Shown here: positions 1 through 64,000 of the stretch, one piece after another
Layout of the letters: every line of letters starts with the position of its first letter
Position numbering within the stretch: the stretch's first letter is position 1
NCBI GenBank assembly: GCA_022711335.1
Contig: JAKLFF010000003.1
Location: 13,508 to 77,507 of the forward strand
Direction: 5' to 3'
Source: Patescibacteria group bacterium
GTDB taxonomy: Bacteria; Patescibacteriota; Minisyncoccia; Moranbacterales; UBA2206
Length of the DNA stretch: 64,000 bases
Position numbers and translations under genes: made by a program
Notes under the pieces: model-generated
The model's input: the letters and a program-made list of their open reading frames with translations, nothing else
Databases searched by the model: none
Told to the model about the DNA's origin: nothing

Positions 1-65
1 AAAATCATACGATTCTTCGCGCTGCTTTTCCGATAACAATTTAGAGTCGCGGATTAATTCCAAAC

Positions 66-113
66 TCCCCTTCTCCCCTTGGGAGAAGGTGGCCGTAGGC
101 CGGATGAGGGAGG
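66..113. repeat. Family E structured repeat (stem1 CCTTCTC..GAGAAGG, hairpin2 GGCC-gta-GGCC, GAGGGAGG tail), intergenic copy
   Basis: Same three-part architecture as the in-frame copies at 4725-4815 and 11637-11692. Confidence 0.5.
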
Positions 114-146
114 AATCTTTATTAAGCTTTTCTAATTTACTTAGTT

Positions 147-203
147 TTTCCCCTCTCCTGCCCTTCGGGCATCCTCTCCCGAAGGGAGAGGAGGACTTTA
201 ACA
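147..203. repeat. Family E structured repeat, inverted orientation (CCTCTCCC-gaa-GGGAGAGG plus TGCCC-ttcg-GGGCA)
   Basis: Reverse complement gives stem1-hairpin2-GGAGAGGGG tail, matching the other copies. Confidence 0.5.
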
Positions 204-559
204 AAACAGCGCAGGCGACTACCGGCCCGGCTAATGGTCCTCTCCCTGCCTCGTCCACACCAACCACAAAATCATAGCCTTTTTGGGCATATTTTAGCTC
301 AAAATTGAATATTGACTGATTCTTCATAACATGGCAGAATAATATGGTGTTCTTTTTTTAATCCAAGTGAATCTTATCATGAAAGATTGATTCTTGGACA
401 GAAAACTCGAGTTAAAACAAAAAAGAAGCTCCGGACAAACCGGGTCTTTTTTGTTTTGGAAATAAAAAAGAACCCTGACAACATAGCTCGTCTGCTCCAA
501 AGAGTCAGTTAGCATTTTGCTGTCAGGGTCAAACCCGGCAAGTAGATTCAGTGCGGAAT

Positions 560-1042
560 CTACGCCCGCCAGTCGTCCCTTCTGGACTTCGTGTCGACCG
601 CCTGCTTCGTGATGTCGTCGATGGCTATGGAATATCCGATATTGACATAGCTACGCTCCGTTTGACGATTAGCCATCATCGGGCCATCTTCTCCTCGCAG
701 GTCTGTTATCTCGATGAGGGAAAGGCCAGAAAAAGATAATGTCACCGTCCGGTCGTTGGCGGTGATCGCCTTCGATTCCTCCGGAGCGTTTGCTGTGAAC
801 GCGGTTACAGCGGTAGACGCAATAGCCATAGTTGTGGCAGGTGGAGTCGCCAGTCCAGAACAAACGGCCGCAGTATCCCCAACATCGACAGAGCTACCAC
901 CTCCGTTATGCGTCGGAACCGTGATCATCGGCAAAGTAAAAGTGATTTGCGGGTTCATCGCGCCTACCGTCGTCGCGCTCAAAACCATCGCAAGGGTCAA
1001 AAGACAAAGAACCAAACACGGACGACCTCTGTTTCGAACCAT
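560..1042 (-). CDS. hypothetical secreted protein with N-terminal signal peptide and Ala/Thr-rich low complexity; in a ~52% GC island
   Basis: 160-aa ORF preceded by a strong SD (AAAGGAGGAG 5 nt upstream of ATG). Hydrophobic N-terminus. GC is clearly higher than the flanks. Confidence 0.3.
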   Translation of the reverse strand: MVRNRGRPCLVLCLLTLAMVLSATTVGAMNPQITFTLPMITVPTHNGGGSSVDVGDTAAVCSGLATPPATTMAIASTAVTAFTANAPEESKAITANDRTVTLSFSGLSLIEITDLRGEDGPMMANRQTERSYVNIGYSIAIDDITKQAVDTKSRRDDWRA

Positions 1043-1317
1043 CTACTCCTCCTTTTTTTGTGTTCACTTCGGTCGTTCCCTTGCCGGAAACAGTTCCGGC
1101 ACCAATGTGTTGCTTCAATCATACAAAAAAAATAAACACCAGTCAATAAATAAGATTTCGTCAAACCCGATTTTATGCTAAACTATATCTATTGTAAAAA
1201 ATATCCTGCAAGCCCCATGGAGCAATCCGGGAAATGAGGATAAAAAATTATGGATATACTAATACTGCCTTACTAAATATTTTAAACTACTTCTTAGGGG
1301 TAGTTTTTATATTAAAT

Positions 1318-1424
1318 TTAAAAATCAAATCTCAAAATGCAAAATGACAATGTAAAATACAAAATTATTTTTCTTTTTTAATTTTGATTTGTCATTTTTA
1401 TTTTTGATATTTACATTTTGATTT
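1318..1424. repeat. Family G AT-rich palindromic element (AAATGACAATGTAAAATACAAAATT ... TGTCATTTTTATTTTTGATATTTACATTTT), ends at the dnaE ATG
   Basis: Near-identical copy at 16725-16830. Internal inverted repeat. Confidence 0.6.
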
Positions 1425-4400
1425 ATGAAATTCACACATCTTCACGTCCACAGTCACTACAGCCTTTTAGATGGTCTTGCCAAGATCGATGATCTTTTGA
1501 ACCGCGCCAAGGAACTGGGAATGGAGTCTCTCGCCATTACTGATCACGGGGTTCTTTACGGCGGAATTGAATTTTATATCAAAGCCAAAGAAAAAGGCAT
1601 TAAGCCGATCATCGGCTGCGAAATGTATGTTACTGCTGGAGATTATTTGAGCAAAAACAATACAACGGAAGACAAAACCCGCCATCACTTGATTCTGCTT
1701 TGTAAAAATGAAAAAGGTTACAAGAATTTAATGAAGCTTATTTCCATCGCACATTTGGAAGGATTCTATTACAAGCCAAGAATCAACAAAGAGCTTTTGC
1801 GTAAACATTCAGAAGGCCTGATTGGACTTTCTGCCTGTGCCGAAGGCGAAGTTCCCGCTGCTGCTATTTCCGGAGATCTCGAAAAAGCTGAAAAGCTAGC
1901 GCTGGAATATCAAAAAATTTTTGGCAAAGGCAATTTTTATCTCGAAATACAATATCATCCAAAATTCGAAAAACAAGCCATTGCCAACAAAGCTCTCGTT
2001 GAAATATCAAAAAAACATAATATTCCTCTCATTGCAACAAATGATATCCATTACGTCAAAAAGGAAGACGCGCCAATCCAGGATATTTTGCTTTGCATCC
2101 AGACCAACCGGAAAGTAACCGAAACAAACCGGATGAATCTCATGGATTTTGAACTCTATCTCAAGAGCCCGGAAGAAATGGCCGCTCATTTCAAAGATAT
2201 TCCCGAAGCGCTGGAAAATTCCCAAAAAATTGTCGACGCCTGCAATTTGGAAATAAGATTGGGCGAAACCCAGCTTCCCCATTTTGACGTTCCAAAGGGA
2301 TTTACCGCCAAATCCTATCTCCGAAAACTGGTTGAGGAAGGATTTGGAAAAAGATTTGGCAAAAATATAACAGAAGAACATAAAAACAGAATGGAATATG
2401 AGCTGGGAATCATCGAAAAAACCGGCTTTGCTTCCTACTTTTTGATCGTCCAGGACTTTGTCAACTGGGCCAAGGAACAAGGCATCGTTGTCGGCCCGGG
2501 CCGCGGATCAGCCGCTGGAAGTTTTGTTTCCTATCTTATCGGCATCACTAACATCGACCCGATAAAATACGACTTGCTTTTTGAACGTTTTTTAAATCCG
2601 GAGCGGATTTCTATGCCTGATGTCGACATGGATTTTGCCGATGACCGGCGCGATGAAGTTTTGGATTATGTCCGGGAAAAATATGGCAACGATCATGTGG
2701 CGCAGATCATTACCTTTGGAACTATGGCCGCGCGCGCCGCTATCCGCGATGCCGGCCGGGCGCTTGGGCTGCCCTACGACTTTTGCGACAAGACTGCTAA
2801 AATGATTCCTATGTTTTCCACTATTCCCAAAGCTATCGAAGAAGTAAAAGAATTTTCCGATTTTTATGGAAGCGGTCCGGATGCCAAAAAACTGATTGAC
2901 AGCGCGGCACGCCTTGAAGGCGTAGTCCGCCATGCGTCAATGCACGCCTGCGGAGTGGTCATTACAAAAGATCCAGTTGTTGAATATTCTCCTTTGCAAA
3001 AAATTATCGGAAAAGAATCCGGAGCGGTCACGCAATATTCATCTTCCACCAAATCCAGTTATATTGAAAAAATCGGCCTTCTTAAGATGGATTTTTTGGG
3101 GCTGAAAAATCTTACCATCATCCAAAATACTCTCCGCATTGTTCGAAAAATTCACCCTGTTGAATACGCCGCGAAGCGGCGTCCGCCAGAGGCGGAATTC
3201 AACAGGGTAAAAAATTCGGAAATTACCATAGATGATATCCCGCTAGACGACAAAAAAACTTTCGAGCTTTTGCAAAAAGCCAACACGACCGGAGTATTCC
3301 AGTTAGAAAGTTCCGGCATGAAAAGATATCTAAAACAGCTTGCGCCCAATGTTTTTGAAGATATTATTGCTATGGTCGCGCTTTATCGTCCGGGACCGAT
3401 GGATTGGATTCCGGATTTTATCGCCAGAAAGCATGGAGAAAGAGAAATTCGCTATCTCCACCCCGCCTTAAAACCTATTTTGGAAAAAACTTACGGCGTT
3501 GCGGTTTATCAGGAACAAATTATGCAAATCGCCCAGCAGCTGGCCGGATTCTCTTTGGGAGAAGCGGATGTGCTGCGAAAAGCGGTCGGAAAAAAAATCT
3601 TCGCGCTGGTTCAGGAACAAAAGCAAAAATTTATTGAAGGCTGCATCAGCCAAGGCGTAGCAAAGAATGTCGCCGAAAAAGTTTTTTCTTTTATTGAGCC
3701 TTTTGCCGGATACGGTTTTAACAGAAGCCATGCCGCGTGTTATGCGCTCATTGGATATCAAACCGCTTATCTCAAGGCTCATTTCCCTGCTCCATTTATG
3801 GCCGCGCTTCTCACATCCGATCAGGATAATATCGATCGAGTGGCCATTGAAGTCGCCGAGTGCATTGAAATGGGTATTGAGGTTCTTCCTCCTGATGTCA
3901 ATGAAAGTTTTGAGGAATTTGCCGTTATTATGGATAACGGCAAAGCCAGAATCCGCTTCGGCTTAAACGCCATCAAAAACGTCGGCCACACGATCGCCCA
4001 TGAAATTGTTGAAGAGCGAAAAAGAAATGGAAAATTCAAAAACATTACGGACTTCATTGAAAGAATCCAGCACAAAGATCTCAACAAAAAATCCATCGAA
4101 GCCCTGGCCAAAGTCGGAGCGCTCGAAGAAATGGGAGAAAGAAACCAAATCATAGCATCGATTGAAATTATTCTCGCTCACTCCAAAAATATCCAGAAAA
4201 TCAAAAATTCCAACCAGGAAAGCCTTTTCAGCGCTGAAGAAATTTCTCTTCCGGAAATCAAGATGGCTTCTTCAGAACCGGCTGAAAAAAAACAGCGCCT
4301 CGCTTGGGAAAAAGAGCTTCTCGGCCTTTATATCAGCGACCATCCGGTCAAAGAATACATCGAGTATCTCAATAAAATGGCTATCCGGATCAGAGATATA

Positions 4401-5045
4401 AATTCAGCGTATGTAGGAAGAAATATCAATGTCGGTGGCGTAATTTCCAAGGTCCAGAAAATTTTTCTCAAAAATCAAAAAACGATGCTATTTGTCACAA
4501 TCGAAGATATTGATTCGCGGATGGAACTCCTGGTTTTTCCAAAAGTCCTGGAAAATAACGGATCGGTCTTTGAAGAAGAGAAAGTGATTCTCGCAACCGG
4601 AAAAGTATCTGATAAAGACGGAAGTTTCAAAATTCTCCTCGACAGCGCCAAAGTCATAACCCCGCAGGAACTGGAAAAATTCAAAAGAATTTTAGCCACG
4701 CAGAAAAATAATACTTCTCATAATCCTCCTCTCCCCTCGGGAGAGGACTCGCCTCGATTCGACGAGACATCTTATCGAGTCGAAGCGGGTGTCCGAAGGA
4801 CAGGAGAGGGAGAAACTAAAAATAATCAGAATTCTAAATTAATCATTACCCTCCCGCCGAATTTTTCCAAAGAAATCCTGAAAAAACTTTCCGCGCATTT
4901 TGACAAGTGCCAGCTGGGATCAATGAAAGTTTATCTCAAAATCGGCACAACTACCTTGGAAACGCCTTATTGCATCAAAGAAATCGATGGCATAGAGCAA
5001 GATCTCAAAAACATTGTACCAGATGGAAAAATTGAGATAAGTTAG
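1425..5045 (+). CDS. dnaE: DNA polymerase III alpha subunit (PHP domain N-terminus), carrying two in-frame repeat insertions
   Basis: 1206 aa. Begins with a PHP motif (HLHVHSHYSLLDG) and has polymerase core motifs throughout. Confidence 0.95.
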   Translation: MKFTHLHVHSHYSLLDGLAKIDDLLNRAKELGMESLAITDHGVLYGGIEFYIKAKEKGIKPIIGCEMYVTAGDYLSKNNTTEDKTRHHLILLCKNEKGYKNLMKLISIAHLEGFYYKPRINKELLRKHSEGLIGLSACAEGEVPAAAISGDLEKAEKLALEYQKIFGKGNFYLEIQYHPKFEKQAIANKALVEISKKHNIPLIATNDIHYVKKEDAPIQDILLCIQTNRKVTETNRMNLMDFELYLKSPEEMAAHFKDIPEALENSQKIVDACNLEIRLGETQLPHFDVPKGFTAKSYLRKLVEEGFGKRFGKNITEEHKNRMEYELGIIEKTGFASYFLIVQDFVNWAKEQGIVVGPGRGSAAGSFVSYLIGITNIDPIKYDLLFERFLNPERISMPDVDMDFADDRRDEVLDYVREKYGNDHVAQIITFGTMAARAAIRDAGRALGLPYDFCDKTAKMIPMFSTIPKAIEEVKEFSDFYGSGPDAKKLIDSAARLEGVVRHASMHACGVVITKDPVVEYSPLQKIIGKESGAVTQYSSSTKSSYIEKIGLLKMDFLGLKNLTIIQNTLRIVRKIHPVEYAAKRRPPEAEFNRVKNSEITIDDIPLDDKKTFELLQKANTTGVFQLESSGMKRYLKQLAPNVFEDIIAMVALYRPGPMDWIPDFIARKHGEREIRYLHPALKPILEKTYGVAVYQEQIMQIAQQLAGFSLGEADVLRKAVGKKIFALVQEQKQKFIEGCISQGVAKNVAEKVFSFIEPFAGYGFNRSHAACYALIGYQTAYLKAHFPAPFMAALLTSDQDNIDRVAIEVAECIEMGIEVLPPDVNESFEEFAVIMDNGKARIRFGLNAIKNVGHTIAHEIVEERKRNGKFKNITDFIERIQHKDLNKKSIEALAKVGALEEMGERNQIIASIEIILAHSKNIQKIKNSNQESLFSAEEISLPEIKMASSEPAEKKQRLAWEKELLGLYISDHPVKEYIEYLNKMAIRIRDINSAYVGRNINVGGVISKVQKIFLKNQKTMLFVTIEDIDSRMELLVFPKVLENNGSVFEEEKVILATGKVSDKDGSFKILLDSAKVITPQELEKFKRILATQKNNTSHNPPLPSGEDSPRFDETSYRVEAGVRRTGEGETKNNQNSKLIITLPPNFSKEILKKLSAHFDKCQLGSMKVYLKIGTTTLETPYCIKEIDGIEQDLKNIVPDGKIEIS
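3152..3212. repeat. Family F structured repeat inserted in-frame in dnaE (outer stem ACCCTGTTGAAT/ATTCAACAGGGT enclosing hairpins CGCCGCgaaGCGGCG and TCCGCCagagGCGGA)
   Basis: ~62-nt near-identical copy in miaA at 11878-11940. Both encode ..KRRPPEAEFN.VKN.. Confidence 0.75.
4725..4815. repeat. Family E structured repeat inserted in-frame in dnaE (encodes [33 protein letters not shown])
   Basis: CCTCTCCC-ctcg-GGGAGAGG stem, an imperfect internal hairpin, and a GGAGAGGGAGAA tail identical to the miaA copy. Confidence 0.7.
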
Positions 5046-5062
5046 AAATTAATTTCACCGAA

Positions 5063-5100
5063 AAAGCCGGCTATCTCGACGATACCCGGCTCTATTTTTT
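5063..5100. terminator. bidirectional intrinsic terminator between dnaE and the convergent gene
   Basis: Imperfect GC hairpin GCCGGCTATC..GATACCCGGC followed by a T-run, with an A-run on the other side. Confidence 0.5.
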
Positions 5101-5116
5101 AGCAAATTTTGATTCT

Positions 5117-6064
5117 TTACAAAACACCTTCTTTCCCATCCACGGTAATTTCAATATTTTTAACCGTCGGAAATTGCTTTAGCGTCTGGGTTATCTGCGC
5201 TTTGATTATTTCTTTTTCGCAAGAACCTCCTGCCCCATCAACTAGCTCATGGCTGAAATCAACTCTGGCAATTCCTCCCGCGATTGTGATTTTGTTCGCT
5301 TTCGCGTCCCGGCTTATCTGGGAAAAATATCCGTCGTCTTCTTCAGTTGCATAAGTTCCCCGGATCAATTCCAAAAGAGATTCTTTGGCCACGCCGGAAA
5401 CTTTCGGAATCCTTCTCGAAGCCTCATAAACTTCTCCGCAATTTTGGGCATCCGGATCTTCCTTTCTGTTTCCAAAAAACACTTTGACATTCGTTGATTC
5501 CACTTTTTTGAATATGACAGGAATTTCTACTTCGTTTATTTCTGATCCGTCTTTAGCGCTATATTCAAAAACCTCTATTTTCCCCTCTTTTCCTTTCGGC
5601 TCTAAATAATTAAATGATGCTTCAAATGGCCCGAATTCTCCGATATCGGCACCCTCCACTGTTATATAGTTTTCAAGAAGTATCCTGTCATCAGAATCCT
5701 TAATTCTGTAGTTAAATGTGTTTTCAAATACTCTCGCTTTGCCTTTTATCGTTATCGGCAAGCCAACCGCCTCGTTGGCTTTCGGAAAATCAACGATAAT
5801 ATTTTTTTCTTCAGCATTATTTCCTGTTTCTGCTTTCTTTTCCTGATTATCCGCTTCAGTTTTTTGGGCTTGATTTGCCGCTTTTTTCGCTATTTCACCA
5901 CATCCGGTAGTTGGTGCCGGCGCGCTAGGATTTCCATGCTTCACCCATTGGCCATTCTGACAAATCCAATCGTCCTCCCCGCTAAAAAATCTCATTCCCA
6001 ATATAACAAAAAATATTATAATTAAAACTGAAACGACAAGTATAACTGCTTTTTTATTGGACAT
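5117..6064 (-). CDS. membrane-anchored protein, possibly Gmad2 Ig-like plus GerMN-like domains
   Basis: N-terminal TM helix. Domain call comes from sequence pattern only. Confidence 0.45.
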   Translation of the reverse strand: MSNKKAVILVVSVLIIIFFVILGMRFFSGEDDWICQNGQWVKHGNPSAPAPTTGCGEIAKKAANQAQKTEADNQEKKAETGNNAEEKNIIVDFPKANEAVGLPITIKGKARVFENTFNYRIKDSDDRILLENYITVEGADIGEFGPFEASFNYLEPKGKEGKIEVFEYSAKDGSEINEVEIPVIFKKVESTNVKVFFGNRKEDPDAQNCGEVYEASRRIPKVSGVAKESLLELIRGTYATEEDDGYFSQISRDAKANKITIAGGIARVDFSHELVDGAGGSCEKEIIKAQITQTLKQFPTVKNIEITVDGKEGVL

Positions 6065-7304
6065 ATTTGATTGATTTTAAAATTAAATCGAATTGTTCCA
6101 CTATATCGCTGGAAAGAGAAGCACCGATGTCCTTATAGCTGAAAAATATGGTGTGAGCCGTTCCATTTTTCTCAAAACTGGTAAGAACCAGCCTTTCATT
6201 GCCGGAAAATGAGGGATCGATTTCCGGATTGGCTATGTAAGTGGTGACTGTCGTATTTTTACAGGCAATTTTAACTGTTTTTTTAGGGCCGAGCTTGTAG
6301 TTTTCCAGTCCAAATGCCGCCATGTCGCTTTTAATCTGAAAAGTCATCGCTTCGCCTTTGTCTCCCATGACCAAATTATTAGAATTGGAATTTTTTATCT
6401 TCCAATCGTTCGGATACATAAGGCTGAAACCGTATTTGTTATTCGTAAATGTTTCCCAGCCTTTCATATTGAGTTTGTCTTCGTCAGTCAAAGCCAGCGG
6501 GCAATCATCTAAACCGGCAGAAGTTTTATTGATCAGCGTTACGGATTCAAGAATTTTTTCCGTTGTTTTGATATAAGAAAGATTCGGATCGATTCCTGGT
6601 CCGCCATAAGTATCCTCTCGGCTTCCAAAATTAGCACCGAAGATATATTCTCCGTCTGCAGTCTTGCTTGAGTTGACTGCGCCAAAAAAGATTTCATGAA
6701 TTTTTCCCTCATATAAAAGCTGTTCTACTTTCACGTCAGTGTCCAGGACAGTTAAAGTGCCTATTTTCTTTATTTCCCCTGCTCCAACGCCAGTTCTGTC
6801 GGAAATATAAAAGCTGTCATTTTTTCCTTTCAGTCCGAAATGAAGAAAATATTTTTTATCCGGAGTGTCAATGGTGATATTTTTGACATTCGCTTCTGTC
6901 ACTTCGCTAATGCCATCAGTCTCTTTCAAATTCCAGTCAGCCGGATATCGAAGAGCATATCCGATTTCTGAATTGGCGTAGGTCTTCCAGCCGGGATATG
7001 CGTCTGCTGCTGCTTCCTCTGGAACAGCAGTATTTTCATTGCTTATTTGTTTTTCTCCTGTTTTTTCATCCGTCTTTTGCAAGTTCTCAATCTGCGATCT
7101 TAGACTGGATACTTCCTTATCTTTTTGATAATATTTATTCCATATGAAAAATCCCGACACTACGATAACAAAACCCAAGGCCAATCCCGCCACCAGCCAT
7201 TCTGCAATTTTTTCTCCGCTATCTTCATCATCCGCAGACACATCCTCTTCGCGGATTCTTAGATTATTTCCGTTATTTACTTCTTTAAGTTGTTTTTCGT
7301 TCAC
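6054..7304 (-). CDS. hypothetical membrane-anchored protein with two internal repeats (YP[AN]DW[NK])
   Basis: 416-aa ORF with one TM helix and duplicated ~150-aa domains. Confidence 0.45.
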   Translation of the reverse strand: MNEKQLKEVNNGNNLRIREEDVSADDEDSGEKIAEWLVAGLALGFVIVVSGFFIWNKYYQKDKEVSSLRSQIENLQKTDEKTGEKQISNENTAVPEEAAADAYPGWKTYANSEIGYALRYPADWNLKETDGISEVTEANVKNITIDTPDKKYFLHFGLKGKNDSFYISDRTGVGAGEIKKIGTLTVLDTDVKVEQLLYEGKIHEIFFGAVNSSKTADGEYIFGANFGSREDTYGGPGIDPNLSYIKTTEKILESVTLINKTSAGLDDCPLALTDEDKLNMKGWETFTNNKYGFSLMYPNDWKIKNSNSNNLVMGDKGEAMTFQIKSDMAAFGLENYKLGPKKTVKIACKNTTVTTYIANPEIDPSFSGNERLVLTSFEKNGTAHTIFFSYKDIGASLSSDIVEQFDLILKSIKYVQ

Positions 7305-7348
7305 TTTTTTATCTATTATTTTTTTATATTAATATTATACCATAAAAA

Positions 7349-7376
7349 TTGACTATTCCAATCATTTATGTATAAT
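7349..7376 (+). promoter_or_regulatory. sigma70-like promoter TTGACT-N16-TATAAT driving the thrS leader
   Basis: Good -35/-10 match about 8 nt upstream of the leader start. Confidence 0.5.
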
Positions 7377-7383
7377 GATAATA

Positions 7384-7527
7384 GAAAAACTGAATGCCGC
7401 GCTGACGCGGATTCACCAACCGCTGAGCAGCTGCTAAAAGTTAGCAAAATAACTTAAGAAAGTGTCCGCCGATAAGGCGGAAACTTGGGTGGAACCGCGG
7501 GATTTTATCCGCCGATGAGGCGAAAAT
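7384..7527 (+). promoter_or_regulatory. probable T-box riboswitch leader (T-box motif AACTTGGGTGGAACCGCGGG at ~7484-7503; candidate specifier ACC in TTCACCAACC)
   Basis: Close match to the T-box consensus AAnnnGGGTGGnACCGCG. A promoter lies upstream and a terminator follows directly, with thrS downstream. Confidence 0.5.
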
Positions 7528-7590
7528 AAAAGAACCCCGTCCCAAGAATCTGGCTGTTTTCAGATTTTTGTGACGGGGTTTTGCTTTGAT
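7528..7590. terminator. intrinsic terminator (AACCCCGTC..GACGGGGTT plus T-run); T-box terminator, and bidirectional for the convergent small ORF
   Basis: Long interrupted hairpin followed by TTTTGCTTTG. Confidence 0.6.
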
Positions 7591-7591
7591 G

Positions 7592-7825
7592 TCATAATAC
7601 ATCCGCCTGAATGCTGATTTGGGTAATCCTGACGCCAACTCCTCCGTATTTAATTGTAGTTCCGCATACAGGACAATGCATAGTTTGAATGGGTATGATC
7701 ATGTTATACCCGCTGCTTTTTCCTCCTAGCGTTGAATTGCTGTTGTAATACAATTCCCCAGAAACAGGAACATCTTCAGTACAATTCTGATTGCCACAGG
7801 GCAAAAGTACTATAATCCTTTTCAT
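7592..7825 (-). CDS. small zinc-ribbon protein (C-x4-C ... C-x2-C), hypothetical
   Basis: 77 aa. Strong SD (AGGAGG, 5-nt spacer). Convergent with the T-box transcript. Confidence 0.35.
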   Translation of the reverse strand: MKRIIVLLPCGNQNCTEDVPVSGELYYNSNSTLGGKSSGYNMIIPIQTMHCPVCGTTIKYGGVGVRITQISIQADVL

Positions 7826-7900
7826 CTGATCCTCCTTATTTTCAGATCAATGGTTAATGTGTCAACATATACAAATTAAGTTAACATAACAAATAAATTT

Positions 7901-9643
7901 ATGTCAAAAAAATCTACCCCTAACAATTTAGAAATTCTCCGCCATAGCGCATCCCATGTTCTGGCGGCCGCCGTTTTAGAAATGTTTCCCGAAGCGCGCT
8001 TTGGCATCGGACCGGCCATTGAAAACGGGTTTTATTATGATTTTGATCTTCCTCGGACGCTCATTCCGGAAGATTTGCCTCTCCTTGAAGAAAAAATGAA
8101 AGCCATTATTAAAGCCAATCATCCGTTCGAAAGAGCGGAAATTTCCGCAAAAGAAGCATTAGATGATTTTAAAAAACTTGGGCAAGATTATAAAGTTGAG
8201 CTTATTAAAGATCTAGAAAATGAAGGAGAAAAAAAAGTCTCTGTCTATAAAACCGGGGTTTTTGTCGATCTTTGCACCGGACCACATCTGGATTCAACTG
8301 GAGAAATTCCAGCAGATGCGATGAAGCTCACCAAAATTTCCGGCGCCTATTGGAAAGGCGACGAAAAAAACAAAATGTTGCAAAGAATTTATGGCGTGGC
8401 CTTTGAGAATCAAAAAGAACTGGAAAATTATTTAAAAATGCTAGAAGAAGCTGAAAAGAGAAATCACGTTAAGCTGGGAAAACAGTTAAAGCTTTTTTCT
8501 ATCCATCCCGAGGGCCCCGGTTTCCCCTTTTTTCATCCCAAAGGAATGATAATCTGGAATGAATTGATTAAATATTGGCAAGAGGAACACGAAAAAGAAG
8601 GATACCAAGAAATCAACACTCCGATTATTCTTAAAAAAGAACTTTGGGAAAAAAGCGGGCACTGGGACCATTACAAAGACAGTATGTATTTTACAAAAAT
8701 AGATGCTATCGATTATGCCGTAAAGCCCATGAATTGCCCGGGCGGAATACTTATCTACAAATCCGACCTGCATAGTTACAAAGAGCTTCCCTTAAAGCTC
8801 GCTGAAATCGGCCTTGTTCACCGGCATGAACTTTCCGGAACGCTTAACGGCCTTTTCAGAGTCAGGATGTTCCGCCAAGATGACGCTCACATTTATTGCA
8901 CGGAAAGTCAGATAGGAGAAGAAGTCATGAAACTAATAAAGCTTATCGACCGGATATATAAAACTTTCGGCCTTTCCTATCATATAGAGCTTTCGACACG
9001 GCCTCTAAAATCAACTGGTACCGACAAAATGTGGAAAACAGCTGAAAAAGCGCTGGGCGACGCACTTGATAAGATGAAGATTGATTACAAGCTCAACCCG
9101 GGAGACGGGGCTTTCTATGGACCAAAGATTGATTTCCATATCAAAGACGCGATTGGAAGAACGTGGCAATGCGGAACAATCCAGCTTGATTTTTCGATGC
9201 CAGAGCGCTTTAAGCTTTCTTATATTGGAGAAGACGGTAAAGAACATCGGCCGGTAATGCTTCATCGAGTTATTTATGGAGCGGTAGAAAGATTTATGGG
9301 TATTCTCATCGAACACTACGCCGGGGCCTTTCCCGTCTGGCTTTCGCCTGTTCAAGTAATGCTTATTCCGGTCAGCGAAAAATTCAAAAAATACGCCCAT
9401 TCCGTAGAGACGCAATTTATTGCGTCTAATATTCGCATTAAAGTTGACGATTCTGACGAGACTCTTGGCAAGCACATCGCCGAAGCCGAAAAGCAAAAAA
9501 TTCCATATATGGTTGTGGTGGGAGAGAAAGAAGAAAAAGATAATTTGGTTGCAATCAGAACTCGCGGAGAGAAAAAACAAGAAACGATGAAAATTGATGA
9601 ATTTATTGAAAAGATCAGAAAGGAAATTGACGAAAAGAAATAG
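7901..9643 (+). CDS. thrS: threonyl-tRNA synthetase (no N-terminal TGS domain)
   Basis: 580 aa with N2/editing, class II catalytic core and anticodon-binding domains. Confidence 0.95.
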   Translation: MSKKSTPNNLEILRHSASHVLAAAVLEMFPEARFGIGPAIENGFYYDFDLPRTLIPEDLPLLEEKMKAIIKANHPFERAEISAKEALDDFKKLGQDYKVELIKDLENEGEKKVSVYKTGVFVDLCTGPHLDSTGEIPADAMKLTKISGAYWKGDEKNKMLQRIYGVAFENQKELENYLKMLEEAEKRNHVKLGKQLKLFSIHPEGPGFPFFHPKGMIIWNELIKYWQEEHEKEGYQEINTPIILKKELWEKSGHWDHYKDSMYFTKIDAIDYAVKPMNCPGGILIYKSDLHSYKELPLKLAEIGLVHRHELSGTLNGLFRVRMFRQDDAHIYCTESQIGEEVMKLIKLIDRIYKTFGLSYHIELSTRPLKSTGTDKMWKTAEKALGDALDKMKIDYKLNPGDGAFYGPKIDFHIKDAIGRTWQCGTIQLDFSMPERFKLSYIGEDGKEHRPVMLHRVIYGAVERFMGILIEHYAGAFPVWLSPVQVMLIPVSEKFKKYAHSVETQFIASNIRIKVDDSDETLGKHIAEAEKQKIPYMVVVGEKEEKDNLVAIRTRGEKKQETMKIDEFIEKIRKEIDEKK

Positions 9644-9655
9644 TGATATAGAATA

Positions 9656-9682
9656 GAAGGGCGGCAAAACCGCCCTTTTTGT
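9656..9682 (+). terminator. thrS intrinsic terminator (GGGCGG-caaaa-CCGCCC plus T5)
   Basis: Perfect 6-bp GC stem followed by a T-run. Confidence 0.7.
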
Positions 9683-9689
9683 TAATTTT

Positions 9690-9731
9690 ATGCAATACTA
9701 CATAAAAACTTTCGGGTGTCAAACTCCGTAA
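9690..9731 (+). other. 13-codon uORF MQYYIKTFGCQTP, a synonymously recoded duplicate of the miaB N-terminus
   Basis: 10 of 11 residues match MKYYIKTFGCQ with ~10 nt differences, nearly all at third codon positions. Confidence 0.4.
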
Positions 9732-9764
9732 AGTCGTTTCGCGACCATGGGACAAGTGAACTAT

Positions 9765-10964
9765 ATGAAGTATTATATCAAGACATTTGGATGTCAGATG
9801 AATTTTAGCGACAGCGAACGAATCGCTGGGTTTTTAGGATTGCACAAATTTAAGCCAGTCAAAGATATAAACCTGGCTAATTTAGTAATATTTAACACTT
9901 GCGGCGTGCGGCAGACAGCCGAAGATCGGGTTTATGGGCAAATACATAACATTAGGAAGCAAGAAGAAAGAAGTAAGAATAAAGCAAAAAGGGTAATAGT
10001 TTTAACTGGATGTTTGGCAAATCGAAAAGATGTGAAAAGAAGATTAAAAAATAAAGTTGATTTATTCTTTCCAATTAATGATTTTAATAAATTCGAACAT
10101 TTTATCATTAAAAATTGTTTAAAAATTAAAAATTTAAAATTAAAAATTCCGGCAAGGCAAAGTAAATGCAAAAATCTAAGTTATTTATCAATTAAACCCA
10201 AATATCTAAATCCTAAGGAAACCTACGTGCCGGTTATGACCGGCTGCAACAATTTCTGCTCCTATTGCGTCGTTCCCTATGCTCGAGGACGGGAAATCTC
10301 AAGACCGATGGAAGATATTGTGAAAGAAATCAATGCTTTGAATAAAAAAGGGTGCGGAGAAATAACTTTATTGGGACAGAATGTAAATAGTTATAAATAT
10401 AAAAATACGCCTCGCCTGTCATCCCCGCGAAAGCGGGGATCCAGTGAGAAAATTAAATCAAACGACTGGATTCCCGTTTACACGGGAATGACAAATATTA
10501 CTTTTCCCTATCTTCTTGACTTTTTTGCTCATTCTTATCCTCAAATAAATTTTAAGTTCTTAACTTCTCACCCGAAAGACTTTTCTGATGAATTAATCAA
10601 TACTATCGCCAAAAACAAAAACATTTCCCGAGAAATTCATCTCCCGGTTCAATCCGGCAGCGATAAGATTTTAAAAGCTATGAACCGGCCATACACGCAA
10701 AAAAAATATCTGGCGCTAATTGGAAAGATTAGGAAGAAAATTCCGAACGCGACTTTTACCACTGACGCAATTGTCGGTTTTCCAGGCGAAACAGAAAAAG
10801 ATTTTCAAGAGACCGCTAAAATTTTCAAGAAAATAAAATGCAGCGAAGCCTATATAAACAAATATTCTCCCCGTCCGGGAACAACCGCCTGGAAACTGGG
10901 AAATCCTATTTCTTGGGAAGAAAAAAAGAGAAGAGAAAAAGTTTTAAGAGCATTAGTTAAATAG
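9765..10964 (+). CDS. miaB: tRNA-i6A37 methylthiotransferase (radical SAM MTTase), with two in-frame Family D hairpin repeats
   Basis: N-terminal YIKTFGCQMN and radical SAM CNNFCSYC motifs. Lies directly upstream of miaA. Confidence 0.85.
   Translation: MKYYIKTFGCQMNFSDSERIAGFLGLHKFKPVKDINLANLVIFNTCGVRQTAEDRVYGQIHNIRKQEERSKNKAKRVIVLTGCLANRKDVKRRLKNKVDLFFPINDFNKFEHFIIKNCLKIKNLKLKIPARQSKCKNLSYLSIKPKYLNPKETYVPVMTGCNNFCSYCVVPYARGREISRPMEDIVKEINALNKKGCGEITLLGQNVNSYKYKNTPRLSSPRKRGSSEKIKSNDWIPVYTGMTNITFPYLLDFFAHSYPQINFKFLTSHPKDFSDELINTIAKNKNISREIHLPVQSGSDKILKAMNRPYTQKKYLALIGKIRKKIPNATFTTDAIVGFPGETEKDFQETAKIFKKIKCSEAYINKYSPRPGTTAWKLGNPISWEEKKRREKVLRALVK
10417..10445. repeat. Family D 29-nt hairpin repeat (TGTCATCCCCGCgaaaGCGGGGATCCAGT), in-frame in miaB
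   Basis: Exact reverse complement of the intergenic copy at 11026-11054. Confidence 0.75.
10465..10493. repeat. Family D hairpin repeat variant (ACTGGATTCCCGtttacaCGGGAATGACA), in-frame in miaB
   Basis: Same flanks (ACTGGAT..ATGACA) and same hairpin geometry. Confidence 0.65.
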
Positions 10965-11025
10965 CCTTATCACTCCCGCGCCTGTCTACCAGCGAGGCAG
11001 AAAAGCGAGAATCTCAAGTCAAATA

Positions 11026-11054
11026 ACTGGATCCCCGCTTTCGCGGGGATGACA
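11026..11054. repeat. Family D hairpin repeat (ACTGGATCCCCGCtttcGCGGGGATGACA) in the miaB-miaA spacer, 8 nt from the miaA ATG
   Basis: Perfect 8-bp stem. Confidence 0.75.
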
Positions 11055-11062
11055 ACAATAAT

Positions 11063-12085
11063 ATGCGAAGTAAAAATCCTAGAATTATCGTCATTCTCGG
11101 CCCTACTTCATCCGGAAAATCGGAAATAGCCATTCGGCTTGCCAAAAAATTCGACGGAGAAATCATTTCGGCTGATTCCCGGCAAATTTATCGCGGAATG
11201 GACGTAGGCACCGGCAAAGTGCCAAAATCAAAAATCAAAAATCAAAAATCAAAATTACAATTTAAAAATAAAAAGTTCAATCCATATTGGAGCAACGGCG
11301 TTGCTCATTATCTAATCGATATTGTAAGTCCCAAAACAAATTATAATGCGGCTAAATTTAAAAAAGATGCTTATGGAGCTCTTAAATTTATAATTAATCG
11401 TGGAAAAATTCCGATTATCTGCGGCGGAACCGGGTTCTGGATAAAATCCATCGTAGATAATGTAGCTTATCCGGAAGTAAAGCCGGATTGGAAATTACGC
11501 AATAAATTGCGAAATAATTCAGCGGAAAAATTATTTAAGATGCTTGAAAAATTAGATCCAAAGAGAGTTACGAATATCGATAAAAATAATAAAGTCCGCT
11601 TGATTCGCGCAATTGAAATATGCAAAAAACTCAAACATGTTCCCTCTCTCCCCCCGGGAGAGATGTCGCGAAGCGACAGAGAGGGAGAAAACCATAATTT
11701 TCTCCAAATAGGCATTAAACTTCCCAAAGAAAAACTTCATAAAAATATAAAAAAGCGCCTAAAAAAAAGATTCGAGGCGGGAATGATTAAGGAAATTAAG
11801 GATTTAAAAAAACAAGGATTGTCCTGGAAGAAAATCCAGAGCTTCGGCCTGGGATATTTCTGGATTCCGCTATATCTTCACCCTATTAAATACGCCGTGA
11901 AACGGCGTCCGCCAAAGGCGGAATTCAACATGGTAAAAAACAAGAAAGAATTATTTGATAAAATATACCAAGCAGAAAAAGATTATGCCAAACGACAGAT
12001 GACCTGGTTTGGAAAAGACAAGCGAATAAAATGGATCGAAAAATACAAGGATATTGAGAAAGAAGCTATGTCTTTTCTAAAATAA
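11063..12085 (+). CDS. miaA: tRNA dimethylallyltransferase, carrying in-frame repeat insertions
   Basis: P-loop GPTSSGKS and MiaA motifs. 340 aa. Confidence 0.9.
   Translation: MRSKNPRIIVILGPTSSGKSEIAIRLAKKFDGEIISADSRQIYRGMDVGTGKVPKSKIKNQKSKLQFKNKKFNPYWSNGVAHYLIDIVSPKTNYNAAKFKKDAYGALKFIINRGKIPIICGGTGFWIKSIVDNVAYPEVKPDWKLRNKLRNNSAEKLFKMLEKLDPKRVTNIDKNNKVRLIRAIEICKKLKHVPSLPPGEMSRSDREGENHNFLQIGIKLPKEKLHKNIKKRLKKRFEAGMIKEIKDLKKQGLSWKKIQSFGLGYFWIPLYLHPIKYAVKRRPPKAEFNMVKNKKELFDKIYQAEKDYAKRQMTWFGKDKRIKWIEKYKDIEKEAMSFLK
11637..11692. repeat. Family E structured repeat in-frame in miaA (CTCTCCCCccggGAGAG, TGTCGCgaaGCGACA, GAGAGGGAGAA)
   Basis: Same architecture and tail as the dnaE copy. Confidence 0.7.
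11878..11940. repeat. Family F structured repeat in-frame in miaA
   Basis: Near-identical to dnaE 3152-3212, with compensatory loop changes in the hairpins. Confidence 0.75.
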
Positions 12086-12088
12086 ACG

Positions 12089-12117
12089 AGGCAATACGAA
12101 TTACGTATTGCCTTTTG
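12089..12117 (+). terminator. miaA intrinsic terminator (GGCAATACG-aatta-CGTATTGCC plus T4)
   Basis: Perfect 9-bp stem. Confidence 0.7.
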
Positions 12118-12139
12118 AAATCAGAGAAAACATTGTTCC

Positions 12140-12397
12140 CTATAATACCGTTATACTCCCAACCATTTCATTCGCAATCCCTAGAATCTGGAAGAAACGA
12201 TATTGGACAAATCCTCCCTTCATAAAACATGCCACGCAACAAGGCAAGCCTTCTTTCTGCATTTCGCCGTGACAATTAACGAATTCAACTTCAACAAGTT
12301 TTGCATTGTCTTTTCCGCAAGAGCAATGCCCTACCCTGCCGTTCATACTTACAAAAAAATCATATTTCTTAACCATCTTGCCCCTCTCTTTCTCCAA
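12140..12397 (-). CDS. small Cys-rich protein, hypothetical
   Basis: 85-aa ORF, 8 Cys. Confidence 0.3.
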   Translation of the reverse strand: MEKERGKMVKKYDFFVSMNGRVGHCSCGKDNAKLVEVEFVNCHGEMQKEGLPCCVACFMKGGFVQYRFFQILGIANEMVGSITVL

Positions 12398-12403
12398 AAA
12401 GAA

Positions 12404-12431
12404 CTAAAAAAAAATTCCCCTTATCGGGGAA
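12404..12431 (-). terminator. intrinsic terminator of the surface-protein gene (TTCCCC-ttat-CGGGGAA plus U-run on minus)
   Basis: Hairpin with an A11 run on the plus strand. Confidence 0.55.
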
Positions 12432-12538
12432 TGCCACTGTTTAAAATCCAAAAAATGCCTGGCTCTTTTATAATATTTTTTTTAGAATAGTTTTTCATAC
12501 TTTCTATTATACAAAGAAGAATATTTCTTAAATCTTCG

Positions 12539-13480
12539 CTATTCGCAAACAAACCTGATGCATTCAGCTCCAGAACTAGTATGACTGGGATTATCATACA
12601 TTAAGATATTTGTTCCGCAAAAAGCATACTGATCAACTCCATAACCCGCACTTGTGCACACCCAATCCGAACCTAATATTTTACTACAAGCCTCGTTTCC
12701 CGTGGTTGTAGAGTCATTAAGCCGGGTAAATCTATGTTCAACCTTACATTTTTTCCAATTTCCTTTCCCACTGGCATCTGAAGTTAAAACCTTTCCTTCT
12801 CCCTGTGTTCCATTATTCATTCTAATACTTCCGACAATATCCATTCTTACTGAAGGACTTTGTGTCCCAATTCCGACATTTCCCATTTTTGTTACCCTCA
12901 TCGCTTCAGTATTGCCCGTAACAAAAGCTAAGTCGCCCGCTGTATGTCCGGATGACTGAAGATTTACCGTTCCTGCTTCTTCCGACGACGGAGGCCAGGA
13001 ACCTTCGAATTTTTTGTTTATTGAAATGAGTAAATGCTGGTCATTATCTGATATATCTGCCTTAACATACCCCAGACCAAGTATGCCTCCCCCTATTCCA
13101 ACAGCTCCGGAAAAAACAGCATTGCCATTCACGCCAAGTCTTTCTCCTGGAGTCTGGGTATCAATGCCTAAATTGCCCGAAATATGAACCGGGCCCCTGA
13201 CATCTAATTTTTTCCTAGGATCATCTGTACCAATTCCAACTCTCCCGCTATATACAACAAGACTTGGATTAGTACTGCCGACATCCAATCCGATTCCAAA
13301 CGCTCCGTTCTTAATTTGTCCCATGCCTGAAGTGTTTATAGGAGCTCCTATATTGTCGCCTGGAGGAGCAGATATCGGCTCTACCCATGCTCGCACAAAC
13401 TGAAGGGACGCTCCCAGTATTACTCCAATGGAAATTACACCTACCCACCAAGAAACTTGTTTTTGGATTTTTTCTATCAT
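12539..13480 (-). CDS. membrane-anchored protein with Gly-rich tail-fibre-like repeats (VGIGT..P...L.V.G)
   Basis: N-terminal TM helix, about six degenerate ~20-aa repeats, Cys-rich C-terminus. Confidence 0.5.
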   Translation of the reverse strand: MIEKIQKQVSWWVGVISIGVILGASLQFVRAWVEPISAPPGDNIGAPINTSGMGQIKNGAFGIGLDVGSTNPSLVVYSGRVGIGTDDPRKKLDVRGPVHISGNLGIDTQTPGERLGVNGNAVFSGAVGIGGGILGLGYVKADISDNDQHLLISINKKFEGSWPPSSEEAGTVNLQSSGHTAGDLAFVTGNTEAMRVTKMGNVGIGTQSPSVRMDIVGSIRMNNGTQGEGKVLTSDASGKGNWKKCKVEHRFTRLNDSTTTGNEACSKILGSDWVCTSAGYGVDQYAFCGTNILMYDNPSHTSSGAECIRFVCE

Positions 13481-13503
13481 TTTTTTGATTTAAAAAAATT
13501 AAA

Positions 13504-13899
13504 TTATTTATTTAACGCATCAACTGCGCTCTTCTTATCTATTTTAATATTCTCTTCTTCAGGATCCAATTTACTATTTGAACTGCTTGGCTGACTTAGA
13601 GATTTTTCTGCTTCTTCTCTAGTAATTTTAACATTTTCCTCTTCTGGATCAAGTTTAGTCTGATTATTTTCATTTGAAGCTGGAGGATTATTATTCAGAG
13701 TCCTTATTGCTTCCTCTCTGGTAATCTCAACATTCTGCTCCTCCTGCTCCGGCACAGTATTGTTATTTGCATTATTGTTTTGCGCGTTATTATTTTCATT
13801 TCTTGTTTTTCCCCAAATCAAATAAACAAACACCAAAAAAGTCACAACAAGAATCGCCAGTATAAAGAAAAGGATCGCCTTTTTTTTATTTTCTTCCAT
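13504..13899 (-). CDS. membrane-anchored Asn-rich protein with three EEEN[VI]KI.REEA repeats
   Basis: 131-aa ORF with a TM helix. Confidence 0.4.
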   Translation of the reverse strand: MEENKKKAILFFILAILVVTFLVFVYLIWGKTRNENNNAQNNNANNNTVPEQEEQNVEITREEAIRTLNNNPPASNENNQTKLDPEEENVKITREEAEKSLSQPSSSNSKLDPEEENIKIDKKSAVDALNK

Positions 13900-13924
13900 T
13901 TTTGTTTTTTATGTAAAATATTTT

Positions 13925-15166
13925 TTATTGCAGACCTGTTTCTATCCATTCAGTGCAGTCTCTTGATCCTGGGCAGCTATAGCTTCCGCAGTTATCAGGA
14001 AAAAATGAACCTTTACAAGTGGATTCCCTTAAAATTTTTACTGGATCTGTATCTAATTCGCAATAACTGGGATCATGCGTACAGCCGACATTAATCCTAG
14101 TCCAGATATCCTTACCATCATAACTAACATTAATCTGTTCTGTTCCGCTATTTGTTCCCTTGTAGTTTCCCTTGCCAGGCTGAGGGCTAACGGCATCGTT
14201 AGGATTATCAGTTTCGTTCCAAATCGCACTATTGGTAAAATCCCCACTGTTGTCATTGCAAAGTGAAGAAGTATTATAGCAAGCTTTAAGGCTGATAGGA
14301 TCATCCAATGCAATCGATTTAACGATTCCAGTAATATTTTCACCACTTGAACAGCTATTTACACAAATTTTCAAAGTTTTTGCTTTTTCTATTGTCACAT
14401 TGCTAAAATCAAACCAACCAAGACCATTGGCAATATTAGTGAAGACCGCCGGATCATCGTCATTTTCACCGTTCCATGCACAGCTGATCCCCCCAGAACA
14501 AGGTATTATTTTTTCAGGATTGGAAGAACTGTCTATTTGAATGCCGTAAGGCGCACCATTTTTTGCCGTTCCATTCATCTTTATCCAGCCTCTCCAACCG
14601 CCAGAATTTCCGCTAACTGATTCTTGGGCAACACCAACGATTCTAGCCCAGCCAATAAGATTATTTCCACTTCTAGAAACTCCTCCCGTTCCCCCGCTAG
14701 GCGGTGTGCAGGAGGCAGCGCAATATTTTTTCAAATCTGCTGGAACACAAACTCCTGATGTTGGATTTGAATCTCCAGCAGAATTATCTTCAATACAATT
14801 ATTCCCGAAATCAATCCAGCCCAAATTTTCACTCCAAGCATATCCGCTAAGCGCTCCAGATGGCGGAATATCGACCCCATAATCAGCCATTGCAGTTCCA
14901 ACAGCCGGACAATATGAATTTGCCGCCGCACCATTTGATTTTCCATCTCCATCCGTATCGCAATTGACGCTGTTCACTACAATTGCGCCTGCACCAGTAT
15001 CATTTCCGTCCTTCACTCCATTTGACAATCCCAGCTCTGAATCCTCGCTTCCGCCCCAAATAAACCCGCGGGAGCTTTGCCCTTCGCCGGCTCTTACCTT
15101 CAGTGCTGTTCCCAGCGCAAAGAAAATTAAAAATACTATTGCTGAAAGAATTATTTTTTTTCTCAT
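13925..15166 (-). CDS. secreted Cys-rich protein with GW[IF]DF repeats
   Basis: 413 aa, signal peptide, ~20 Cys. Confidence 0.5.
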   Translation of the reverse strand: MRKKIILSAIVFLIFFALGTALKVRAGEGQSSRGFIWGGSEDSELGLSNGVKDGNDTGAGAIVVNSVNCDTDGDGKSNGAAANSYCPAVGTAMADYGVDIPPSGALSGYAWSENLGWIDFGNNCIEDNSAGDSNPTSGVCVPADLKKYCAASCTPPSGGTGGVSRSGNNLIGWARIVGVAQESVSGNSGGWRGWIKMNGTAKNGAPYGIQIDSSSNPEKIIPCSGGISCAWNGENDDDPAVFTNIANGLGWFDFSNVTIEKAKTLKICVNSCSSGENITGIVKSIALDDPISLKACYNTSSLCNDNSGDFTNSAIWNETDNPNDAVSPQPGKGNYKGTNSGTEQINVSYDGKDIWTRINVGCTHDPSYCELDTDPVKILRESTCKGSFFPDNCGSYSCPGSRDCTEWIETGLQ

Positions 15167-15253
15167 TGAACAATTTTGTTTTTATTTATACAGACTTTGT
15201 TCTTTAATATTATACCACAAAAACGCAGGGGAAGTTATGCACAATTGATAAAA

Positions 15254-16720
15254 TTATTTTAGCTTGTTCTTTAGCATTTCCTGCGCTTTTTTAGGATTAG
15301 CTTTGCCTTTCGTTTTGGCCATAACCTGTCCAACCAAAAACTTCAGCGCGTTTTTTTTGCCGGCTTTATAATCAGCAACTGATTTTTCATTATTCGCGAT
15401 TACCTCTCCAACTATTTTTTCCAACTCGCCTTCATCGTCCATTTGAGCCAGATTTTTAGATTCGATTATCTGGGACGGATCTCCTCCGGTTTTGTACATT
15501 TCAGCAAGGACGGTCTGCGCCGCACTGGAATTTATTTTTCCACTGCCAACAAGACATATGAGTTCCGCATAATTTTCCGGCGTGATTTTCAAATCAGCCG
15601 CTGAATGGCTATGCTCGATCAAGTGTTTTCTGATTTCCACTATCATATAATTAGCCGCTAGTTTCATGGCCTTGTTTTCATCTAATTCAAACTCGCCACA
15701 ACTTATTTTTTCCTTAAGTTCGCCAATCACTTCTTCGAAATAAGCCGCCAAGTGCTTGTCAGAAACTAGAATCGCTACGTCATCTACTGGCAAATTATAT
15801 TCCTTTTGAAATCTTTCTGCTTTTCGATCCGGAAGTTCCGGCAATTTGCGTTTTAGCTCTTCGACATATTCTTTTGTAAACTTGAACGGCGGAATGTCCG
15901 GCTCCGGGAAATAGCGATAGTCATGAGCCGATTCCTTCACTCTTTGCGAAACAGTAGTTCCATGATTTGAATCATATCCTCTCGTTTCCTGAACCACTTT
16001 CTTTCCGGCTTCCAAAAGCTCTGTCTGCCGTTCAATTTCATAAGCAATCGCTTTTTCTACAAATTTGAAAGAATTGATGTTTTTCACTTCCACTTTCGTC
16101 CCGGATAATTTATCTTCGCCCTTTTTATAGAGTGACAGATTAACCTCACATCTCATCATTCCTTTTTCCATATCCGCATCGGAGATTTCCAGATACCGGC
16201 AAATTTGCTGAAGCTTCTGGCAAAACAATCTGGCTTCTTCAGCTGATTCAATATCCGGTTCAGTCACCAGCTCCATAAGCGGCACTCCAGCCCGATTGAA
16301 ATCCACGAGCGTATAATCCACGCCTTTGGGATGAATGAGTTTCCCGGTGTCCTCCTCCAGATGGATTCTTGTGATTCCCACCTCTTTTCCGTTTATTTTC
16401 AGTTTCCCGTTTTTGCAAAAAGGCTGATCATATTGGGAAATTTGATAGCCTTTGGGAAGATCGGGATAAAAATAATTTTTCCGGTCAAATTTGCTCTCGA
16501 GCGCAATTTCACAGTTCATGGCCAGTCCAGCCAGCTGGACAAATTCAATCGCTTGCCTGTTGGGCACTGGCAAAGTTCCAGGCTGGCCCGTACAAACCGG
16601 GCAAATATTGACGTTCGGCTCCCGTTCCAGCCCCAGCCCATTTTTCGAATCACAAAACATCTTAGAGGCTGTTTTTAGCTCTACATGCACCTCCATGCCA
16701 ATGACTGGGATATACTTCAT
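15254..16720 (-). CDS. gatB: Asp/Glu-tRNA amidotransferase subunit B
   Basis: 488 aa with GatB motifs throughout. Confidence 0.95.
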   Translation of the reverse strand: MKYIPVIGMEVHVELKTASKMFCDSKNGLGLEREPNVNICPVCTGQPGTLPVPNRQAIEFVQLAGLAMNCEIALESKFDRKNYFYPDLPKGYQISQYDQPFCKNGKLKINGKEVGITRIHLEEDTGKLIHPKGVDYTLVDFNRAGVPLMELVTEPDIESAEEARLFCQKLQQICRYLEISDADMEKGMMRCEVNLSLYKKGEDKLSGTKVEVKNINSFKFVEKAIAYEIERQTELLEAGKKVVQETRGYDSNHGTTVSQRVKESAHDYRYFPEPDIPPFKFTKEYVEELKRKLPELPDRKAERFQKEYNLPVDDVAILVSDKHLAAYFEEVIGELKEKISCGEFELDENKAMKLAANYMIVEIRKHLIEHSHSAADLKITPENYAELICLVGSGKINSSAAQTVLAEMYKTGGDPSQIIESKNLAQMDDEGELEKIVGEVIANNEKSVADYKAGKKNALKFLVGQVMAKTKGKANPKKAQEMLKNKLK

Positions 16721-16724
16721 AAAA

Positions 16725-16830
16725 ATAAAAAATCAAAAATTAAAATGAGAAATGACAATGTAAAATACAAAATTATTAATTATTTTAAATTTTTATCTGT
16801 CATTTTTATTTTTGATATTTACATTTTTCA
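16725..16830. repeat. Family G AT-rich palindromic element, abutting the gatB ATG
   Basis: Near-identical to 1318-1424. Confidence 0.6.
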
Positions 16831-17160
16831 TTATCTCCTGTCTCCGCTTCCGCCCAATTTTCCTCTTTCCATCCGGCTATACAGCTTTTCTATATTATGC
16901 TCCGCGATATCATCAAGCGTCAAACTCAACTCTGAAGCAATCTGGGAAACATACCAAAGAACATCTCCCAGTTCTTTTTTTATCATCTCTCTGGTCTCTT
17001 CGTCAATTATTCCGTTTTTATCGCGGATAACCTTTTTTATCTTCTCTGCCACCTCGCCCGACTCCCCGGCTAGCCCCAAAGTCGGATAGATATAATTATT
17101 CCCGGCATTCGGATATTTGGCCGTTATTCTTGATTTTTTCTGATACTCCTTAAAGTTCAT
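16831..17160 (-). CDS. MazG-like nucleotide pyrophosphohydrolase
   Basis: 109 aa, EExGE motif. Confidence 0.65.
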   Translation of the reverse strand: MNFKEYQKKSRITAKYPNAGNNYIYPTLGLAGESGEVAEKIKKVIRDKNGIIDEETREMIKKELGDVLWYVSQIASELSLTLDDIAEHNIEKLYSRMERGKLGGSGDRR

Positions 17161-17845
17161 TTTTTACTTTTTTCCAAATTAAATTATTAATCTCATTAAT
17201 GCTCATTAGTTTTCCCTTGTCCACACAATCAATCCTGTGCCAATTATTATATTTTTTTACCAGCATGACAGCGCTACTTTGGGAATCATTCAGATGTTTA
17301 GAGTTGCTTTCAGCCAAGTCTCCTTTTCCTTCCATATATTTTTTTCTTTTCGAAGCCGTCTTTTTTTTGAGCAACTTAAGAGTTATTTCCACTGGAACAT
17401 GCAAATAAACGATAAGATCAGGTCTGGGAATATTGAATGTTTTAAATTCCATTTTTTCCAACCATTTCAGAAATTCAGTTCTTTTTTTACTGTTACGAAT
17501 TTTCGCTCCCTGGTGGATTTGGTTGGAACTGGCGTATCGATCAGCAATCACGATATTTCCTTCTCCCAGCCATTTTTTAATTATTTTGCTTGACTCCCAC
17601 CTGTCCGCCGCGTAAAGCACAGAGGCGATATGCGGATCAACCGAAATAAAATCTCCATATTTTTCCGCCAGACATTCTCCGATCAACTTTCCGAAAAAAT
17701 TATCATAATAGCGTGGAAAGTCAATTGTTTTTACTCCGTACCCATCTTTTTTTAGTTTCTTAACTAATAGTTTGGTTTGGGTCGCCTTTCCGCTCCCGTC
17801 CGTACCATCTATGACAATAAATTTTCCTTTTTTTCCTGATTTCAT
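17150..17845 (-). CDS. tmk: thymidylate kinase-like
   Basis: P-loop IDGTDGSGKAT. Confidence 0.75.
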   Translation of the reverse strand: MKSGKKGKFIVIDGTDGSGKATQTKLLVKKLKKDGYGVKTIDFPRYYDNFFGKLIGECLAEKYGDFISVDPHIASVLYAADRWESSKIIKKWLGEGNIVIADRYASSNQIHQGAKIRNSKKRTEFLKWLEKMEFKTFNIPRPDLIVYLHVPVEITLKLLKKKTASKRKKYMEGKGDLAESNSKHLNDSQSSAVMLVKKYNNWHRIDCVDKGKLMSINEINNLIWKKVKNEL

Positions 17846-17934
17846 AGCTATTTTATATTATCACAGCGAAAATAAATTTAAAAGGCGCGTGAAATCTTCT
17901 TTAAAAAATCACGCGCCAGATCTTCGATGTTATT

Positions 17935-19311
17935 TTATACCTTTCTTTCTGGAAAATAATCGCCGGTTTTTCGAAGCTTTAAATCCCGCCCGCAATAACG
18001 CGCTCCTTCCGCACATTTTCCGGTTCTGTAGCAGGGCGGTTCGAATATGCCAAGCAACTCATTGTGCTTCTTAATCGCAAAACGAAGCGCGCGACCCACA
18101 TGGTAGATTTCCTCCTGAGCGCACCAGCAAAGCCTCTTCGCTTGTTCATGAGCAATGGCATTTAGAGACCCGGTTTTATCGTATTTAACCATTGCGCCAT
18201 AAGGAGCAAGAATCATAGCAAGGGTTTGCGGAATGCTTTTCGATATGTCAACCCATTGCTTCATATATGCCTTTGCTACCGCGTGAAGCCCCATTTCGCT
18301 AGGAACTGGGGGCAAATAGAAAAATCCAATGAATTCCGGTTTTGATCTTCGCAGCGTGCGATGGCGCTGATCTTGACCCATTGTTGCTACGGAAATCTGA
18401 ATTTGAGTCTTTATCTCGGCAATCGCATTATCCATAAACAACGGATGGAAATGCAACAAATCAACAGGGTGAAGACTGCTAGAATTTGGCGGAACAAAAC
18501 CGGCGCCGCTTGCAAAATGCAGACTGTGAACAGGTTTTTTCGCAATTCCAATTAGATTAAGCGCAGGGATTTTTATTGCCCAGTAAGACTGGCTCTCTGT
18601 TTGCGATTCAAACATAAATGCAAGTTTGGGAAATTTTTCCAAAACACTAGAAACCATTTCTCCAACAACATATTGCATCGCCGGAGTCCAGGCGGTTCGA
18701 TACATAGCCGCAAGAACAGTAAGATTAATTGTATAGTCAAGCCCGGTCGGAAAGATGACTGGAATAAACATGCGCATCTGCTCTTGAGCAATTTTCGGAG
18801 CGTTCATTTGATCACCAACATAAGGACGCTCTTCTTTTATAAACCTCTCCGCAATAGCTGTAGCCGTAGAGATATTTGATTGATAAATATCAACGCCTTT
18901 TTTGACATACTCTACCACTTTTTTCAGTATCGATCCTCCAACAGACGGCCAAAAAGTTATAATGTACTTCTCAATTTCACCAAAATCAGGTTCGGTAAAC
19001 ATTTTAGCGCAATAGCGCCCGGATCGCTGATCTGAATTGTAAAAAGGATGGGTCAGATGAAGACCAAACGTGACATCCCCCACCGCAATTCCTTCAATAG
19101 AAAACGTGAAGAAACTGTGCTGAAGAGTTGTGTGATGGCCGACGTCAAAAAGTCTGCCTTTGACATCAATTGTTTTTCCCAATTGCGGATCCTCTGCCTG
19201 ATAGCACTTGAGGGCAGCATGAGAAGTCAGCTCCAATGGATCAGTGTTGGTGTGAGCAATAAGTTTTACGGAAACCATCTCTTTCTCCTTCTTTTTTCCC
19301 TTGGTTGGCAT
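17935..19311 (-). CDS. thyX: tandem-domain ThyX-like FAD-dependent thymidylate synthase; first RHR motif degenerate (THP), second half keeps QRHRTLRRS
   Basis: 458 aa. N-terminal half matches the ThyX pattern (HTTLQHSFFTFSIEG...QRSGRY). Confidence 0.5.
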   Translation of the reverse strand: MPTKGKKKEKEMVSVKLIAHTNTDPLELTSHAALKCYQAEDPQLGKTIDVKGRLFDVGHHTTLQHSFFTFSIEGIAVGDVTFGLHLTHPFYNSDQRSGRYCAKMFTEPDFGEIEKYIITFWPSVGGSILKKVVEYVKKGVDIYQSNISTATAIAERFIKEERPYVGDQMNAPKIAQEQMRMFIPVIFPTGLDYTINLTVLAAMYRTAWTPAMQYVVGEMVSSVLEKFPKLAFMFESQTESQSYWAIKIPALNLIGIAKKPVHSLHFASGAGFVPPNSSSLHPVDLLHFHPLFMDNAIAEIKTQIQISVATMGQDQRHRTLRRSKPEFIGFFYLPPVPSEMGLHAVAKAYMKQWVDISKSIPQTLAMILAPYGAMVKYDKTGSLNAIAHEQAKRLCWCAQEEIYHVGRALRFAIKKHNELLGIFEPPCYRTGKCAEGARYCGRDLKLRKTGDYFPERKV

Positions 19312-19352
19312 ATAATTTCCCCAAAATAAAGACAGTTTGTCAAAGAAACTGC

Positions 19353-19904
19353 CTAATTCTTGCAGTTTCTAATTATTTTGTCAATCTGGCTGTATAATTC
19401 TTCAAAAGTCCCAGTATTATCAACATTATATTCAGCCATAGAAATTGGTCCGGCTTGGAATAAGTTCTCGATTTGGGCATAATCTCGGCTTTTTGCTTCT
19501 TCCCGAGTCAACGGTCTCACTGGGCGCTTACTTATTCTTTCATATCTAAGTTTTGGCGGAGCATAAACAGATAGAGTTATGAAGTTATCACCAAATTTTT
19601 CTTTAAATAAAAGATACTCGCTCCAATCATATAAGCTTTCAACAAGAACTATTGGTTCTTCAATCGCTTCTATTTTCTTTATTACTTGACTAGCATAATG
19701 CAATCGACCATATTTTTCTCTCAAGCCTTCACGGATTGCTCTTTCATTTTTTTCATTAATTTCTAAGCCTTGCCTCCTCATTTCATCAAAAGTAACCTCG
19801 CCAAAATAAACCTTTGGCCAATTGCGTTTCTTCATTAAATAATTTATAACTTCTGTCTTCCCTGACCCCGGTAAACCCAAAATTGCTATGACTTCTCGAT
19901 TCAT
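19353..19904 (-). CDS. P-loop nucleotide kinase-like (dNMP kinase family?)
   Basis: GLPGSGKT Walker A. Paralog of 20566-21126. Confidence 0.45.
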   Translation of the reverse strand: MNREVIAILGLPGSGKTEVINYLMKKRNWPKVYFGEVTFDEMRRQGLEINEKNERAIREGLREKYGRLHYASQVIKKIEAIEEPIVLVESLYDWSEYLLFKEKFGDNFITLSVYAPPKLRYERISKRPVRPLTREEAKSRDYAQIENLFQAGPISMAEYNVDNTGTFEELYSQIDKIIRNCKN

Positions 19905-19920
19905 TGTTTTTATTTGTTTC

Positions 19921-20484
19921 TTATAAATTAATATTATTTTTTACCTTGCTTTTCACCGTCTTCACCCCGTACTGCACCATGTCGTCCAAAAGATCCTTCT
20001 TCTGCCATTTTTTTGCCCAATCTTTTGTTTTATAGACTTTTATCGAGCCATCGGTCTGATGGCAGGCCATTTCACTGATTCCGGCGTTAACAATTTCTTT
20101 TTTGCAAATAAAACAAGGAAAAGCATTAATGGGAACAACCTTCCCGTTTTCATCCAGTTTTACGGAATACAGATACATTCTTGAACCTATTGTACTCACC
20201 CCGGCTCTTGCCGCGTTGATTATGGCATTTTGCTCCGAATGAACGCTCCGGCAAAGCTCATATCTCTGTCCGGATGGAATATTCATTTCGCGCCGAAGAC
20301 AGCTATTTCTCTCAAAGCAATCTTTGGTATTCCTCGGCGCTCCCGTATAACCGGTAGAAATTATTTGATCATTTTTTACAATAATTGATCCGTGCTGGGC
20401 TCGAAAACAGGAAGTGCGGAGAGATACAACGCGCGCAATGTTCATATAATGCTGCTCTTTGGAAATTCTTTTTCTTTTGGCCAT
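19921..20484 (-). CDS. dCMP deaminase
   Basis: HSEQNAI and PCFICK zinc motifs. Track ORF extends to 20538. Confidence 0.8.
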   Translation of the reverse strand: MAKRKRISKEQHYMNIARVVSLRTSCFRAQHGSIIVKNDQIISTGYTGAPRNTKDCFERNSCLRREMNIPSGQRYELCRSVHSEQNAIINAARAGVSTIGSRMYLYSVKLDENGKVVPINAFPCFICKKEIVNAGISEMACHQTDGSIKVYKTKDWAKKWQKKDLLDDMVQYGVKTVKSKVKNNINL

Positions 20485-20565
20485 ATTTTTTATATTTACA
20501 AGTTCTTTAATTTTACAATTTTTAAATCTTTCCGTCAAAAAAGCGGATTTGACATCCGCTTTGGT

Positions 20566-21126
20566 TTATTTCATTATCTTTTCCATCATTTCATCCACCT
20601 GCCTTATCAATTCTTCCTGCGCTCCGCCGTTATCCAGCTTGAAATCAGCCTGTTTTCCAATTTCGTGAATGGAAATTTCAGTGAGCTTTCCTTCCTCCTC
20701 AAGAAATTGCTCCAAAGTAGTTTTATCCTCTCCGTCGTTCTGCTTTCTGAATCTGGTTCGATTATAGCGCACTTTTATGTCCGCTGTTACGTACACCAAA
20801 TAGAATTTGTTTCCATACTTTTTCCGAAAAGGCTCCACATCGCCGTGCATCCTTATACCGTCCGCTATGATTACATCTGACCCGTTCTTTTCCATGTCCT
20901 GTATCAGAGAGTCGATAATCACTGAAGGACCGTATCCCTCTTTAAGAACTAGAGCCAATTTAATCAAATTGTCCCGGGTAATTGGCAATCTCAAATCTTC
21001 AAGCGTTCTTCTTAAAATCTTGGAGGTTCCATAATGAACGGCGCCGTATTTTTCTTTGAGATGGTCAGAAACCGTGCCTTTCCCGGCACCTTTTTCGCCT
21101 ATTAAACCTATAACTATTTTTGCCAT
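20566..21126 (-). CDS. P-loop nucleotide kinase-like paralog
   Basis: GLIGEKGAGKGT Walker A. Track N-terminus (to 21165) is translated Family C repeat. True start MAKIV abuts the repeat. Confidence 0.45.
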   Translation of the reverse strand: MAKIVIGLIGEKGAGKGTVSDHLKEKYGAVHYGTSKILRRTLEDLRLPITRDNLIKLALVLKEGYGPSVIIDSLIQDMEKNGSDVIIADGIRMHGDVEPFRKKYGNKFYLVYVTADIKVRYNRTRFRKQNDGEDKTTLEQFLEEEGKLTEISIHEIGKQADFKLDNGGAQEELIRQVDEMMEKIMK

Positions 21127-21276
21127 TTTTGTCCGCGAGGCACGAGCGGCTACAAAAATAAGCATCCCGCACCAATTCTATAATCAAAATTTAATATTTC
21201 TTAAAAACTGAGCCGCAGGCGATTCCGTGGCAGAAGCTATGCGTTAAGCATTATTTCATTCGGAATTTGGTGCGGG
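21127..21276 (-). repeat. Family C ~150-nt element (5' module TTTTGTC.GCGAG..ACAAAAATRAG; 13-14-bp terminal inverted repeats CCCGCACCAATTC ... GAATTGGTGCGGG)
   Basis: Three copies, each filling a co-directional intergenic gap and ending at a start codon. Confidence 0.7.
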
Positions 21277-21358
21277 AAAAACACCCATTAATCCTATCAA
21301 ATAAAACTTGGCTGGTCAATATAAAAAGGCACTCGAAGCGCCTCTTTATTTTCCAACC

Positions 21359-22051
21359 CTAAATTTTCACCTTTAGTCCTGCTCCCATAGTCGAACAAAT
21401 GCTGATATTTTTCACAAGTTTTCCCTTGAGCCCCGCCGGCTTAGCTTTCTCGACGCTGTCTATAAAAGTCTTCACATTTTCAACAAGTTTAGCTTCATCG
21501 AATGATATTTTTCCAATCAGCTGATGCACATTTCCATTGCTGTCATTTTTATAGGCTGCCTTTCCTTTTTTAAGCGCTTCGACGGTTTCCTTGACCTTGG
21601 TTGTAACCGTGTCAGTCTTCGGATTCGGCATAAGCCCTTTCGGACCGAGAATTTTGGCAACTGGAGCCAGTTTTGGCATCATTTCCGGCGTAGCCACCAA
21701 GATATCAAATCCTCCGCCTTTTCCTGAAAATATTTTTCCGCTTTTGATTTTTTCAATCATTTCTTCCCCGCCGACAATATCCGCTCCCGCTTTTTTGGCA
21801 GCATCAGCTGAAGTTGAAGTAATAACAGCAATCCTTTTGCTCTTTCCGGTTCCATGCGGAAGATTAACCATTCCCCGAACTTGCTGATCGCCTTTTTTCG
21901 GATCGATGTTAGTTTTTATATGCACTTCCACCGACTCGTCAAACTTGGCAGTTCTATTTTCTTTGATAAACTTTACCGCTTCCTCGAGCGTATAAATCTT
22001 ATTCTTATCCAGTTTTTCGAGCACAGCTCGATATTTTTTTCCGTGTTTCAT
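21359..22051 (-). CDS. rplA: ribosomal protein L1
   Basis: L1 motifs. Confidence 0.95.
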   Translation of the reverse strand: MKHGKKYRAVLEKLDKNKIYTLEEAVKFIKENRTAKFDESVEVHIKTNIDPKKGDQQVRGMVNLPHGTGKSKRIAVITSTSADAAKKAGADIVGGEEMIEKIKSGKIFSGKGGGFDILVATPEMMPKLAPVAKILGPKGLMPNPKTDTVTTKVKETVEALKKGKAAYKNDSNGNVHQLIGKISFDEAKLVENVKTFIDSVEKAKPAGLKGKLVKNISICSTMGAGLKVKI

Positions 22052-22103
22052 ATGTTTTCAGTGGTGCAAACGACATTATTGGTCTCCCACTTATTAAATA
22101 TTA

Positions 22104-22526
22104 TTATTCTACTTTTATTCCCATCGATTTCGCCGTTCCTTCGATTATCTTGGCCGCGCCTTCGACATCATTGGCATTGAGATCTTCCATTTTTCGCCCG
22201 GCAATTTCCCGAATTTTTTCTTTGCTGACTTTTCCCACTTTTGTTTTCAGAGGATCTCCAGATCCTTTTTGAACACCGGCCGCTTTTCGAAGTAAATCAG
22301 AAGCTGGAGGAGTTTTCAGAACAAAGGTAAAAGTCCGGTCTTCAAAAACCGTTATTTCCGCCGGGATTATATCTCCGCCCTTGTCCTTGGTCGCTTCATT
22401 AAATTTCGTGCAGAATTCCTGAATATTAAGCCCGTGCTGGCCCAAAGCCGGACCGACTGGAGGCGCCGGATTGGCTTTCCCGGCCGGGATTTGAAGTTTG
22501 ATAATAGTCTTGATTTTCTTGGCCAT
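22104..22526 (-). CDS. rplK: ribosomal protein L11
   Basis: [16 protein letters not shown] motif. Confidence 0.95.
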
Positions 22527-22674
22527 GATTATAGAATATTGAATTTAGTATTTTGAATTTTGAATGGAAATAATGAATATAGAATCGCGATTTCTCTCTT
22601 TTTAATCGACTATATTCAAAATTCTATATTCCTATTCTAAATTCGCAATTCACAATTCTAAATTCAGTAATAAA
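22527..22674. repeat. Family B palindromic AT-rich element (GAATTT/AAATTC units)
   Basis: A 55-nt segment is near-identical to 26945-26998. Confidence 0.55.
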
Positions 22675-23220
22675 TTAAATCTTACTAACTTGCAGGAAGT
22701 CCAACTCAACTGGCGTTTCTCTCCCGAATATCGAAACCAAAACCTTAATTCTTCCCTTTTCTTCGTCCACTTCACTGACTTTTCCATCAAAATCCTTGAA
22801 AGGTCCGTCGTTTATTTTTACCGCTTCTCCGGCTTTGATGTCAATTTTATACTTCGGTTCAGACACGCCCATGCGTTTTTTGAGCATCTCGATTTCTTTC
22901 GGATCAACAGGGGTCGGAGTGGTTCCAAGGCCGATAAATCCGGTAACATTAGGAGTATTTCGAACAACGTACCAGGAAGCATCCGTCACAATCATATCCA
23001 CCAGAACATAACCGGGGTAGATTCGCTCTTCAATAATATTTCTTTTTCCGCTTTTTATTTTGATTTTCTTTTCCACCGGAACCATGACATCAAAAATCAA
23101 ATCCTGCATATCCATGGATTCGATTCTTTGTTTGAGATTTCTAGCAACATTATCTTCGTATCCGGAATAAGTATGGAGCACATACCACGCCCTTCCGTGG
23201 TGCTGACTTTGCTTTGCCAT
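22675..23220 (-). CDS. nusG: transcription antiterminator NusG
   Basis: NGN plus KOW domains. Confidence 0.9.
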
Positions 23221-23221
23221 A

Positions 23222-23410
23222 TTATTTTAATATAAATGTTTTTAATAAATATTCAAAAATAAAATCCAATCCGCCCAAAAAAAGAGAAACTGCGATGCTT
23301 ATGCCTATCACCGCCAACGTATAATTCATGGTTTGCTGTTTGGTCGGCCAGTTGACTTTCATAAGTTCCGCCCGCGCATCTTTTAGAAATGTTTTGACTT
23401 TATTAAGCAT
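23222..23410 (-). CDS. secE: preprotein translocase SecE
   Basis: 62 aa, single TM, sits upstream of nusG. Confidence 0.7.
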
Positions 23411-23491
23411 ATTTTAAGCTTTTTTAAAAGCCCTTCGGGGGCTTTCTTTTGTGATTTAATAATATATTATATTAGTATTTATGTCAAACCG

Positions 23492-23520
23492 TTGGACAAA
23501 ATCAATCTTTCCTGTATAAT
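23492..23520 (+). promoter_or_regulatory. sigma70 promoter TTGGAC-N17-TATAAT for the tRNA pair
   Basis: About 40 nt upstream of tRNA-Ala. Confidence 0.55.
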
Positions 23521-23559
23521 AATTTTTAGTTGTTATTGTATTATTTAAAGCTCAAATTC

Positions 23560-23632
23560 GGGCTCATAGCTCAGTTGGTAGAGCGCCTCGTTTGCACCGA
23601 GGAGGCCAGGAGTTCGAATCTCCTTGAGTCCA
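23560..23632 (+). tRNA. tRNA-Ala (anticodon TGC), G3:U70 identity pair, no encoded CCA
   Basis: Full cloverleaf folded by hand. Confidence 0.9.
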
Positions 23633-23635
23633 CAT

Positions 23636-23712
23636 GGGCGTATAGCTCAGTTGGTTAGAGCGCGTCACTGATAATGACGAGGTCTCTGGTTCGAGTCCAG
23701 ATACGCCCACCA
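23636..23712 (+). tRNA. tRNA-Ile (anticodon GAT), CCA encoded
   Basis: Full cloverleaf folded by hand. Confidence 0.9.
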
Positions 23713-23717
23713 ATTTT

Positions 23718-23751
23718 TAAAAAACCCCGCTTGGCTTTAGCGGGATTTTTT
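23718..23751. terminator. bidirectional terminator after the tRNAs and murD
   Basis: AAACCCCGC..GCGGGATTTTTT. Confidence 0.6.
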
Positions 23752-25150
23752 ATTTCAAACTATTTACTGCCGCCTTGAATTTGTCCCCACGGTCGAACTC
23801 ATTGGCAAACATGCCAAAACTGGCCGCGCCAGGTGAAAGCAAGATCACATCCCCGTTCATTGCTTCAATTCTAGCCAATTCTACCGCTTTTTCCATAGAT
23901 TCAGCCATTAAAAACTCTTTTTTTGAGTCTTCAGCTGGCAGGTTTTTTCTAATCGCATCAATTAATTTATCTGTCGCCTGTCCTTTCAAAAACACTGCGC
24001 TTTTAACTTTTTGGGATATTATTTTTTCCAGCTTTGACATGTCCAAATTTTTGTCTGATCCCCCGCAAATTAGTACGATCGGCTCGAAAAAAGCGTTGAT
24101 TCCAGCTTCGGCTGATTCTGGAGTCGTCGCGGCCGTATCGTTATAATATTTAACCCCTTCGACCTCTCTCACAAATTCCAACCGATGTGGAATTCCCCTA
24201 AATTCCGCAATAGCCTTTTTTATCGCTTTTGGATCAATTTCCAGCGCAGTCGCTGCAGAAACAGCCGCCAAAATATTAGAAGCATTATGAACGCCTTTCA
24301 ATTTAATTTCAGAAACATCAATGACTTTTTTTTCGTCAATGCCATTGTTTATATAAACCGCTCCTTCGTTCAAAAATACGCTTTTTCCGTGATTGACTTT
24401 GTTTTTTGAAAATTTTATCAGATTGGATTTTATTTCTCCGTCTAATTTATTGAGAACTTCATCGTCCCAGTTAGCCGCGAAAAAATCTTCCGGTTTTTGA
24501 TTGAGAAATATATATTTTTTGTCTTTTATATATTCCTCCATATTTTTATAATAATTAAGATGATCCGGAAAGATATTAGTGAAAACTGCAACGCGGGGGC
24601 TTATTTTATATCGCCCGAGAGCCGAAAGCCGCCAGCTTGAAAGCTCAAAAACAACCGTATTATCCTTCTCAAGATCTTTCAGTTTGTCAAGAACCGGCGC
24701 TTGTCCAACTCCGGCCTTTACTGGTTTTTTTCCAGCCGCCTTCAAAATCTCATAAATTAGCGTTGAAGTTGTTGTTTTTCCCTTTGTTCCCGTAACGCCG
24801 ACAATCGTATTTTTGCAAAGTTTGAAAAACAGGCTAGAATCCACTTCCACTGGCACTTTATTTTCCAGAGCTATTTTCACATATTTATTGCTCCAGGAAA
24901 CAGGAGGAGTTTTTATCACCATATCAGCCTTTGCAAAATCCTCCGGCCGATGCTGATTGAAAACATAAACTATATTTTTTATGTCCTTTAACTTTTCAAG
25001 AGACGGCGCCAATTCTTCTTTGGATTTAAGATCCGTAACAGTAATGATTGCCCCTGCCCAAGATAAAAAACGGACGGTTCCGATTCCTCCGCCGTGAAGA
25101 CCCAGACCCATGACAGTTATCTTCTTGCCCTTTAAATCGCTTAGCTGCAT
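23750..25150 (-). CDS. murD: UDP-N-acetylmuramoylalanine--D-glutamate ligase
   Basis: MurD N-terminal glycine-rich motifs and Mur ligase core. Confidence 0.9.
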   Translation of the reverse strand: MQLSDLKGKKITVMGLGLHGGGIGTVRFLSWAGAIITVTDLKSKEELAPSLEKLKDIKNIVYVFNQHRPEDFAKADMVIKTPPVSWSNKYVKIALENKVPVEVDSSLFFKLCKNTIVGVTGTKGKTTTSTLIYEILKAAGKKPVKAGVGQAPVLDKLKDLEKDNTVVFELSSWRLSALGRYKISPRVAVFTNIFPDHLNYYKNMEEYIKDKKYIFLNQKPEDFFAANWDDEVLNKLDGEIKSNLIKFSKNKVNHGKSVFLNEGAVYINNGIDEKKVIDVSEIKLKGVHNASNILAAVSAATALEIDPKAIKKAIAEFRGIPHRLEFVREVEGVKYYNDTAATTPESAEAGINAFFEPIVLICGGSDKNLDMSKLEKIISQKVKSAVFLKGQATDKLIDAIRKNLPAEDSKKEFLMAESMEKAVELARIEAMNGDVILLSPGAASFGMFANEFDRGDKFKAAVNSLK

Positions 25151-25298
25151 ATAAAAAATTTTACTTATTTATTCAATTAGCGCTATTTAATTTCTAATTT
25201 TTAATTTTATAATTTTTAATATCTAAACTTACAATGTTTAAAAATTATAAATTTAAGCATTATTTACAAAATTAAAAATTCAAAAATTAAAAATTATT

Positions 25299-26870
25299 TT
25301 AGCGCGTAATCATTTCCCCATTTCTTATCCCCAGATATTTTCCAGCAGACAAAACTATCTTTCCCCCTACGAGCAAATATTCGACTCCCCGGCAATATTG
25401 ATAAGGATTATCTTTTGTTGCCGGACTATCGAGCTTATTTTTATCCAAAATTATAATATCAGCGAAGTTTTTTTCTTTCAACTCTCCTCTTTTTTCCAGC
25501 CCGAATTTTTTGGCTGGAAGAGATGTCATCTTTTTTATCGCCTCTTCAAAGCTTAATAATTTCTCCCCTGCCACATATTCAGACAGAACTTTGATAAATG
25601 TTCCAAAACTTCTTTGATGGACCAGTTCTCCGCTGGATCGATGATCAATGCTGTACCCTGCTCCATTCGTGGAAATAATCGACAACGGATGCATTATGGC
25701 TTTTTTTACGTTATCCTTGGAAAGTATTTCCATGGAAGTTATTACTCTCCCTTCGCTGGCAATTAGGATGTCGATTATAGCATCCTCGACCGATTTTTCC
25801 TGCGAAATTGCAATTTCCAAAATTTTTCTCCTGGCCAGGGTTTTGTTCAACGGAGAAATAGCAATTTCGACTTTGCTGTAATCAAAACTGGATTTTTTTA
25901 TTTCGGCAATTACTTTCGCCCGAACTACTGGATCTTTGAGCCGGTGGATCATTATCTTTTTCCCGCCTTCCGCCACCCAGTCCGGAAGCAGCGTATAAAG
26001 AACAGAGCCAGTGTTGATGTAAGGATAGATATCGAAAGTCACGTCAATTCCGTTTTCATAAGCATGGTCAATAATATCCAGCGCTTCATCCATTTTTCCC
26101 CAATTCTTCCTGCCCATAGCCTTCAGATGAGATATGTGCAGCTTCGCTCCCGATCTTCTTGCAATTTCAACTGCTTCTTCACAGGATCCCACCAGTTCCT
26201 CATCTTCCCCTCTTATGTGAGTGGCATAAACTCCGTCATATTTTTTTACTATCTTTGCCAATTCTGTAAGTTCTTCAATCGGTGCTAGTTTGGCATGAGT
26301 GTAAACAAGGCCTGTTGACATTCCAAATGCCCCCGAACCCAGTGAATTCGCCAGCTCTTTTTTCATAAAATTCAGCTCTTTCGGAACGAGATTCCTGACT
26401 TCATCATGCAAAATTCCCCGCCGCATAGTTCCATGCCCGACAAGCGTCGCGAAGTTCACTGAAAATCTCTTATTTTCCATAAAACCTGTAAATTCTTTGA
26501 ATTTCAGCCAATTTACATTTATTTTTTTGAGATCTGCCCATTTTTGGATAGATTCAATATTTTTGGAGCTGGTTAGCGGCGCCAGAGACGATCCGCAATT
26601 CCCTCCAACTATTGTTGTTATTCCCTGATAGACCAGGCTTTCCAGATCCGGGTTTAAAAACAATTGCCAATAGGTATCGCTGTGGTTGTTGACATCAATA
26701 AAGCCGGGGCAGACATATTTTCCGCCGGCATCGATGATCTCATCCGCCTTTTCATTTCGAAGATCGCCAATTTTGGCGATTTTTTCTTCTTTTATGCCGA
26801 TATCGCCTAAAAACATCGGCGCCCCCGTACCATCGATAATTTGTCCGTTTTTTATTATGATATCGTACAT
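25299..26870 (-). CDS. amidohydrolase family (N-acyl-D-amino-acid deacylase-like)
   Basis: N-terminal metal-binding motif. Confidence 0.65.
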   Translation of the reverse strand: MYDIIIKNGQIIDGTGAPMFLGDIGIKEEKIAKIGDLRNEKADEIIDAGGKYVCPGFIDVNNHSDTYWQLFLNPDLESLVYQGITTIVGGNCGSSLAPLTSSKNIESIQKWADLKKINVNWLKFKEFTGFMENKRFSVNFATLVGHGTMRRGILHDEVRNLVPKELNFMKKELANSLGSGAFGMSTGLVYTHAKLAPIEELTELAKIVKKYDGVYATHIRGEDEELVGSCEEAVEIARRSGAKLHISHLKAMGRKNWGKMDEALDIIDHAYENGIDVTFDIYPYINTGSVLYTLLPDWVAEGGKKIMIHRLKDPVVRAKVIAEIKKSSFDYSKVEIAISPLNKTLARRKILEIAISQEKSVEDAIIDILIASEGRVITSMEILSKDNVKKAIMHPLSIISTNGAGYSIDHRSSGELVHQRSFGTFIKVLSEYVAGEKLLSFEEAIKKMTSLPAKKFGLEKRGELKEKNFADIIILDKNKLDSPATKDNPYQYCRGVEYLLVGGKIVLSAGKYLGIRNGEMITR

Positions 26871-26994
26871 GAAATAAGAATCTTGAATTTAGTATTTAGA
26901 ATTTTGAATCAGAATCAAGAACAAAAGAATCAAGATTTTCTATATTCAAAATTCCATATTCCTATTCTAAATTCCAAATTCACAATTCTAAATT
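26871..26994. repeat. Family B palindromic element
   Basis: Near-identical to B1. Confidence 0.55.
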
Positions 26995-27987
26995 CTACTT
27001 ACCATTAATATACTCCGCCAACTCCACCAGCCTATTGGAGTATCCCCATTCATTATCATACCACCCGACCACTTTCGCTAAATTTCCATTAACCATAGTC
27101 AAAGGCAAATCGACAATTGCGCTGTGCATATCGCCCTTAAAATCCATTGAAACCAAGCTTTCATCGCTCACTGCCAGCACGCCCTTCATTTCATTTTGCG
27201 AAAATTCTTTGAAAGCAGCGTTGATTTCTTCCGCAGTTGCCTCCTTTTTAAGCGTGCAGATAAAATCCGCGATTGAAACCACCGGAGTTGGAACGCGGAG
27301 TGAAATGCCATCCAATTTTCCTTCCAGGTGCTTTATCACTTTTCCAACGGTCTTGGCTGCACCAGTGGTTGTTGGGATAATATTCAAAGCTGCTGCCCGA
27401 GCACGTCTTAGATCTTTATGCGGTAAATCGAGCACTCGCTGATCGTTAGTATAGGAATGGGTCGTGGTCATGAAACCTTTTTCCACGCCGAATTTGTCAT
27501 CGAGCACTTTTATCATCGGTGCCAGACAATTGGTCGTGCATGAACCGTTGGAAATAATTTCTTCTCCGTCATATTCATTCTCATTAACTCCGAGAAGAAA
27601 AACCGGCGTGTCGTCTTTGGCGGGAGCACTGAGAACAACCTTCTTCGCGCCGGCTTTTATGTGCTTCCCCGCTTTTTCCTTGTCTTCAAAGACTCCGGTG
27701 CATTCCAAAACCACATCTACGCCAAGCTTCTTCCAGGGCAATTTTTCCGGATCAGGTTCAGACAGAAATTTAATCCGCGTTCCATCAATAATCAATTCGG
27801 AATTTTTATCATCGATTGCCACGTCTTTATCATATCTTCCATAAGATGAATCGTATTTCAAAAGATGCGCGGCAGTTTTGAGATCCCCAAGGTCATTTAT
27901 AGCTACTACTTCCATGTTTTCATTTGCAAAAGCGATTTTCAGCGACGGCCTCCCGATGCGCCCAAATCCATTAATAGCAATTTTCAT
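26995..27987 (-). CDS. gap: glyceraldehyde-3-phosphate dehydrogenase
   Basis: NGFGRIGR and SCTTNC motifs. Confidence 0.95.
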   Translation of the reverse strand: MKIAINGFGRIGRPSLKIAFANENMEVVAINDLGDLKTAAHLLKYDSSYGRYDKDVAIDDKNSELIIDGTRIKFLSEPDPEKLPWKKLGVDVVLECTGVFEDKEKAGKHIKAGAKKVVLSAPAKDDTPVFLLGVNENEYDGEEIISNGSCTTNCLAPMIKVLDDKFGVEKGFMTTTHSYTNDQRVLDLPHKDLRRARAAALNIIPTTTGAAKTVGKVIKHLEGKLDGISLRVPTPVVSIADFICTLKKEATAEEINAAFKEFSQNEMKGVLAVSDESLVSMDFKGDMHSAIVDLPLTMVNGNLAKVVGWYDNEWGYSNRLVELAEYINGK

Positions 27988-28069
27988 TGTTATATTGTTA
28001 AATCGTTAAATTGTTAAAAATATATCTAACAATCTAGCAATTTATCTATTTAACCATTTAACAATTTAA

Positions 28070-28342
28070 TTATACTGCTATATCCGTTATTTTCCAATGA
28101 TCGCCTTTAATTTTACTGATTTCAAACTTCGTATTTTCAAAAACAGTCCCTTTGGCGATGCTTTTTAGACCAAATTGAAGATTTTCAAGGCTTATATCCT
28201 CAGTATGTTCTGGATGGCCATCATGAGCTAGGCTTATACTTCCAATTTCAATACTAACACTTTTTGGCTTATTAAAGCCTTCTTCTTGAGATATTTTCTT
28301 AAGCTCGTCGATAATTTCTTTGGCTAAAAAAAAGTCATGCAT
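28070..28342 (-). CDS. HypA-like hydrogenase nickel-insertion protein lacking the C-terminal zinc finger
   Basis: MHD start and the HypA N-domain pattern, but no Cys. Track ORF extends to 28378 through Family C repeat. Confidence 0.45.
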   Translation of the reverse strand: MHDFFLAKEIIDELKKISQEEGFNKPKSVSIEIGSISLAHDGHPEHTEDISLENLQFGLKSIAKGTVFENTKFEISKIKGDHWKITDIAV

Positions 28343-28346
28343 GCCA

Positions 28347-28498
28347 TTTTTGTCTACGAGCGAAGCGAGTAGCCACAAAAATGAGCACCCCGCACCAATT
28401 CGAAGATGAATTTTAGGTTAATTATATTTTAAGCCGAAGGTGACGACGCACACAATACTCTGCGTTAAGCCTAAACCCAGCCGGAATTGGTGCCGGGG
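28347..28498 (-). repeat. Family C element
   Basis: See copy at 21127-21276. Confidence 0.7.
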
Positions 28499-28508
28499 TC
28501 AAAACTTT

Positions 28509-28883
28509 TTAATTTGAGCTCCACAATCCATGAACATTGCAATAAGCCCTGGCCCTAATATGCTTGGCTTCCAGAAAAAACTCCGCCCAAGGCTCATAGG
28601 CCAGGTTCAATCCTTTTCGATAGGTCCTGTGCTCTGTAATAACTTCGATCCACGAAATATGATGCGCGCTTTCCATAGGATGCGGTTCTAATCCCACTCT
28701 TACAATCACTCCGGTTGCGGTTTTTTCAATAACTGGCTTATGCTTTTCGACTCCTTCCTCTTCTTCTGTTTTTTCCTGCTGAAGTTCCATCGGCTGTCCG
28801 CAACAGACAAGTTCTCCCGATCCGCCATGGACCATCTCTACAATGTTTCCGCAGACATTGCACTTGTAAACTTGATTTAATTC
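28509..28883 (-). CDS. dfx: desulfoferrodoxin / superoxide reductase
   Basis: N-terminal CNVCGN..CCG desulforedoxin domain and an SOR domain. Confidence 0.75.
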   Translation of the reverse strand, partial: ELNQVYKCNVCGNIVEMVHGGSGELVCCGQPMELQQEKTEEEEGVEKHKPVIEKTATGVIVRVGLEPHPMESAHHISWIEVITEHRTYRKGLNLAYEPWAEFFLEAKHIRARAYCNVHGLWSSN

Positions 28884-29038
28884 AGTCATAAAAAATATTA
28901 AACTCGAAATTCGAATATCGAAATTCGAAACAATATATAAATCAAAATACTTAAAATTCAAAACAGTTTTGGTCATTTGAATTTAGTATTTTTAATTTGT
29001 TTCGGATTTCTGATTTCGTGCTTCGGATTTATAAATTA

Positions 29039-30298
29039 TTAGTGTACTGCGCAGCTTATGCATGGATCATAGGCCCGGATAAAAGCGCGCAGTTTTCTTT
29101 GGCGCGCCGTGTCGCTAAGCCCGATAATTTTGGGAATGTATTCAGAAATGTCATCTTCCAAATTAGACAGAAACTGGGCCGTCGGGGTTATAATGTTCAC
29201 ATTTCGAATATATCCCTTTGCATCCACGTCCACATGATAATATAGGGTTCCGCGCGGCGCTTCCACTGCCGCTACTCCAAAACCAGACTTAGTTTGATAT
29301 TCCCTGGTGATAACCTCATTAAGATTAAGATGCATAAGTTCCATCATAATCCTGGAAGATTCTTCAACGCAGTGGATAACTTCCGCCATTTGAAACCAGA
29401 TATTGTGAAAAGGATTATAATCGGGAAATCTGATTCCCAGGCTTTCTACGTATTTGAAAGATTTTTCTCTCAATCGGCTGCGATTGTTATTGATTCTGGC
29501 GATCGCCCCCACCATATAACTTTGTCCGTCATGTTCTATTCTTTTTATCACTTCCCGCTGTTTTTGAAGTTCATGAAAATTATTTTCAAACTTGTCCACC
29601 GGAATATGCAAGCCGCGGTTAGAAGAAATATCTCCGTCGTAAATAGCGTATCCTCCGCCCTTTTCAAGACAGACGTATTCCGTTTCCCGAGAAAAATCGG
29701 GAAGTTTTATCGTTTTAAAAAATTCTCCCAATTCCAGCGCCATGTCAAGAATATCTTTCGAGTTTATTATCAGTTTTTGAAGCGCGTCCCTGTCCGGAGC
29801 TTTTTTGAATCCGCCGACCTCATTGGTCAGCGGGTGCACCACTCTTCCGCCAACAACTTTCACAATTTCCATCCCATATTCCCGAATTTTGATTGCTATT
29901 TGGGCCTCCCTGGGATATTTTCCGATAAGTTTGATGTCATTATCGATATCCAAAAAATCAGCCAGCGACAAAAAGAACAGATGCAAGGCGTGGGAATGAA
30001 TTATTTGCGCATGCTCCATAAGAGTCCGAAGCTTCACAGTCTCTGGAGCAACGGTTATATTCATGGCATTTTCAAGCGCTTTCACAGCCGTAAGATTGTG
30101 GACCACCGGACAAATTCCGCAAATTCTCTGCGCAACGACAGGCATATCCTGATATTCCCGGCCCACAAGCACGCCCTCAATCAGCCGAATGCCTTCTTGC
30201 ACCTCCAATTTCGCCGATTTTACATCACCATTTACAACGCTCGCCATAAACCCGGCATGCCCTTCCATTTTCGCGATATGATTGATTTTGATATTCAT
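29039..30298 (-). CDS. hoxH: [NiFe] hydrogenase large subunit (group 3, NAD(P)-coupled type)
   Basis: N-terminal RICGICPVVH and C-terminal DPCISCAVH nickel-site motifs. Confidence 0.9.
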   Translation of the reverse strand: MNIKINHIAKMEGHAGFMASVVNGDVKSAKLEVQEGIRLIEGVLVGREYQDMPVVAQRICGICPVVHNLTAVKALENAMNITVAPETVKLRTLMEHAQIIHSHALHLFFLSLADFLDIDNDIKLIGKYPREAQIAIKIREYGMEIVKVVGGRVVHPLTNEVGGFKKAPDRDALQKLIINSKDILDMALELGEFFKTIKLPDFSRETEYVCLEKGGGYAIYDGDISSNRGLHIPVDKFENNFHELQKQREVIKRIEHDGQSYMVGAIARINNNRSRLREKSFKYVESLGIRFPDYNPFHNIWFQMAEVIHCVEESSRIMMELMHLNLNEVITREYQTKSGFGVAAVEAPRGTLYYHVDVDAKGYIRNVNIITPTAQFLSNLEDDISEYIPKIIGLSDTARQRKLRAFIRAYDPCISCAVH

Positions 30299-30320
30299 AA
30301 GCTGATTGCTTATAAGCTAA

Positions 30321-31304
30321 TTATAAATTGCATATTTGCTTTAACGCTAAAATATCTTCATTTGAAGCCTTTGGATTTTCCAGATCCTGTTCACCCATCA
30401 TATAATACATGATCGACGCTGGCTGACTCAAATGATCAAGCCCCAAAGCATGCCCCAACTCATGGACAACAACCAAGCGAAGATCGGCTGCGGCTTCAAA
30501 CTGGTAGATATTTATCGACTTCCCATCATACACGCCTTTATCAAATTCCCGCGATTCGCCAAACTTGTTTTTATATGTATTGAGATTACTGTTGTAGATC
30601 TGCGCTGTCTGATTGCTTTTTTGAGCTAAAGAATTGGCTTTGTTTATGAGTTCATTGATTTCTTTCCTCTGTTTTTCCAGTTTTCTATACGCATCATCCA
30701 GGTTCTCCTTTTCCTCCTTGAGTTTTTCATACTCATCCTCTGGCGCTCCGCCCTCCTGATTCCATTTCCTTACTTCTCTGTTGTAATCATCCAAATCATC
30801 CTTATATTTATCAACCACTTTGTTGTAATCGCTGATTTTTTTCTTTGACTGGACGCTCAATGAATCATACTCCTCCGTTGCTTCATCATGTTTGAGTTCC
30901 AGACTGTTAAGCTGATTTTCCATCTCTTTCGCTTCTTCAGTAGTTTTTTGACGGTCATCATAAACCAGATTTATTCTAAATTCGGCGCTTGAATCATATT
31001 CAAAAAGATTTTTTTTTGCCGGATCTTCCCAGACAATTTCCGCTTGAGAGATTATTTTTTGAAAATCAGCTTGAGTTATGTCAAATCTTGCATCAACTGT
31101 TCCGATTGAATATTTGATCGGCTGCGTACAAGGCTTGTCAATATATTGCCTTCTTATCTGCTTAAATTCTTCCCGAAAAGATTCCCTGTTGGTCAACATT
31201 GTTCCCCAAAAAGAAAAAAGCAGGATAACAATGAGATATTGAAAAAATTTCTTCATCCGATTGTTTGCCATTCCAGACTTTTCGCCTATCAGCAGAGCTA
31301 GCAA
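30321..31304 (-). CDS. membrane-anchored metzincin (matrixin-like HELGHALGLDH plus Met-turn) split by a ~130-aa coiled-coil insert
   Basis: HExxHxxGxxH motif and SIMYY. Confidence 0.6.
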   Translation of the reverse strand: MLALLIGEKSGMANNRMKKFFQYLIVILLFSFWGTMLTNRESFREEFKQIRRQYIDKPCTQPIKYSIGTVDARFDITQADFQKIISQAEIVWEDPAKKNLFEYDSSAEFRINLVYDDRQKTTEEAKEMENQLNSLELKHDEATEEYDSLSVQSKKKISDYNKVVDKYKDDLDDYNREVRKWNQEGGAPEDEYEKLKEEKENLDDAYRKLEKQRKEINELINKANSLAQKSNQTAQIYNSNLNTYKNKFGESREFDKGVYDGKSINIYQFEAAADLRLVVVHELGHALGLDHLSQPASIMYYMMGEQDLENPKASNEDILALKQICNL

Positions 31305-31335
31305 GCTTAGGATGGCAAAATAATTTTATATTTAT

Positions 31336-32217
31336 TTATTTCTCACGCGCTTCAATATCATCCCTAAGGCCATAAATTTCTGCTGTATTTTCAAACTGCT
31401 CGTCTGTTATCATAGTTTTCAGCATATTTTTCATAGCCGCTACGTTGCCAGTCGGACGCAGTCCCCGGCAGCCCTGGCATATCATGCGAGAAGTCGGACA
31501 AACCGCATCGCATCCGCCCAAAATCATGGGACCGAAGCAGGGTTTTTTATCGAGAAGAAGGCATCTATTTCCTTTTTTCTTGCATTCCACGCAAACCGGC
31601 TGGTCGGGAATAACTGGAATGTTTCCTTTGAGCAGTTCCGGAATATAGCGCAAAAATTCTTCGCCAGATATGGGACAGCCGGGAAAAGTGAAATCCACTT
31701 TCACGAAATTATCAATTTCTTTTATGGGAGGATTTTTTATCCCGTGGATATATTTATAAACATGCTTTATCGTACTTGCGCCTTCATGATAATTTTTTAT
31801 CTCTGGAATTCCTCCCATTGCCGCGCAATTCCCAAGAGCTATTAGGATTTTGGACCGTTTTCGAGCAGCTAGCAATAAATTAAAATTATCTTCCGTCACC
31901 GGATTTCCTTCCACTAAAACCAAATCGAGATTAACACCAGGATCGTCTTCGTCTTCTAAAAGTCTGAAATCCACCATTTCCACTTGGTTTATGAGATCCA
32001 AAAATTTTTGCCCGAGATCCAAAAGCACAAACTGGCATCCCTCGCATGAAGTCAGGCTGATAATGGCCATCTTCGGTTTTTTGGAAATCTCTCCGGCAGA
32101 TTTATTTTTTTTAACAGAATTAGAAATAACAGCGGTGGTTTTCTTTTTTGCAGCTTTTTTTTCGGCTGCCTTTTTCTTAATTATTTTTTTCTTTTTTATA
32201 ACTTTTTTCGTTGCCAT
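31336..32217 (-). CDS. hoxY: [NiFe] hydrogenase small subunit
   Basis: Fe-S cysteine motifs. The first 49 aa are Lys-rich and may not be translated (alternative ATG at 32070). Confidence 0.75.
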   Translation of the reverse strand: MATKKVIKKKKIIKKKAAEKKAAKKKTTAVISNSVKKNKSAGEISKKPKMAIISLTSCEGCQFVLLDLGQKFLDLINQVEMVDFRLLEDEDDPGVNLDLVLVEGNPVTEDNFNLLLAARKRSKILIALGNCAAMGGIPEIKNYHEGASTIKHVYKYIHGIKNPPIKEIDNFVKVDFTFPGCPISGEEFLRYIPELLKGNIPVIPDQPVCVECKKKGNRCLLLDKKPCFGPMILGGCDAVCPTSRMICQGCRGLRPTGNVAAMKNMLKTMITDEQFENTAEIYGLRDDIEAREK

Positions 32218-32282
32218 ATAATTATTTTACCATAATTTGGACAAAAAAATAAGCGAGGTTGGACAAAAGTCTTTCCTCGCTG

Positions 32283-32939
32283 CTAGAAGCACCTGCCAAT
32301 CAGATTCTGCGTCCAATTTTTGAGATCCCAGAATGATCCGTAGTCAATTTCAGAGATTCTCTGGCAAACACTGGTAAATTCCTGGCTTGATTCCTGCTCA
32401 CCAAAAAGATATTCGCAAATATCTTCGCAAGCAACTCCGACAATAACAGCGTAGTGGACGAGAACCATGTCTCCAGCTTTAAACTTTACATGGATACATG
32501 GATGGATCAGGAGATTTGAAATATCAACAGCTACATTCTTATTGACATATTTCGCCGATACATTTTCGCCAGAAACAGCGGTTAAGATAACAGGCTTCAG
32601 TATATGGGCGAATACATATCCGTCAGCAAATTTTCCTTTTTTTCCAACTGCATTAATTTGGTCAAAAACAAAGTCAATATGGACAGCTCCTCCAAAAAAC
32701 CTATAGATGATATCCGCATCGATTTTTTTTGCGCCGACACTCAGAGCGAATGCCCAAATTCCGGAATACATAGAGCTTTTTTCCGGCAAATTTTTCTGGA
32801 GTTCTAAAACATCAAAATCACGTCCTGTCATCACGCATCGGAAGAGGTACTTCAAATTTTCTTCCTTTTTATTGTTAAAAGTGCGACAACCGGAATTTAT
32901 CATAACCAATTTCGCTAGCGCTGAATTAGTTATTACCAT
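32283..32939 (-). CDS. hypothetical protein embedded in the hydrogenase locus
   Basis: 218-aa ORF, co-directional, overlaps hypC by 14 nt. Confidence 0.4.
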   Translation of the reverse strand: MVITNSALAKLVMINSGCRTFNNKKEENLKYLFRCVMTGRDFDVLELQKNLPEKSSMYSGIWAFALSVGAKKIDADIIYRFFGGAVHIDFVFDQINAVGKKGKFADGYVFAHILKPVILTAVSGENVSAKYVNKNVAVDISNLLIHPCIHVKFKAGDMVLVHYAVIVGVACEDICEYLFGEQESSQEFTSVCQRISEIDYGSFWDLKNWTQNLIGRCF

Positions 32940-33159
32940 TGTATTTTTCCTCCTTCCTTATTGCGATAATCTCATTAATAATTTTTCCGGCATCTTCTTC
33001 ATCCATTTTCTCAATAGCCACATTCTGCTGTGTTAAGCAGAAGTCGCCAATATTCAATTCTACTATGCTTTTCACAGTTTGTCTATCGCCAGCAGGATTT
33101 TCAACAATAACACCGCCTTTTTCAATTGATATAACTTTTTTGGGAATTGTGAGACACAT
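32926..33159 (-). CDS. hypC: hydrogenase maturation factor HypC
   Basis: MCLTIP N-terminus, 77 aa. Confidence 0.8.
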   Translation of the reverse strand: MCLTIPKKVISIEKGGVIVENPAGDRQTVKSIVELNIGDFCLTQQNVAIEKMDEEDAGKIINEIIAIRKEEKYNGNN

Positions 33160-33177
33160 GCCTTTGTTTTCTTTTTG

Positions 33178-34200
33178 CTAAATTATTTTCCTGTCCCTCG
33201 CCAGCCTCGCAATTTCCCGCTCTGATAGAATATAATCCAAATATTCATCTTTATTCGCCTTTTTCTCTATTTTATTAGAAATAAAAAATATAACTATACT
33301 CTCGGGATTTATTTTTTCTTTCCTGGCATAGTCAGCTTTGATGTTTTTTATCGCTTCATTTTTAGTCTCTTCTTTGGAAAGATTTATAATTTTTTCAAAA
33401 CCAAGCTCGGTCAGCAAATCGTCAAAATTCTTCTGGCTTTTCATGTTTTTAAGTTGCCTAAGGACTCCTTTTTCCATCTCCCAGTCCACCACAGCCACTG
33501 CCATTTTCTTTAGATTATCCAGATCTTTTATAATTTTTCCAAAATCATTCTGATCCGTCAGCGCCGCCGTTGGACAAACTTCGACGCATTTTCCGCAAAA
33601 ACTGCAATCCAGCGTTTTTTCATATGGCGTTCCGACAACCACATCGCCAGCACGATGATTAAATCCAAAGGCTTTATCGGGACAAATATTGATACAGCGT
33701 CGACATTCAATGCAATATTCCGTTGTGCGGAAAATGGCTGGATTTTTGTTGTCAATTACCACTCTTGATTTATTGTCTTTGAGCAAATCGCGCTCCTCGA
33801 CATCCGTAATTTCCTCTTTCCTCGGCACAAAATGGAAATTTTCAATTTTGTATTCTTCCGCCAAATTTTGCAGTTCACACATCCGGTTTTTCCGGCAGCC
33901 CGCGCATTTACCGGCATGATCCGCCCAAAGAAGTTCCAGATTGATTCTGCGAGCCTTATTTATCCTCTCGCTCTCTGTCGTTACTTCCAATTTTTCACAA
34001 ACCTGAAACGCACAAGATGGCACCAGCTTATCGGTAAGATTTATTTCTACAAGGCATAGCCGGCAAACTGTTTCTTTCGGCAATCCAGAAAACGCGCAAA
34101 GAGTGGGGATTCTAATCCCCTCTCTCCGGCAGACATCAAGGACGGTTTCTTCTTCCCGCGCTTCGTAAATTTTGTTATTTATTCTTATATTCATGCACAT
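33178..34200 (-). CDS. hoxU: hydrogenase diaphorase Fe-S subunit (2Fe-2S plus 4Fe-4S)
   Basis: NuoG-like N-terminus and ferredoxin cysteine motifs. SD GGAGGAGG lies before the ATG at 34200. Confidence 0.75.
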   Translation of the reverse strand: MCMNIRINNKIYEAREEETVLDVCRREGIRIPTLCAFSGLPKETVCRLCLVEINLTDKLVPSCAFQVCEKLEVTTESERINKARRINLELLWADHAGKCAGCRKNRMCELQNLAEEYKIENFHFVPRKEEITDVEERDLLKDNKSRVVIDNKNPAIFRTTEYCIECRRCINICPDKAFGFNHRAGDVVVGTPYEKTLDCSFCGKCVEVCPTAALTDQNDFGKIIKDLDNLKKMAVAVVDWEMEKGVLRQLKNMKSQKNFDDLLTELGFEKIINLSKEETKNEAIKNIKADYARKEKINPESIVIFFISNKIEKKANKDEYLDYILSEREIARLARDRKII

Positions 34201-34253
34201 TATCCTCCTCCCCCTTTCCAGGGGCAAAAATTAAAGGAGGCGTTTGAAAAAAA

Positions 34254-35480
34254 TTATTTTAATATCTTTAGTTTTTCTACCGCATCTCGAAACGCCGCAG
34301 CCGCGAATTTTCCAAAAGGGCAAAAAGTCGTATTTTCGAGCGTCCAAAGTATATCTTTGACGGCTTTTTTATCAGCTTCAGAAATTTCCCCGTCCTGGAG
34401 ACGCTTGGCAATTTCCCAAAGCCGAAATGTTCCTTCCCGGCAAGGAACGCATTTCCCGCAAGATTCCCGCCGGAAAAATCCAGTCCAAGACAATAATAAA
34501 TCATAAATATTGGTCGTTTTATCAACTACCAAGATCGCGCCTGAACCGATGGAGAAATCTTTATTTCCAAATTCTAATTTTGCGTCCAATTCTTTTTCCA
34601 TAATAAGCCTTCCGGATGACCCGCCAATTTGCGCGAACCAAAATTCTTTTCCCTTAGCCAGTCCTCCTCCAATTTCAAATATCAATTCACGGATTGTTAC
34701 TCCCAATGGTAATTCATAAACACCCGGTTTTTTTACCGCTCCGCCCAGAACAAATAATTTCGTCCCGGGAGAATTTTTTGATCCGATTTTTGCATATTCT
34801 TCCCCACCGTAAATTACTATCCAGGAAATATTGGAAATCGTTTCCGCGTTGTTTACAAGCGTCGGTTTTCCAAAAAGCCCTTTTTCAGTCGGATATGGCG
34901 GCCGCATCTTCGGCTCCCCCCGGCTTCCCTCAATTGAATTTATGAGCGCCGTTTCCTCTCCGCAAATGTATGCTCCGGCTCCGGAAAAAATCCCTATCTC
35001 CAGATTGTAATCTGATTTTAATATTTTTTCTCCCCAATATTTTTTTTTATACGCTTCTTCCAGCGCATTTTCTAAAATTTCTTCCTGTTTTCCATAATTA
35101 CCATTTATATAGATGAAAGCTTTTCTCGCACCAATGATCAAGGATAGAATGATGATTCCTTCAATGAGTTTATGCGGATCATTATCGACTATTGCCCGGT
35201 CTTTGTATGTTCCCGGCTCCGATTCATCTAAATTACAAATAAAATACCTTTCTTTTTCTCCGCTTCCCGCCACTGCTTCTAGCTTATCGCCCGTTGGAAA
35301 TCCGGCTCCTCCCCGACCCAAAAGACTGGAATTTTTTATCTCATCCGCAAATTTATCGGAATTTTTGTCCTTGATAAATTTATGAAGCGCTTTATAACCA
35401 CCAAAAGACTCGTAGTTTTTTATCTTTTTCAAGTCCGCTACGTCCCAATATTTAGTTATGATTTTGATATTTTTATTCAT
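34254..35480 (-). CDS. hoxF: hydrogenase diaphorase NAD/FMN-binding subunit (NuoF-like)
   Basis: GRGGAGFPTG motif and C-terminal 4Fe-4S motif. Confidence 0.9.
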   Translation of the reverse strand: MNKNIKIITKYWDVADLKKIKNYESFGGYKALHKFIKDKNSDKFADEIKNSSLLGRGGAGFPTGDKLEAVAGSGEKERYFICNLDESEPGTYKDRAIVDNDPHKLIEGIIILSLIIGARKAFIYINGNYGKQEEILENALEEAYKKKYWGEKILKSDYNLEIGIFSGAGAYICGEETALINSIEGSRGEPKMRPPYPTEKGLFGKPTLVNNAETISNISWIVIYGGEEYAKIGSKNSPGTKLFVLGGAVKKPGVYELPLGVTIRELIFEIGGGLAKGKEFWFAQIGGSSGRLIMEKELDAKLEFGNKDFSIGSGAILVVDKTTNIYDLLLSWTGFFRRESCGKCVPCREGTFRLWEIAKRLQDGEISEADKKAVKDILWTLENTTFCPFGKFAAAAFRDAVEKLKILK

Positions 35481-35590
35481 TTAATTCCAAATTCACCTAA
35501 TTGCCCAATTCACCTAATAAAATTCCTAATTCTCAAAAAATAAAAATTAGACATTTTATTAGAAATTAGGTGAATTAGAAATTAGAAATT

Positions 35591-36034
35591 TTATAACCAC
35601 TTCTCCAAAATCCCATGCACGCTGCTCTGTGTAACATTATTATAAACTTTATTATTGATAACCATAATTGGTCCTTCTCCGCACTGACCCAGGCAGCTTA
35701 TTATTTCAAGTTTAACTTTAGCATTAAATTCATCGCCAGCCTTTATTTTGAAATAATTTTCAATTTCTCTGATAACGGCAAATGAATTGTTCATAGCGCA
35801 ATTCGCCCCGGAACACACTTTTATAACCAGATTTGGCTGCTTTTTAATCTGAACCTGGTCGTAAAAACTGGCCGTTTCATACGCTTTCGAAAGAGGCACT
35901 TCAAAATAATCCGCCACTTTTTGCATATCTTTTTCGCTAATATGCCCAAAAGCGGCGCTAATTTTTTTTAGCGCCGGCAACAAGCTGATATTTTCTGGAT
36001 CAAATTCCAATAATATTTTTTCTATAGTTTTACT
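35591..36034 (-). CDS. hoxE: hydrogenase diaphorase 2Fe-2S subunit (NuoE-like)
   Basis: Thioredoxin-like 2Fe-2S cysteine motifs. Track ORF extends to 36061 into the A repeat. Confidence 0.75.
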   Translation of the reverse strand, partial: SKTIEKILLEFDPENISLLPALKKISAAFGHISEKDMQKVADYFEVPLSKAYETASFYDQVQIKKQPNLVIKVCSGANCAMNNSFAVIREIENYFKIKAGDEFNAKVKLEIISCLGQCGEGPIMVINNKVYNNVTQSSVHGILEKWL

Positions 36035-36035
36035 C

Positions 36036-36085
36036 ATAAAACATATGCTTTTTTGTTGCATGTTATATGTTTCATGTTCTATGAT
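36036..36085. repeat. Family A palindromic element (CATATAACAT/ATGTTATATG units)
   Basis: One of 8 copies. Confidence 0.6.
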
Positions 36086-36952
36086 TCAGGCTTTTCCATC
36101 GCTGCCGAAGAATTTTATTTTCTTCTTAACTGCTTCTTTGACTGCTTCGCGCGCCCCGCCCAGAAGTTTTCGGACATCGAAAGAAACGTTGCCCTGATTG
36201 CGGACTGAATTGATCAAGTCATTGATAAAAGCTATCCTGGTGGCTGTATCAACATTAAAACATGTGACGCCACGCTTGATTGCTTCTCCCACTTTTCCAT
36301 TCTCCCAATCCGATGCGCCGTGCAAAATTAAAGGCAGATTGGGACAGCTTTTATTAATCATTTCCAGTCTTTCAAAATCCGGTTTTTCCCTTTCTTTGAA
36401 AAAATCATGCGCATTTCCAATAGCCACCGCTAAAGCATCAATTCCTGTTTCTTTTGCGAAAGAAGCGGCTTGCCCAGGATCGGTCATGTATTTTTCCCAC
36501 TTCACTTCGCCCATTTCGTACTCGCCCAGATATGGAACGCTCCCGAGTTCCGCTTGCACTTCTACTCCTTTTTCATGGCAAAAAGCAACCACTTTTTTGG
36601 TTATCTCGAGGTTATCCACGTATTTTTTTCTCGATCCGTCATACATCACAGAAGCAAAGCCGATTGCCACCGCGCGTTGAATAAACTCAAAACTGTGCCC
36701 GTGATCAAGATGGATTCCGATCGGAAGTTCCGGCGCATAAAATTCCGCGTCATTCTTCACCAGATGATAAATCAGCCGTCCGCCGGCATATTCCATGGTT
36801 TTTTCCGTAATTTGAATGATTACCGGCGAACGCATCTCTTGGGCAGCTTCAACGATTGCCCTTGTCATTTCCAAATTAACGGTGTTAAAAGCTCCGACGG
36901 CATAACCGCCTTCCCGGGCTTTGGTTAGAATTTCTTTAACTGATGTTATCAT
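36086..36952 (-). CDS. fba: class II fructose-bisphosphate aldolase
   Basis: FbaA motifs. Confidence 0.9.
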   Translation of the reverse strand: MITSVKEILTKAREGGYAVGAFNTVNLEMTRAIVEAAQEMRSPVIIQITEKTMEYAGGRLIYHLVKNDAEFYAPELPIGIHLDHGHSFEFIQRAVAIGFASVMYDGSRKKYVDNLEITKKVVAFCHEKGVEVQAELGSVPYLGEYEMGEVKWEKYMTDPGQAASFAKETGIDALAVAIGNAHDFFKEREKPDFERLEMINKSCPNLPLILHGASDWENGKVGEAIKRGVTCFNVDTATRIAFINDLINSVRNQGNVSFDVRKLLGGAREAVKEAVKKKIKFFGSDGKA

Positions 36953-37056
36953 AAAAATAGAATTTTGAATTTGGAATTTGGAATTTTGAATAAGAATTAA
37001 GAATAATGAACCTGGATCATAATATTCTAAATTCTATATTATTCCCATTCTAAATT
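36953..37056. repeat. Family B palindromic element
   Basis: Similar arms to B1 and B2. Confidence 0.5.
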
Positions 37057-37824
37057 CTAATTTGAATTACTAATTATTTCAGCAATTTTTATAAACTCGT
37101 GCGGCACCAGCGATTCCCGTCCAACTAAAATCCCGTCCATTTCCGGATCATTGCACAAATTTTTGACTGTCCTTGAATTTACCGATCCGCCATAGAGGAT
37201 TGGAACCTTTTCAGCATATTTCTTCCCAAAACCCTCTACTAAAATTTTTCTAATTAAAACTTTCGCTTCCATAATTTCATGCGCAGTCGGAGTAATGTCG
37301 GTTCCCACCGCCCAAACAGGCTCGTAGGCAACAACGATATTTTCCAGTTTCGGCCGAGTCACGCCTTCGAGCGCTTTTTTCAGCTGCTTGGTAATTACGC
37401 TTAGCATCTGCTGCGTTTCCTTTTCTATCCTGGTCTCCCCGATGCATATTATCGGTTTGAGGTCGGCCTTTACGGCAGACTGGACTTTCAAATTAACCTC
37501 TTCGTTGTTTTCACAAAAATATTTTCTTCTTTCGCTGTGCCCGATTATCACATAATCGCACCCGAAATTTTTGAGCATTGCCCCAGAAATTTCTCCGGTA
37601 TAAGAGCCGGAACCTTCCCAAAACATATTCTGCGCTCCTATTTTAGTTCTTTTGCTCAAGGTTTTTTTAAAAACTTCCAGATGAATAAACGGCGGACATA
37701 AAACTATTTCGCAATCTCCCAATCTCTTCCCGCTGATTTCTTTTTTGAACAATTCAAAATACTTTTCCCGTTCGTCAGAAGACAAAAGATTCATTTTTAA
37801 ATTTCCAACAACTAGTTTACCCAT
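37057..37824 (-). CDS. tpiA: triosephosphate isomerase
   Basis: GNLKMN and GHSERR motifs. Confidence 0.9.
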   Translation of the reverse strand: MGKLVVGNLKMNLLSSDEREKYFELFKKEISGKRLGDCEIVLCPPFIHLEVFKKTLSKRTKIGAQNMFWEGSGSYTGEISGAMLKNFGCDYVIIGHSERRKYFCENNEEVNLKVQSAVKADLKPIICIGETRIEKETQQMLSVITKQLKKALEGVTRPKLENIVVAYEPVWAVGTDITPTAHEIMEAKVLIRKILVEGFGKKYAEKVPILYGGSVNSRTVKNLCNDPEMDGILVGRESLVPHEFIKIAEIISNSN

Positions 37825-37883
37825 AACTTTATATTTTCCACTATTAGTTTTTGCATAATATTTTTTGAATTTGAGATTTATTT

Positions 37884-38519
37884 TTAATTTGGGATTTGAG
37901 ATTTGGAATTTCTAATATTCAAATGCCTTTTAACAAACCAAACAACTCCGATTAGTATTATTGTTCCGATTACCAAATCAAACTTATGAAAATACACTCC
38001 TAGCGTATTCCAATTATCTCCTAATTTTTTTCCGATATAGGCGAGAATAAAGCAGAACGGCAATGATCCAAGAAAAGTATAGGCGATAAACTTGGAAAAA
38101 TTCATTCGAGCAATTCCCGCAGGAAGAGAAATAAAGGTTCTAACTACCGGAAGCATCCGGGAGATAAACACAGCGGCATTTCCATATTTATTGAAAAAGT
38201 TGTCTGCGATATCCAAATCATGATGAGTGACCAGAACATATTTCCCGTATTTTTCCGCCATCGGCCTTCCGCCGTAATATCCAACCCAATATGCCAAAAC
38301 TGATCCGATTACACACCCAGCCGCTCCAGCCAAAGATACTCCGAGAAGCGTAAACTGGCCCGTTGAAACCAAATATCCTGAAAAAGGCATGATTATTTCG
38401 GAAGGCAGCGGAACACAAGCCGATTCAATCGCCATCATAACCGCCACACCGGAATATCCCATGAGAGATATTCCCCAAATGATAAATCCCGCCAGAACTG
38501 AAATAATTTTTTCAATCAT
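37884..38519 (-). CDS. DedA-family membrane protein
   Basis: VTT/DedA domain pattern. Confidence 0.75.
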   Translation of the reverse strand: MIEKIISVLAGFIIWGISLMGYSGVAVMMAIESACVPLPSEIIMPFSGYLVSTGQFTLLGVSLAGAAGCVIGSVLAYWVGYYGGRPMAEKYGKYVLVTHHDLDIADNFFNKYGNAAVFISRMLPVVRTFISLPAGIARMNFSKFIAYTFLGSLPFCFILAYIGKKLGDNWNTLGVYFHKFDLVIGTIILIGVVWFVKRHLNIRNSKSQIPN

Positions 38520-38520
38520 T

Positions 38521-38618
38521 CTTCATGAAACATATAACATGCAACATAAAACAATTATTTTAAGAAAAGCTCCATCTGTTGTTATATGTTATATGCCGTA
38601 TGTTGTATGTTATATGCT
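38521..38618. repeat. Family A palindromic element, abuts the dedA ATG
   Basis: Arms of 8-10-nt units. Central AACAATTATTTTAAG shared with A3. Confidence 0.65.
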
Positions 38619-39620
38619 TCTTAGATATTCCGCCGCATCTTCCGGCCGAATTGTTGAAATCTCAATCCCGGTTGACATTTCCAGTCCCGCCCAGGTGGAT
38701 GTATGCGGGATTATTTCAATATGCCAATGATAATGCGGATAGTCCCGCCCATCGCAGGGCGAAGTATGGACATAAAAATTGTAAGCGGGATCTTTGAGGC
38801 CCTTAAAAATTTTAAAAATAGCTTTCTGCAGAGCCTCACCTGCTTTCACTTTGCTCTCAACCGGCGTCCTTTCGAAATAAGGCTTGTGTTTTTTGGGAAT
38901 AACCCAGGTTTCGAAAGCCATCCTTGAAGCAAACGGACAAAAAACCAGAAATTCATCATTTTCGAAAACAATTCTTTTTCGCTGCTCTGTCTCCCAGTCT
39001 ATCATCGTGCAATAAACACATTTTCTATTTGTTCTATAATAATTTTCCGCGCCGGTAAGCTCCAGGTTTATATAGGGAGATATGACCGGAATAGCTACCA
39101 GCTGCGAATGAGGATGAGAAATTGATGCGCCAGCTTCCACGCCGTGATTATGAAAAATTTCGATAAAATTAACGCTTTTTTTGTTCATAAGGCTGATGTA
39201 GCGGTCCTGATAAGCGTCGAAAATTTCCGCCACCTGATATCCGTCCAGCTCGGCAATCTGCTTTTTATGATCGCGAGTAACAACAATCTCATGGTAGCCG
39301 ACTCCGTCCATCATAAAATAAGGACCCTCTTCAATGTGCTTCACGCGGGCGCCTCTGGAGAAAGCCGGATATTTATTGGGAATAACCCGGAGCGTCCACT
39401 CTCCCTCGGAATTTTGGTACATAAGAACATCTTTTTCCTGCCCGGTTTTTTCCGGACAGCAAAAGAAACACAGCTTGTCCGGATTCTCTTTCATTTCCTG
39501 CCTACCATGTTCGGAAAATTCTTTCGGCCTCTTAGACCTTCCGGTCGCAATTACTACCCAGTCTCCAGTCACCAAATCTTGTCGAAGTTCTGAAATTTTA
39601 TTTTTATTTGTCTCTTCCAT
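38610..39620 (-). CDS. galactose-1-phosphate uridylyltransferase-like (HIT family, HPHSQ)
   Basis: Two half-site HIT motifs. Track ORF to 39680 is translated Family C repeat. True start MEET abuts the repeat. Confidence 0.6.
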   Translation of the reverse strand: MEETNKNKISELRQDLVTGDWVVIATGRSKRPKEFSEHGRQEMKENPDKLCFFCCPEKTGQEKDVLMYQNSEGEWTLRVIPNKYPAFSRGARVKHIEEGPYFMMDGVGYHEIVVTRDHKKQIAELDGYQVAEIFDAYQDRYISLMNKKSVNFIEIFHNHGVEAGASISHPHSQLVAIPVISPYINLELTGAENYYRTNRKCVYCTMIDWETEQRKRIVFENDEFLVFCPFASRMAFETWVIPKKHKPYFERTPVESKVKAGEALQKAIFKIFKGLKDPAYNFYVHTSPCDGRDYPHYHWHIEIIPHTSTWAGLEMSTGIEISTIRPEDAAEYLRSI

Positions 39621-39771
39621 TTTTGTCTGCGAGCGAAGCGAGCAGGTACAAAAATGAGAACCCCGCACCAATTCACTCAAAAGACTTTTTTTATTTTTAA
39701 ATTTAAGCCGTTAGGCGACCACACGCATAAAACTATGCCTGAGTAAAATTAAATTTGGAATTGGTGCGGGG
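39621..39771 (-). repeat. Family C element
   Basis: See copy at 21127-21276. Confidence 0.7.
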
Positions 39772-39785
39772 CAACTTAACAACTT

Positions 39786-40541
39786 TTATTTTCGATCTTT
39801 CAAATTGTACTTTCCTGTCCACAGCCTCATCCTGGTTTTAAATAAATCAATAAGCACCTGGGTATACCCATTTGGACCGGTAAGTTTCACAGTAGAGCCT
39901 TCTTCATTAAGCCATCTAACCGGCATTTGCTTTATTTTAAAGCCTAATTTTTTCGCAAGAACAATAAGCTCAAAATCGAAACCGAAACGATCCACTACCA
40001 TCCGGCTGGCCACTGCCTCGGCCGCTTTCGCATTTAGCATTTTAAAACCGCATTGCGTATCCGGATAGCTCCAAAGCCCTAAAACTATTCTAATCGCCCA
40101 GTTTCCTGAATCTCCAAAAATTTCTTTCCACTTGGCCTGATGCACTTGCACAAAAGCGCCCTTAATATCGCGAGATCCGATTACGACATCATAGCCATTT
40201 TTAAACTCCGGTAAAAATGCATCCAGATGCGTAATTGACGTTGATCCGTCCGCATCTAAAAACAGCCTTACCTCTCCATTGGACTCCAAAAGCCCCTGGC
40301 GGATTCCATATCCCTTGCCATGATTTTCCTTGTTATCGAAAAATCTCAGGTTATTGATTTTGCCTTCGTAGCTCCTTACCACTTCGGCTGTTTTGTCCGG
40401 AGATCCGTCGTTGACTATTACAAATTCATAAGTAAAGCCTTTGGACTTCAAAAATTCGTCCATTTCGATAAGATTCTTACCAATTCTTTTTTCCTCTTTG
40501 TAGGCAGAGATAATAACGGACAGATATGGTTTTTGATCCAT
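39786..40541 (-). CDS. family 2 glycosyltransferase
   Basis: GT-A motifs. Confidence 0.8.
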   Translation of the reverse strand: MDQKPYLSVIISAYKEEKRIGKNLIEMDEFLKSKGFTYEFVIVNDGSPDKTAEVVRSYEGKINNLRFFDNKENHGKGYGIRQGLLESNGEVRLFLDADGSTSITHLDAFLPEFKNGYDVVIGSRDIKGAFVQVHQAKWKEIFGDSGNWAIRIVLGLWSYPDTQCGFKMLNAKAAEAVASRMVVDRFGFDFELIVLAKKLGFKIKQMPVRWLNEEGSTVKLTGPNGYTQVLIDLFKTRMRLWTGKYNLKDRK

Positions 40542-40589
40542 TTTTTTCTAAATATTAATGGTTATTTCTAAGGTTATTGTACCACAACT

Positions 40590-40710
40590 TCATGAAACAT
40601 GGAACATAAAGCATATAACATAAAACATAGAACATATAACATGAAACAATTATTTTAAGGGAAACTCCGTCTTGTTGCTATATGCTATATGTTTTATGTT
40701 CTATGATTTA
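40590..40710. repeat. Family A palindromic element
   Basis: Shares the central spacer with A2. Confidence 0.65.
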
Positions 40711-41117
40711 TCCAACCACGATTGCAGAATTATTCTGGCCGCTTCCTGATCATCCTGGTTCTTCACATGCTTCACTCCCCGTTCAATAAGATTATCCTGA
40801 GCCATTTTAGTCGTAAACATTTCGTTTTGATATTCTATATCAATATCAACCAGTTTTTTAATTAGTTTTCCCAAATGCTCTCCTTCGTATTCAACGTTTT
40901 CTTTGTTGATATAAGCCGGAAAACCAATTATAATTTTGTTAATACTGTTTTCTTGAATTATTTTAACCAGTTTTTGTAAAAAATCCTTATCATTGTCAAT
41001 TGTAGTATAGGCAAAAGCGATTTTGGTTTCGGAGTCTGCCATAGCCAAGCCAACCTTGGATCTCCCAAAATCTATGCCCAGATAGTGGCTTGTTTTAGGA
41101 TCGTTTGACTCTGTCAT
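40701..41117 (-). CDS. ruvX: Holliday junction resolvase-like RuvX/YqgF
   Basis: HYLGIDFG N-terminus. Confidence 0.85.
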   Translation of the reverse strand: MTESNDPKTSHYLGIDFGRSKVGLAMADSETKIAFAYTTIDNDKDFLQKLVKIIQENSINKIIIGFPAYINKENVEYEGEHLGKLIKKLVDIDIEYQNEMFTTKMAQDNLIERGVKHVKNQDDQEAARIILQSWLDKS

Positions 41118-41203
41118 TGACTTTTTGGTAAATTTGGTGTATAATTAAAAGTTAGTGTTTGCAGTGTCTGTTTTTGTTTATTTCTTGTTTAGGGGAGGAA
41201 AAA

Positions 41204-41302
41204 ATGGACCATAGTTTTTTGAAATTTTTTAGTAGGATCGGCTTGTCTTTCGGGCTGGCCTGTCTGGCTGGCCCTATCGTTTTTAAGTTTTTCTTACCAT
41301 AA
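41204..41302 (+). CDS. 32-aa hydrophobic peptide
   Basis: Strong SD AGGGGAGG before the ATG. Not present in the ORF track because it is under 60 aa. Confidence 0.3.
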   Translation: MDHSFLKFFSRIGLSFGLACLAGPIVFKFFLP

Positions 41303-41310
41303 AGGAGGTA

Positions 41311-41538
41311 TTGATGTTAAAGTATGCTGTTTTTTATTTACTGTTTATCGGATTTTTTATTTTCGGAATTTTTGGTATTGATGCCACATGGCATAAGTGG
41401 CATTTGCACCAGTCGGTTGCGGGAGATTTTGAGTCTTCTGTCTACTGGGTTCTCATGTTAATCTGCGGATTCGGCGCATGGATTGTATCCAAGTATCTGC
41501 GTCCACGCCGGAATCGCTACGTCGCCTGGCGCGAATAG
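41311..41538 (+). CDS. 75-aa membrane protein with two TM helices
   Basis: SD AAAGGAGG, directly follows the 32-aa ORF. Terminator downstream. Confidence 0.4.
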   Translation: MMLKYAVFYLLFIGFFIFGIFGIDATWHKWHLHQSVAGDFESSVYWVLMLICGFGAWIVSKYLRPRRNRYVAWRE

Positions 41539-41582
41539 TGCCAGAACCGCTACTGAAATATCGCAACATCGCAGCAGCGTTA

Positions 41583-41632
41583 AAGCCCCTGTTCCAATTT
41601 TCATCGGAACCGCTCAGGGGCTTTTTATTTTT
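41583..41632 (+). terminator. intrinsic terminator of the small-peptide operon
   Basis: AAGCCCCTG..CAGGGGCTTTTTATTTTT. Confidence 0.55.
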
Positions 41633-41676
41633 GAATTTTGATTTGTCATTTTGACTTTTGATTTTTGAATTTTGAA

Positions 41677-42438
41677 TTATCTGGTAAGTATTTCACACCC
41701 ATTTCTGGTCACAACTACCGTATCTTCAAAATGTGCGGAGAGTTTTCCGTCTTTCGTTACATATGTCCAACCGTCTTCCATCAGCTTTATATACCTCGTC
41801 CCTTCGTTTATCATCGGCTCAAGCGCCAGCGTCATTCCCTCTTTTAGAATTATATCCTTTTCATTCGACTTGAAATTGGGAATCTGCGGATCTTCATGAA
41901 GTTCCCGCCCGACGCCATGCCCTACCAGTTCTCGAACAGCTGAAAATCCGTGCGATCTCACATAGCCGTCCACCGCAATGGAGTATTCGCTAAGTTTCGC
42001 ACCGGCTTTTATTTTGGAAATTCCCTGTTCCAAGCTTTCTTTGGTAACTTTCAGCAATTTATAGGCATTGGGTGCGATTTTTCCACAAGGGAAAGTTCGC
42101 GACATATCGGTTATCATTCCTTCATATTTCATCCCGATATCGATTTTCACTATATCGCCTGATTTCAAAACTCGGTCCTTGCTTGGAATCCCATGGACAA
42201 TTTCGCTGTTGATCGAAGTGCAGACCGCTCCCGGATAAGGATTGTCCCGATCGCCATAACCTTCGAAAACCGCAATGCCCTCAATTTCAAAAACAAGCTC
42301 GCGAGCGAGCTTATCAATTTCATGAGTGTTTTCTCCCGGCACAATTTTTTTCTCAATTTCTCCCATAATTCTGGCTAGTTCTTGCCCGCCTCTTCTCATG
42401 GCTTCTATTTCTTTTTCAGTTTTGACGATAATGCTCAT
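41677..42438 (-). CDS. map: methionine aminopeptidase type I
   Basis: Metal-ligand motifs. Confidence 0.95.
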   Translation of the reverse strand: MSIIVKTEKEIEAMRRGGQELARIMGEIEKKIVPGENTHEIDKLARELVFEIEGIAVFEGYGDRDNPYPGAVCTSINSEIVHGIPSKDRVLKSGDIVKIDIGMKYEGMITDMSRTFPCGKIAPNAYKLLKVTKESLEQGISKIKAGAKLSEYSIAVDGYVRSHGFSAVRELVGHGVGRELHEDPQIPNFKSNEKDIILKEGMTLALEPMINEGTRYIKLMEDGWTYVTKDGKLSAHFEDTVVVTRNGCEILTR

Positions 42439-43094
42439 TTTTCGACTATATCCTTAATTTTCACTAGTATTTCCTCAAAAACTTTTTCGATAGATTGATC
42501 CCCGTTTATCTCTGCTAATTTTCCCTGCTTTTTATAATAATTTACTACCGGTACCGTTTCTTCCTTAAAAATACCCAGCCGCTTTCTGACTCCCTCTTCG
42601 CTGTCATCCGGACGAAGAATTATTTGTCCCCCGCATTTGGGGCAAGTTTTTTTTTCATCTTCGATATCTTTTCCCAAAATATAAGTTGTTTTGCACTTTT
42701 CACAAATTCTTCTGGCAGATATTCTTTTTATCGATTCTTTTTCTGATAAATCGATAGTCACTATTTTGTCGATTTTTCTTCCAAATTCAAGCATAGCTTC
42801 CTCAAAGTACGCCATCTGATCTTCTCTTCTCGGCACTCCGTCAAAAACAATTCCTTTTTCGCGCCCAAGATCCTGTAATTTCACATGAAGCACCTTCTTT
42901 AGAATTTTATCATCAACCAGCTCTTTTTTTATATTTATAATTTCGTTTATTTCCTTCCCGAGAGGAGTATCCAAAAGCGCCACTTCGCGCAAAAACTTCC
43001 CCATGTCAATATGCTCTAAATCAAACTTCTCGGCTAATTTTTCCGCCTGAGTTCCTTTTCCAGACCCTTGCGGCCCTAATATTACTAAATTCAT
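42435..43094 (-). CDS. adk: adenylate kinase with zinc lid
   Basis: GPQGSGKGTQ motif and CEKC..CPKC lid. Track N-terminus to 43115 is translated A repeat. Confidence 0.95.
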   Translation of the reverse strand: MNLVILGPQGSGKGTQAEKLAEKFDLEHIDMGKFLREVALLDTPLGKEINEIINIKKELVDDKILKKVLHVKLQDLGREKGIVFDGVPRREDQMAYFEEAMLEFGRKIDKIVTIDLSEKESIKRISARRICEKCKTTYILGKDIEDEKKTCPKCGGQIILRPDDSEEGVRKRLGIFKEETVPVVNYYKKQGKLAEINGDQSIEKVFEEILVKIKDIVEK

Positions 43095-43163
43095 GAAACA
43101 TGGAACATGGAACATGGAACAATTTTATATTTTTGTTTCATGTTATATGTTTTATGTTATATG
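43095..43163. repeat. Family A palindromic element between secY and adk
   Basis: CATGGAACAT x3 and ATGTTATATG arms. Confidence 0.65.
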
Positions 43164-43164
43164 G

Positions 43165-44442
43165 CTAGAATCCTTCATAATCCCGCATCACCAGCTGGCC
43201 TTCAATCTGTTTCATAGTTTCAATCACCACTGAAACAACGATGAGAAGTCCAGTGCCCCCGATAGAAACCTGTTGAATGCTGGTAAAACTTTGGACGATA
43301 AAGGGCAAAATAGCGATAAGCCCCAAAAAAACCGAACCTGACAGAGTCACTCGGTTCATTATTTTGTAAAGGTATTCGGCCGTATTTTTCCCCGGACGGA
43401 TTCCAGGGACATATCCGCCTTGTTTTTGAAGGCTTTCAGAAATTTTGTTCGGATCAAAAACCACCGCCGTATAAAAATAAGTAAAGGCCACTACCAGCAA
43501 AAAATAAATTCCCCAATAAAGCCAGCTGGAGGGAGAAAGAAGCACAGAAGCCTTGCTCGCAATAGCTGCAATAGCTGTTCCTTCGTATTTTGTCGCCAAA
43601 AATCCGGAAATCATTCCCGGAAAAAGCATTATGGAAAGAGCGAAGATAATGGGAATAACTCCAGCCTGATTGATACGAAGAGGAAGATGGGTCGAAGTTC
43701 CGCCATACATTTTATTACCTCGAATCCTTTTCGCATAGGAAACGGGAATGTTTCTCTGGCCTTCTGTCATGAAAACCACCGCTCCAATAGCTCCGATTAT
43801 CACCGCCAAAAAAATCAGATAAGTAAAAATCTTGGAAGAATCCATGGTGGCATATAAATTGACCGCGGATGAAGGAATTCCGGAAACAATTCCAGCAAAG
43901 ATAATAAGCGAAACTCCGTTTCCAATGCCTTTTTCCGTGATAAGCTCTCCCAGCCACATGAGAAATACGGTTCCGGCGGTCGCAACAATTATTATCGCAA
44001 AAATATCGGAAAATCCCGCATCTGCTATGATGTTTTGGGATCTAAAAAGCGCAATCATGCCAAATGTCTGCATGGCCGCCAAGGGAACAGTGAGCCATCT
44101 TGTCCACTGGTTGAATTTCTGCCTTCCGGCTTCCCCCTCTTCCTTGTATATTTGCTCGAGCCGCGGAATAATCATGGTAAGAAGCTGCATTATGATTGAA
44201 GAAGTAATGTAGGGTCCGACTCCCAAAAGCACGATTGAAATACTTGAAAGGCCGTTTCCGGAAAAAAGGTTAAGAAGCCCGAAAAACTGATTATTTTCAA
44301 AAAACATTTTAAGCCTTTCTTGATCTACTCCCGGAATAGGAATGTTGGCTGCCAGACGAAAAACCACAAGCAGAGCCAGAATGAAAATTATCTTGTTTCT
44401 AAGCTCCCTTATTTTGAAGATTTGTGTAACTTTTTCAAACAT
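43165..44442 (-). CDS. secY: preprotein translocase SecY
   Basis: 10-TM SecY pattern. Confidence 0.95.
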   Translation of the reverse strand: MFEKVTQIFKIRELRNKIIFILALLVVFRLAANIPIPGVDQERLKMFFENNQFFGLLNLFSGNGLSSISIVLLGVGPYITSSIIMQLLTMIIPRLEQIYKEEGEAGRQKFNQWTRWLTVPLAAMQTFGMIALFRSQNIIADAGFSDIFAIIIVATAGTVFLMWLGELITEKGIGNGVSLIIFAGIVSGIPSSAVNLYATMDSSKIFTYLIFLAVIIGAIGAVVFMTEGQRNIPVSYAKRIRGNKMYGGTSTHLPLRINQAGVIPIIFALSIMLFPGMISGFLATKYEGTAIAAIASKASVLLSPSSWLYWGIYFLLVVAFTYFYTAVVFDPNKISESLQKQGGYVPGIRPGKNTAEYLYKIMNRVTLSGSVFLGLIAILPFIVQSFTSIQQVSIGGTGLLIVVSVVIETMKQIEGQLVMRDYEGF

Positions 44443-44543
44443 ATTTCAAGCTAAAAATTAAAAGCTACAGCTGAAAGCTAAAAAATGGCAATGAAAGTCA
44501 AGAACTCTTAATTTTAAACTTCTAACTTTAACTATATTTTTAT

Positions 44544-44963
44544 CTATTTTTCAACTGTCTCTTTAACTGATTTGCTAAGAAGGATTTTTTTATCGAAAGA
44601 AAGCTTGATTTTGATGTCTTTTCCTCCCAAGACTTTAATTCCGTTCTTTGCTTCCATTTTATCAACTAATCCGGCTTTAATCAAAGATTCGGCACTAACT
44701 AGATCTCCGCTTTTGAATTTTTTGGAAATATTTTCCAGATTTATAATGGCTTTTTTACAGTTAAGCGCCTTAAATCCCCTCTTTTTTTTCATATGATCAA
44801 TAAGCGTCGAGCGTCCGCCTTCAAAGAGAGGATCTACTTTTGCTCCGCTTCTGGCTTTTTGCCCTTTGTTTCCTTTACCTGAATATGTGCCTTTTTTACC
44901 TCCTCGTCCGATTGTCTTTCTTTTCTTTCTACGATTTTTAAGTTTTAAACTATTTATCTGCAT
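44544..44963 (-). CDS. rplO: ribosomal protein L15
   Basis: Gly/Lys-rich N-terminus. Confidence 0.9.
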   Translation of the reverse strand: MQINSLKLKNRRKKRKTIGRGGKKGTYSGKGNKGQKARSGAKVDPLFEGGRSTLIDHMKKKRGFKALNCKKAIINLENISKKFKSGDLVSAESLIKAGLVDKMEAKNGIKVLGGKDIKIKLSFDKKILLSKSVKETVEK

Positions 44964-44977
44964 TTGTTTGAAATAAA

Positions 44978-45487
44978 TTATTCTCCTACTTTTTTAATTC
45001 CCATCCTTTCCGATCTGGTTCTGGAATTTCCGAAAGAATTAAGAGCAAAAAGTGTTGCTCTGGCGACATTGAGCTTGTTGGATGTTCCTAACGATTTTGA
45101 AACAATGTCTTTTATCCCGGCAAACTCGACTACCGTTCGCACCGCTCCTCCAGCCACAATTCCCCTTCCAACCTTTGCCGGCTTCAAAATAATCTTGACG
45201 CTTCCCTGCTTCAAAAAAATTTCGTGAGGAATAGTATTTTTGCTGATTTTTATGAAAATCATATTTTTCTTGGCATTATCAAAAGCCTTCTTAATTGAAT
45301 CAGAAACATCGGCTCCTTTTCCTGTTCCCACTCCTACCTTCCCTTTCCTGTTTCCAATAACAAGGGACGCCCTAAATCGAAATCGCCTCCCGCCTTTCAC
45401 CATGCGGGTAACTCGCGCCAAATCCAAAAGCTTCTGGTCATACTCGGGTTTTTCACGTTTTGATTTAAATCGTTTGTCTCTGCTCAT
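44978..45487 (-). CDS. rpsE: ribosomal protein S5
   Basis: S5 motifs. Confidence 0.9.
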   Translation of the reverse strand: MSRDKRFKSKREKPEYDQKLLDLARVTRMVKGGRRFRFRASLVIGNRKGKVGVGTGKGADVSDSIKKAFDNAKKNMIFIKISKNTIPHEIFLKQGSVKIILKPAKVGRGIVAGGAVRTVVEFAGIKDIVSKSLGTSNKLNVARATLFALNSFGNSRTRSERMGIKKVGE

Positions 45488-45500
45488 TAATTTAATTTTA

Positions 45501-45845
45501 TTAGAATTTTATCCCCACTTCTCTGGCGCCCTCCGCCAAAGCCTTCACTTTCCCATGATATTTATAGCCTGATCTGTCAAATACCGCTTCCTTTATTTTT
45601 ATCTCCAGGCATTTTTTAGCGATCAGCTTTCCTAAAATTCTGGCTCCCTCTATATTATTTTTTGCTTTAGCTGATTTAGTATCACCGAAAACTAAGGTAT
45701 TTCCTTTTAAATCATCAATTACCTGGACCTCCATTCTTTTGAGACTTCTGAAAACCGACATTCTCGGTCTTTTTGTAGTACCAAAAACCTTGGCTCGAAT
45801 GCGCCTCTTTCTGTGCAATCTTAACTTATTTCTGCTCTTTATCAT
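45501..45845 (-). CDS. rplR: ribosomal protein L18
   Basis: L18 pattern. Confidence 0.9.
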   Translation of the reverse strand: MIKSRNKLRLHRKRRIRAKVFGTTKRPRMSVFRSLKRMEVQVIDDLKGNTLVFGDTKSAKAKNNIEGARILGKLIAKKCLEIKIKEAVFDRSGYKYHGKVKALAEGAREVGIKF

Positions 45846-45868
45846 AATTTTCTTTCTCTATAAATTAC

Positions 45869-46423
45869 TTATTTTGCCGTTCCGGCTTTCTTTCCAACTT
45901 TCCTTCTCACTTTTTCTCCCTGATATCTGAATCCTTTTCCTTTATACGGTTCAGCTTTTTTCAAAGACCGAATTTCCGCCGCAAACTGCCCAACCGCTTG
46001 TTTGTCAATTCCTGTTATAGAAAGCACGTTATTTTCTTCTATTTTAGCATTGATACCTTCAGGAACCATAACTTCCACCGGATGAGAAAATCCAAGAGCC
46101 ATTACTATTTTATTTCCCTGGACAGACATCCGAAATCCTACTCCTTGCAGTTCCAGTTTCTTTTCATATCCTTCCTTCACTCCGATTATCATATTGTTTA
46201 TAAGGGAACGGGTAAGCCCCCAGACAGCTGCCGCCAGCTTTGATTTATCATTCTCACTGAATTTTTTGACAGCTATCGTCTTTTCGGAAACTTCAACTTT
46301 CGCTTTCTCATGAATATCCAAACTTAAGGTCCCCTTGGGCCCTTTTGCTTCGATGTGGTTCTTTTCGAGTTTTACCTCTACTCCATCTGGTATTTCTATT
46401 ATCTTTTTTCCGATTTTTGACAT
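45869..46423 (-). CDS. rplF: ribosomal protein L6
   Basis: L6 pattern. Confidence 0.9.
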   Translation of the reverse strand: MSKIGKKIIEIPDGVEVKLEKNHIEAKGPKGTLSLDIHEKAKVEVSEKTIAVKKFSENDKSKLAAAVWGLTRSLINNMIIGVKEGYEKKLELQGVGFRMSVQGNKIVMALGFSHPVEVMVPEGINAKIEENNVLSITGIDKQAVGQFAAEIRSLKKAEPYKGKGFRYQGEKVRRKVGKKAGTAK

Positions 46424-46462
46424 AACTTTTTCTTAAAACTAATTTTAGCGGCTTCGCTTAGC

Positions 46463-46864
46463 TTACCATACCTCGCAAACGTATTCCCCGCCTAACCCTT
46501 GCTTTTTAGCTTCATAATCAGCCATAAGTCCCTTGGATGTCGAAATTATCGCTATTCCATACTTATTTCTTACACTTTTAATATCCTTGTTTTTGATGTA
46601 TATCCGCTGTCCTCCTCTGCTTATCTTCTTTATTCCTTTTATGGCAGGATCTTTCTGCATTCCGGAAACAGAAAAATATTTTAGAGCTATCTTTATTTTT
46701 TCTGCGTTTTCTGTTTTTTCTTTTGCAGCGTCTTCAACAAAACCTTCCTTTTTGAGAATTTCTGCCAAAGCCATCTTCAATTTAGAAGCTGGGATTTCCA
46801 CTTCCTTGTGCCCGGCTAGCTGGGCGTTTTTTATTTTGGCAAGCATATTGGCAATTGTGTCCAT
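46463..46864 (-). CDS. rpsH: ribosomal protein S8
   Basis: MDTIANMLAKIKNAQ start. Confidence 0.9.
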   Translation of the reverse strand: MDTIANMLAKIKNAQLAGHKEVEIPASKLKMALAEILKKEGFVEDAAKEKTENAEKIKIALKYFSVSGMQKDPAIKGIKKISRGGQRIYIKNKDIKSVRNKYGIAIISTSKGLMADYEAKKQGLGGEYVCEVW

Positions 46865-46890
46865 ATTTTGTGATTTTAATAAATTCTTCT

Positions 46891-47076
46891 TTACCAGGAA
46901 GATTTTTTGACTCCCGTAATTTGTCCTGTATCGGCCAATTCTCGAAAACAAATCCTGCAAATGTCAAAAGCCCTTAGATATCCATGCTTTCTTCCGCATC
47001 TCCAGCATCTTCTCACGATTCTGGTCGAAAATTTCGGTTTTTTTTGGGCTCTTGCCTCTACTGATTTTTTGGCCAT
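46891..47076 (-). CDS. rpsN: ribosomal protein S14 type Z (Zn)
   Basis: 61 aa, CWRCGRK..CRIC. Confidence 0.9.
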
Positions 47077-47088
47077 ATTTATTCTAAA

Positions 47089-47643
47089 TTAATTTATTAT
47101 TTCTTTATTCTCTATGGGAAATCCTAGCAATCTGAATAACGCCATTCCTTTTTCCTTGTTTTTGGCATCCGTAACGATATTTACCTGAAAACTGAATATA
47201 TTTTTCACTTGCTCCGGCATGATCTGGGGAAAAATCAAATGTTCTTTTATGCCGATATTGAGATTGCCGCTTTCATCCACTGATGTTTCCTTTATGCCTT
47301 GAAAATCGCGGATTCTGGGTATGGCTGCACCAACTAAAATTTCCAGAAAATCCCACATTCTCCGACCCCGCAGGCTCACTGCTGCGCCGACTTCCAGCCC
47401 TTCCCTCGTTTTAAACCCAGCAATTGATTTTTTCGACTTGGTCATAACTGGCTTCTGGCCGGTAATTAAAGTTATTGAATCAACGATTTCTTTCACCTGA
47501 TTGGAATCTTTCAAAAATTTTCCTATTCCGATATTAACCACGACTTTGGATATTTTGGGAACTTCAAAATCATTCTTGAACCCAAAATCGGCTTTCATTT
47601 TTGAAATCACTTCTTTATTATATTTTTGGCGAATGTTTGTCAT
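47089..47643 (-). CDS. rplE: ribosomal protein L5
   Basis: L5 pattern. Confidence 0.9.
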   Translation of the reverse strand: MTNIRQKYNKEVISKMKADFGFKNDFEVPKISKVVVNIGIGKFLKDSNQVKEIVDSITLITGQKPVMTKSKKSIAGFKTREGLEVGAAVSLRGRRMWDFLEILVGAAIPRIRDFQGIKETSVDESGNLNIGIKEHLIFPQIMPEQVKNIFSFQVNIVTDAKNKEKGMALFRLLGFPIENKEIIN

Positions 47644-47667
47644 AATTATTTTCAGCTAAGTTTTTTC

Positions 47668-47973
47668 CTAAATCTCTGCCTTGCATTTTTTGCACAGCCG
47701 GATCTTTTTATCTCCGCTTTTTCCATATTCCACTCTCGATGTTTTTCCGCATTTAGAGCATACCAGCATAAGATTTGAAACGTCTACGGCTCTGGGTATT
47801 TCCACTCTCTGTCCCTTTTCCCCTTCTTTTCTCGGTCTTTTGTGTTTTTTCACCAAATTCAATCCATCTATTACCGCTCTCTTTTTTTCAAAAATAACGC
47901 GCAAAACTTTTCCGGTCTTGCCTTTGTCCTTTCCAGCAATCATTTTTACCAAATCGCCTTTTTTAACTTTCAT
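47668..47973 (-). CDS. rplX: ribosomal protein L24
   Basis: KOW motif. Confidence 0.9.
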   Translation of the reverse strand: MKVKKGDLVKMIAGKDKGKTGKVLRVIFEKKRAVIDGLNLVKKHKRPRKEGEKGQRVEIPRAVDVSNLMLVCSKCGKTSRVEYGKSGDKKIRLCKKCKAEI

Positions 47974-47978
47974 ATGAT

Positions 47979-48344
47979 TTATAGCACCTCTGGAGCCAAT
48001 GAAATTATTTTATTATATCCTTTATCCCTTATCTCTCTTGCAATCGGCCCGAAAATTCTGGTCCCTTTCGGTTCTTTTCCTTCGACAATAACCGCCGCAT
48101 TTTCATCAAATCTTATGTAAGATCCGTCGTTTCTTCTAAATTCTTTTCTTTGTCTGACTATAACAGCCCTGACTTTATCTCCTTTCTTGACTGTTCCCCG
48201 GGGTTCAGAAATCTTTACCGACGCTACCACGATATCTCCTATTCTTGCATACCGCCTTCTGGTTCCGCCAAGAACCTTGAAACACTGGATCATTCTTGCT
48301 CCAGTATTATCAGCTACTTTCAATTTTGTCTGTGCTTGTATCAT
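47979..48344 (-). CDS. rplN: ribosomal protein L14
   Basis: [16 protein letters not shown]. Confidence 0.95.
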
Positions 48345-48363
48345 ATTCGTGAATCCTTAATAG

Positions 48364-48603
48364 CTAAACTGCTTTATAAAATTTCCCTTTGCTTATCGGT
48401 TTTGCCGCGACAAATTCAATTTTATCGCCGACCTTAAGCTTATTTTCCTCATCATGAACCTTATATCTTTTTGTTGAGATATATCTTTTCCGATATTTCT
48501 TATGAGCCATTAAATTATCCACTGCGACAATGACAGTTTTGTTCATTTTGTCACTGACTACAATGCCTTTTTTTCTGGCTATTTTTTTATCATTACTTTC
48601 CAT
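48364..48603 (-). CDS. rpsQ: ribosomal protein S17
   Basis: S17 pattern. Confidence 0.9.
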   Translation of the reverse strand: MESNDKKIARKKGIVVSDKMNKTVIVAVDNLMAHKKYRKRYISTKRYKVHDEENKLKVGDKIEFVAAKPISKGKFYKAV

Positions 48604-48790
48604 TTTCTTTTTCTTCTTTGATTATATTTAATATCCTGCTGATATCTTTTTTTTCCTTTCTGATCTGCCTGTTGTCCTTTACCTGTTTTGTAGCAATATC
48701 GAATCTAAGCTTTCTTAAATTTTCTCTTTTTTCAGCTAAAAGTTTCCCGAGCTCTTCAATATTTTTGTCCCTTAATTCTTTCGCCTTCAT
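48593..48790 (-). CDS. rpmC: ribosomal protein L29
   Basis: L29 pattern. Confidence 0.85.
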   Translation of the reverse strand: MKAKELRDKNIEELGKLLAEKRENLRKLRFDIATKQVKDNRQIRKEKKDISRILNIIKEEKENGK

Positions 48791-48818
48791 AGTTTTTTAT
48801 CATTAATCAAAATAATGG

Positions 48819-49235
48819 CTATTCTTCGTTCTTAACGACAAACCTGGTTTTCAATCCCAGCTTGTGGGACGCCAAGCGCATAGCTTCTTGGGCAATTTCT
48901 TTTTTTACCCCGTCCATTTCAAACATTACTCTGCCTGCTTTTACTACCGCGACAAAATGATCGACGCTTCCTTTACCTTTACCCATTGGGGTTTCATCGC
49001 CCTTTTTGGTCATTGGTTTATCTGGAAATATTCTTATCCATATTTTTCCGCCTCTTTGGATGTATCTAGTCATAGCGCGCCTTGCTGCTTCTATTTGCCG
49101 AGCCGAAACCAGGCTGGAACCCGTAGCCTTGAGGCCATAGCTTCCAAAGCTAACGGCATTGCCGCGATTAGCTGTCCCGTGAATGCGTCCGCCTCTTTGG
49201 ACTTTTCTGTGTTTTACTTTTTTCGGCATCAACAT
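48819..49235 (-). CDS. rplP: ribosomal protein L16
   Basis: L16 pattern. Confidence 0.95.
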
Positions 49236-49318
49236 ATTTGCAAATTCTTTGTGAATTTAGACGAATGCTTACAAATAGATTTGTAATTTTATTCGCTTTC
49301 GTTCGCAATCATTTTTAG
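49236..49318. repeat. Family H element (TTCGCAA/TTGCGAA, GCGAAT..ATTCGC palindromes) in the r-protein intergenic region
   Basis: Related copies at 53463-53638 and 55235-55380. Confidence 0.45.
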
Positions 49319-49966
49319 CTACTTATCAAATACTTCCCCTTTATAGAGCCAAACCTTCACTCCGATTGTTCCATAGGTGGTATAAGCTGTCGCCCGGGCA
49401 AAATCTATATTGGCTCTCAAGGTATGCAGTGGCAATGTTCCTTTGGACAGCCACTCTCTTCTAGACATTTCTGCTCCTCCTAATCTTCCGCACATTTCCA
49501 CTTTTACTCCTTTTATAAGATTGTTCTTTATCGCCTGGTCCAGCATTGATTTCATGATCCTTCGAAAAGGCATTCTTTTTTCTATTTGGTCAGCAGCATT
49601 TTGAGCTAAAACCTGAGCGCTTTCTTCAAAATTCCTGATTTCCTGGACATCTATGCTCAGGGGAGCTTTTTTATCATTTTTGAAAAAATTTTTCTGAATA
49701 TGTCTTTTTATATCCTCTATTCCGCTCCCTCCGCGCCCTATAATAACTCCCGGACGGGCGGTTTTTATGATAATTTTCACCGTAGCTTGCGACCTTTCAA
49801 TCTCAACTTCGGAAATAGCGGCATTTTTCCACTTTTTCATGATATCCTTCCGAATCTCCACATCTTTTCTCAAATTATCCTTGTATTCTTTTTTGCTAAA
49901 CCATTTGGACTTCCAGTTTTGGTTGATTCCCATCCGAAGTCCGACCGGATTTACTTTGTGTCCCAT
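49319..49966 (-). CDS. rpsC: ribosomal protein S3
   Basis: KH domain and S3 C-terminus. Confidence 0.95.
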   Translation of the reverse strand: MGHKVNPVGLRMGINQNWKSKWFSKKEYKDNLRKDVEIRKDIMKKWKNAAISEVEIERSQATVKIIIKTARPGVIIGRGGSGIEDIKRHIQKNFFKNDKKAPLSIDVQEIRNFEESAQVLAQNAADQIEKRMPFRRIMKSMLDQAIKNNLIKGVKVEMCGRLGGAEMSRREWLSKGTLPLHTLRANIDFARATAYTTYGTIGVKVWLYKGEVFDK

Positions 49967-49969
49967 GCT

Positions 49970-50024
49970 AGTTCATATCGCATGTATCATATATATGTTA
50001 TATGTTTTATGCTATATGTTATAT
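49970..50024. repeat. Family A element between rplV and rpsC
   Basis: ATGTTATATG units. Abuts the rpsC ATG and the rplV stop. Confidence 0.6.
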
Positions 50025-50027
50025 AAA

Positions 50028-50582
50028 TTACATCGATTTCCTTCTAAATATCTTGCTTGTCCAATTCTTTTTTCCTTCTTTTTTTATTTCTTCCCCTTTT
50101 ATCTCCTTATCAAACGCCGGCTTCTTTTTTTCCTCTTTCTCTTTCTTATCTTTTTCTTCTGTCTTTTCCTTTTCCTCTTTTTTTCTGGCTTCTGCTCTTT
50201 GTTTTCTTTCTTTCTCCATTTGTTCTTTAGTTTTTCTGCCTTTTCCTTCAATTCTTTCTTCTAAAACAATCGTTATTTTTGAGGTTCTTTTCAAAATCAT
50301 AGATGCTCGTCCGTAAGCTCTTGGCATCCATCTCTTATAGCTGGGCCCTGCTTCAACAATCGCGTCAAAAACATACAAATTGTCCTTATCAAGTCCAAAA
50401 TTATTTTCTGCATTGGAAACAGCGCTTTCGAGAAGCTTCTTAACATGAGGGTTGGATCTCTTAACAACAGCGTCCAGCTGCCTGGCCGCATCAGCAACAT
50501 CAAGATTCTTTATCAAATCAGCAACCAGCCTCGATTTTCTAGGAGCTATTCTCAGATTATTCAGTTTTGCGGATACTTTCAT
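50028..50582 (-). CDS. rplV: ribosomal protein L22 with ~70-aa Lys/Glu-rich C-terminal extension
   Basis: L22 core followed by a polypurine tail. Confidence 0.9.
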   Translation of the reverse strand: MKVSAKLNNLRIAPRKSRLVADLIKNLDVADAARQLDAVVKRSNPHVKKLLESAVSNAENNFGLDKDNLYVFDAIVEAGPSYKRWMPRAYGRASMILKRTSKITIVLEERIEGKGRKTKEQMEKERKQRAEARKKEEKEKTEEKDKKEKEEKKKPAFDKEIKGEEIKKEGKKNWTSKIFRRKSM

Positions 50583-50637
50583 GATATTGAGTTCTATTTA
50601 TAAATTACTGACTATCCTCGTTTTTTATTATTTTCAC

Positions 50638-50979
50638 TCATTTTTTTGCTTCTGAACTGGCTTTTTCCGCCTTCGCTGCATCCAATTCTTTCTGCTTCGC
50701 TGCCATTTCCAATTCTTTCTGCATTTTTCCTCCGTGTCGCGTAAATTTCCTGGTTAAAGAAAATTCTCCCAGTCTATATCCAACCATTTCTTCGTTTACA
50801 AAAACCGGAATAAAATCCTTTCCATTATGAACGGCAAAAGTAAATCCAACCATTTCCGGAGAAATTACCGCAGCGCGAGACCACGTCTTGATCGGAGTCC
50901 GATCGCCCGGTTTTTTATCTTTGATTTTCTTTATAAGCCTTTCGTCAACATAAGGCCCTTTTTTTAGACTTCGTGTCAT
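50638..50979 (-). CDS. rpsS: ribosomal protein S19 with short C-terminal extension
   Basis: S19 pattern. Confidence 0.9.
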
Positions 50980-50984
50980 ACTTT

Positions 50985-51815
50985 TTATCTCTTGCTTCTT
51001 CTCTTAATTATAAATTTATTGCTATATTTATATTTTCTTCGAGTTTTCTTGCCAAGCGCCGGTTTTCCCCAAGGAGTTTTTGGATGCTTAAGTCCGATTC
51101 CCTGCCGTCCTTCCCCACCACCATGCGGATGGTCAACCGGGTTCATAGCGCTGCCGCGAACTGTTGGACGGATTCCCATGTGGCGCGATCTTCCAGCTTT
51201 TCCAATGGTTATAGCGTTATTTTCAAAATTGCTTACCTGTCCGACTGTAACATAACATTCGCTGCTGATCAATCTTATTTCCCCTGACGGCATTTTAATC
51301 TGGGCTTTTTCCTTCTCAACCGCCATAAGAACCGCTCCGGAACCAGCGCTTCTGACAATTTGCCCCCCTCGTCCAGGAAACAATTCAACATTGCAAATCA
51401 TAGTTCCTATCGGAATATTCTTTATTTTTGTTCTATTTCCCTCCTTTATCGGAGCTTTTTCTCCGGCTAAAATTTCCTGGCCTGTTTTCATTCCGCAAGT
51501 AGCTAAAACATATCTTTTCTCTCCATCTTTATAGACCACGAGCGCAATGAAAGAACTTCGGTTGGGATCTCTTTCGATAGCTATTATTTTTCCCGGAATC
51601 TCCAACTTATCCTGCAAAAAATCAACCAGCCTGTATCTCTGCTTGTGCCCACCTCCCTGGTGCCGGACAGAAATCTTGCCATGCGATCTTCCGGCTTTTC
51701 TCACCTTTTTGGAAAGCAAAGACTTTTCCGGTTTCTTGTCGGTTACCATATCTGATTTTACAATAGACATGTTTCGCCTGCCTGCCGTATTTCGTTTGTA
51801 GACTTTAATCGCCAT
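50985..51815 (-). CDS. rplB: ribosomal protein L2
   Basis: L2 motifs. Confidence 0.95.
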
Positions 51816-51901
51816 AGCTTTCTTTAATTAATTTCAAATAAGCGGTAAACCCTGTTGTTTATGGGCTGGATTCTTCGCTCCGCTTAGGATGACGTTTTGC
51901 G

Positions 51902-52213
51902 TCATTTTCCCTCAAAAAATTCTATTTTTCCTCCCTCTTTTACCGTTATAATCGCTTTTTTATATCCCGATTTCCATCCAGCAATTCTTCCTCGCATTCT
52001 TTTTTTAGACGGTATGTTGATTATATTTACACTAGCAACATCAACTTTGTATACATCCTCTACGGCCTTCTTGATCTGCTTTTTGTTGGAACGGGAACTG
52101 ACTCTGAATATATATTTATTCAATTCGCCAATTCTCGTCGCTTCTTCAGTGATCCAGGGTTCCATCAGGATCTTATGCGCGATCTGTCCGATTTTATTTA
52201 AATTCTTTGCCAT
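51902..52213 (-). CDS. rplW: ribosomal protein L23
   Basis: L23 pattern. Confidence 0.9.
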   Translation of the reverse strand: MAKNLNKIGQIAHKILMEPWITEEATRIGELNKYIFRVSSRSNKKQIKKAVEDVYKVDVASVNIINIPSKKRMRGRIAGWKSGYKKAIITVKEGGKIEFFEGK

Positions 52214-52214
52214 T

Positions 52215-52850
52215 TTATTCGTCTGCTTTATTATATTTCTTTTCCAGTTCTTTTATGGAATCTTCAGATATCAATAAATATTTATTATTCAGCATATCCA
52301 AAACGTTAAGCTGTTCAACTAAAGAATTTTCACAATTTTTAATATTTCTGCTGGCAATCCTGAAATCTCTTTCTCCGGAGCCAAAAATTGCTAAAGTTTT
52401 GCCTTTTATTTTCAAATTTTCAAAAAACTTGGAAAATTCTTTCGTTTTTTTGCTTTCAATTTTCAGGTTGTCAACTGCATAAATCTCATTTTCTTTCAGT
52501 TTTCCGCTCAAAACTATCGCGATCGCCTTGGCATTCATTTTTTTGTTTATCTTTTTCTTGAAATTTCGTTCTGATCTGGGACCAAATACGATTCCTCCTT
52601 TTTTCCAAATTGGAGTTCTGACCGATCCAACTCTTGCTCTTCCTGTTCCTTTTTGTTTCCAGGGTTTTCTCCCGGACCCTGCCCGTTCCCCTCTGGTTTT
52701 GGTGTGGGCCAAAACTTGCCTTCGGTTGGCCATTATTGAAACTGCTACTTGATGAACCAAATCATTGTTTTTAGAAAGGCCAAAAATCTCTTTGGATATT
52801 TCCATTTTCTTAACTTCTTTTCCTTCTAAATTGTATATGCTTATTTTCAT
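52215..52850 (-). CDS. rplD: ribosomal protein L4
   Basis: L4 pattern. Confidence 0.9.
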   Translation of the reverse strand: MKISIYNLEGKEVKKMEISKEIFGLSKNNDLVHQVAVSIMANRRQVLAHTKTRGERAGSGRKPWKQKGTGRARVGSVRTPIWKKGGIVFGPRSERNFKKKINKKMNAKAIAIVLSGKLKENEIYAVDNLKIESKKTKEFSKFFENLKIKGKTLAIFGSGERDFRIASRNIKNCENSLVEQLNVLDMLNNKYLLISEDSIKELEKKYNKADE

Positions 52851-52859
52851 GAAAATAAA

Positions 52860-53423
52860 TTAAGCCTGTTTGCTTCTTATTTCAACAATTCCGCCCGGAA
52901 TTCCAGGAACAGCTCCTTTGAGCCCCAATATTTTTTTTCCTTTGTCTACATAAACAATTTTTATATTTATAGCAGTTGAACGCTCTCCGCCCATTCTTCC
53001 TGCCATTCTTTTTCCTTTAATGACATGTTCTGGAAATCCAGCGCCAATTGATCCCGGAGCACGGAGATCATGCTTGTGGCCGTGGCTTTTAGGGGATCCC
53101 TTGAACCCATGCCTTTTTACTCCTCCTTGAAAACCTTTGGCTTTGGTTATGCCGCTTACTCTCACTTTTTCTCCTTCTGAAAAAACAGAAACATCGATTT
53201 CATCGCCGCTTTTTAATTCTGTTCCGCCTATTTTGAATTCTTTCTTAAATGTTTTTTTCGCCGTCTTTGGAATTTCCAGCTGCACCGCATCATATCCATC
53301 CTTTTCTTTTGTTTTTATATGGCTCACTTTTGAAAAACATTCAACCAGAGTCACGTTTAGCGCTCCTTCATTTCCATATATCGTAGTCATTCCAATTTTT
53401 TTTCCCAAAATAAACTTATCCAT
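52860..53423 (-). CDS. rplC: ribosomal protein L3
   Basis: L3 pattern. Probable start at MDKFILGKK. Confidence 0.9.
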   Translation of the reverse strand: MDKFILGKKIGMTTIYGNEGALNVTLVECFSKVSHIKTKEKDGYDAVQLEIPKTAKKTFKKEFKIGGTELKSGDEIDVSVFSEGEKVRVSGITKAKGFQGGVKRHGFKGSPKSHGHKHDLRAPGSIGAGFPEHVIKGKRMAGRMGGERSTAINIKIVYVDKGKKILGLKGAVPGIPGGIVEIRSKQA

Positions 53424-53462
53424 AAAATTCAAATAAAAAAACTGACTCCACGCGCCAGTCAA

Positions 53463-53638
53463 AACTCAAAGAGAGCTTGTTTTTCTCTACTGGCTAGTTG
53501 AGTATCCGCAAATAGACACAGACGAGGCGGACTTTAACTAGAATTACAAATTTCTGCGAATTTCAGCGAATGAAGTTATGAATATTTATTTATAACTTCA
53601 TTCGCCTTAATTTGCAACCATTCGCAACTACTACATTA
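53463..53638. repeat. Family H element with a perfect 14-bp hairpin (GCGAATGAAGTTAT / ATAACTTCATTCGC) between rpsJ and rplC
   Basis: Plus TTCTGCGAATTTCAGCGAATG repeats. Confidence 0.5.
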
Positions 53639-53965
53639 TTACATCTTTATTTCTATATCAACACCCGCCGGCAAGCCAAGATTAGTAAGGCTATCAATCG
53701 TTTTCGGAGTTGGATTCAAGATATCTACAAGTCTTTTGTGTATTCTCATTTCATACTGATCCCTGGCATCTTTGTAAACAAAAGTTGACCGGTTAACCGT
53801 AACCTTTCTTATTTCCGTAGGCAAAGGAACGGGCCCAGTAATATCAGCTCCTGACCTCTGGGCCGTTTCAACTATTTGTCTGGCCGACTGATCAATAATC
53901 TTATGGTCGTAGGCTTTGATCTTGATCCTGATTCTTGGTTTTACTTCTTCTTCCTTTTTGAGCAT
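53639..53965 (-). CDS. rpsJ: ribosomal protein S10
   Basis: S10 pattern. Confidence 0.95.
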
Positions 53966-54040
53966 CTGATTTTTTAATGAATATCTTAATTTCTTGCTCT
54001 ATAAAACCCGCCTTGAGCCAAGACAGGTTTTAAGAATAAG

Positions 54041-55234
54041 CTATTTTAATATTTTAGTTACTACTCCCGCGCCTACAGTTCTTCCGCCTTCTCGAATTGC
54101 AAATCTCATTCCTTCCTCCATTGCTACTGGAGCTCCTAATTTTACTGAAAAATTCACTGTATCCCCGGGCATAACCATTTCCGTTCCTTCAGGAAGAATA
54201 ACTTCTCCGGTTACATCTGTAGTTCTAACATAAAACTGCGGCTTGTATCCCTTAAAAAATGGAGTATGTCTTCCACCTTCTTCTTTGGTCAGAATGTAAA
54301 CTTCGCTTTCAAATTCGATGTGCGGAGTGATCGATCCCGGCTTTGCAAGAACCTGGCCTCTTTCCACTTCTTCTTTCTTGGTTCCTCGCAGAAGCACTCC
54401 GGCGTTGTCTCCAGCCTGCCCTTTATCCAGTGATTTATTGAACATTTCAATCCCAGTAACGGTTGTTTTTTGAGTAGGATTAAGACCGACAATCTCTACT
54501 TCTTCATTAATGTTAACGATTCCTCTTTCAATTCTTCCGGTAACCACCGTTCCTCTTCCTTCTATTGAAAAGATGTCTTCAATCGGCATAAGGAACGGCT
54601 TGTCCACTTCGCGAACCGGTTCGGGAATTTTTTCATCCAAAGCGGAAATCAAATCAAAAATTGGCTTGGCATCTGCATCATCGGCATTCTTAGAATTAAG
54701 CGCCTTAAGAGCCGAGCCCCGAATGACTTTTGCGTTATCGCCGTCAAAATTATATTTGGTCAAAAGTTCTCGAACTTCCGCCTCAACCAAGTCAACCAAT
54801 TCAGGATCATCAACCATATCAACTTTGTTTAGGAATACGACGATTTCGGGAACTCCCACTTGATAAGCTAAAAGGATATGTTCTCGAGTTTGGGGCATAG
54901 GACCATCAGTAGCAGCGACAACCAAGACAGATCCATCCATTTGAGCTGCCCCAGTGATCATGTTTTTGATGTAATCAGCATGGCCTGGGCAGTCCACATG
55001 GGCGTAATGGCGTTTTTCAGATTCATATTCACAATGTGCCGTAGCGATAGTGATTCCCCGTTCTCGCTCTTCCGGCGCTTTGTCAATTTCGTCAACGCCC
55101 TTCTCTTTGGCCTGGCCTTTAAAAGCCAAGACATGCAAAATCGCCGCTGTAAGAGTGGTTTTTCCATGATCAACATGGCCGATTGTGCCGACATTGACAT
55201 GAGGTTTAGTTCGTTCAAATTTTTCCGCTGCCAT
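54041..55234 (-). CDS. tuf: elongation factor Tu
   Basis: [19 protein letters not shown] motifs. Confidence 0.98.
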
Positions 55235-55380
55235 AGTTTTGAATAATTTTGACGCAAATTCTGCAAATTATGTCCGTAAAACGCAACACTAATTCGCAAT
55301 AAATTTACGAATTTTTATTATTAAATTTTATTATATAGCTCGGGTTCAGTTTACAATAAATATCTGAATTTGGCAAGCAC
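55235..55380. repeat. Family H element (CGCAAATTCTGCAAATTA ... CGCAACACTAATTCGCAATAAATTTACGAATTT)
   Basis: TTCGCAA/TTGCGAA motifs. Confidence 0.4.
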
Positions 55381-55659
55381 CTAGGCTTTTTCATATCTGA
55401 TTTCCTCATTTTCCTTGATATCGGATATTTCTCCCAGTTCCAGATTTTCTATTTTTTTCTCTTCCTGGACAAACTTCCAGCTGGCGATATCGTTGTTTAT
55501 CTTATCAACCAATTCTTGCTTTGTCAAGCCTTCAACGCTTGTCTTTTGGAGTTTTCTGAACTCCCGAAGAGTTAGAAGCACATAATACTGGTCTTGATCC
55601 TTCAAAACCGCCTTCCCTCCAATAAGTTCCAGCGCTTCTTTGAGTTTCTTATCCAACAT
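55381..55659 (-). CDS. Phd/YefM-like antitoxin-family small protein (uncertain)
   Basis: 92 aa. Pattern KAVLKDQDQYYVLLTLREFRKL resembles the antitoxin fold. Inserted between tuf and fusA. Confidence 0.35.
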   Translation of the reverse strand: MLDKKLKEALELIGGKAVLKDQDQYYVLLTLREFRKLQKTSVEGLTKQELVDKINNDIASWKFVQEEKKIENLELGEISDIKENEEIRYEKA

Positions 55660-55814
55660 GATCTTAGAGTTAATTTATCCTTTATTACGCAAAGAAATAG
55701 TAGCTTAATAAATATTTTGTGTCAATAGAAAATAAAAAGTTCCCACTTTCATTCCTGCATGCGCAGGTTTGAAAACGGAAACTTATCAACAAGATAGAAG
55801 GCTAGGCTTCTTCG

Positions 55815-56135
55815 TTAAAATTTATATCCGGGTGTAAGCCGAAGAATGTCCAAAACTCGATAGTAACTGACAGGCGGTTTGAGTTTGGGTTCCTCTCCCT
55901 CCTTTAGCCAGCGAAAATATTCTTGCTCTCCTCTGAGACTACCCAAGGCCAGAAATAAAATTTCCAGTAAATCGCCGTTCTCTCCTTTTCTGATTTGCTC
56001 GTAACCCTTATAAAGTTCCATCCCGAAGAAAACTCCTTCCGAAGTAACAATTGTCATGGGAATAGGAGACATATCGCCTGTACATTGAACATAAACGACG
56101 CTTCCAATTGTGCTTCCATAACAATAACAATCCAT
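55815..56135 (-). CDS. hypothetical 106-aa protein
   Basis: ORF between fusA and the YefM-like gene. Confidence 0.35.
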   Translation of the reverse strand: MDCYCYGSTIGSVVYVQCTGDMSPIPMTIVTSEGVFFGMELYKGYEQIRKGENGDLLEILFLALGSLRGEQEYFRWLKEGEEPKLKPPVSYYRVLDILRLTPGYKF

Positions 56136-56162
56136 GGCTAGCTCCTTCTTTTTTTCAAATAG

Positions 56163-58250
56163 CTATTTCTTTCCCCCTATTACTTCTTCCGCTACATTTT
56201 TCGGAACTTCCGCATAATGGCCGAATTCCATAGAATAATTGGCGCGACCCTGTGTCATAGAACGAAGCGCCGTAGCATAGCCAAACATGGAAGCTAGCGG
56301 GACTTCTGATTCAATCACTTTTACCCGCGCGTTTCCTTCGCCTCGATCGTTCATTTCCCGAATAATTCCCCGCTTTGAATTGATATCACCGACGACATCT
56401 CCCATAAATTGTTCCGGAGTAATCACATTTACTTTCATAATCGGTTCCAAAATAACCGGCTTTGCCCTTCTCACCGCTTCTTTAAACGCCATAGAACCGG
56501 CAATTTTGAAGGCTGCTTCGGACGAGTCCACTTCGTGAAAGGATCCATCATAAACAGTCGCCTTGACATCTACGATCGGATATCCGGCTAAAACTCCGTT
56601 ATCCATTGCTTCTTTCACTCCTTTTCCGATTGGCGCAATATATTCCTGCGGAATTATGCCGCCCTTAATTTCATCCACAAATTCAAAACCTGCTCCCGGC
56701 TCCTGGGGCTCAACTTTAATCCAGCAGTGTCCGTATTGTCCGCGTCCGCCAGATTGGCGGATATATTTTCCCTCCGCTTCCGCTATTTGCCTTATGGTTT
56801 CCCGATAAGCTACCTGTGGCTGGCCGATGTTAGCTTCCACCTTAAATTCTCTTTTCATCCGATCAACAATGATGTCAAGATGAAGCTCTCCCATTCCCTC
56901 GATAATAGTTTGTCCGGATTCTTCATCGGTATGCACCCGAAAAGTCGGGTCTTCCTCCGAAAGCTTCCGGAGAGCCAATCCCATTTTTTCCTGATCTGCT
57001 TTCGTTTTCGGTTCGATCGCAATTGATATAACCGGTTCGGGAAAGGTAATCGATTCGAGAAGCACTGGTTTTTCCGGGTCGCAAAGAGTATCTCCGGTTG
57101 AAGTATTTTTCATCCCCACGAGAGCTCCGATTCCTCCGGCGTAAATTTCTGAAATTTCTTCCCTGTGGTTGGAATGCATTTGAAGGATTCTTCCCACTCT
57201 TTCCTTTCCCCCTTTTGAAGAGTTGAGCACATATGATCCAGCTTTCAGCATCCCGCTATAAACCCGGAAAAAAGTCAGCTGCCCTACAAAAGGGTCGGTT
57301 GCAACCTTAAAAGCCAGCGCGGCGAAAGAAGCGTTATCATCGCATTTAATTTCTACTTCTTTTTCCGGATCCTTAACATCCATCCCTTTGATATTAGGAA
57401 CATCCAGTGGAGACGGCAAATAATCAATTACGCCGTCCAAAACCAGCTGAACTCCCTTGTTTCGAAGAGCTGTTCCCGTAAAAACCGGCATAAGCGTAGT
57501 GCTAACAGTTGCTTTTCTAAGCGCCTTTTTTAATTCTTCTTCTGTTATTTTTTCTCCATTCAAATATTTTTCCGTTAGCATATCGTCAGTTTCGGAAATT
57601 TTTTCCACCATTTTTTCCCGCCATTCTTTGGCTTTTTCAGCAAGTTCCGAAGGAATTTCCCCTTCATTCACAATTTCTCCCATTTCTCCGGAAAAAGTAT
57701 AAGCTTTCATTTTGACAAGATCCACTACGCCTGAAAAATCATTCCGTTCCCCGATAGGAATCTGGACTGCGACAGCATTCGGAGTGAGGCGGTTCCAGAT
57801 AGTATCTAAAGAATAATAAAAATCGGCGCCTTCTTTGTCGATTTTATTGATAAAACAAATCCTTGGAACATTATATTTGTCAGCTTGTCTCCAAACTGTC
57901 TCTGACTGTGGCTCCACGCCTTCTTTTCCGTCAAAAACCACCACGCCCCCGTCAAGCACTCGGAGCGATCTTTCTACTTCCACCGTAAAATCTACATGTC
58001 CCGGAGTATCGATTATATTTATCTGATGATCTTTCCAGAAACAAGTTGTCGCAGCCGAAGTAATAGTGATTCCGCGCTCTTTTTCCTGATCCATCCAATC
58101 CATAACCGCCTCGCCTTCATGCACTTCTCCGATTTTATGCGTAATTCCGGTATAGAATAAAACCCGCTCGGTCGTGGTCGTTTTTCCGGCGTCGATATGG
58201 GCGATAATGCCTATATTTCTATATTTTTCGATTGGATACTGTCGTGCCAT
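56163..58250 (-). CDS. fusA: elongation factor G
   Basis: AHIDAGKTT and all five EF-G domains. Confidence 0.98.
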
Positions 58251-58392
58251 AAGTTTTTAGTTTTTTGTGTATAATTTAAAAAACGAATTTCTAATTTTGA
58301 ATTTTGAAATAATGCCTTAATTTCGAATGTTTTAAACATTTTACCATTCAAAATTGATTCGAAATTCAAAATTCCAAATTCAAAATTCGATA

Positions 58393-58860
58393 TTATGCGA
58401 AATGCGCAAACGCTTTGTTGGCTTCCGCCATCCGATGCACATCCTCTCTTTTTTTCATGGCTGCTCCAGTTTTATTCGCTGCATCAATCAGCTCTTCCGC
58501 CAGTTTTTGAGCCATTTTTTTGCCTTTTTTGGAATCAGCTGCTGCTTTTATCCAGCGAATAGCCAAAGTTGTTCTCCGTTCGCCGATTACTGATACCGGA
58601 ACCTGGTAATTGGCTCCGCCGATTCTCCGCGATTTGAGCTCCACGAGAGGAGAAATATTTTTTACCGCTTGTTCAAAAATATTAAGTCCGCCCCTTTTGG
58701 TTTGCGAGTGAATAATATTGAAAGCTTCATAAACAACTTTCTCCGCCAAATTTTTCTTGCCGTCTCTTATCAGGCTGTTCATAAATTTTCCCACCAGCAT
58801 ATTGCCGTATTTTGAATCCGGTCTCACGCTTTTCTTATAAATTCTTTTTCGTCTTGCCAT
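58393..58860 (-). CDS. rpsG: ribosomal protein S7
   Basis: S7 pattern. Confidence 0.95.
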   Translation of the reverse strand: MARRKRIYKKSVRPDSKYGNMLVGKFMNSLIRDGKKNLAEKVVYEAFNIIHSQTKRGGLNIFEQAVKNISPLVELKSRRIGGANYQVPVSVIGERRTTLAIRWIKAAADSKKGKKMAQKLAEELIDAANKTGAAMKKREDVHRMAEANKAFAHFA

Positions 58861-58881
58861 GCGATTATTTTCTACTAGTTA

Positions 58882-59301
58882 CTATTCTTTAGATTTTTCC
58901 CTTTTCGCTCCGTATTTGCTCCTTCCTCTTTTTCGATTAGAAACTCCGGATGTATCCAGAACACCCCTTACAACGTGGTATCTCACTCCCGGAAGATCTT
59001 TCACTCTTCCGCCGCGGATCATTACAATCGAATGCTCCTGGAGGTTATGCCCGATTCCGGGAATATAGGCCGTAACTTCCATGCCGTTTGTCAAACGGAC
59101 TCTGGCGATCTTTCTAAGGGCCGAGTTAGGCTTTTTTGGCGTTGTTGTGCTGACCTTAAGACACACTCCGCGCTTAAAAGGGCCGGCTGTGTCCATTGGC
59201 TTATTCTTGAGAGTATTGAAAACATACTTAAAAGCCGGGGTTTTAGTTTTTTTCCTTGTCAGTTTTCTTGGTCGTCTTTTTAATTGGTTAATAGTCGGCA
59301 T
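58882..59301 (-). CDS. rpsL: ribosomal protein S12 (with ~14-aa internal insertion near the N-terminus)
   Basis: PTINQL start and S12 core. Confidence 0.95.
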
Positions 59302-59469
59302 GATTTTTTTTATTAATTACCCGCCTGCTGGCAGGCTAATCAAATGCTAATATGCTAATTTTATTCATACATTGATATATTCGTATAAAATTCGTACTAA
59401 CAAAAACAGCGCCATCGGCTGCAAAACCAGAATAAAGCATATTTCAAAGAATGTCAACACTCTGTGCGG

Positions 59470-60165
59470 CTAGACCGTTATTCCCAAAAACAAATTGAGC
59501 ATGGAATTTAGGAACACTCCCAGCGGTCCGGAAAAAAATATTATGAACGCAAGAAGAATTATAAATCCAAACTGTTCGAGCATCGCCATCGTTTCAACCT
59601 TTATATTGGCGGCTGCAAAAAGAAGTTTGGAGCCGTCCAGAGGCGGAATGGGGATAAGATTGAAAAAAGCCAGAAAAACATTCCAAAAAATTACCATGAC
59701 CAGAATTTCATAAAATATCGCGCCCATGGAACCGGCGATAATATTAGAAATCACGCTCCAATCGTTGAAATTATTGATTATATCAACCTTGGCAGAAATC
59801 GGGAGCACGATAAATTTTGCCAGTATTGCGGCAACAACCGCAATTAAAATATTCGACAAAGGCCCAGCTAGAGCCACTAATGCCGGTCCCCATTTTTGGT
59901 TTTTGAGATTATATGGATTATAAGGAACCGGTTTTGCCGATCCAAAGGCAAATCTTCCGCCGGTAAGAGCCAGCATAACTATGGGCATTCCCAAAGTGAG
60001 CCAGGGATCTATATGCTTAAGCGGATTAGCCGTCACTCTTCCAGCATATTTGGCCGTCAAATCTCCCAGCCACATCGCCACAACACCGTGCATCACTTCG
60101 TGGATGATCACGGTATAAAGCAATATCGCTACGTAAAAAAAGATTAAAACAATTTCATTTGCCAT
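59470..60165 (-). CDS. site-2 protease family (M50) membrane metalloprotease
   Basis: HEVMH in a TM helix. The track's M at 60180 is a TTG codon. ATG at 60165 is more likely. Confidence 0.75.
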   Translation of the reverse strand: MANEIVLIFFYVAILLYTVIIHEVMHGVVAMWLGDLTAKYAGRVTANPLKHIDPWLTLGMPIVMLALTGGRFAFGSAKPVPYNPYNLKNQKWGPALVALAGPLSNILIAVVAAILAKFIVLPISAKVDIINNFNDWSVISNIIAGSMGAIFYEILVMVIFWNVFLAFFNLIPIPPLDGSKLLFAAANIKVETMAMLEQFGFIILLAFIIFFSGPLGVFLNSMLNLFLGITV

Positions 60166-60224
60166 ATTTTTTCTTGCCAAATTTACTTTTCCATGCTAAC
60201 TTAAATTTTGTAATAAATCAACTA

Positions 60225-60307
60225 GGCCATGGAACATGTAGCATACAACATGTAACAGAATTTTCTCTGTTTTTGTTTTTTGTCATATGTTTCATGTTAT
60301 ATGTCAT
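60225..60307. repeat. Family A element in the divergent region, abutting the rpmB ATG
   Basis: CATGGAACATG..ATGTTTCATGTTATATGTCATATG. Confidence 0.6.
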
Positions 60308-60481
60308 ATGTCTAGAGTCTGTGAAATTTGCGGCCGAGGATCGCAATCGGGCCACAAAGTCAGCCATTCCAACATTAAAACCCTTCGAAAATTCATGGTC
60401 AATCTTCAGACTAAAAAAGTTAACGGAGAAAGAAAAAGGGTCTGCACAAAATGCATAAAAACTTTGTCTAAAGCGGAGTAA
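60308..60481 (+). CDS. rpmB: ribosomal protein L28
   Basis: [10 protein letters not shown] start, 57 aa. Confidence 0.85.
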
Positions 60482-60505
60482 TTTATTCTTGCTTCCAGGC
60501 GATGA

Positions 60506-60546
60506 AAAAATCTTTCTCATTTCGAGAAAGATTTTTGTTTTTTTTG
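60506..60546. terminator. bidirectional intrinsic terminator (rpmB / ndk)
   Basis: 13-bp stem AAAAATCTTTCTC/GAGAAAGATTTTT plus T-run. Confidence 0.7.
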
Positions 60547-60558
60547 CAATAAAAAATT

Positions 60559-61176
60559 TTATTCCAATATTCCGTCCAGATTCACATCGTAAAGGATTTC
60601 ATCCTGTATCAGCCGATAACTTAAAATTTCGTTTTTGGAAAACCAAATCGGAATTTCTTTTTCCGCTTCTTCTGTATTTCCGGAAGCATGGATTAGATTC
60701 CGGATGCTTCTTTGGCCCAAATCTGCCATTTGATAAGTGTCCAAAGTAAAATCTCCGCGGATAGTTCCCATATCGGAGGATAATGGCTCGGTTCCTCCGG
60801 TAATTTTTCTGACCAAACCCACAGCTTGATTGCCTTGCCAAATCATCGCGATAACCGGTCCGGAACTTAAATATTTAGCGTTGGCATTCATAATAGCCGT
60901 ACCGTTCTCCCTAAAAGTTTTAAACGGCGATTTCAACCCTTTTTTTTCATAAGACGCCGCCGCCTTTCTCCCGACTTCCTCCAGCCATGCGTCCCCGCCA
61001 ACTTCGTAATAATGCTTGATGGCCATTTCTTCCGTGGGAATAAGCATTTTTAAAGCCAGCATTTTTAATCCCACTCTTTCATATCTCTTGATTATTTCAC
61101 CAATTAGGCTTCTTTGAACTCCGTCCGGCTTTATGACTACCAGCGTCCGTTCTTTTGATGGATGATCTTTTTTCAT
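60559..61176 (-). CDS. ndk: nucleoside diphosphate kinase with C-terminal extension
   Basis: LVVIKPDGVQR and NLIHASG motifs. Confidence 0.85.
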   Translation of the reverse strand: MKKDHPSKERTLVVIKPDGVQRSLIGEIIKRYERVGLKMLALKMLIPTEEMAIKHYYEVGGDAWLEEVGRKAAASYEKKGLKSPFKTFRENGTAIMNANAKYLSSGPVIAMIWQGNQAVGLVRKITGGTEPLSSDMGTIRGDFTLDTYQMADLGQRSIRNLIHASGNTEEAEKEIPIWFSKNEILSYRLIQDEILYDVNLDGILE

Positions 61177-61238
61177 GATTTATAAATTTATTTCTTATAA
61201 TTGGATACTACCAAATAAAAATAATTTGGACAAGAAAA

Positions 61239-62246
61239 TTATTCTTCTGATTCTTTGAGTTTTTTATAAATTTCTTTTCCAATTTCTTTCATAAGTTTTG
61301 CATCCGCCTTAAGAGCGGCTTTAGCTATTTCCCGGCCAACTCCCAGCTTTACTTCCCCGAAAGAATAAGAGTTGCCTTTTTTCGCAGCTACTTCATATTT
61401 CACCGCCGTATCCAAAACATCGCCAGAAGCGGAAATTCCTTCGTTGTACATAATATCAAACTCCGTTGTTTTAAAAGGGGGGGCTACTTTATTTTTCACT
61501 ATTTTGACTTTCACTCGGTTGCCAACGACATCCTCGCCTTTTTTAATCTGCGCCGCCCTTCTCACTTCAATTCGTACGGATGAATAAAATTTTAGTGCAT
61601 TGCCTCCAGTCGTTGTCTCCGGATTGCCGAACATCACGCCAATCTTCATTCGGATCTGGTTTATAAAAATAACCGTGCAATTGGATTTGGAAATAATCGA
61701 GGTTAATTTTCGAAGGGCCTGCGACATAAGCCTGGCTTGGCGCCCCATGTGCTGGTCGCCCATCTCGCCTTCGATCTCTGCTCGCGGAACCAGCGCCGCC
61801 ACGCTGTCTACAACGATAATATTGACCTCTCCGGAACTTACCAGCGTTTCCACAATATCAAGCGCTTGCTCGCCGTTATCTGGCTGGGAAATCAAAAGGT
61901 CATTGATGCTCACTCCGATTTTTTTGGCATATTCGGGATCCAGGGCATGCTCTGCATCAATAAACGCCGCCACGCCTCCTGCTTTCTGGGCATTGGCGAT
62001 TATATGAAGAGTTAGCGTCGTTTTTCCGGAAGATTCAGGTCCGTATATTTCTACCACTCTTCCTCTTGGAATTCCTCCGATGCCCAGAGCGATATCAAGC
62101 GAAATTGAACCGGTTGGAATCGATTCAACATCCACTTTCTTAATATCTCCCAGTTTCATGATAATCCCTTCTCCAAATTTTTCTTTAATCTCAGTTACCA
62201 CATTCTCCAAGCCCTTATTGCCCCCTTTGTTTTCCTCTTTCGCCAT
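61239..62246 (-). CDS. recA: recombinase RecA
   Basis: GPESSGKTT motif and loop regions. Track N-terminus to 62291 is translated A repeat. Confidence 0.95.
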
Positions 62247-62358
62247 AACTTTATATAACATATAACATGAAACGTATAGCATTTCATCCAATATGTTTGA
62301 AAAAATTAATTTTTAATTATATCTTCATGTTCCACATTATCTGCTATATGCTACATGA
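62247..62358. repeat. Family A element
   Basis: Fills the rodZ-recA gap. Confidence 0.6.
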
Positions 62359-63363
62359 TTAGTATTTGGTGTCCCTATTAAATACTACGCCTCTCACTGC
62401 TCCCGGATCTTGCCCAAGCGTTCCAATATCCTTGCCATTAAATTTAACATAGGTGGCGTTAGCTCGTCCAGAATTTATAACGATTTTATCCCCGGCACGG
62501 AAGCTCTGAACCGCTCCTGACAGCATTGTTCCTGAAAAAACCAGATTTTCATCGGCCTCAACCGAAAGCCAAACTGGACCTGGGTCAACTTTTATCTCAA
62601 TTTGAATTTCGTTCAATTCAGCCAAAACTGACTCCTCTTTTGATCCATCCTGGCCGCCTTGCGCCGTATCTTCCTTAAAGTTAGACCGGATTGACAGAGA
62701 GCTTAGCGTTTCTTTTCCGAACTTATTTATCGCTTTCATATTCAGAGCATTGATCCCGGATTGCAGAGTGATATTTTCGGAGAATTTTCCATCATCTCCA
62801 ACCAAAATCGGCTGATCGTTCACAAAAACTCGAACATCTTTATCAGTAACCCCCTCTACGCGCAAGCTATTTCCATCCACCGAAGTGTCCGGCTGTGGAT
62901 TGAGGATAATAAGCCGCGGAGCATCGGTAAACGACCCAATTTCCTTGTATAAATAAAATAATCCGGAAAATATCAAAATTGCGATTAACGACATAGCTAT
63001 TTTTTGGGGAGTAAAAACAAAGGAAGAAATGTTAATCGGTTTTTGAACAGATTTTTCAGCTTGCGGATTTTTGCTTTCTTCGAGATTTTTTTTAATCCCC
63101 TTCTCCTTCTCGTACAGCTTTATAAGCACATTCCCGTCTACTCCTAAAAAATCCGCATAGCTTCGAAGAAATCCTCTCACATAAACATCAGCTGGAAGCT
63201 TATCCCATCTGCCTTCTTCGAGATATTCAAGATAAGCAATTTGAATTTTTGTAATTCTGGAAACTTCGTTGAGAGCCATCCTTTTTCCATTTCTAAGCTG
63301 CCTCAGCTTTTCCCCCAGTGTTAGCGTTCCAACTCTCTTTTTTGTAAAACTGTTTCTAAGCAT
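62359..63363 (-). CDS. rodZ: RodZ-like (HTH plus TM plus C-terminal DUF4115-like)
   Basis: HTH LGEKLRQLR...YVRGFLRSYA. Confidence 0.7.
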   Translation of the reverse strand: MLRNSFTKKRVGTLTLGEKLRQLRNGKRMALNEVSRITKIQIAYLEYLEEGRWDKLPADVYVRGFLRSYADFLGVDGNVLIKLYEKEKGIKKNLEESKNPQAEKSVQKPINISSFVFTPQKIAMSLIAILIFSGLFYLYKEIGSFTDAPRLIILNPQPDTSVDGNSLRVEGVTDKDVRVFVNDQPILVGDDGKFSENITLQSGINALNMKAINKFGKETLSSLSIRSNFKEDTAQGGQDGSKEESVLAELNEIQIEIKVDPGPVWLSVEADENLVFSGTMLSGAVQSFRAGDKIVINSGRANATYVKFNGKDIGTLGQDPGAVRGVVFNRDTKY

Positions 63364-63464
63364 AAAACATGAAGCATATAACATGAAACATATAACAAGG
63401 TACACCAGCATAAATGTTTCACTCTATGCTAAATGTTATATGTTATATGTTTCATGTTTTATGT
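63364..63464. repeat. Family A element
   Basis: Fills the ftsK-rodZ gap. Confidence 0.6.
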
Positions 63465-64000
63465 TTATATTTGCCATTTGTCCCTCTTTTCCTGATCTTC
63501 TGTTGTATTCTCGTAATTTGTTTCTTCCGGATTGCCATTCGCATAAACTTCTCTCGGTTTGGCGCCATCAGCCGGACCAACTATTCCTTTATCTTCCAAG
63601 ACATCCAGGAGCCGAGCCGCCCGGGCATAACCAACGCGAAGACGGCGCTGGAGGAGAGAAGCGGAAGCTTTTTTAGCCCTGATCACTTCTTCTTTTGCCG
63701 CTTCGAAAAGCTCGTCTTCCTGATCATTGCTTGCCGCATTACTTTCAAACTTCAAAAGGCTCGTTTTCATTTCTCCAATAATATTTTCTTCTTTTTCAGA
63801 GTCTTTTACTTTTTGCTCTTTTATGAATTTTACCACTCTTTTCACTTCTGATTCGCTTACCAAAGCGCCCTGGATTCTTTTTGGTTTTGGAGAAGCTGCA
63901 GAAAGGTACAACAGATCACCATTCCCTAAAAGCTTCTCTGCTCCAGCCATGTCGAGGATAGTCCTTGAATCAATTTGGGTCGCCACTTGAAAGGCCACTC
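63465..64000 (-). CDS. ftsK: FtsK/SpoIIIE C-terminus including gamma winged-helix domain (partial, continues beyond the window)
   Basis: SASLLQRRLRVGYARAARLLDVLE gamma-domain motif. Confidence 0.75.
   Translation of the reverse strand, partial: VAFQVATQIDSRTILDMAGAEKLLGNGDLLYLSAASPKPKRIQGALVSESEVKRVVKFIKEQKVKDSEKEENIIGEMKTSLLKFESNAASNDQEDELFEAAKEEVIRAKKASASLLQRRLRVGYARAARLLDVLEDKGIVGPADGAKPREVYANGNPEETNYENTTEDQEKRDKWQI

What the first reader, a model, noticed from the sequence alone, without database searches (positions are those of the whole stretch)
4725..4815. Family E: CCTCTCCC..GGGAGAGG stem / inner hairpin / GGAGAGGGAGAA-tail element, in-frame in dnaE and miaA and in intergenic DNA
There are four or five copies: 66-113 and 147-203 (inverted), 4725-4815 (dnaE, encoding [33 protein letters not shown]) and 11637-11692 (miaA). 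All share one architecture. Stem1 is CYCTCCC-NNNN-GGGAGRG. A second hairpin follows, variable in sequence and length. The GAGAGGGAGAA tail can pair back to the 5' CTCCCTCTC. The inner hairpin varies while the flanks are conserved, as in modular BIME/RPE-type elements. Inside genes the copies keep the frame. With Families F and D this makes three unrelated hairpin families living inside essential genes (dnaE, miaA, miaB).
Basis: seen in the sequence. Interest (0 to 1): 0.8.

Follow-up and report, generated by a model that had tools for sequence, protein, structure and literature searches.

The report
Triplex-motif hairpin repeats inside essential genes
A small repeated DNA element, built so that one strand can fold into a three-stranded helix capped by a hairpin, sits in-frame inside essential genes (rnhB, dnaE, miaA) of a Candidatus Moranbacteria genome; it is a hairpin-bearing relative of the enigmatic BoxC/"intrastrand triplex" repeats of E. 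coli, and similar units occur in many bacterial phyla and phage contigs.

Summary
The four copies are real and non-random: 4 sites against 0.04-0.11 expected. Two details in the finding are wrong. The first loop is 3 nt, not 4. The two "intergenic" copies lie in-frame in RNase HII (rnhB), as one inverted pair.

The conserved 3' tail is not mainly a complement of the 5' arm. It is the mirror image of the purine arm of stem 1. That gives pyrimidine block, 3-nt loop, purine block, variable hairpin, mirror purine block, which is the signature of a class II purine-motif intrastrand DNA triplex (BoxC/PIT/TMECO type). Here the second loop is enlarged into a hairpin.

Core variants change all three blocks together. 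Elsewhere, a C:G inversion in the stem is matched by T in the third block (30 of 30).

In the same genome, an 89-nt copy in pth is 100% identical to the dnaE copy. Composite pairs recur at unrelated loci with sharp ends. Orthologues without inserts exist. Single units lack stop codons in all six frames.

Best reading: a REP/BIME-like, non-autonomous DNA repeat that is translated as loop peptides. How it moves is unknown. It is a new variant of a known kind.

The parts
66..198 (.). Composite element (module A, AT-rich spacer, inverted module B, arranged tail-to-tail), in-frame in rnhB. It encodes [44 protein letters not shown].
   Evidence: The same composite, with sharp ends TCCCCTTCTCCC...GGGAGAGGAGGA and unrelated flanks, is found intergenically in L197:1658-1770. 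It is open in only 2 of 6 frames, and rnhB uses one of them. The same composite is in-frame at a different rnhB site in P0131 and P0156.
66..115 (+). Module A (subtype E3). Pyrimidine block 69-77 CCTTCTCCC; loop 78-80; purine block 81-89 GGGAGAAGG; hairpin 91-101 GGCC-GTA-GGCC; mirror block 102-110 GGATGAGGG.
   Evidence: All 9 triplets are canonical (G*G:C, A*A:T, T*A:T). The DNA fold leaves the tail unpaired. The same subtype occurs in L130 and L197 with other hairpins.
147..198 (-). Module B (subtype E1). Pyrimidine block 192-184 TCCTCTCCC; loop 183-181; purine block 180-172 GGGAGAGGA; hairpin 171-160 TGCCC-GAA-GGGCA; mirror block 159-151 AGGAGAGGG.
   Evidence: No stop codon in any of the six frames.
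4724..4812 (+). Module C (E1 with a nested insert) in dnaE, aa 1101-1130 [30 protein letters not shown]. Pyrimidine block 4727-4735; loop 4736-4738; purine block 4739-4747; nested hairpin 4748-4789; own hairpin 4790-4802 TGTCC-GAA-GGACA; mirror block 4802-4810.
   Evidence: It is 100% identical over these 89 nt to a copy in the pth gene of the same genome, with unrelated flanks (L252). dnaE orthologues without an insert, or with other E variants at this site, are.
4748..4789 (+). A 42-nt hairpin of a different family (CTCGCCTCGA...GAAGCGGG) nested in loop 2 of module C.
   Evidence: Seen by comparison with canonical E1 units B and L082. A similar 45-nt hairpin is a presence/absence polymorphism in thrS between ~99% identical strains.
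11640..11689 (+). Module D (subtype E2) in miaA, aa 194-210 PSLPPGEMSRSDREGEN. Pyrimidine block 11645-11652 TCTCTCCC; loop 11653-11655; purine block 11656-11663 GGGAGAGA; hairpin 11664-11678 TGTCGC-GAA-GCGACA; mirror block 11678-11685 AGAGAGGG.
   Evidence: Open in all six frames. Present in orthologues P0003/L130 and P0006, and absent from P0014, P0060, P0074 and others. It lies in a lower-confidence loop of the AlphaFold model.
1..327 (-). 5' part of rnhB (RNase HII), host of modules A and B. The gene runs off the left end of the window.
   Evidence: Frame -3 translation. The full 269-aa gene is in L129 with a PF01351 hit. The source names it ribonuclease HII.
1425..5045 (+). dnaE (DNA polymerase III alpha), host of module C.
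   Evidence: PHP, DNA_pol3_alpha, HHH_6 and OB domains.
11063..12085 (+). miaA (tRNA dimethylallyltransferase), host of module D.

Best explanation
Family E is a small (~47-50 nt), non-autonomous, REP/BIME-like DNA repeat of a Candidatus Moranbacteria (CPR/Patescibacteria) genome.

Each unit has five parts: an 8-9 nt pyrimidine block, a 3-nt loop, the complementary purine block, a short hairpin of variable sequence, and a third G/A(T) block. The third block is the mirror image of the purine block. This is the sequence signature of a class II purine-motif intrastrand DNA triplex, as in BoxC/PIT/TMECO repeats, except that the second loop is expanded into a stacked hairpin.

Units occur singly or as tail-to-tail inverted pairs with a spacer, which makes them MITE/BIME-like composites.

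Shown:
- Copies are dispersed with sharp ends at unrelated loci, in genes and between genes.
- Two copies in the same genome are 100% identical.
- Orthologues without the inserts exist.
- The three blocks co-vary by triplet rules.
- Single units are stop-free in all six frames.
- The genic copies keep the frame and lie at variable sites. The miaA copy is modelled as a loop.

Inferred:
- When the DNA is single-stranded, during replication, transcription or repair, the unit folds into a hairpin plus third strand plus capping hairpin. This fold, rather than the primary sequence of the inner hairpin, is what the process that copies, converts or maintains the units recognises.
- Copies arise by an unknown trans-acting activity or by recombination/gene conversion.
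- In genes, only insertions that keep the frame in permissive loops survive selection. These are then translated as Pro/Gly/Ser/Glu/Arg-rich loop peptides and decay slowly under protein-level constraint.
For: Non-random occurrence:
- 4 sites against 0.11 expected.
- The triplex finder gives 4 loci against 0.04 expected.

Triplet rule:
- The three subtypes each keep a perfect mirror third block: E1 GGGAGAGGA/AGGAGAGGG, E2 GGGAGAGA/AGAGAGGG, E3 GGGAGAAGG/GGATGAGGG.
- In 78 distinct hairpin-loop units from the genome scan, the free position next to the fixed core is C:G*G in 38, G:C*T in 30, T:A*A in 3, A:T*G in 3 and other in 4.
- Among 146 hairpins with unrelated cores, 51 have the mirror block downstream, 9 have a direct copy, 2 have the mirror block upstream, and permuted controls give about 5. 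Examples are AGGGGAGG/GGAGGGGT and AGGAGGGG/GGGGTGGT.

Inner hairpin: its sequence varies but its pairing is kept.

Dispersal:
- The pth copy is 100% identical over 89 nt to the dnaE copy.
- The rnhB composite recurs intergenically and at another rnhB site in other lineages.
- Two ~135-bp composites with a conserved spacer lie in L252.
- In about 93 kb of this genome there are 12 modules, 6 of them in genes (rnhB x2, dnaE, miaA, pth, ileS).

Insert status: orthologues lack inserts at all three sites.

Tolerance and translation:
- No stops in six frames.
- The loop position in the model has pLDDT about 64 against about 90 in the flanks.
- The miaA copy differs from its L130 orthologue by 3 synonymous changes and 1 non-synonymous change, while stem 1 decays.

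Exclusions and precedent:
- No Rfam family matches.
- The related BoxC/TMECO oligonucleotides form stable triplexes in vitro (PMC4666352).
Against: - Triplex folding of E itself is not shown. The GGAGAGG core is its own mirror image, so in E1 and E2 the tail can also pair with the 5' arm by Watson-Crick pairing. The minimum-energy folds of copies C and D do use such a three-way junction.
- Holder et al. did not detect protection of the BoxC triplex in vivo (PMC4666352).
- The co-variation counts are not phylogenetically independent. The C:G*G and G:C*T types are two widespread subfamilies.
- No transposase, target-site duplication or empty site for an E copy between close strains was found. 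All four window copies are fixed in every strain seen.
- The 89-nt and 47-nt shared lengths are not multiples of 3, so the exact insertion boundaries are unresolved.
- Different E variants at the same orthologous site could mean gene conversion rather than transposition.
Confidence: 0.6

Rival explanations
1. E is an ordinary MITE/REP. It is a Watson-Crick-only structure (two hairpins, or a three-way junction closed by tail/5'-arm pairing), mobilised by a conventional transposase encoded elsewhere. The mirror symmetry is a by-product of GA/CT-rich low-complexity arms and common descent.
For: - Minimum-energy folds of C and D close the tail on the 5' arm.
- Composites look like TIR-bounded MITEs with sharp ends.
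- Intragenic REPs, often as dimers and often in replication and repair genes, are documented (PMC3733652).
- The two main co-variation classes are subfamilies found together, so the independent events are few.
Against: - Copy A and other asymmetric cores keep a perfect mirror block but pair poorly by Watson-Crick rules.
- The third-block base next to the core follows the purine arm (G->G, A->A, C->T). It does not follow the fixed C it would face in a shifted duplex.
- Among non-canonical cores the mirror block is about 10-fold enriched downstream, against permuted, direct and upstream controls.
- No GTAG or CGTC tag sits at the ends, no target-site duplication was seen, and no transposase domain was found in about 93 kb.
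Confidence: 0.22
2. E is a functional RNA element (a cis-regulatory structure, processing site or ribozyme-like three-way junction) embedded in mRNAs.
For: - RNA folds are more stable than shuffles, with z from -1.6 to -4.4.
- The dnaE, miaA and pth copies are in sense orientation.
Against: - The rnhB pair and the ileS and priA (L082) copies are read in antisense or in both orientations.
- Intergenic composites are inverted pairs.
- No Rfam match was found, even at E<=10.
- The mirror co-variation has no Watson-Crick RNA explanation, and purine-motif triplexes are reported not to form in RNA (PMC4666352).
- The L130 miaA copy has lost stem pairing through synonymous changes while keeping the peptide.
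Confidence: 0.07
3. The inserts are removed before the protein functions, by an intron-like, bypassing or intein-like route, so the essential proteins are not really interrupted.
For: None directly. The only hint is that the elements are strongly structured and sit in essential genes.
Against: - At 47-133 nt they are far below any known self-splicing intron.
- All genic copies keep the frame and lack stops. That would be unnecessary if they were removed.
- Peptide-level conservation with synonymous change.
- Loop location in the model.
Confidence: 0.03
4. Low-complexity coincidence, or convergent selection for a PLPxGE...GEGE peptide.
For: The sequence is GA/CT-rich, and the dnaE and miaA copies share a reading frame.
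Against: - 100% identity over 89 nt between the dnaE and pth copies.
- The same DNA unit is read in different frames and orientations in rnhB, ileS and priA.
- Intergenic copies exist.
- Shuffle expectations are 0.04-0.11.
Confidence: 0.01

Closest known systems
BoxC / PIT elements / TMECO intrastrand-triplex repeats (Bachellier et al.; Hoyne et al. 2000; Holder et al. 2015, PMC4666352)
   Same: - Same block order: pyrimidine block, short loop, complementary purine block, then a third G-rich block that mirrors the purine block with A->T allowed (class II purine motif).
- Nearly the same core (CCCTCTCCC/GGGAGAGGG).
- Dispersed copies, often as inverted pairs made of two different subtypes.
- No associated transposase.
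- Function unknown.
   Different: - In E the second loop is 12-21 nt (56 nt with the nested insert) and forms a conserved hairpin of variable sequence, instead of N3.
- The published TMECO pattern has 0 matches in the window, although 65 of the other fetched loci match it.
- TMECO is described as always intergenic in E. coli K-12 and as found in proteobacterial genomes. E sits in-frame in essential genes of a CPR bacterium. Hairpin-loop relatives occur in Oscillospiraceae, Caulobacter, Planctomycetota, Bacteroidota and phage contigs.
Rickettsia palindromic elements (RPE; Ogata et al. 2000, as cited in PMC3733652)
   Same: Palindromic repeats inserted in-frame in functional, often essential, protein genes. 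They are translated as extra loop peptides in a reduced genome.
   Different: - Different organism group.
- RPE-1 is described in PMC3733652 as a longer palindromic insertion.
- No triplex or mirror block is described for RPEs.
- I did not compare the sequences.
REP/BIME elements, including intragenic GTAG/CGTC REPs (Di Nocera et al. 2013, PMC3733652)
   Same: - Small GC-rich hairpin units, singly or as inverted dimers.
- Mosaic composites.
- Some lie inside genes, notably replication and repair genes, and encode 20-30 aa.
- Proposed to be non-autonomous mobile DNA.
   Different: - E has no GTAG or CGTC terminal tag.
- No RAYT-like gene was seen in the regions examined.
- The E unit has three sequence-linked blocks plus an inner hairpin, rather than one palindrome.
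MITEs (review PMC10969869)
   Same: The composite E pairs (about 115-135 bp here, about 200 bp in Clostridial phage contigs) have inverted terminal modules, sharp ends, AT-rich flanks and no coding capacity.
   Different: - No target-site duplication or parent IS was identified.
- Single modules are as common as pairs.
- The two terminal modules are systematically of different subtypes.

Membership tests
Class II purine-motif intrastrand triplex motif (general definition in PMC4666352 / Hoyne et al.) | 5' pyrimidine-rich block followed by a complementary purine-rich block (Watson-Crick hairpin) | tested here: met
   8-9 bp perfect stems with a 3-nt loop in all four copies.
Class II purine-motif intrastrand triplex motif (general definition in PMC4666352 / Hoyne et al.) | 3' third block antiparallel to the purine block, giving G*G:C and A(T)*A:T triplets (mirror repeat) | tested here: met
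   0 mismatches over 8-9 triplets in all four copies. Shuffles give 0.04. Subtype and non-canonical cores co-vary in the same way.
Class II purine-motif intrastrand triplex motif (general definition in PMC4666352 / Hoyne et al.) | Short connecting loops (1-6 nt in ITxF; 0-10 nt in Hoyne et al.) | tested here: not met
   Loop 2 is 12-14 nt in A, B and D and 56 nt in C, and it folds as a hairpin.
Class II purine-motif intrastrand triplex motif (general definition in PMC4666352 / Hoyne et al.) | Actual triplex formation by the single strand | not testable with these tools
   Needs CD, NMR, UV melting or chemical probing. The folding tools used here model Watson-Crick pairs only.
BoxC / TMECO | Pattern CCCTCNCCC-N3-6-GGGNGAGGG-N3-GGGNGAGGG | tested here: not met
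   0 matches in the window. The pattern does match 65 other fetched loci.
BoxC / TMECO | Intergenic location | tested here: not met
   All four window copies are inside ORFs. Elsewhere in the same genome 6 of 12 modules are intergenic.
REP (GTAG/CGTC super-families) | Conserved GTAG or CGTC tetranucleotide at one end of the palindrome | tested here: not met
   Unit ends are TCC(T/C)C...GGGAG(AA). The only GTAG is in the loop of the inner hairpin of copy A.
REP (GTAG/CGTC super-families) | RAYT (REP-associated tyrosine transposase) gene in the genome | tested here: inconclusive
   No transposase-type Pfam family appears among the called genes of about 93 kb. The rest of the genome was not examined.
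MITE | Terminal inverted repeats bounding a short non-coding element | tested here: met
   This holds for the composites only: window 66-198, L197:1658-1770, L252:10658-10791 and L252:12603-12735.
MITE | Target-site duplication and a related autonomous IS | tested here: inconclusive
   No direct repeat is evident at the flanks of the copies compared. No empty site for an E copy was available, and no IS was found.
Rickettsia palindromic elements | Sequence membership in RPE-1..8 consensus families | not tested
The resemblance is functional only (in-frame palindromic inserts).
Rfam RNA families | Covariance-model match | tested here: not met
   Only chance-level hits below gathering scores overlap the copies.

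The most novel reading that the evidence does not exclude
Hairpin-capped class II triplex motifs form a phylum-spanning class of structured single-stranded-DNA elements, found in CPR, Bacillota, Alphaproteobacteria, Planctomycetota, Bacteroidota and their phages. On this reading, their three-block co-variation is direct comparative-genomic evidence that intrastrand DNA triplexes form and are selected in vivo. The triplex fold would be the recognition feature for an undiscovered copying or gene-conversion mechanism that can colonise even essential genes.
Probability: 0.3. Interest if true: 0.85.

Novelty: new variant of a known kind. Interest (0 to 1): 0.62.

Why it matters
BoxC/PIT/TMECO repeats have been known since the 1990s, but their function, their mode of spread and any proof of triplex formation in cells are all still missing.

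The E-type units add three things:
- A natural "mutagenesis" series. Three subtypes plus many other cores have all three blocks changing together, including T opposite a C:G inversion. This is the kind of co-variation argument that established RNA structures, applied here to a DNA triplex.
- A much wider host range, including phage contigs and ultra-small CPR genomes.
- Residence inside dnaE, rnhB, ileS, miaA and pth. This gives convenient read-outs: tryptic peptides across the inserts, and polymerase or RNA-polymerase stalling inside essential genes.

It also shows that CPR housekeeping proteins are riddled with translated hairpin repeats of several families, some polymorphic between ~99% identical strains. 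That matters for annotation, for phylogenetic alignments and for protein-length comparisons in these lineages.

Tried and rejected
The loop is 3 nt.
- Rfam scans at gathering threshold and at E<=10 found no family for the copies or for relatives.
- I first read the tail as a Watson-Crick partner of the 5' arm. I demoted this because asymmetric cores and the flanking-position co-variation follow the mirror rule instead.
- I looked for strain-level presence/absence of E copies. All four are fixed in every strain recovered. Only other hairpin families are polymorphic.
- I tried to obtain DNA of the closest insert-free miaA (P0014) and of P0007. No DNA was available because the sample file is too large. 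Exact insertion boundaries and any target-site duplication therefore remain unresolved.
- The dnaE C-terminal protein search returned only fragmentary proteins. It still showed insert-free orthologues and revealed the pth copy.
- I looked for a transposase among the called genes of about 93 kb and found none.
- I considered a link to diversity-generating retroelements because of the many PF05635 genes near pth. Nothing connects them to E.
- Literature searches for the Clostridial unit sequence and for CPR intragenic repeats found nothing specific.
Full report
**1. Source and setting**

The window is 100% identical to JGI contig Ga0116241_10000466. Sources name its MiaA and RNase HII proteins as from "Candidatus Moranbacteria bacterium", so this is a CPR/Patescibacteria genome of about 40% G+C. 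Near-identical strains (~99%) occur in several metagenome assemblies.

**2. The observation**

- The stem-1 pattern with a 4-nt loop finds nothing.
- With a 3-nt loop, CTCTCCCNNNGGGAGAG (up to 2 mismatches) finds exactly the four sites. The shuffle expectation is 0.11, and no shuffle in 100 reaches 4.
- No further copy exists in the remaining 52 kb.
- The two "intergenic" copies are in fact in-frame in rnhB on the minus strand. The gene starts at window 327 and runs off the left end. The reading is ...[61 protein letters not shown]....
- The dnaE copy (aa 1101-1130) and the miaA copy (aa 194-210) are read in one frame (PPLPSGE.../PSLPPGE...). rnhB reads copy B in another frame and reads copy A in antisense.

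**3. Anatomy: the tail is a mirror repeat**

Each unit has five parts:
- a pyrimidine block (Y);
- a 3-nt loop;
- the complementary purine block (R);
- a small hairpin of variable sequence that starts 0-2 nt after R and ends 0-1 nt before the tail;
- a tail (RH) that is R read backwards.

The three subtypes in the window are:

| Subtype | Copies | Y | R | RH |
|---|---|---|---|---|
| E1 | B, C | TCCTCTCCC | GGGAGAGGA | AGGAGAGGG |
| E2 | D | TCTCTCCC | GGGAGAGA | AGAGAGGG |
| E3 | A | CCTTCTCCC | GGGAGAAGG | GGATGAGGG |

In E3, the stem pair that differs from E1 is accompanied by T in the tail. This gives a T*A:T triplet. All 8-9 positions of all four copies fit the purine-motif triplets G*G:C, A*A:T and T*A:T.

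A finder that knows only this rule returns exactly these four loci in 64 kb, with no mismatch. The settings were Y of 8 nt, loop 3-6, R as the reverse complement of Y, and RH as the mirror of R within 75 nt. Dinucleotide shuffles give 0.04.

With DNA parameters, copy A folds as two hairpins and leaves the tail free. Copies C and D can alternatively close the tail on the 5' arm. That is possible because the GGAGAGG core is its own mirror image.

The dnaE copy is a canonical E1 unit with 42 nt of a different hairpin family inserted between R and its own hairpin (4748-4789).

**4. Link to known elements**

A literature search on the core sequence led to Holder et al. 2015 (PMC4666352). They describe BoxC/PIT/"TMECO" repeats as follows:
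- The pattern is CCCTCNCCC-N3-6-GGGNGAGGG-N3-GGGNGAGGG, a class II purine-motif intrastrand triplex motif.
- The oligonucleotides form stable triplexes in vitro.
- In E. coli K-12 the repeats are always intergenic.
- They often occur as inverted pairs of two subtypes.
- They are not linked to transposons, and their function is unknown.
- In vivo DMS footprinting did not show protection.

Family E shares the block order, the core and the pairing habit. It fails the published pattern (0 matches in the window) because loop 2 is a 12-21 nt hairpin.

**5. Distribution and co-variation elsewhere**

The hits fall into two groups:
- BoxC-like units.
- Many hairpin-loop units with the E architecture. 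These occur in Oscillospiraceae/Faecalibacterium, Caulobacter, Planctomycetota, Pedobacter, Sphingomonas and CPR genomes: L082, L098 (Moraniibacteriota), L135, L155, L196, L197, L217 and others.

The position just outside the fixed core is free in the search pattern. In 78 distinct hairpin-loop units it reads (stem pair, third-block base) as follows:

| Stem pair and third base | Count |
|---|---|
| C:G with G | 38 |
| G:C with T | 30 |
| T:A with A | 3 |
| A:T with G | 3 |
| other | 4 |

The third base therefore tracks the purine-arm base (G->G, A->A, C->T). It does not track the base it would face in a shifted Watson-Crick duplex, which would always be C. From my own knowledge, T opposite a C:G inversion is the preferred triplet of the antiparallel motif. 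These counts are dominated by two subfamilies, so the number of independent events is small.

A test that does not depend on the search pattern used hairpins with cores lacking CTCTC in all fetched loci. Of 146 such hairpins:
- 51 have a perfect mirror block within 60 nt downstream;
- 9 have a direct copy;
- 2 have a mirror block upstream;
- permuted blocks give about 5.

Examples are CCTCCCCT/AGGGGAGG/GGAGGGGT and CCCCTCCT/AGGAGGGG/GGGGTGGT. Many have the same hairpin in loop 2. The inner hairpins differ in sequence between copies but keep their pairing.

Holder et al. state that purine-motif triplexes do not form in RNA. Together with the use of both orientations, this points to a DNA-level structure.

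**6. Evidence that E is a dispersed, copy-generating element**

*Same genome.* Contig NODE_234 comes from the assembly that also holds the window's contig. Its pth gene carries ...[31 protein letters not shown].... The DNA is 100% identical to the dnaE copy over 89 nt (window 4724-4812), nested hairpin included, and the flanks are unrelated.

That 20.6-kb locus holds seven modules. Six are intergenic. They include two ~135-bp composites, E2(+)-spacer-E1(-), with a conserved spacer.

ileS, just left of the window, holds a slightly decayed antisense E1 unit.

In all there are 12 modules in about 93 kb. Six are in genes: rnhB x2, dnaE, miaA, pth and ileS.

*The rnhB pair.* The pair is a discrete composite (window 66-198). 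It recurs intergenically in L197 with the same ends and unrelated flanks. In other lineages (P0131, P0156) it sits in-frame at a different rnhB site and is read in the same frame.

*Orthologues.*
- Insert-free orthologues exist for miaA (P0014, P0060, P0074, P0031, P0113, P0116), for rnhB (P0129, P0136, P0176, P0196, P0226, P0227) and for dnaE (P0243, P0244, P0248, P0253, P0256, P0257).
- The same sites carry other E variants, BoxC-like units or unrelated hairpin families in other lineages. These sites are hot spots or permissive loops.
- The miaA copy is old. It is shared with orthologues of 66-74% identity. Against L130 it shows 3 synonymous changes and 1 non-synonymous change inside the unit, while stem 1 decays.

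The contrast between old positions and identical copies suggests recent copying or gene conversion among units.

**7. Why the copies are tolerated in genes**

- Homopurine and homopyrimidine blocks cannot contain stop codons on either strand. Units B and D are open in all six frames, C in five, and the composite in two. rnhB uses one of those two.
- In an AlphaFold2 model of MiaA (mean pLDDT 80), the E peptide lies between helix 177-189 and strand 212-218. Its pLDDT is about 64, against about 90 on either side.
- Di Nocera et al. reported REPs inside genes, often as dimers encoding 20-30 aa and often in replication and repair genes (PMC3733652). The hosts here (dnaE, rnhB, and priA in L082) fit that pattern.
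- About half of the modules are intergenic in a gene-dense genome. This implies that most genic insertions are removed by selection.

**8. What is not known**

- No transposase-type domain occurs among the genes of the window and its neighbourhood.
- No target-site duplication is visible.
- No empty site for E between close strains was found.
- The shared lengths (47 and 89 nt) are not multiples of three, so the boundaries are uncertain by 1-2 nt.
- The mechanism of spread is therefore inferred, not shown. It could be structure-specific transposition, or recombination/gene conversion promoted by a polymerase-stalling structure.

**9. Verdict**

The finding is real and more interesting than a generic hairpin repeat, but it belongs to a known kind. 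It is a hairpin-loop variant of class II intrastrand-triplex repeats that behaves like REP/BIME or RPE elements, and here it is caught in-frame in essential CPR genes.

Noticed in passing
window 3165-3215 (dnaE) and 11891-11941 (miaA): A second in-frame hairpin family, TACGCCG(C/T)GAA(G/A)CGGCGTCCGCCA(G/A)AGGCGGAATTCAAC, encodes YA(A/V)KRRPP(E/K)AEFN(R/M)VKN in both genes. The miaA copy is absent from strain L128, so it is a presence/absence polymorphism. Similar peptides occur in several MiaA orthologues (P0002, P0005, P0008).
   Followed up: partly
window 10407-10493 (miaB): An in-frame insert encodes TPRLSSPRKRGSSEKIKSNDWIPVYTGMT. It consists of two hairpins, TCCCCGCGAAAGCGGGGA and a 'WIPxxxGMT'-type hairpin. 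Strain L128 has a different, shorter sequence here. WIPAFAGMT-type units also appear in rnhB of strains L126 and L128 and in orthologue P0130.
   Followed up: partly
window ~8224/8225 (thrS); L001:7118-7162: Strains L001, L003 and L126 (~99% identical) carry an extra in-frame 45-nt hairpin, CCCGCCTCGACTCGCGGAAACGACCGCTCGTCGACGCGAGGCGGG (PASTRGNDRSSTRGG), that the window lacks. It resembles the hairpin nested in the dnaE E copy. This is the clearest recent indel of a hairpin element in a gene.
   Followed up: partly
L129:8094-8903 versus L126/L128 rnhB (left of the window); ileS in L129:3006-6272: A second variable site in rnhB carries different inserts in ~99% identical strains: an AT-rich insert in one and a WIPAFAGMT-type insert in the others. 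ileS differs by 52 aa between strains in an editing-domain region. These may be allelic replacements rather than simple insertions.
   Followed up: no
window 1311-1424, 16719-16828, 22537-22669, 25186-25297, 40590-40711, 63357-63467: There are several families of long AT-rich intergenic inverted repeats, for example ...AATGACAATGTAAAATA... and ATAACATGAAACATATAACA-type arms. They recur between genes and are unrelated to Family E.
   Followed up: no
window 7393-7518 (+), upstream of thrS: A weak T-box-leader-like match (33.5 bits, E=1.9e-4, far below the gathering score of 93) lies just upstream of the threonyl-tRNA synthetase gene. It may be a divergent or reduced T-box.
   Followed up: no
L252:5104-5469, 14164-14607, 15841-16209, 17422-17790: Four PF05635 (23S rRNA-intervening-sequence protein family) genes lie within 20 kb of the same genome, next to giant surface proteins of more than 3000 aa (Laminin_G_3, Peptidase_S74). 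The gene number differs between strains.
   Followed up: no
L257:2585-2800, L315:872-1090, L292:264-482, L262:2147-2368 and 4959-5177 (viral contigs): There are ~200-bp composites in gut phage/prophage contigs. Each has a 'C-type' triplex-hairpin unit, a conserved central hairpin (…GATA…CTCTGACAAAGAG…TATCG…) and an inverted 'G-type' unit. One unit of each type is always present, echoing the type A + type B pairs of E. coli BoxC.
   Followed up: partly
window 91-110: The inner hairpin and tail of copy A read CGTAGGCCGGATGAGG. From memory, this is one base away from the reverse complement of the E. coli REP consensus (CGTAGGCCGGATAAGG). It is probably coincidence.
   Followed up: no

What the first reader, a model, noticed from the sequence alone, without database searches (positions are those of the whole stretch)
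10417..11054. Family D: 29-nt perfect hairpin (ATCCCCGC-NNNN-GCGGGGAT) twice in-frame inside miaB and once 8 nt before the miaA start
10417-10445 is the exact reverse complement of 11026-11054 over 29 nt. 10465-10493 is a variant with the same ACTGGAT..ATGACA flanks. Two copies sit 19 nt apart in opposite orientation inside the MiaB coding sequence (..LSSPRKRGSSEKIKSNDWIPVYTGMTN..) without breaking the frame. The third lies in the miaB-miaA spacer. Opposite-orientation copies 580 bp apart could mediate inversion or deletion. If transcribed, the in-gene hairpins are strong mRNA structures.
Basis: seen in the sequence. Interest (0 to 1): 0.65.

Follow-up and report, generated by a model that had tools for sequence, protein, structure and literature searches.

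The report
Known CGTC/NTS hairpin repeats inside miaB
The hairpins are copies of an already described, very widespread bacterial repeat (CGTC-1 REP, also called dRS3 or NTS, the target of Ssn single-strand DNA nucleases); here an inverted pair sits in frame inside a tRNA-modification gene of a CPR bacterium and adds about 30 residues to a loop, much as the palindromic elements of Rickettsia do.

Summary
In detail: three 28-29-nt hairpin units lie exactly where stated, against 0-0.09 expected by chance. They are not a new family. Each unit matches the published Ssn-related motif (SRM) and has the anatomy of CGTC-1 REPs (dRS3/NTS of Neisseria, RPE-6 of Rickettsia): a TGTC tag, an 8-bp stem, a 4-nt loop and a CCA tail. 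Units 10417-10445 and 10465-10493 form a head-to-head dimer with the tags outside, which is the usual form of this family.

The dimer lies in frame in the MiaB linker between GQNVNSY and FPxLL. That linker is 6 residues long in 35 of 120 orthologues and 36 residues here. AlphaFold gives it low confidence between well-predicted flanks. The third unit is the intact half of a decayed dimer in the miaB-miaA spacer.

Three things are new only in degree. The host is a CPR bacterium. This MiaB loop holds many different repeat-derived inserts across orthologues. A relative that is identical over two long tracts carries a different insert inside a 320-bp divergent patch.

No ssn gene is in the window, so the mobilisation mechanism is inferred. 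Three assemblies give no sign of inversion. I class it as a new member of a known kind, of modest interest.

The parts
10417..10445 (+). Left unit of the intragenic dimer. The forward SRM/NTS-like hairpin TGTCATCCCCGCGAAAGCGGGGATCCAG(T) is on the + strand and is translated as (L)SSPRKRGSS.
   Evidence: It matches the SRM regex of PMC11893778 exactly. DNA fold is an 8-bp stem with a 4-nt loop, -9.8 kcal/mol, z -5.1.
10446..10464 (.). 19-nt spacer of the dimer (GAGAAAATTAAATCAAACG), translated as EKIKSN(D).
   Evidence: Spacers of this family vary from 4 to 87 nt between genomes. The last 9-10 nt (ATCAAACGA) are shared with the orthologous copy in L138.
10465..10493 (-). Right unit of the intragenic dimer. 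The forward SRM TGTCATTCCCGTGTAAACGGGAATCCAG is on the - strand, and the + strand is translated as (D)WIPVYTGMT.
   Evidence: It differs from the left unit at two stem pairs, both compensatory (pair 3 C-G to T-A, pair 8 C-G to T-A).
10417..10493 (.). The whole 77-nt head-to-head (tags outside) REP dimer.
   Evidence: DNA folds as a three-way junction at -19.9 kcal/mol, z -5.9, on either strand. RNA folds as a long hairpin at -40.7 kcal/mol, z -6.6. Among the genome loci, 53 dimers were head-to-head, 5 tail-to-tail and 4 head-to-tail.
10395..10502 (+). MiaB linker codons 217-252, between GQNVNSY and FPYLL. It is 36 residues here against 6 in the shortest orthologues, so the net insertion is about 30 residues.
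   Evidence: Orthologue alignment. B. uniformis MiaB 7MJZ has 5 residues between the aligned blocks. AlphaFold pLDDT is 65/56/66 for residues 221-250 against 95-96 in the flanks.
9747..10964 (+). miaB-type radical-SAM methylthiotransferase, the host gene (405 aa, no TRAM domain).
11026..11054 (-). Third unit, in the miaB-miaA spacer. The forward SRM is on the - strand, and it is identical to the left intragenic unit. It ends 8 nt before the miaA ATG.
   Evidence: The 98-nt spacer containing it is identical in L121. The unit itself is present in L137 with a C>A change at 11027.
10968..11025 (+). Probable decayed left half and spacer of a second dimer: TATCACTCCCGCG, then 24 nt, then GCGAGAATCTCAAG, then TCAAATA. 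The boundaries are uncertain.
   Evidence: This is inferred by eye, by comparison with the intact spacer dimer at the same place in L122 (TTGTCATTCCCGCGTAGGCGGGAATCTAG ... CTGGATCCCCGCCTTCGCGGGGATGACA). The folds pair TCCCGCG with CGCGGGG.
10253..10575 (.). Patch centred on the dimer where the window is only about 50-75% identical to L121. The two are 100% identical over about 8446-10245 (99% in 8346-8445) and about 10946-11745.
   Evidence: In L121 the same site holds a 48-nt AT-rich insert instead.
11063..12085 (+). miaA, the downstream gene. It carries other in-frame repeat inserts.

Best explanation
SHOWN. The three hairpins are units of the CGTC-tagged REP superfamily, family CGTC-1. This is the same repeat as dRS3/NTS of Neisseria, RPE-6 of Rickettsia, and the 'Ssn-related motif' (SRM). 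Units 10417-10445 and 10465-10493 form a head-to-head dimer that was inserted, or imported by recombination, into the linker after the GQNVNSY strand of a CPR MiaB. It is carried in frame, and the codons add about 30 residues to what the model predicts as an unstructured loop. The unit at 11026-11054 is the intact half of an older, partly decayed dimer in the miaB-miaA spacer.

INFERRED. The dimer is selfish or near-neutral DNA. It looks like a miniature of the roughly 350-bp unit NTS(+)-ssn-NTS(-), whose small GIY-YIG nuclease (Ssn) binds the hairpin in single-stranded DNA and cuts just 5' of it. In a dimer each strand carries one forward unit at its 5' side, so both outer junctions would be cleavable. 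Spread between genomes is by such units, by phages, and by homologous recombination of alleles that already carry the repeat. Only in-frame, stop-free copies in permissive loops survive inside essential, densely packed CPR genes. The hairpin itself, not the peptide, is what is conserved.
For: Family identity:
- All three units match the SRM search sequence HGTCWYN(0-2)YYVSBRHN(0-5)WNVSBRGN(0-2)RNCYNB exactly, and nothing else in the 64 kb does (0.09 expected).
- The TGTC tag, 8-bp stem beginning A-T/T-A, 4-nt loop and CCA tail fit the CGTC-1 description in PMC3733652. That paper equates CGTC-1 with dRS3 and RPE-6. It says these repeats are mostly head-to-head dimers with 20-100 bp spacers, and that intragenic dimers encode 20-30 residues.
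- The NTS consensus and the Ssn biochemistry come from PMC11893778.
They span many phyla, including about 16 CPR loci and one Nanoarchaeota locus.
- Dimer counts were 53 head-to-head, 5 tail-to-tail and 4 head-to-tail.
- Stem positions left free by the search pattern covary: pair 7-22 was T-A 115, G-C 14, C-G 11, A-T 3, unpaired 3; pair 12-17 was C-G 130, T-A 14, unpaired 2.

Link to ssn:
- NTS(+)-ssn-NTS(-) units of 348-362 bp with the same polarity as the dimer occur in L014, L040, L067 and L072.
- L327, a Dependentiae contig, has such a unit with exactly this window's variant TGTCATCCCCGCGAAAGCGGGGATCCAG.

Insertion rather than native sequence:
- 35 of 120 orthologues have a 6-residue linker, and solved MiaB 7MJZ has 5 residues there.
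- pLDDT is 56-66 in the insert against 95-96 in the flanks.

Generality: units or dimers lie in frame in a DNA methylase (Nanoarchaeota) and, in CPR loci, in PrmC, Tgt and a Wzy_C protein.

Decay and ancestry: L138 keeps only the right unit, with the same spacer end ATCAAACGA.
Against: - No GIY-YIG/Ssn-like ORF lies in the 64-kb window or in the 21-kb relative L123, and the rest of the genome is unseen.
- Two CPR small GIY-YIG genes that I examined are not flanked by SRMs. The one GIY-YIG gene found in a CPR NTS locus (L071) is 1.9 kb from the nearest unit and only 36% identical to an NTS-flanked Ssn.
- The units have 3-4 mismatches to the Neisseria NTS consensus, so cleavage by any particular Ssn cannot be assumed.
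- No target-site duplication or clean empty site in an isogenic background was found. The only strain-level contrast (L121) is a divergent patch, which fits allele replacement rather than transposition.
- That Ssn mobilises these repeats is a hypothesis even in the source paper.
- Translation of the insert is inferred from the intact frame, not observed.
Confidence: 0.85

Rival explanations
1. The hairpins are functional RNA elements of the miaB-miaA transcript. The intragenic long hairpin would be an RNase III/processing or translation-pausing site. The spacer hairpin, 8 nt before the miaA ATG, would control miaA translation or transcript stability.
For: The RNA fold of 10405-10505 is -40.7 kcal/mol, z -6.6. 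The spacer unit lies next to the miaA start, and the spacer is 100% conserved between the window and L121. There are sub-threshold Rfam similarities to two repeat-derived sRNAs: WsnRNA46 at 31.6 bits (gathering score 65.3) and FtrB at 31.0 bits (gathering score 66). PMC3733652 and PMC10969869 report that many REPs and MITEs are transcribed and affect mRNA fate.
Against: The same 28-nt unit occurs in hundreds of unrelated contexts, phyla and orientations, including viral contigs. That argues against a miaB-specific role. The insert is absent or different in most MiaB orthologues, and in a relative that is 100% identical outside the patch. There is no T-run after either hairpin on the coding strand; the only terminator-like call is on the antisense strand. 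Any regulatory effect would be a by-product.
Confidence: 0.15
2. The perfect 29-nt inverted copies at 10417 and 11026 act as a recombination switch that inverts or deletes the 580-bp 3' half of miaB.
For: The two copies are 29/29 identical in inverted orientation. Correia elements, a different Neisseria repeat family, are reported to undergo inversion (PMC10969869).
Against: The window, L137 (a different sample) and L121 all have the same orientation. In L137 a SNP at 11027 already shortens the identity to 28 nt. L121 keeps the spacer unit but has no intragenic partner. Inversion would truncate MiaB after residue about 233, removing conserved radical-SAM barrel elements. By general knowledge, 29 bp is at the lower limit for RecA-dependent exchange.
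Confidence: 0.03
3. The dimer marks, or helps to set, the boundaries of homologous recombination tracts. Alleles of the MiaB loop are swapped between CPR lineages by transformation, and NTS-type hairpins (cut in incoming single strands by an Ssn-like enzyme, or simply acting as heterology) delimit the exchanged segments.
For: The window and L121 are 100% identical over about 8446-10245 and about 10946-11745. They are only about 50-75% identical over 10253-10575, centred on the insert. They diverge again near the polymorphic D17 repeat at 11877 and upstream of 8345. In Neisseria, SsnA cutting at NTS lowers integration of transforming DNA, and dRS3 is enriched near genes that vary between isolates (PMC11893778).
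Against: This rests on a single pair of short metagenomic contigs. No donor allele was found: the patch is 0.77-0.81 identical to many orthologues once the repeat residues are excluded. Any indel heterology would interrupt recombination tracts without a nuclease. No ssn gene was seen in this lineage.
Confidence: 0.2
4. The segment is native MiaB sequence, or an assembly artefact, that only resembles a repeat.
For: The reading frame is intact and the gene is otherwise conserved.
Against: The linker is 6 residues long in 35 of 120 orthologues and hypervariable in the rest. The same DNA unit is found in more than 350 fetched loci from three collections. The identical protein, and the locus with the same arrangement, were assembled independently from another sample (L137).
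Confidence: 0.01

Closest known systems
CGTC-1 REPs (Di Nocera, De Gregorio and Rocco 2013, PMC3733652). These are the same repeat as dRS3 of Neisseria and as NTS / Ssn-related motifs (Chenal et al. 2025, PMC11893778).
   Same: It shares the unpaired (C/T)GTC tag, the 8-bp stem starting A-T/T-A, the 4-nt loop and the CCA(G) tail. It matches the SRM search sequence exactly and forms a head-to-head dimer with a short variable spacer. It occurs in many phyla, and units of this kind flank small GIY-YIG ssn genes in the same polarity.
   Different: The host is a CPR/Patescibacteria bacterium, a group not covered by either paper (5 phyla in 2013, RefSeq representative genomes in 2025). There are 3-4 mismatches to the Neisseria NTS consensus. 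Only 3 units lie in 64 kb, far from the hundreds of copies in Neisseria or Rickettsia. No ssn gene is in view.
Rickettsia palindromic elements (RPE; Ogata et al. 2000/2002, as summarised in PMC10969869 and PMC3733652), especially RPE-6, which equals CGTC-1
   Same: It is a palindromic repeat inserted in frame into a housekeeping gene that remains intact. It encodes 20-30 extra residues in a loop compatible with the fold, and the host is a small-genome, host-dependent bacterium. Identical units occur as dimers in a Rickettsia endosymbiont (L052).
   Different: The host phylum is different. The classic RPE-1 is about 150 bp with a conserved peptide. Here the spacer is 19 nt, and what is conserved is the hairpin, through compensatory changes, rather than the peptide.
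REPIN / RAYT systems (GTAG-tagged REP doublets mobilised by IS200/IS605-like tyrosine transposases)
   Same: It has the same architecture, two inverted hairpin units that can fold into one long hairpin. It is also non-autonomous, single-strand-recognised DNA with no target duplication.
   Different: The tag is TGTC, not GTAG. The associated enzyme in the literature is a GIY-YIG nuclease, not a HUH tyrosine transposase. REPINs are extragenic as a rule.
Neisseria intergenic mosaic elements (NIME: repeat segments bracketed by dRS3)
   Same: dRS3-type units bracket a short variable segment.
   Different: NIMEs are large intergenic clusters interleaved with other repeats. This is a single dimer inside a coding sequence.
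MITEs such as Correia/NEMIS or ERIC
   Same: It is small, palindromic and sometimes intragenic, it can be transcribed, and it forms RNA hairpins.
   Different: No 15-30-bp terminal inverted repeats of an IS type, no target-site duplication and no conserved internal sequence were seen here.

Membership tests
CGTC-1 REP / dRS3 / NTS-SRM | Match to the published SRM search sequence HGTCWYN(0-2)YYVSBRHN(0-5)WNVSBRGN(0-2)RNCYNB | tested here: met
   All three units match exactly. There are no other matches in the 64 kb, and 0.09 are expected by chance.
CGTC-1 REP / dRS3 / NTS-SRM | Unpaired CGTC (or TGTC/CCTC) tag at one end, 8-bp stem with A-T/T-A in the first two positions, 4-nt loop, and a short CCA-like tail | tested here: met
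   The unit reads TGTC-ATCCCCGC-GAAA-GCGGGGAT-CCAG, and the variant TGTC-ATTCCCGT-GTAA-ACGGGAAT-CCAG. The definition is from PMC3733652.
CGTC-1 REP / dRS3 / NTS-SRM | dRS3 core ATTCCC-N8-GGGAAT, and Neisseria NTS consensus CGTCATTCCCGCGMAVGCGGGAATCYRG within 1 mismatch | tested here: not met
   There are 3, 3 and 4 mismatches to the NTS consensus. Only the unit at 10465-10493 has the exact dRS3 core; the other two have ATCCCC...GGGGAT, a compensatory change. These are therefore SRM/CGTC-1 members but not canonical Neisseria NTS.
CGTC-1 REP / dRS3 / NTS-SRM | Predominantly head-to-head dimers (tags outside) with a variable spacer | tested here: met
   10417-10493 is head-to-head with a 19-nt spacer. 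Across 120 genome loci there were 53 head-to-head, 5 tail-to-tail and 4 head-to-tail dimers, with spacers of 4-87 nt.
CGTC-1 REP / dRS3 / NTS-SRM | Hairpin maintained by compensatory substitutions | tested here: met
   Free pair 7-22 formed a standard pair in 144 of 146 units, with four pair types plus one T-G. Free pair 12-17 was paired in 144 of 146 units. Within the window the units differ by compensatory pairs.
CGTC-1 REP / dRS3 / NTS-SRM | Multi-copy dispersal within the host genome | tested here: inconclusive
   There are three units at two sites in 64 kb, and the rest of the genome is not available. Related CPR loci hold 1-4 units per 8 kb.
CGTC-1 REP / dRS3 / NTS-SRM | An ssn gene (single-domain GIY-YIG, cd10448) in the same genome, often flanked by the repeat | not testable with these tools
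   A profile built from four Ssn-like ORFs (three of them SRM-flanked) found nothing in the window (best E 6.4). The association itself was reproduced elsewhere: L014, L040, L067, L072 and L327. The CPR GIY-YIG genes P0151 and P0232 are not SRM-flanked.
CGTC-1 REP / dRS3 / NTS-SRM | Binding and cleavage by Ssn as single-stranded DNA only | not testable with these tools
   This is a biochemical property, shown for four Ssn homologues (three Neisseria species and Wolbachia pipientis) in PMC11893778.
Rickettsia palindromic elements (in-frame protein-coding palindromes) | Inserted in frame in an otherwise intact conserved gene, and absent from orthologues | tested here: met
   The ORF is intact and all radical-SAM and UPF0004 matches are retained. 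35 of 120 orthologues have a 6-residue linker.
Rickettsia palindromic elements (in-frame protein-coding palindromes) | The insert lies in a loop compatible with the fold | tested here: met
   The model (mean pLDDT 86.4, pTM 0.86) shows residues 220-249 with almost no secondary structure and pLDDT 56-66, between strands 217-219 and 250-252. 7MJZ has 5 residues there. This rests on a model, not a solved structure.
Rickettsia palindromic elements (in-frame protein-coding palindromes) | Host genus Rickettsia and one of the named RPE consensus sequences | tested here: not met
   The host is CPR. PMC3733652 states that CGTC-1 equals RPE-6, but no R. conorii RPE-6 sequence was aligned here. Only a Rickettsia endosymbiont locus with identical units was seen (L052).
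REPIN / RAYT (GTAG REPs) | GTAG tag at the unit end | tested here: not met
   The tag is TGTC.
REPIN / RAYT (GTAG REPs) | RAYT (HUH-Y1 transposase) gene flanked by the repeat | not tested
   No profile scan of all window ORFs for Y1 transposases was run. PMC3733652 reports that CGTC repeats are not associated with such genes.
CRISPR repeat (type I-E-like 29-nt CCCCGC hairpin) | Direct repeats regularly spaced by spacers of about 32 nt | tested here: not met
   The copies are inverted, 19 nt and 580 nt apart, and there are only three.
Intrinsic terminator | GC-rich hairpin followed by a T-run on the transcribed strand | tested here: not met
   The only terminator-like call at these hairpins is on the antisense strand (11050 to 11031). 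There is none on the + strand.
IS-derived MITE | Target-site duplication and conserved internal sequence | tested here: not met
   The dimers listed (58 rows including the window and orthologue loci) showed no consistent direct repeat at their flanks, and their spacers were unrelated in sequence and length.

The most novel reading that the evidence does not exclude
In CPR/DPANN populations, CGTC/NTS-type hairpin dimers and the other repeat families of this window are carried in frame in permissive loops of core genes, and they coincide with the edges of recombination tracts. If an Ssn-like single-strand nuclease (or the heterology itself) cuts or blocks incoming DNA at these hairpins, the repeats would structure transformation-driven allele exchange. 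Loops such as the MiaB 217-252 linker would then become cassette-like hotspots of protein variation in organisms with almost no intergenic space.
Probability: 0.15. Interest if true: 0.65.

Novelty: new member of a known kind. Interest (0 to 1): 0.35.

Why it matters
The main value is correct filing. The hairpin is a member of a described repeat superfamily whose partner enzyme, Ssn, was characterised in 2025. It should not be counted as a new element, a CRISPR remnant or a regulatory riboswitch-like structure.

Three things go beyond that:
- The repeat family extends to CPR bacteria and to a Nanoarchaeota contig, groups that the two defining papers did not sample.
- In these gene-dense genomes the units are often found in frame inside real genes (MiaB, Tgt, PrmC, a DNA methylase). 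The Rickettsia 'coding palindrome' phenomenon is therefore not peculiar to Rickettsia.
- One MiaB loop holds many unrelated repeat-derived inserts across orthologues and differs between relatives that are otherwise identical over long tracts. That gives a concrete locus for studying how such repeats enter, decay and are exchanged. It also warns annotators that 20-40-residue low-complexity stretches in CPR proteins may be translated repeats.

Tried and rejected
- Rfam scan of 10300-11150 at E up to 10. It gave only sub-threshold hits (WsnRNA46 31.6 bits against gathering score 65.3, FtrB 31.0 bits against 66, plus plant miRNA hairpins). They were useful only as a pointer to repeat-derived sRNAs.
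- Literature search for the translated peptides (IPAFAGMT, SFPRKRES and others). It found nothing. Searching for the DNA words found the Ssn paper.
- CRISPR-like reading of the 29-nt CCCCGC hairpin. Rejected on orientation and spacing.
- Terminator reading. Rejected because there is no T-run on the coding strand.
- Target-site duplication. None was consistent among the dimers. A possible AAATA at the window copy is not shared by L122 or L123.
- Search for the donor of the divergent 10253-10575 patch. The first ranking favoured NTS-bearing orthologues, but that was an artefact of including the repeat-encoded GMT residues. After removing them no orthologue stood out.
- A neighbour-joining tree of 119 MiaB sequences with the insert masked. 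NTS-bearing sequences are scattered, but the tree is too crude to separate repeated gain from loss.
- Looking for an Ssn partner in CPR. There was no hit in the window. L071's GIY-YIG gene is not adjacent to a unit. The Moranbacteria-type GIY-YIG genes P0151 and P0232 have no SRM nearby and sit beside duplicated tRNA pieces. The low-GC contig L327, which has a perfect NTS-ssn-NTS unit, turned out to be Dependentiae, not CPR.
- Inversion check. It was possible only by comparing assemblies, because no reads were available.
Full report
OBSERVATION. ACTGGATCCCCGCTTTCGCGGGGATGACA lies at 11026-11054, and its perfect reverse complement lies at 10417-10445. The variant ACTGGATTCCCGTTTACACGGGAATGACA lies at 10465-10493. 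Dinucleotide shuffles of the window gave no matches to either pattern. Each unit is an 8-bp stem with a 4-nt loop (DNA -7.7 to -9.8 kcal/mol, z -4.4 to -5.1).

The ORF 9747-10964 reads through the two intragenic units as ...LSSPRKRGSSEKIKSNDWIPVYTGMTN.... It is a MiaB-type methylthiotransferase (UPF0004 + Radical_SAM; TIGR00089 4.9e-104, covering profile positions 1-359 of 429, so it has no TRAM domain). The ORF 11063-12085 is MiaA. The third unit ends 8 nt before the miaA ATG. The closest proteins come from Moranbacteria, Parcubacteria and Patescibacteria metagenome bins, so the organism is a CPR bacterium.

WHAT THE UNIT IS. A scan of one genome per species (185,579 species) with CTGGATNCCCGNNNNNNCGGGNATGACA stopped at its 120-locus limit. 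The hits covered Proteobacteria, Planctomycetes, Nitrospirota, Bacteroidetes, Chloroflexi, Cloacimonadota, a Rickettsia endosymbiont, about 16 CPR bins and a Nanoarchaeota bin. Scans of viral contigs and of metagenome contigs also hit their limits.

A full-text search for the DNA words led to Chenal et al. 2025 (PMC11893778). That paper defines the 28-nt Neisseria Transformation Sequence CGTCATTCCCGCGMAVGCGGGAATCYRG, which contains the dRS3 repeat. It also defines a degenerate 'Ssn-related motif' (SRM). It shows that small single-domain GIY-YIG proteins (Ssn, cd10448), whose genes are typically flanked by these repeats, bind the hairpin and cut next to it in single-stranded DNA only.

All three window units match the SRM search sequence exactly, and nothing else in the 64 kb does. 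Simulated windows give 0.09 matches. The units differ from the Neisseria NTS consensus at 3-4 positions, two of which form a compensatory stem pair.

An earlier survey, Di Nocera et al. 2013 (PMC3733652), describes the same objects as CGTC-tagged REPs. Family CGTC-1 has a CGTC tag that is often TGTC, an 8-bp stem starting with A-T pairs, a 4-nt loop and a CCA tail, and it occurs mostly as head-to-head dimers with variable spacers. The survey equates CGTC-1 with dRS3 in Neisseria and with RPE-6 in Rickettsia conorii. It reports that intragenic copies are often dimers encoding 20-30 residues. The window units fit every one of these descriptors.

THE DIMER. Units 10417-10445 and 10465-10493 have their TGTC tags outside and are 19 nt apart, so they form a head-to-head dimer of 77 nt. 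In the 120 genome loci I counted 53 head-to-head, 5 tail-to-tail and 4 head-to-tail pairs within 150 nt. Spacers ran from 4 to 87 nt and were unrelated in sequence.

As single-stranded DNA the dimer folds into a three-way junction on either strand (-19.9 and -19.6 kcal/mol, z -5.9 and -5.5). As RNA it folds into one long hairpin (-40.7 kcal/mol, z -6.6).

Positions that the search pattern left free covary strongly. The third stem pair was T-A 115, G-C 14, C-G 11, A-T 3 and mispaired 3. The eighth pair was C-G 130, T-A 14 and mispaired 2. The window's own units differ from each other at exactly these pairs, and both differences are compensatory. The hairpin is therefore what is maintained, while the encoded peptides drift (SSPRKRGSS / SLPRRRESS / SFPRRRESS; WIPVYTGMT / WIPAFAGMT).

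RELATION TO ssn. Among the fetched loci, a profile built from four Ssn-like ORFs found six such ORFs in the 120 genome loci, six in the 120 viral loci and four in the 119 metagenome loci. All three of these ORFs that I tested match Pfam GIY-YIG. In L014, L040, L067, L072 and L327 the gene is bracketed by a forward unit on the left and a reverse unit on the right, 348-422 bp in all. This is the same polarity as the dimer, which therefore looks like a miniature of that unit.

L327 carries exactly this window's variant, TGTCATCCCCGCGAAAGCGGGGATCCAG. Its NurA neighbour places it in Dependentiae (TM6), not CPR.

The window has no such gene (best E 6.4). The two Moranbacteria-type small GIY-YIG genes that I examined have no SRM nearby. 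Whether this organism has a partner nuclease is therefore unknown. That Ssn mobilises the repeats is a hypothesis even in the source paper.

IT IS AN INSERTION IN A LOOP. In an alignment of 120 orthologues, the stretch between the invariant GQNVNSY and FPxLL is 6 residues in 35 proteins, 7 in one, and 10-62 in the other 84. The window has 36. The solved Bacteroides uniformis MiaB (7MJZ) aligns as two blocks, query 7-219 and 250-396, with 5 residues of its own between them.

An AlphaFold model built from 75 orthologues (mean pLDDT 86.4, pTM 0.86) gives pLDDT 65, 56 and 66 for residues 221-250, with almost no secondary structure (only a 3-residue helical turn at 243-245). This stretch lies between short strands at 217-219 and 250-252, and the flanks score 95-96. 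The radical-SAM and UPF0004 matches are complete, so the gene looks functional.

It does not refute. The three similar orthologues that I checked at the DNA level carry the units at the same site. L122 (P0010) has a 19-nt spacer between the 29-nt units, L123 (P0028) has a 37-nt spacer, and L138 (P0022) has the right unit only. L138 shares the spacer end ATCAAACGA with the window, which indicates common descent of that copy and decay of its left half.

A HOTSPOT AND A MOSAIC. Other orthologues fill the same loop with unrelated repeat-derived peptides. These include AT-rich heptad types (LKIKNLKLIENCKLKI), GEMSRTRDREGN, KNSSADEA, LPAGRQA and RRGVSTG. In a crude neighbour-joining tree, the six sequences with the NTS-type insert are scattered.

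The most telling comparison is with L121 (P0002). It is 100% identical to the window in every 100-nt bin over about 8446-10245 (99% in 8346-8445) and about 10946-11745, and 90-99% identical over 10546-10945. It is only about 50-75% identical over 10253-10575. There it carries a 48-nt AT-rich insert in place of the dimer, yet the 98-nt miaB-miaA spacer with the third unit is identical. The two sequences diverge again upstream of 8345, and also from about 11830, next to another polymorphic in-frame repeat at 11877-11940.

This is the signature of homologous exchange of alleles, not of simple insertion or excision in an isogenic background. I could not identify a donor. The pattern recalls the reported enrichment of dRS3 near genes that vary between isolates, and the effect of SsnA on transforming DNA in Neisseria. 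It rests on one contig pair, however, and any heterology would interrupt recombination tracts.

THE SPACER COPY. The unit at 11026-11054 is preceded by TATCACTCCCGCG, then 24 nt, then GCGAGAATCTCAAG. L122 has an intact dimer at the same place, overlapping the end of its miaB. By comparison, the window sequence looks like a left unit with an expanded loop. I mark this as inferred. There is no terminator-like site on the coding strand. In L137, a second assembly of the same population from another sample, 11027 is A. That turns CTGGAT into ATGGAT and creates an in-frame ATG 36 nt upstream of the miaA start.

INVERSION OR DELETION. The window, L137 and L121 all have the 10446-11025 segment in the same orientation. 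An inversion would remove conserved barrel elements of MiaB. I found nothing in favour of a switch, but reads were not available.

GENERALITY. In the CPR and DPANN loci fetched, 14 of 43 units lie inside stop-free frames of at least 200 codons. Four such frames were checked and are real genes: an N6/N4 DNA methylase in a Nanoarchaeota contig (dimer), PrmC (one unit inside the N-terminal domain), Tgt (dimer, which splits the Pfam match), and a Wzy_C protein. Coding copies of this repeat are therefore not a peculiarity of miaB or of Rickettsia.

VERDICT. The finding is real and well observed, but the element belongs to a known and recently characterised repeat family, and its in-frame coding state has a direct precedent (RPE-6 and other intragenic CGTC dimers). 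The new points are the host group, the hotspot behaviour of the MiaB loop, and the strain-level mosaic. I class it as a new member of a known kind, with modest interest.

Noticed in passing
window 10100-10148, 11215-11275, and families D1-D16 (for example 1311-1426, 16719-16834, 22524-22669, 36950-37017, 41621-41680): AT-rich repeats with a 7-nt period are scattered through the window, and some lie in frame in genes: miaB IKNCLKIKNLKLKI (AlphaFold pLDDT 48-65) and miaA KSKIKNQKSKLQFKNKK. The same kind of repeat fills the MiaB hotspot loop in many orthologues and in the near-identical relative L121.
   Followed up: partly
window 3151-3214 and 11877-11940: A 64-nt GC-rich double-hairpin repeat (ACGCCGYGAARCGGCGT + CCGCCARAGGCGG) has two copies that are 91% identical. 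The second copy is in frame in miaA (HPIKYAVKRRPPKAEFNMV). It is absent from L121, again with diverged flanks.
   Followed up: partly
window 11651-11686: A palindromic in-frame insert in miaA, CCCCCGGGAGAGATGTCGCGAAGCGACAGAGAGGGA, encodes PPGEMSRSDREGE. The same peptide type (GEMSRTRDREGN) occupies the MiaB hotspot loop of P0029, P0046 and P0104.
   Followed up: no
window 21121-21178, 28344-28401, 39617-39674: A 58-nt repeat, CCATTTTTGTCTRCGAGCGAAGCGAGYAG..ACAAAAATGAG.ACCCCGCACCAATTC, occurs in three copies that are 69-91% identical (family D12).
   Followed up: no
window 9747-10964; proteins P0008, P0060, P0077: The MiaB of this CPR clade lacks the C-terminal TRAM domain; among the 120 listed only P0104 and P0109 have PF01938. 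Three orthologues are MiaB-MiaA fusion proteins of 653-703 residues.
   Followed up: no
L137 position equivalent to window 11027: A C>A SNP in another sample changes CTGGAT to ATGGAT inside the spacer unit. This creates an in-frame ATG, and the gene caller extends MiaA by 12 residues (MDPRFRGDDNNN).
   Followed up: yes
L126 1380-1860 and L131 1420-1830: Small GIY-YIG genes of Moranbacteria-type CPR (P0151, P0232) sit between a truncated or disrupted tRNA-like copy and a complete copy of the same tRNA. This suggests insertion into or next to tRNA genes. No SRM lies nearby.
   Followed up: partly
Six of the 120 loci also carry an Ssn-like ORF next to a unit, five of them with strong scores, for example L155, L188, L189 and L197. 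Phages or prophages are therefore a possible vehicle between phyla.
   Followed up: partly
L327 1383-1804: A Dependentiae (TM6) contig of 36% GC holds a complete NTS(+)-ssn-NTS(-) unit whose repeats are the exact variant found in this window.
   Followed up: yes
window 7894-8345 compared with L121: The 5' part of thrS and everything upstream differ between the window and L121 (about 76-85% identity). L121 also has an extra in-frame AT-rich heptad insert in thrS near window 8232. This marks the left edge of the shared near-identical block, which is 99% identical in 8346-8445 and 100% from 8446.
   Followed up: partly

What the first reader, a model, noticed from the sequence alone, without database searches (positions are those of the whole stretch)
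11878..11940. Family F: a ~62-nt three-stem RNA-like module inserted in-frame in both dnaE and miaA
dnaE 3152-3212 and miaA 11878-11940 carry near-identical segments (TTCACCCTGTTGAATACGCCGCGAAGCGGCGTCCGCCAGAGGCGGAATTCAACAGGGTAAAAAA). Each has an outer 12-bp stem enclosing two GC hairpins. The hairpin loops differ between copies while the stems are kept (CGCCGcgaaGCGGCG vs CGCCGtgaaaCGGCG), which suggests structure is under selection. Both copies translate as ..KRRPP(E/K)AEFN.VKN.. inside unrelated enzymes, and neither breaks the reading frame. Rickettsia palindromic elements behave this way. I have not seen it described for this type of genome.
Basis: seen in the sequence. Interest (0 to 1): 0.8.

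Follow-up and report, generated by a model that had tools for sequence, protein, structure and literature searches.

The report
Palindromic mobile repeat inside essential genes
A 57-base palindromic piece of selfish DNA has inserted, in frame, into the DNA polymerase and a tRNA-modifying enzyme of an ultrasmall (Candidate Phyla Radiation) bacterium; it belongs to a large repeat family, found across many uncultivated phyla, for which I found no published description.

Summary
Window 3151-3214 (in dnaE) and 11877-11940 (in miaA) are 91% identical over 64 nt, are the only two copies in the window, and are read in frame. About 115 DnaE orthologues, including one 91% identical, lack the 19 codons. 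Most MiaA orthologues lack the segment too, so both are insertions.

The genome is a Candidatus Moranbacteria MAG. The element belongs to a large family. Members share near-invariant arms, (TT)Y-ACCCTGTTAAAT...ATTTAACAGGGT-R(AA), around usually two hairpins of arbitrary but paired sequence. This forms a three-way junction with strong covariation.

There is no strand bias relative to transcription and no Rfam match, so it behaves as DNA rather than as an RNA gene. About 85% of copies are intergenic. Intragenic ones sit in GatA, KsgA, HolB, FtsZ, Pgk, RmlD and others. Thirteen of 14 obey one length rule (core length = 1 mod 3), they map to variable, low-confidence or gapped segments, and they then decay.

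I found no target duplication, no parent IS and no linked transposase. The flanks suggest insertion at TT^AA.

Verdict: an RPE-like selfish palindromic repeat that is a new variant of a known kind. The enzyme that moves it is unknown.

The parts
3153..3209 (.). Family-F element, dnaE copy: the 57-nt inserted unit (19 codons, HPVEYAAKRRPPEAEFNRV). Intact palindrome.
   Evidence: Present only in the window genome's own strains (P0121-123) and, decayed, in P0130. Absent from about 115 other DnaE orthologues, including the 91%-identical P0124. Clean 19-residue gap against Taq Pol III alpha 2HPI. Covariance model score 62.6 bits.
3154..3165 (.). Left conserved arm ACCCTGTTGAAT (dnaE copy); pairs with 3197-3208.
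   Evidence: The arm is nearly invariant across the 148 distinct aligned rows of A3.
3167..3181 (.). Inner hairpin 1: CGCCGC-GAA-GCGGCG.
   Evidence: Folding. Helix 2/3 pairs take all Watson-Crick types across the family.
3182..3196 (.). Inner hairpin 2: TCCGCC-AGA-GGCGGA.
3197..3208 (.). Right conserved arm ATTCAACAGGGT (dnaE copy).
11879..11935 (.). Family-F element, miaA copy: 57 nt (HPIKYAVKRRPPKAEFNMV). The outer stem is decayed (9/12 pairs); both inner hairpins are intact.
   Evidence: Covariance model score 51.8 bits. Most MiaA orthologues have nothing at this position. Low-confidence weak beta-hairpin at residues about 273-291 of the AlphaFold model.
1425..5045 (+). Host gene dnaE (DNA polymerase III alpha, 1206 aa).
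   Evidence: Pfam. 100% match to P0121, 'DNA polymerase III subunit alpha [Candidatus Moranbacteria bacterium]'.
11063..12085 (+). Host gene miaA (tRNA dimethylallyltransferase, 340 aa).
   Evidence: Pfam IPPT. 100% match to P0001.

Best explanation
Both segments are copies of a small, non-autonomous, palindromic mobile DNA element.

Anatomy. The element has a nearly invariant 12-nt arm, ACCCTGTT(A/G)AAT, and its reverse complement. Each arm is extended by one element base (Y on the left, R on the right). The arms enclose usually two short hairpins whose sequence is free but whose pairing is kept. The single strand, or an extruded cruciform, therefore forms a three-way junction with no unpaired junction bases.

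How it behaves. It acts at the DNA level and in either orientation. It disperses within genomes and between phyla. Most copies lie between genes. A copy that lands inside a gene survives only if three conditions hold: its core length is 1 mod 3, so that the inserted unit is a whole number of codons; it is read in a stop-free frame, mostly (H/Y/N)PVK...FNRV; and it falls in a tolerant segment of the protein. After that, neither the structure nor the peptide is maintained, and the copy decays. The dnaE copy is recent (perfect palindrome, confined to this species-level lineage). The miaA copy is older (broken outer stem).

What is shown: insertion, family membership, structure conservation, lack of strand bias, the reading-frame filter, placement in gapped or low-confidence segments, and decay.

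What is inferred: the element is moved in trans by an enzyme that recognises the conserved arms in folded or cruciform DNA and inserts it between TT and AA without duplicating the target. That enzyme has not been identified.
For: Insertion:
- The 19-codon segment is absent from about 115 DnaE orthologues.
- The empty site was read in L001.
- It is a clean gap against the 2HPI sequence.
- Most MiaA orthologues lack the segment.

Family:
- 141 elements when one mismatch per arm is allowed.
- The covariance model finds further diverged copies.

Structure:
- 75 of 127 copies have the two-hairpin interior.
- 94.6% of cells are paired, against 73.8% shuffled and 37-48% slid. There are 844 double-sided changes against 252. 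The covariation score is 0.42 against 0.10, with 0 of 500 shuffles as high.

DNA rather than RNA:
- The terminal asymmetry is oriented 18 versus 14 relative to transcription. The sense-minus-antisense MFE difference has p = 0.17. G.U counts are 58 versus 43.
- No Rfam family matches.

Dispersal:
- Near-identical interiors occur with unrelated flanks, within one SAG or MAG and across CPR classes. Similarity ends 3-4 nt outside the arms.
- The window's own subfamily also sits in frame in RmlD (L125) and intergenically (L126).

Filter:
- 13 of 14 clear intragenic copies have core length = 1 mod 3, while the rest are uniform at 36:43:34.
- Hosts include GatA, KsgA, HolB, an aminotransferase, FtsZ, Pgk, glycosyltransferases, MotA/ExbB and DsbD.
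- The inserted length equals the core plus 2 nt in DnaE (19 aa) and in KsgA (20 aa).

Placement:
- The MiaA model has pLDDT 82, with dips at the inserts.

Decay:
- The same-site copy in L002 is 63% identical, against 80-84% in the flanks. Differences fall 6:6:9 over codon positions, and the fold is lost.
Against: - No mobilising enzyme, autonomous parent or polymorphic (filled versus empty) site within one population was found, so mobility is inferred from distribution and not observed.
- No target-site duplication was detected. This is atypical for transposase-driven MITEs.
- A 12-nt arm conserved across at least six phyla is unusual for selfish repeats. It could instead reflect a conserved host factor.
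- Why the interior must be hairpins remains unexplained.
- The pair counts come from an alignment fitted to the model, and many elements are counted on both strands.
- The genome scan was truncated, so copy numbers per genome are unknown.
- Translation of the inserts is assumed from intact reading frames in essential genes; it has not been shown.
Confidence: 0.72

Rival explanations
1. It is a classical MITE: a deletion derivative of an insertion sequence whose DDE transposase recognises the 12-15-bp terminal inverted repeats as double-stranded DNA. On this reading the internal hairpins are incidental.
For: It has terminal inverted repeats, small size, multiple dispersed copies per genome and a stem-loop fold, all of which are MITE hallmarks (PMC3184786).
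Against: No target-site duplication is seen at any offset from the arm ends out to the conserved TTY/RAA (offsets 0-3); weak 2-4-nt excesses at offsets 4-5 were not resolved. No kb-scale pair of arms encloses an ORF in 850 kb. No transposase family is enriched among 148 neighbouring ORFs. The interior is hypervariable yet always paired, which recognition of the ends alone would not require.
Confidence: 0.12
2. It is a functional structured RNA: a cis-regulatory, terminator or mRNA-stabilising module, or a small RNA. On this reading the coding copies are by-products.
For: Covariation is very strong. Many copies lie in intergenic regions between co-directional genes. In several CPR lineages the module is part of a larger conserved non-coding unit ending about 45 nt upstream of start codons. 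One copy lies about 30 nt upstream of a 23S rRNA.
Against: There is no orientation bias relative to transcription, no G.U asymmetry and no stability difference between strands. No U-tract follows the element (flank profile). No Rfam match was found, even at E <= 1. Intragenic copies lose the fold.
Confidence: 0.08
3. It is a host recognition site rather than a mobile element. It would be a conserved protein-binding or recombination site (for example a Xer/dif-like half-site pair, or an attC-like folded recombination site) or a DNA-uptake signal, kept because the cell uses it.
For: A 12-nt arm is conserved across phyla while the interior varies, as in integron attC sites. The arm contains GTTAAAT/ATTTAAC, which fit the attC box consensus GTTRRRY/RYYYAAC (seen directly in the sequence; the consensus is from my own knowledge). 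It shares TGTTAAAT with the E. coli XerD arm of dif (from memory, not tested).
Against: The boxes are in the opposite order to attC (read directly from the sequence). Density is only about 1 per 30 kb (window: 2 in 64 kb), too sparse for an uptake signal and too frequent for dif. Copies occur inside essential genes, where a binding site has no obvious role. The presence/absence pattern among orthologues indicates gain and loss. No integrase is enriched nearby.
Confidence: 0.06
4. The inserted peptide is an adaptive protein module selected for a function in DnaE and MiaA, such as a basic KRRPP patch that binds nucleic acid.
For: Both hosts act on nucleic acids, and the peptide is basic.
Against: The same DNA element occurs mostly outside genes. 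Interiors, and hence peptides, differ freely between copies at the same MiaA site. Conservation is at the nucleotide and palindrome level. The L002 copy evolves with no codon-position bias. The insert is a low-confidence excursion in the MiaA model.
Confidence: 0.02

Closest known systems
Rickettsia palindromic elements (RPE; Ogata et al. 2000, as summarised in PMC3184786)
   Same: Both are palindromic repeats that occur between genes and also inside protein-coding genes, including essential ones. In genes they are in frame, without stops, in tolerated positions, and they add a peptide. Neither has a linked transposase.
   Different: RPEs are about 105-146 bp and restricted to Rickettsia (PMC3184786). 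This element is 40-70 bp. It has a defined three-way junction with invariant arms and a free interior, and it is spread over Patescibacteria, Omnitrophota, Desulfobacterota, Bacteroidota, WOR-3 and others. Sequence relatedness to RPE families was not tested.
REP/BIME elements and their RAYT transposases (PMC3733652)
   Same: Both are short GC-hairpin palindromes, mostly extragenic, with several families per genome. [quoted passage not shown] Both show mosaic arrangements with other palindromes. Neither has target duplications.
   Different: REPs are single 20-40-bp hairpins tagged by an unpaired GTAG or CGTC head. This element has no such tag, carries a conserved 12-15-bp outer stem enclosing two hairpins, and no RAYT-like gene was seen next to copies.
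Bacterial MITEs (e.g. Correia/NEMIS, Nezha, Chunjie; PMC3184786)
   Same: Both have terminal inverted repeats, small size, a stem-loop fold, dispersed copies and occasional in-frame fusion with ORFs.
   Different: No target-site duplication and no parent IS with matching ends were found. The interior is structurally constrained.
Integron attC recombination sites
   Same: Both have conserved short terminal boxes, a hypervariable interior and conservation of folded single-strand structure rather than sequence.
   Different: The order of the boxes is inverted relative to attC. Copies are solitary rather than in cassette arrays, and no integrase is nearby. This is an analogy of design only.

Membership tests
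Rickettsia palindromic elements (RPE) | Palindromic repeat able to form a stable stem-loop | tested here: met
   dG -37.7 kcal/mol, z = -7.6 for the dnaE copy. Family-wide pairing is 94.6%.
Rickettsia palindromic elements (RPE) | In-frame insertion inside protein-coding genes without disrupting them | tested here: met
   DnaE, MiaA, RmlD, GatA, KsgA, HolB, FtsZ, Pgk and others. The frame and length filter is shown.
Rickettsia palindromic elements (RPE) | Size about 105-146 bp and occurrence in Rickettsia (PMC3184786) | tested here: not met
   The unit is 40-70 bp. The hosts are Patescibacteria and other phyla.
Rickettsia palindromic elements (RPE) | Sequence homology to an RPE family consensus | not tested
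MITE | Terminal inverted repeats flanking a short non-coding core | tested here: met
   The arms ACCCTGTTAAAT/ATTTAACAGGGT are invariant or nearly so.
MITE | Target-site duplication (direct repeats) at the ends | tested here: not met
   No excess of 2-5-nt direct repeats at offsets 0-3 from the arm ends; weak 2-4-nt excesses at offsets 4-5 (e.g. 10 vs ~1 expected for 4 nt at offset 4) were not resolved. Clean 19-aa and 20-aa gaps in DnaE and KsgA equal the core plus 2 nt.
MITE | Related autonomous IS with the same ends | tested here: inconclusive
   None was found in 850 kb of loci or among 148 neighbouring ORFs. Whole genomes were not searched.
REP / RAYT system | 20-40-bp single hairpin with an unpaired GTAG or CGTC tag (PMC3733652) | tested here: not met
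   The ends read TTY-ACCCTG with no GTAG or CGTC tag, and the architecture is a three-way junction.
REP / RAYT system | Association with a RAYT (Y1 HUH) gene flanked by the repeats | tested here: inconclusive
   Not among the top families of neighbouring ORFs. Genome-wide co-occurrence was not testable here.
Integron attC | R''(RYYYAAC)...R'(GTTRRRY) boxes in that 5'-to-3' order, arranged in cassette arrays next to intI | tested here: not met
   Both motifs are present but in the reverse order (GTTAAAT...ATTTAAC), read directly from the sequences. Copies are solitary, and no integrase is enriched nearby.
Described structured RNA family (Rfam 15) | Match to a curated covariance model | tested here: not met
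   The window at gathering threshold gave only 2 tRNAs. Loci scanned at E <= 1 gave only chance miRNA-hairpin hits at E about 0.5. Twelve more loci at gathering threshold gave nothing.

The most novel reading that the evidence does not exclude
The family may be the substrate of an unrecognised, structure-specific DNA transposition or recombination system. An enzyme would read a conserved 12-15-bp arm presented on a folded three-way DNA junction, much as attC is read by IntI or REP by RAYT. It would insert the element at TT^AA without duplicating the target. The system would have spread horizontally across at least six bacterial phyla, and it would be a general source of extra loops in essential proteins of Candidate Phyla Radiation bacteria.
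Probability: 0.3. Interest if true: 0.78.

Novelty: new variant of a known kind. Interest (0 to 1): 0.6.

Why it matters
- It extends the 'selfish DNA inside protein-coding genes' phenomenon, best known from Rickettsia, to the Candidate Phyla Radiation and neighbouring uncultivated phyla. It shows this for core machinery: DnaE, HolB, FtsZ, GatA, KsgA and Pgk.
- It helps explain the length heterogeneity of CPR proteins. The window's MiaA alone carries three repeat-derived inserts. This matters for annotation, alignment-based phylogenomics and structure prediction of these organisms.
- The design, with invariant arms and a free but paired interior, together with the cross-phylum spread, points to a conserved trans-acting partner that has not been identified. 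Finding that partner could reveal a new DNA-manipulating enzyme.
- The element is a ready marker of horizontal exchange among uncultivated lineages.

Tried and rejected
- Further copies in the window: none beyond the two. The single-arm matches at 18459 and 43266 have no partner.
- Rfam: no family matched.
- Literature: no paper describes the element or RPE-like elements in these phyla. The only paper containing both arm strings (pPO1 plasmid) is a primer coincidence.
- Target-site duplication: none convincing. Weak excesses at offsets 4-5 probably reflect subfamilies with extended conserved flanks; I did not check this.
- Autonomous parent: no long-range arm pairs.
- Linked mobility gene: none enriched among 148 neighbouring ORFs. 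The second batch of 83 neighbours was not scanned.
- Phage vehicle: only 2 hits in 2.9 million viral contigs.
- Shared flanks ACCTTT/GCTCAA as an insertion into an rRNA or other known RNA gene: rejected. The site is a composite non-coding repeat upstream of different genes.
- Strand-specific RNA: rejected.
- Peptide-level census: the query was too short, had no word candidates, and gave zero hits in the exhaustive representative search. These searches are underpowered for a 31-aa query, so they are not evidence of absence.
- attC and dif/XerD resemblance: considered from memory. The attC box order is inverted, and the dif idea was not tested.
- GatA and Pgk junctions: the host loops are too variable to define the exact inserted length.

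Full report
OBSERVATION
Window 3151-3214 and 11877-11940 are 64-nt direct repeats at 91% identity. The 28-nt core occurs exactly twice in 64 kb, against 0 expected. Both lie in long + strand ORFs: DnaE (1425-5045) and MiaA (11063-12085). They are read as IHPVEYAAKRRPPEAEFNRVKN and LHPIKYAVKRRPPKAEFNMVKN. The dnaE copy folds into a 12-13-bp outer stem enclosing two GC hairpins, as RNA (dG -37.7, z -7.6) or as DNA (dG -25.8, z -9.1). In the miaA copy three outer pairs are broken, and only the hairpins fold on the + strand. The hairpin-1 difference between the copies is a compensatory C-G to T-A change, not a loop change.

THEY ARE INSERTIONS
The exact MiaA and DnaE proteins belong to a Candidatus Moranbacteria (Patescibacteria/CPR) MAG recovered in several independent assemblies.
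- In an alignment of 117 DnaE sequences, the 19 residues HPVEYAAKRRPPEAEFNRV occur only in the window genome's own strains. A decayed version occurs at the same site in P0130. The 91%-identical P0124 lacks them, and its empty site was read in L001.
- Against the Taq Pol III alpha sequence (2HPI) the segment is a clean 19-residue gap near residue 640. In Pfam terms it falls between the DNA_pol3_alpha and finger domains.
- In MiaA, most orthologues have nothing after the conserved IPLYL.

A LARGE FAMILY
By record title the loci are 58 Patescibacteria, 18 Desulfobacterota-type, 12 Omnitrophota, 9 unclassified, 8 Bacteroidota, 5 WOR-3 and a few others. The MAG labels are taken as deposited.
- Allowing one mismatch per arm gives 141 compact elements in 850 kb. 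Most 'lone' arms belong to elements whose outer stem carries compensatory changes.
- A covariance model built from 26 copies recovers both window copies at 62.6 and 51.8 bits, and finds further diverged copies in the loci.
- Density is roughly one per 30 kb, both in the window and in the loci beyond the triggering copy. This is a rough estimate.

ANATOMY
Conservation extends 3 nt beyond the arms: TTY-ACCCTGTTAAAT ... ATTTAACAGGGT-RAA. Seventy-five of 127 interiors are two abutting hairpins, and 12 are a single hairpin. Some WOR-3 copies have AT-rich, unstructured interiors.

On the structural alignment:
- 94.6% of cells pair, against 73.8% after shuffling and 37-48% with partners slid.
- 844 cells show double-sided changes, against 252.
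- The covariation score is 0.42 against 0.10 (0 of 500 shuffles as high).
- All 14 inner pairs take all four Watson-Crick types, while the arm is almost invariant.
Caveats: the alignment is fitted to the model, and many elements appear on both strands.

DNA, NOT AN RNA GENE
For copies in co-directional intergenic regions or inside genes, the terminal Y/R asymmetry is oriented 18 versus 14 relative to transcription. The sense-minus-antisense stability difference has p = 0.17, and G.U pairs number 58 versus 43. No Rfam family matches, even permissively.

CONTEXT AND THE CODING FILTER
Of 127 copies, 19 are intragenic, 82 lie between co-directional genes, 8 between convergent genes and 7 between divergent genes. 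Several upstream genes terminate on the element's own TAA.
- Hosts confirmed by Pfam: GatA amidase, KsgA, DNA pol III delta', a class-V aminotransferase, FtsZ (linker), Pgk, glycosyltransferases, a SAM methyltransferase, MotA/ExbB and DsbD.
- The window's own interior variant is rare. The metagenome scan found only two more copies: one in frame in RmlD, in the same reading frame, and one intergenic.
- Thirteen of 14 clear intragenic copies have core length = 1 mod 3, whereas the remainder are uniform at 36:43:34. In-frame status is therefore a survival filter and not a family-wide adaptation.
- The inserted length is the core plus 2 nt in DnaE (55+2 = 19 codons) and in KsgA against B. subtilis KsgA (58+2 = 20 codons). 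It follows that the conserved flanking TT and AA are target-derived.
- This gives a predicted target of TT^AA with no duplication. PVK-frame copies sit between an NTT codon (F/L/I/V) and an AAN codon (K/N) in 13 of 14 cases, by inspection.
- An AlphaFold model of the window MiaA (pLDDT 82) loses confidence exactly at its three repeat-derived inserts, including family F at residues about 273-291.

FATE
The same-site dnaE copy in L002 is 63% identical to the window copy, against 80-84% for the flanking gene. Differences fall 6:6:9 over the three codon positions. Only 5 of 14 arm pairs remain, and dG is -9.8 against -37.1. Once a copy is in a gene, neither the fold nor the peptide is maintained.

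RECURRENCE
Fourteen of 120 MiaA homologues carry an F-type peptide, all in the same C-terminal loop, with at least four unrelated interiors. On an NJ tree of the MiaA cores they sit in at least 8 separate places, each next to insert-free sisters (no bootstrap support). This indicates a hotspot produced by target preference combined with tolerance at that position. The pristine window dnaE copy and the decayed P0130 copy at one site, with closer relatives empty, are best read as two hits at different times.

MOBILITY
- Near-identical interiors with unrelated flanks occur within one SAG (L016 and L044), within one MAG (L018, L022 and L034), and across CPR classes (L008, L049, L077 and L091).
- No target duplication, no long-range arm pairs, no enriched transposase or recombinase among 148 neighbouring ORFs and almost no viral carriage were found.
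- The enzyme is therefore unknown. I infer a trans-acting, structure-aware enzyme that makes no duplication. This step is inference.

COMPARISON
In behaviour it matches RPEs, and intragenic REPs, closely (PMC3184786 and PMC3733652). It fails defining features of each known family: RPE size and host range, MITE target duplication, the REP tag and single hairpin, and attC box order. It works like these elements but is not a member of any of them. It is a new variant of the palindromic-repeat kind. No description was found in the held literature.

LIMITS
- The genome scan was truncated.
- Copy numbers per genome were not measured.
- Mobility and translation are inferred, not observed.
- The peptide-level censuses failed for technical reasons.

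Noticed in passing
window 11224-11274 and 11638-11689 (both inside miaA): MiaA carries two further repeat-derived in-frame inserts besides family F. One is an AT-rich repeat with short periodicity (KIKNQKSKLQFKNKKF) that also occurs intergenically at 1314-1364 and 16722-16772. The other is a GC-rich three-way/hairpin module (PPGEMSRSDREGE). Both coincide with low-confidence segments of the AlphaFold model.
   Followed up: partly
window 60-118, 150-200, 11638-11689: A second GC-rich palindromic family has the same three-way design but a different outer stem (CTCCC.../...GGGAG, e.g. TCCCTCTCTCCCCCCGGGAGAGATGTCGCGAAGCGACAGAGAGGGA). The same or related peptides (PPGEMSRSDREG, GRGWPE..GEG) occur at this MiaA position in other Patescibacteria.
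   Followed up: partly
L008, L031, L046, L091, L098, L099, L102 (+) and L069, L110, L077, L009, L094 (-), around the element: In several CPR lineages the family-F module is embedded in a larger conserved non-coding unit: an upstream long hairpin TAAAGGGCTTTGTCTGAAATTTG...CAAATTTCAGnGACAAAACCTTT, then the module, then GCTGAATTTTA. The unit ends about 45 nt upstream of start codons of different genes, which by their translated flanks look like SerRS, TsaC, QueA and an ABC ATPase (not checked by a domain search). There are four copies in one Saccharibacteria MAG. It may be a mosaic (BIME-like) repeat or a mobile 5' region.
   Followed up: partly
window 21121-21178, 28344-28401, 39617-39674: A three-copy repeat (69-91% identity to the reference copy) contains the hairpin ATTTTTGT-CTACGAGCGAAGCGAGTAG-..ACAAAAAT. 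It lies at the 5' ends of minus-strand ORFs (family D13).
   Followed up: no
window 1311-1426 and 16719-16834: A 116-nt AT-rich repeat (84% identical) is itself a long imperfect palindrome. One copy lies immediately upstream of the dnaE start, the other next to the start of the minus-strand ORF 15254-16720.
   Followed up: no
window 36043-63456 (many intergenic regions, e.g. 38522-38616, 40589-40711, 63357-63467): Families of 7-nt-periodic AT-rich repeats (CATGTTATATG / CATATAACATG) are arranged as inverted pairs in many intergenic regions (families D1, D3 and I3-I7).
   Followed up: no
L041 1197-1254 (Nealsonbacteria complete genome CP179888.1): A family-F copy lies about 30 nt upstream of the 5' end of the 23S rRNA gene, in the spacer after the tRNAs.
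   Followed up: no
DnaE homologues P0127, P0146, P0180: Some close DnaE relatives are 1362-1639 aa long and carry intein/Hint-type Pfam domains (PF14528, PF14890). So dnaE in this clade is invaded by inteins as well as by palindromic repeats.
   Followed up: no
window 23560-23712: tRNA-Ala(TGC) and tRNA-Ile(GAT) lie 2 nt apart. This is the pair usually found in rRNA spacers, but there is no rRNA gene anywhere in the 64-kb window.
   Followed up: no
L082 4732-6437 (WOR-3), also L039, L073, L026: A subfamily with the same arms has a 63-65-nt AT-rich, non-hairpin interior and extended conserved flanks (GCGTTT...GAATCT). Three copies lie within 1.7 kb in L082.
   Followed up: no
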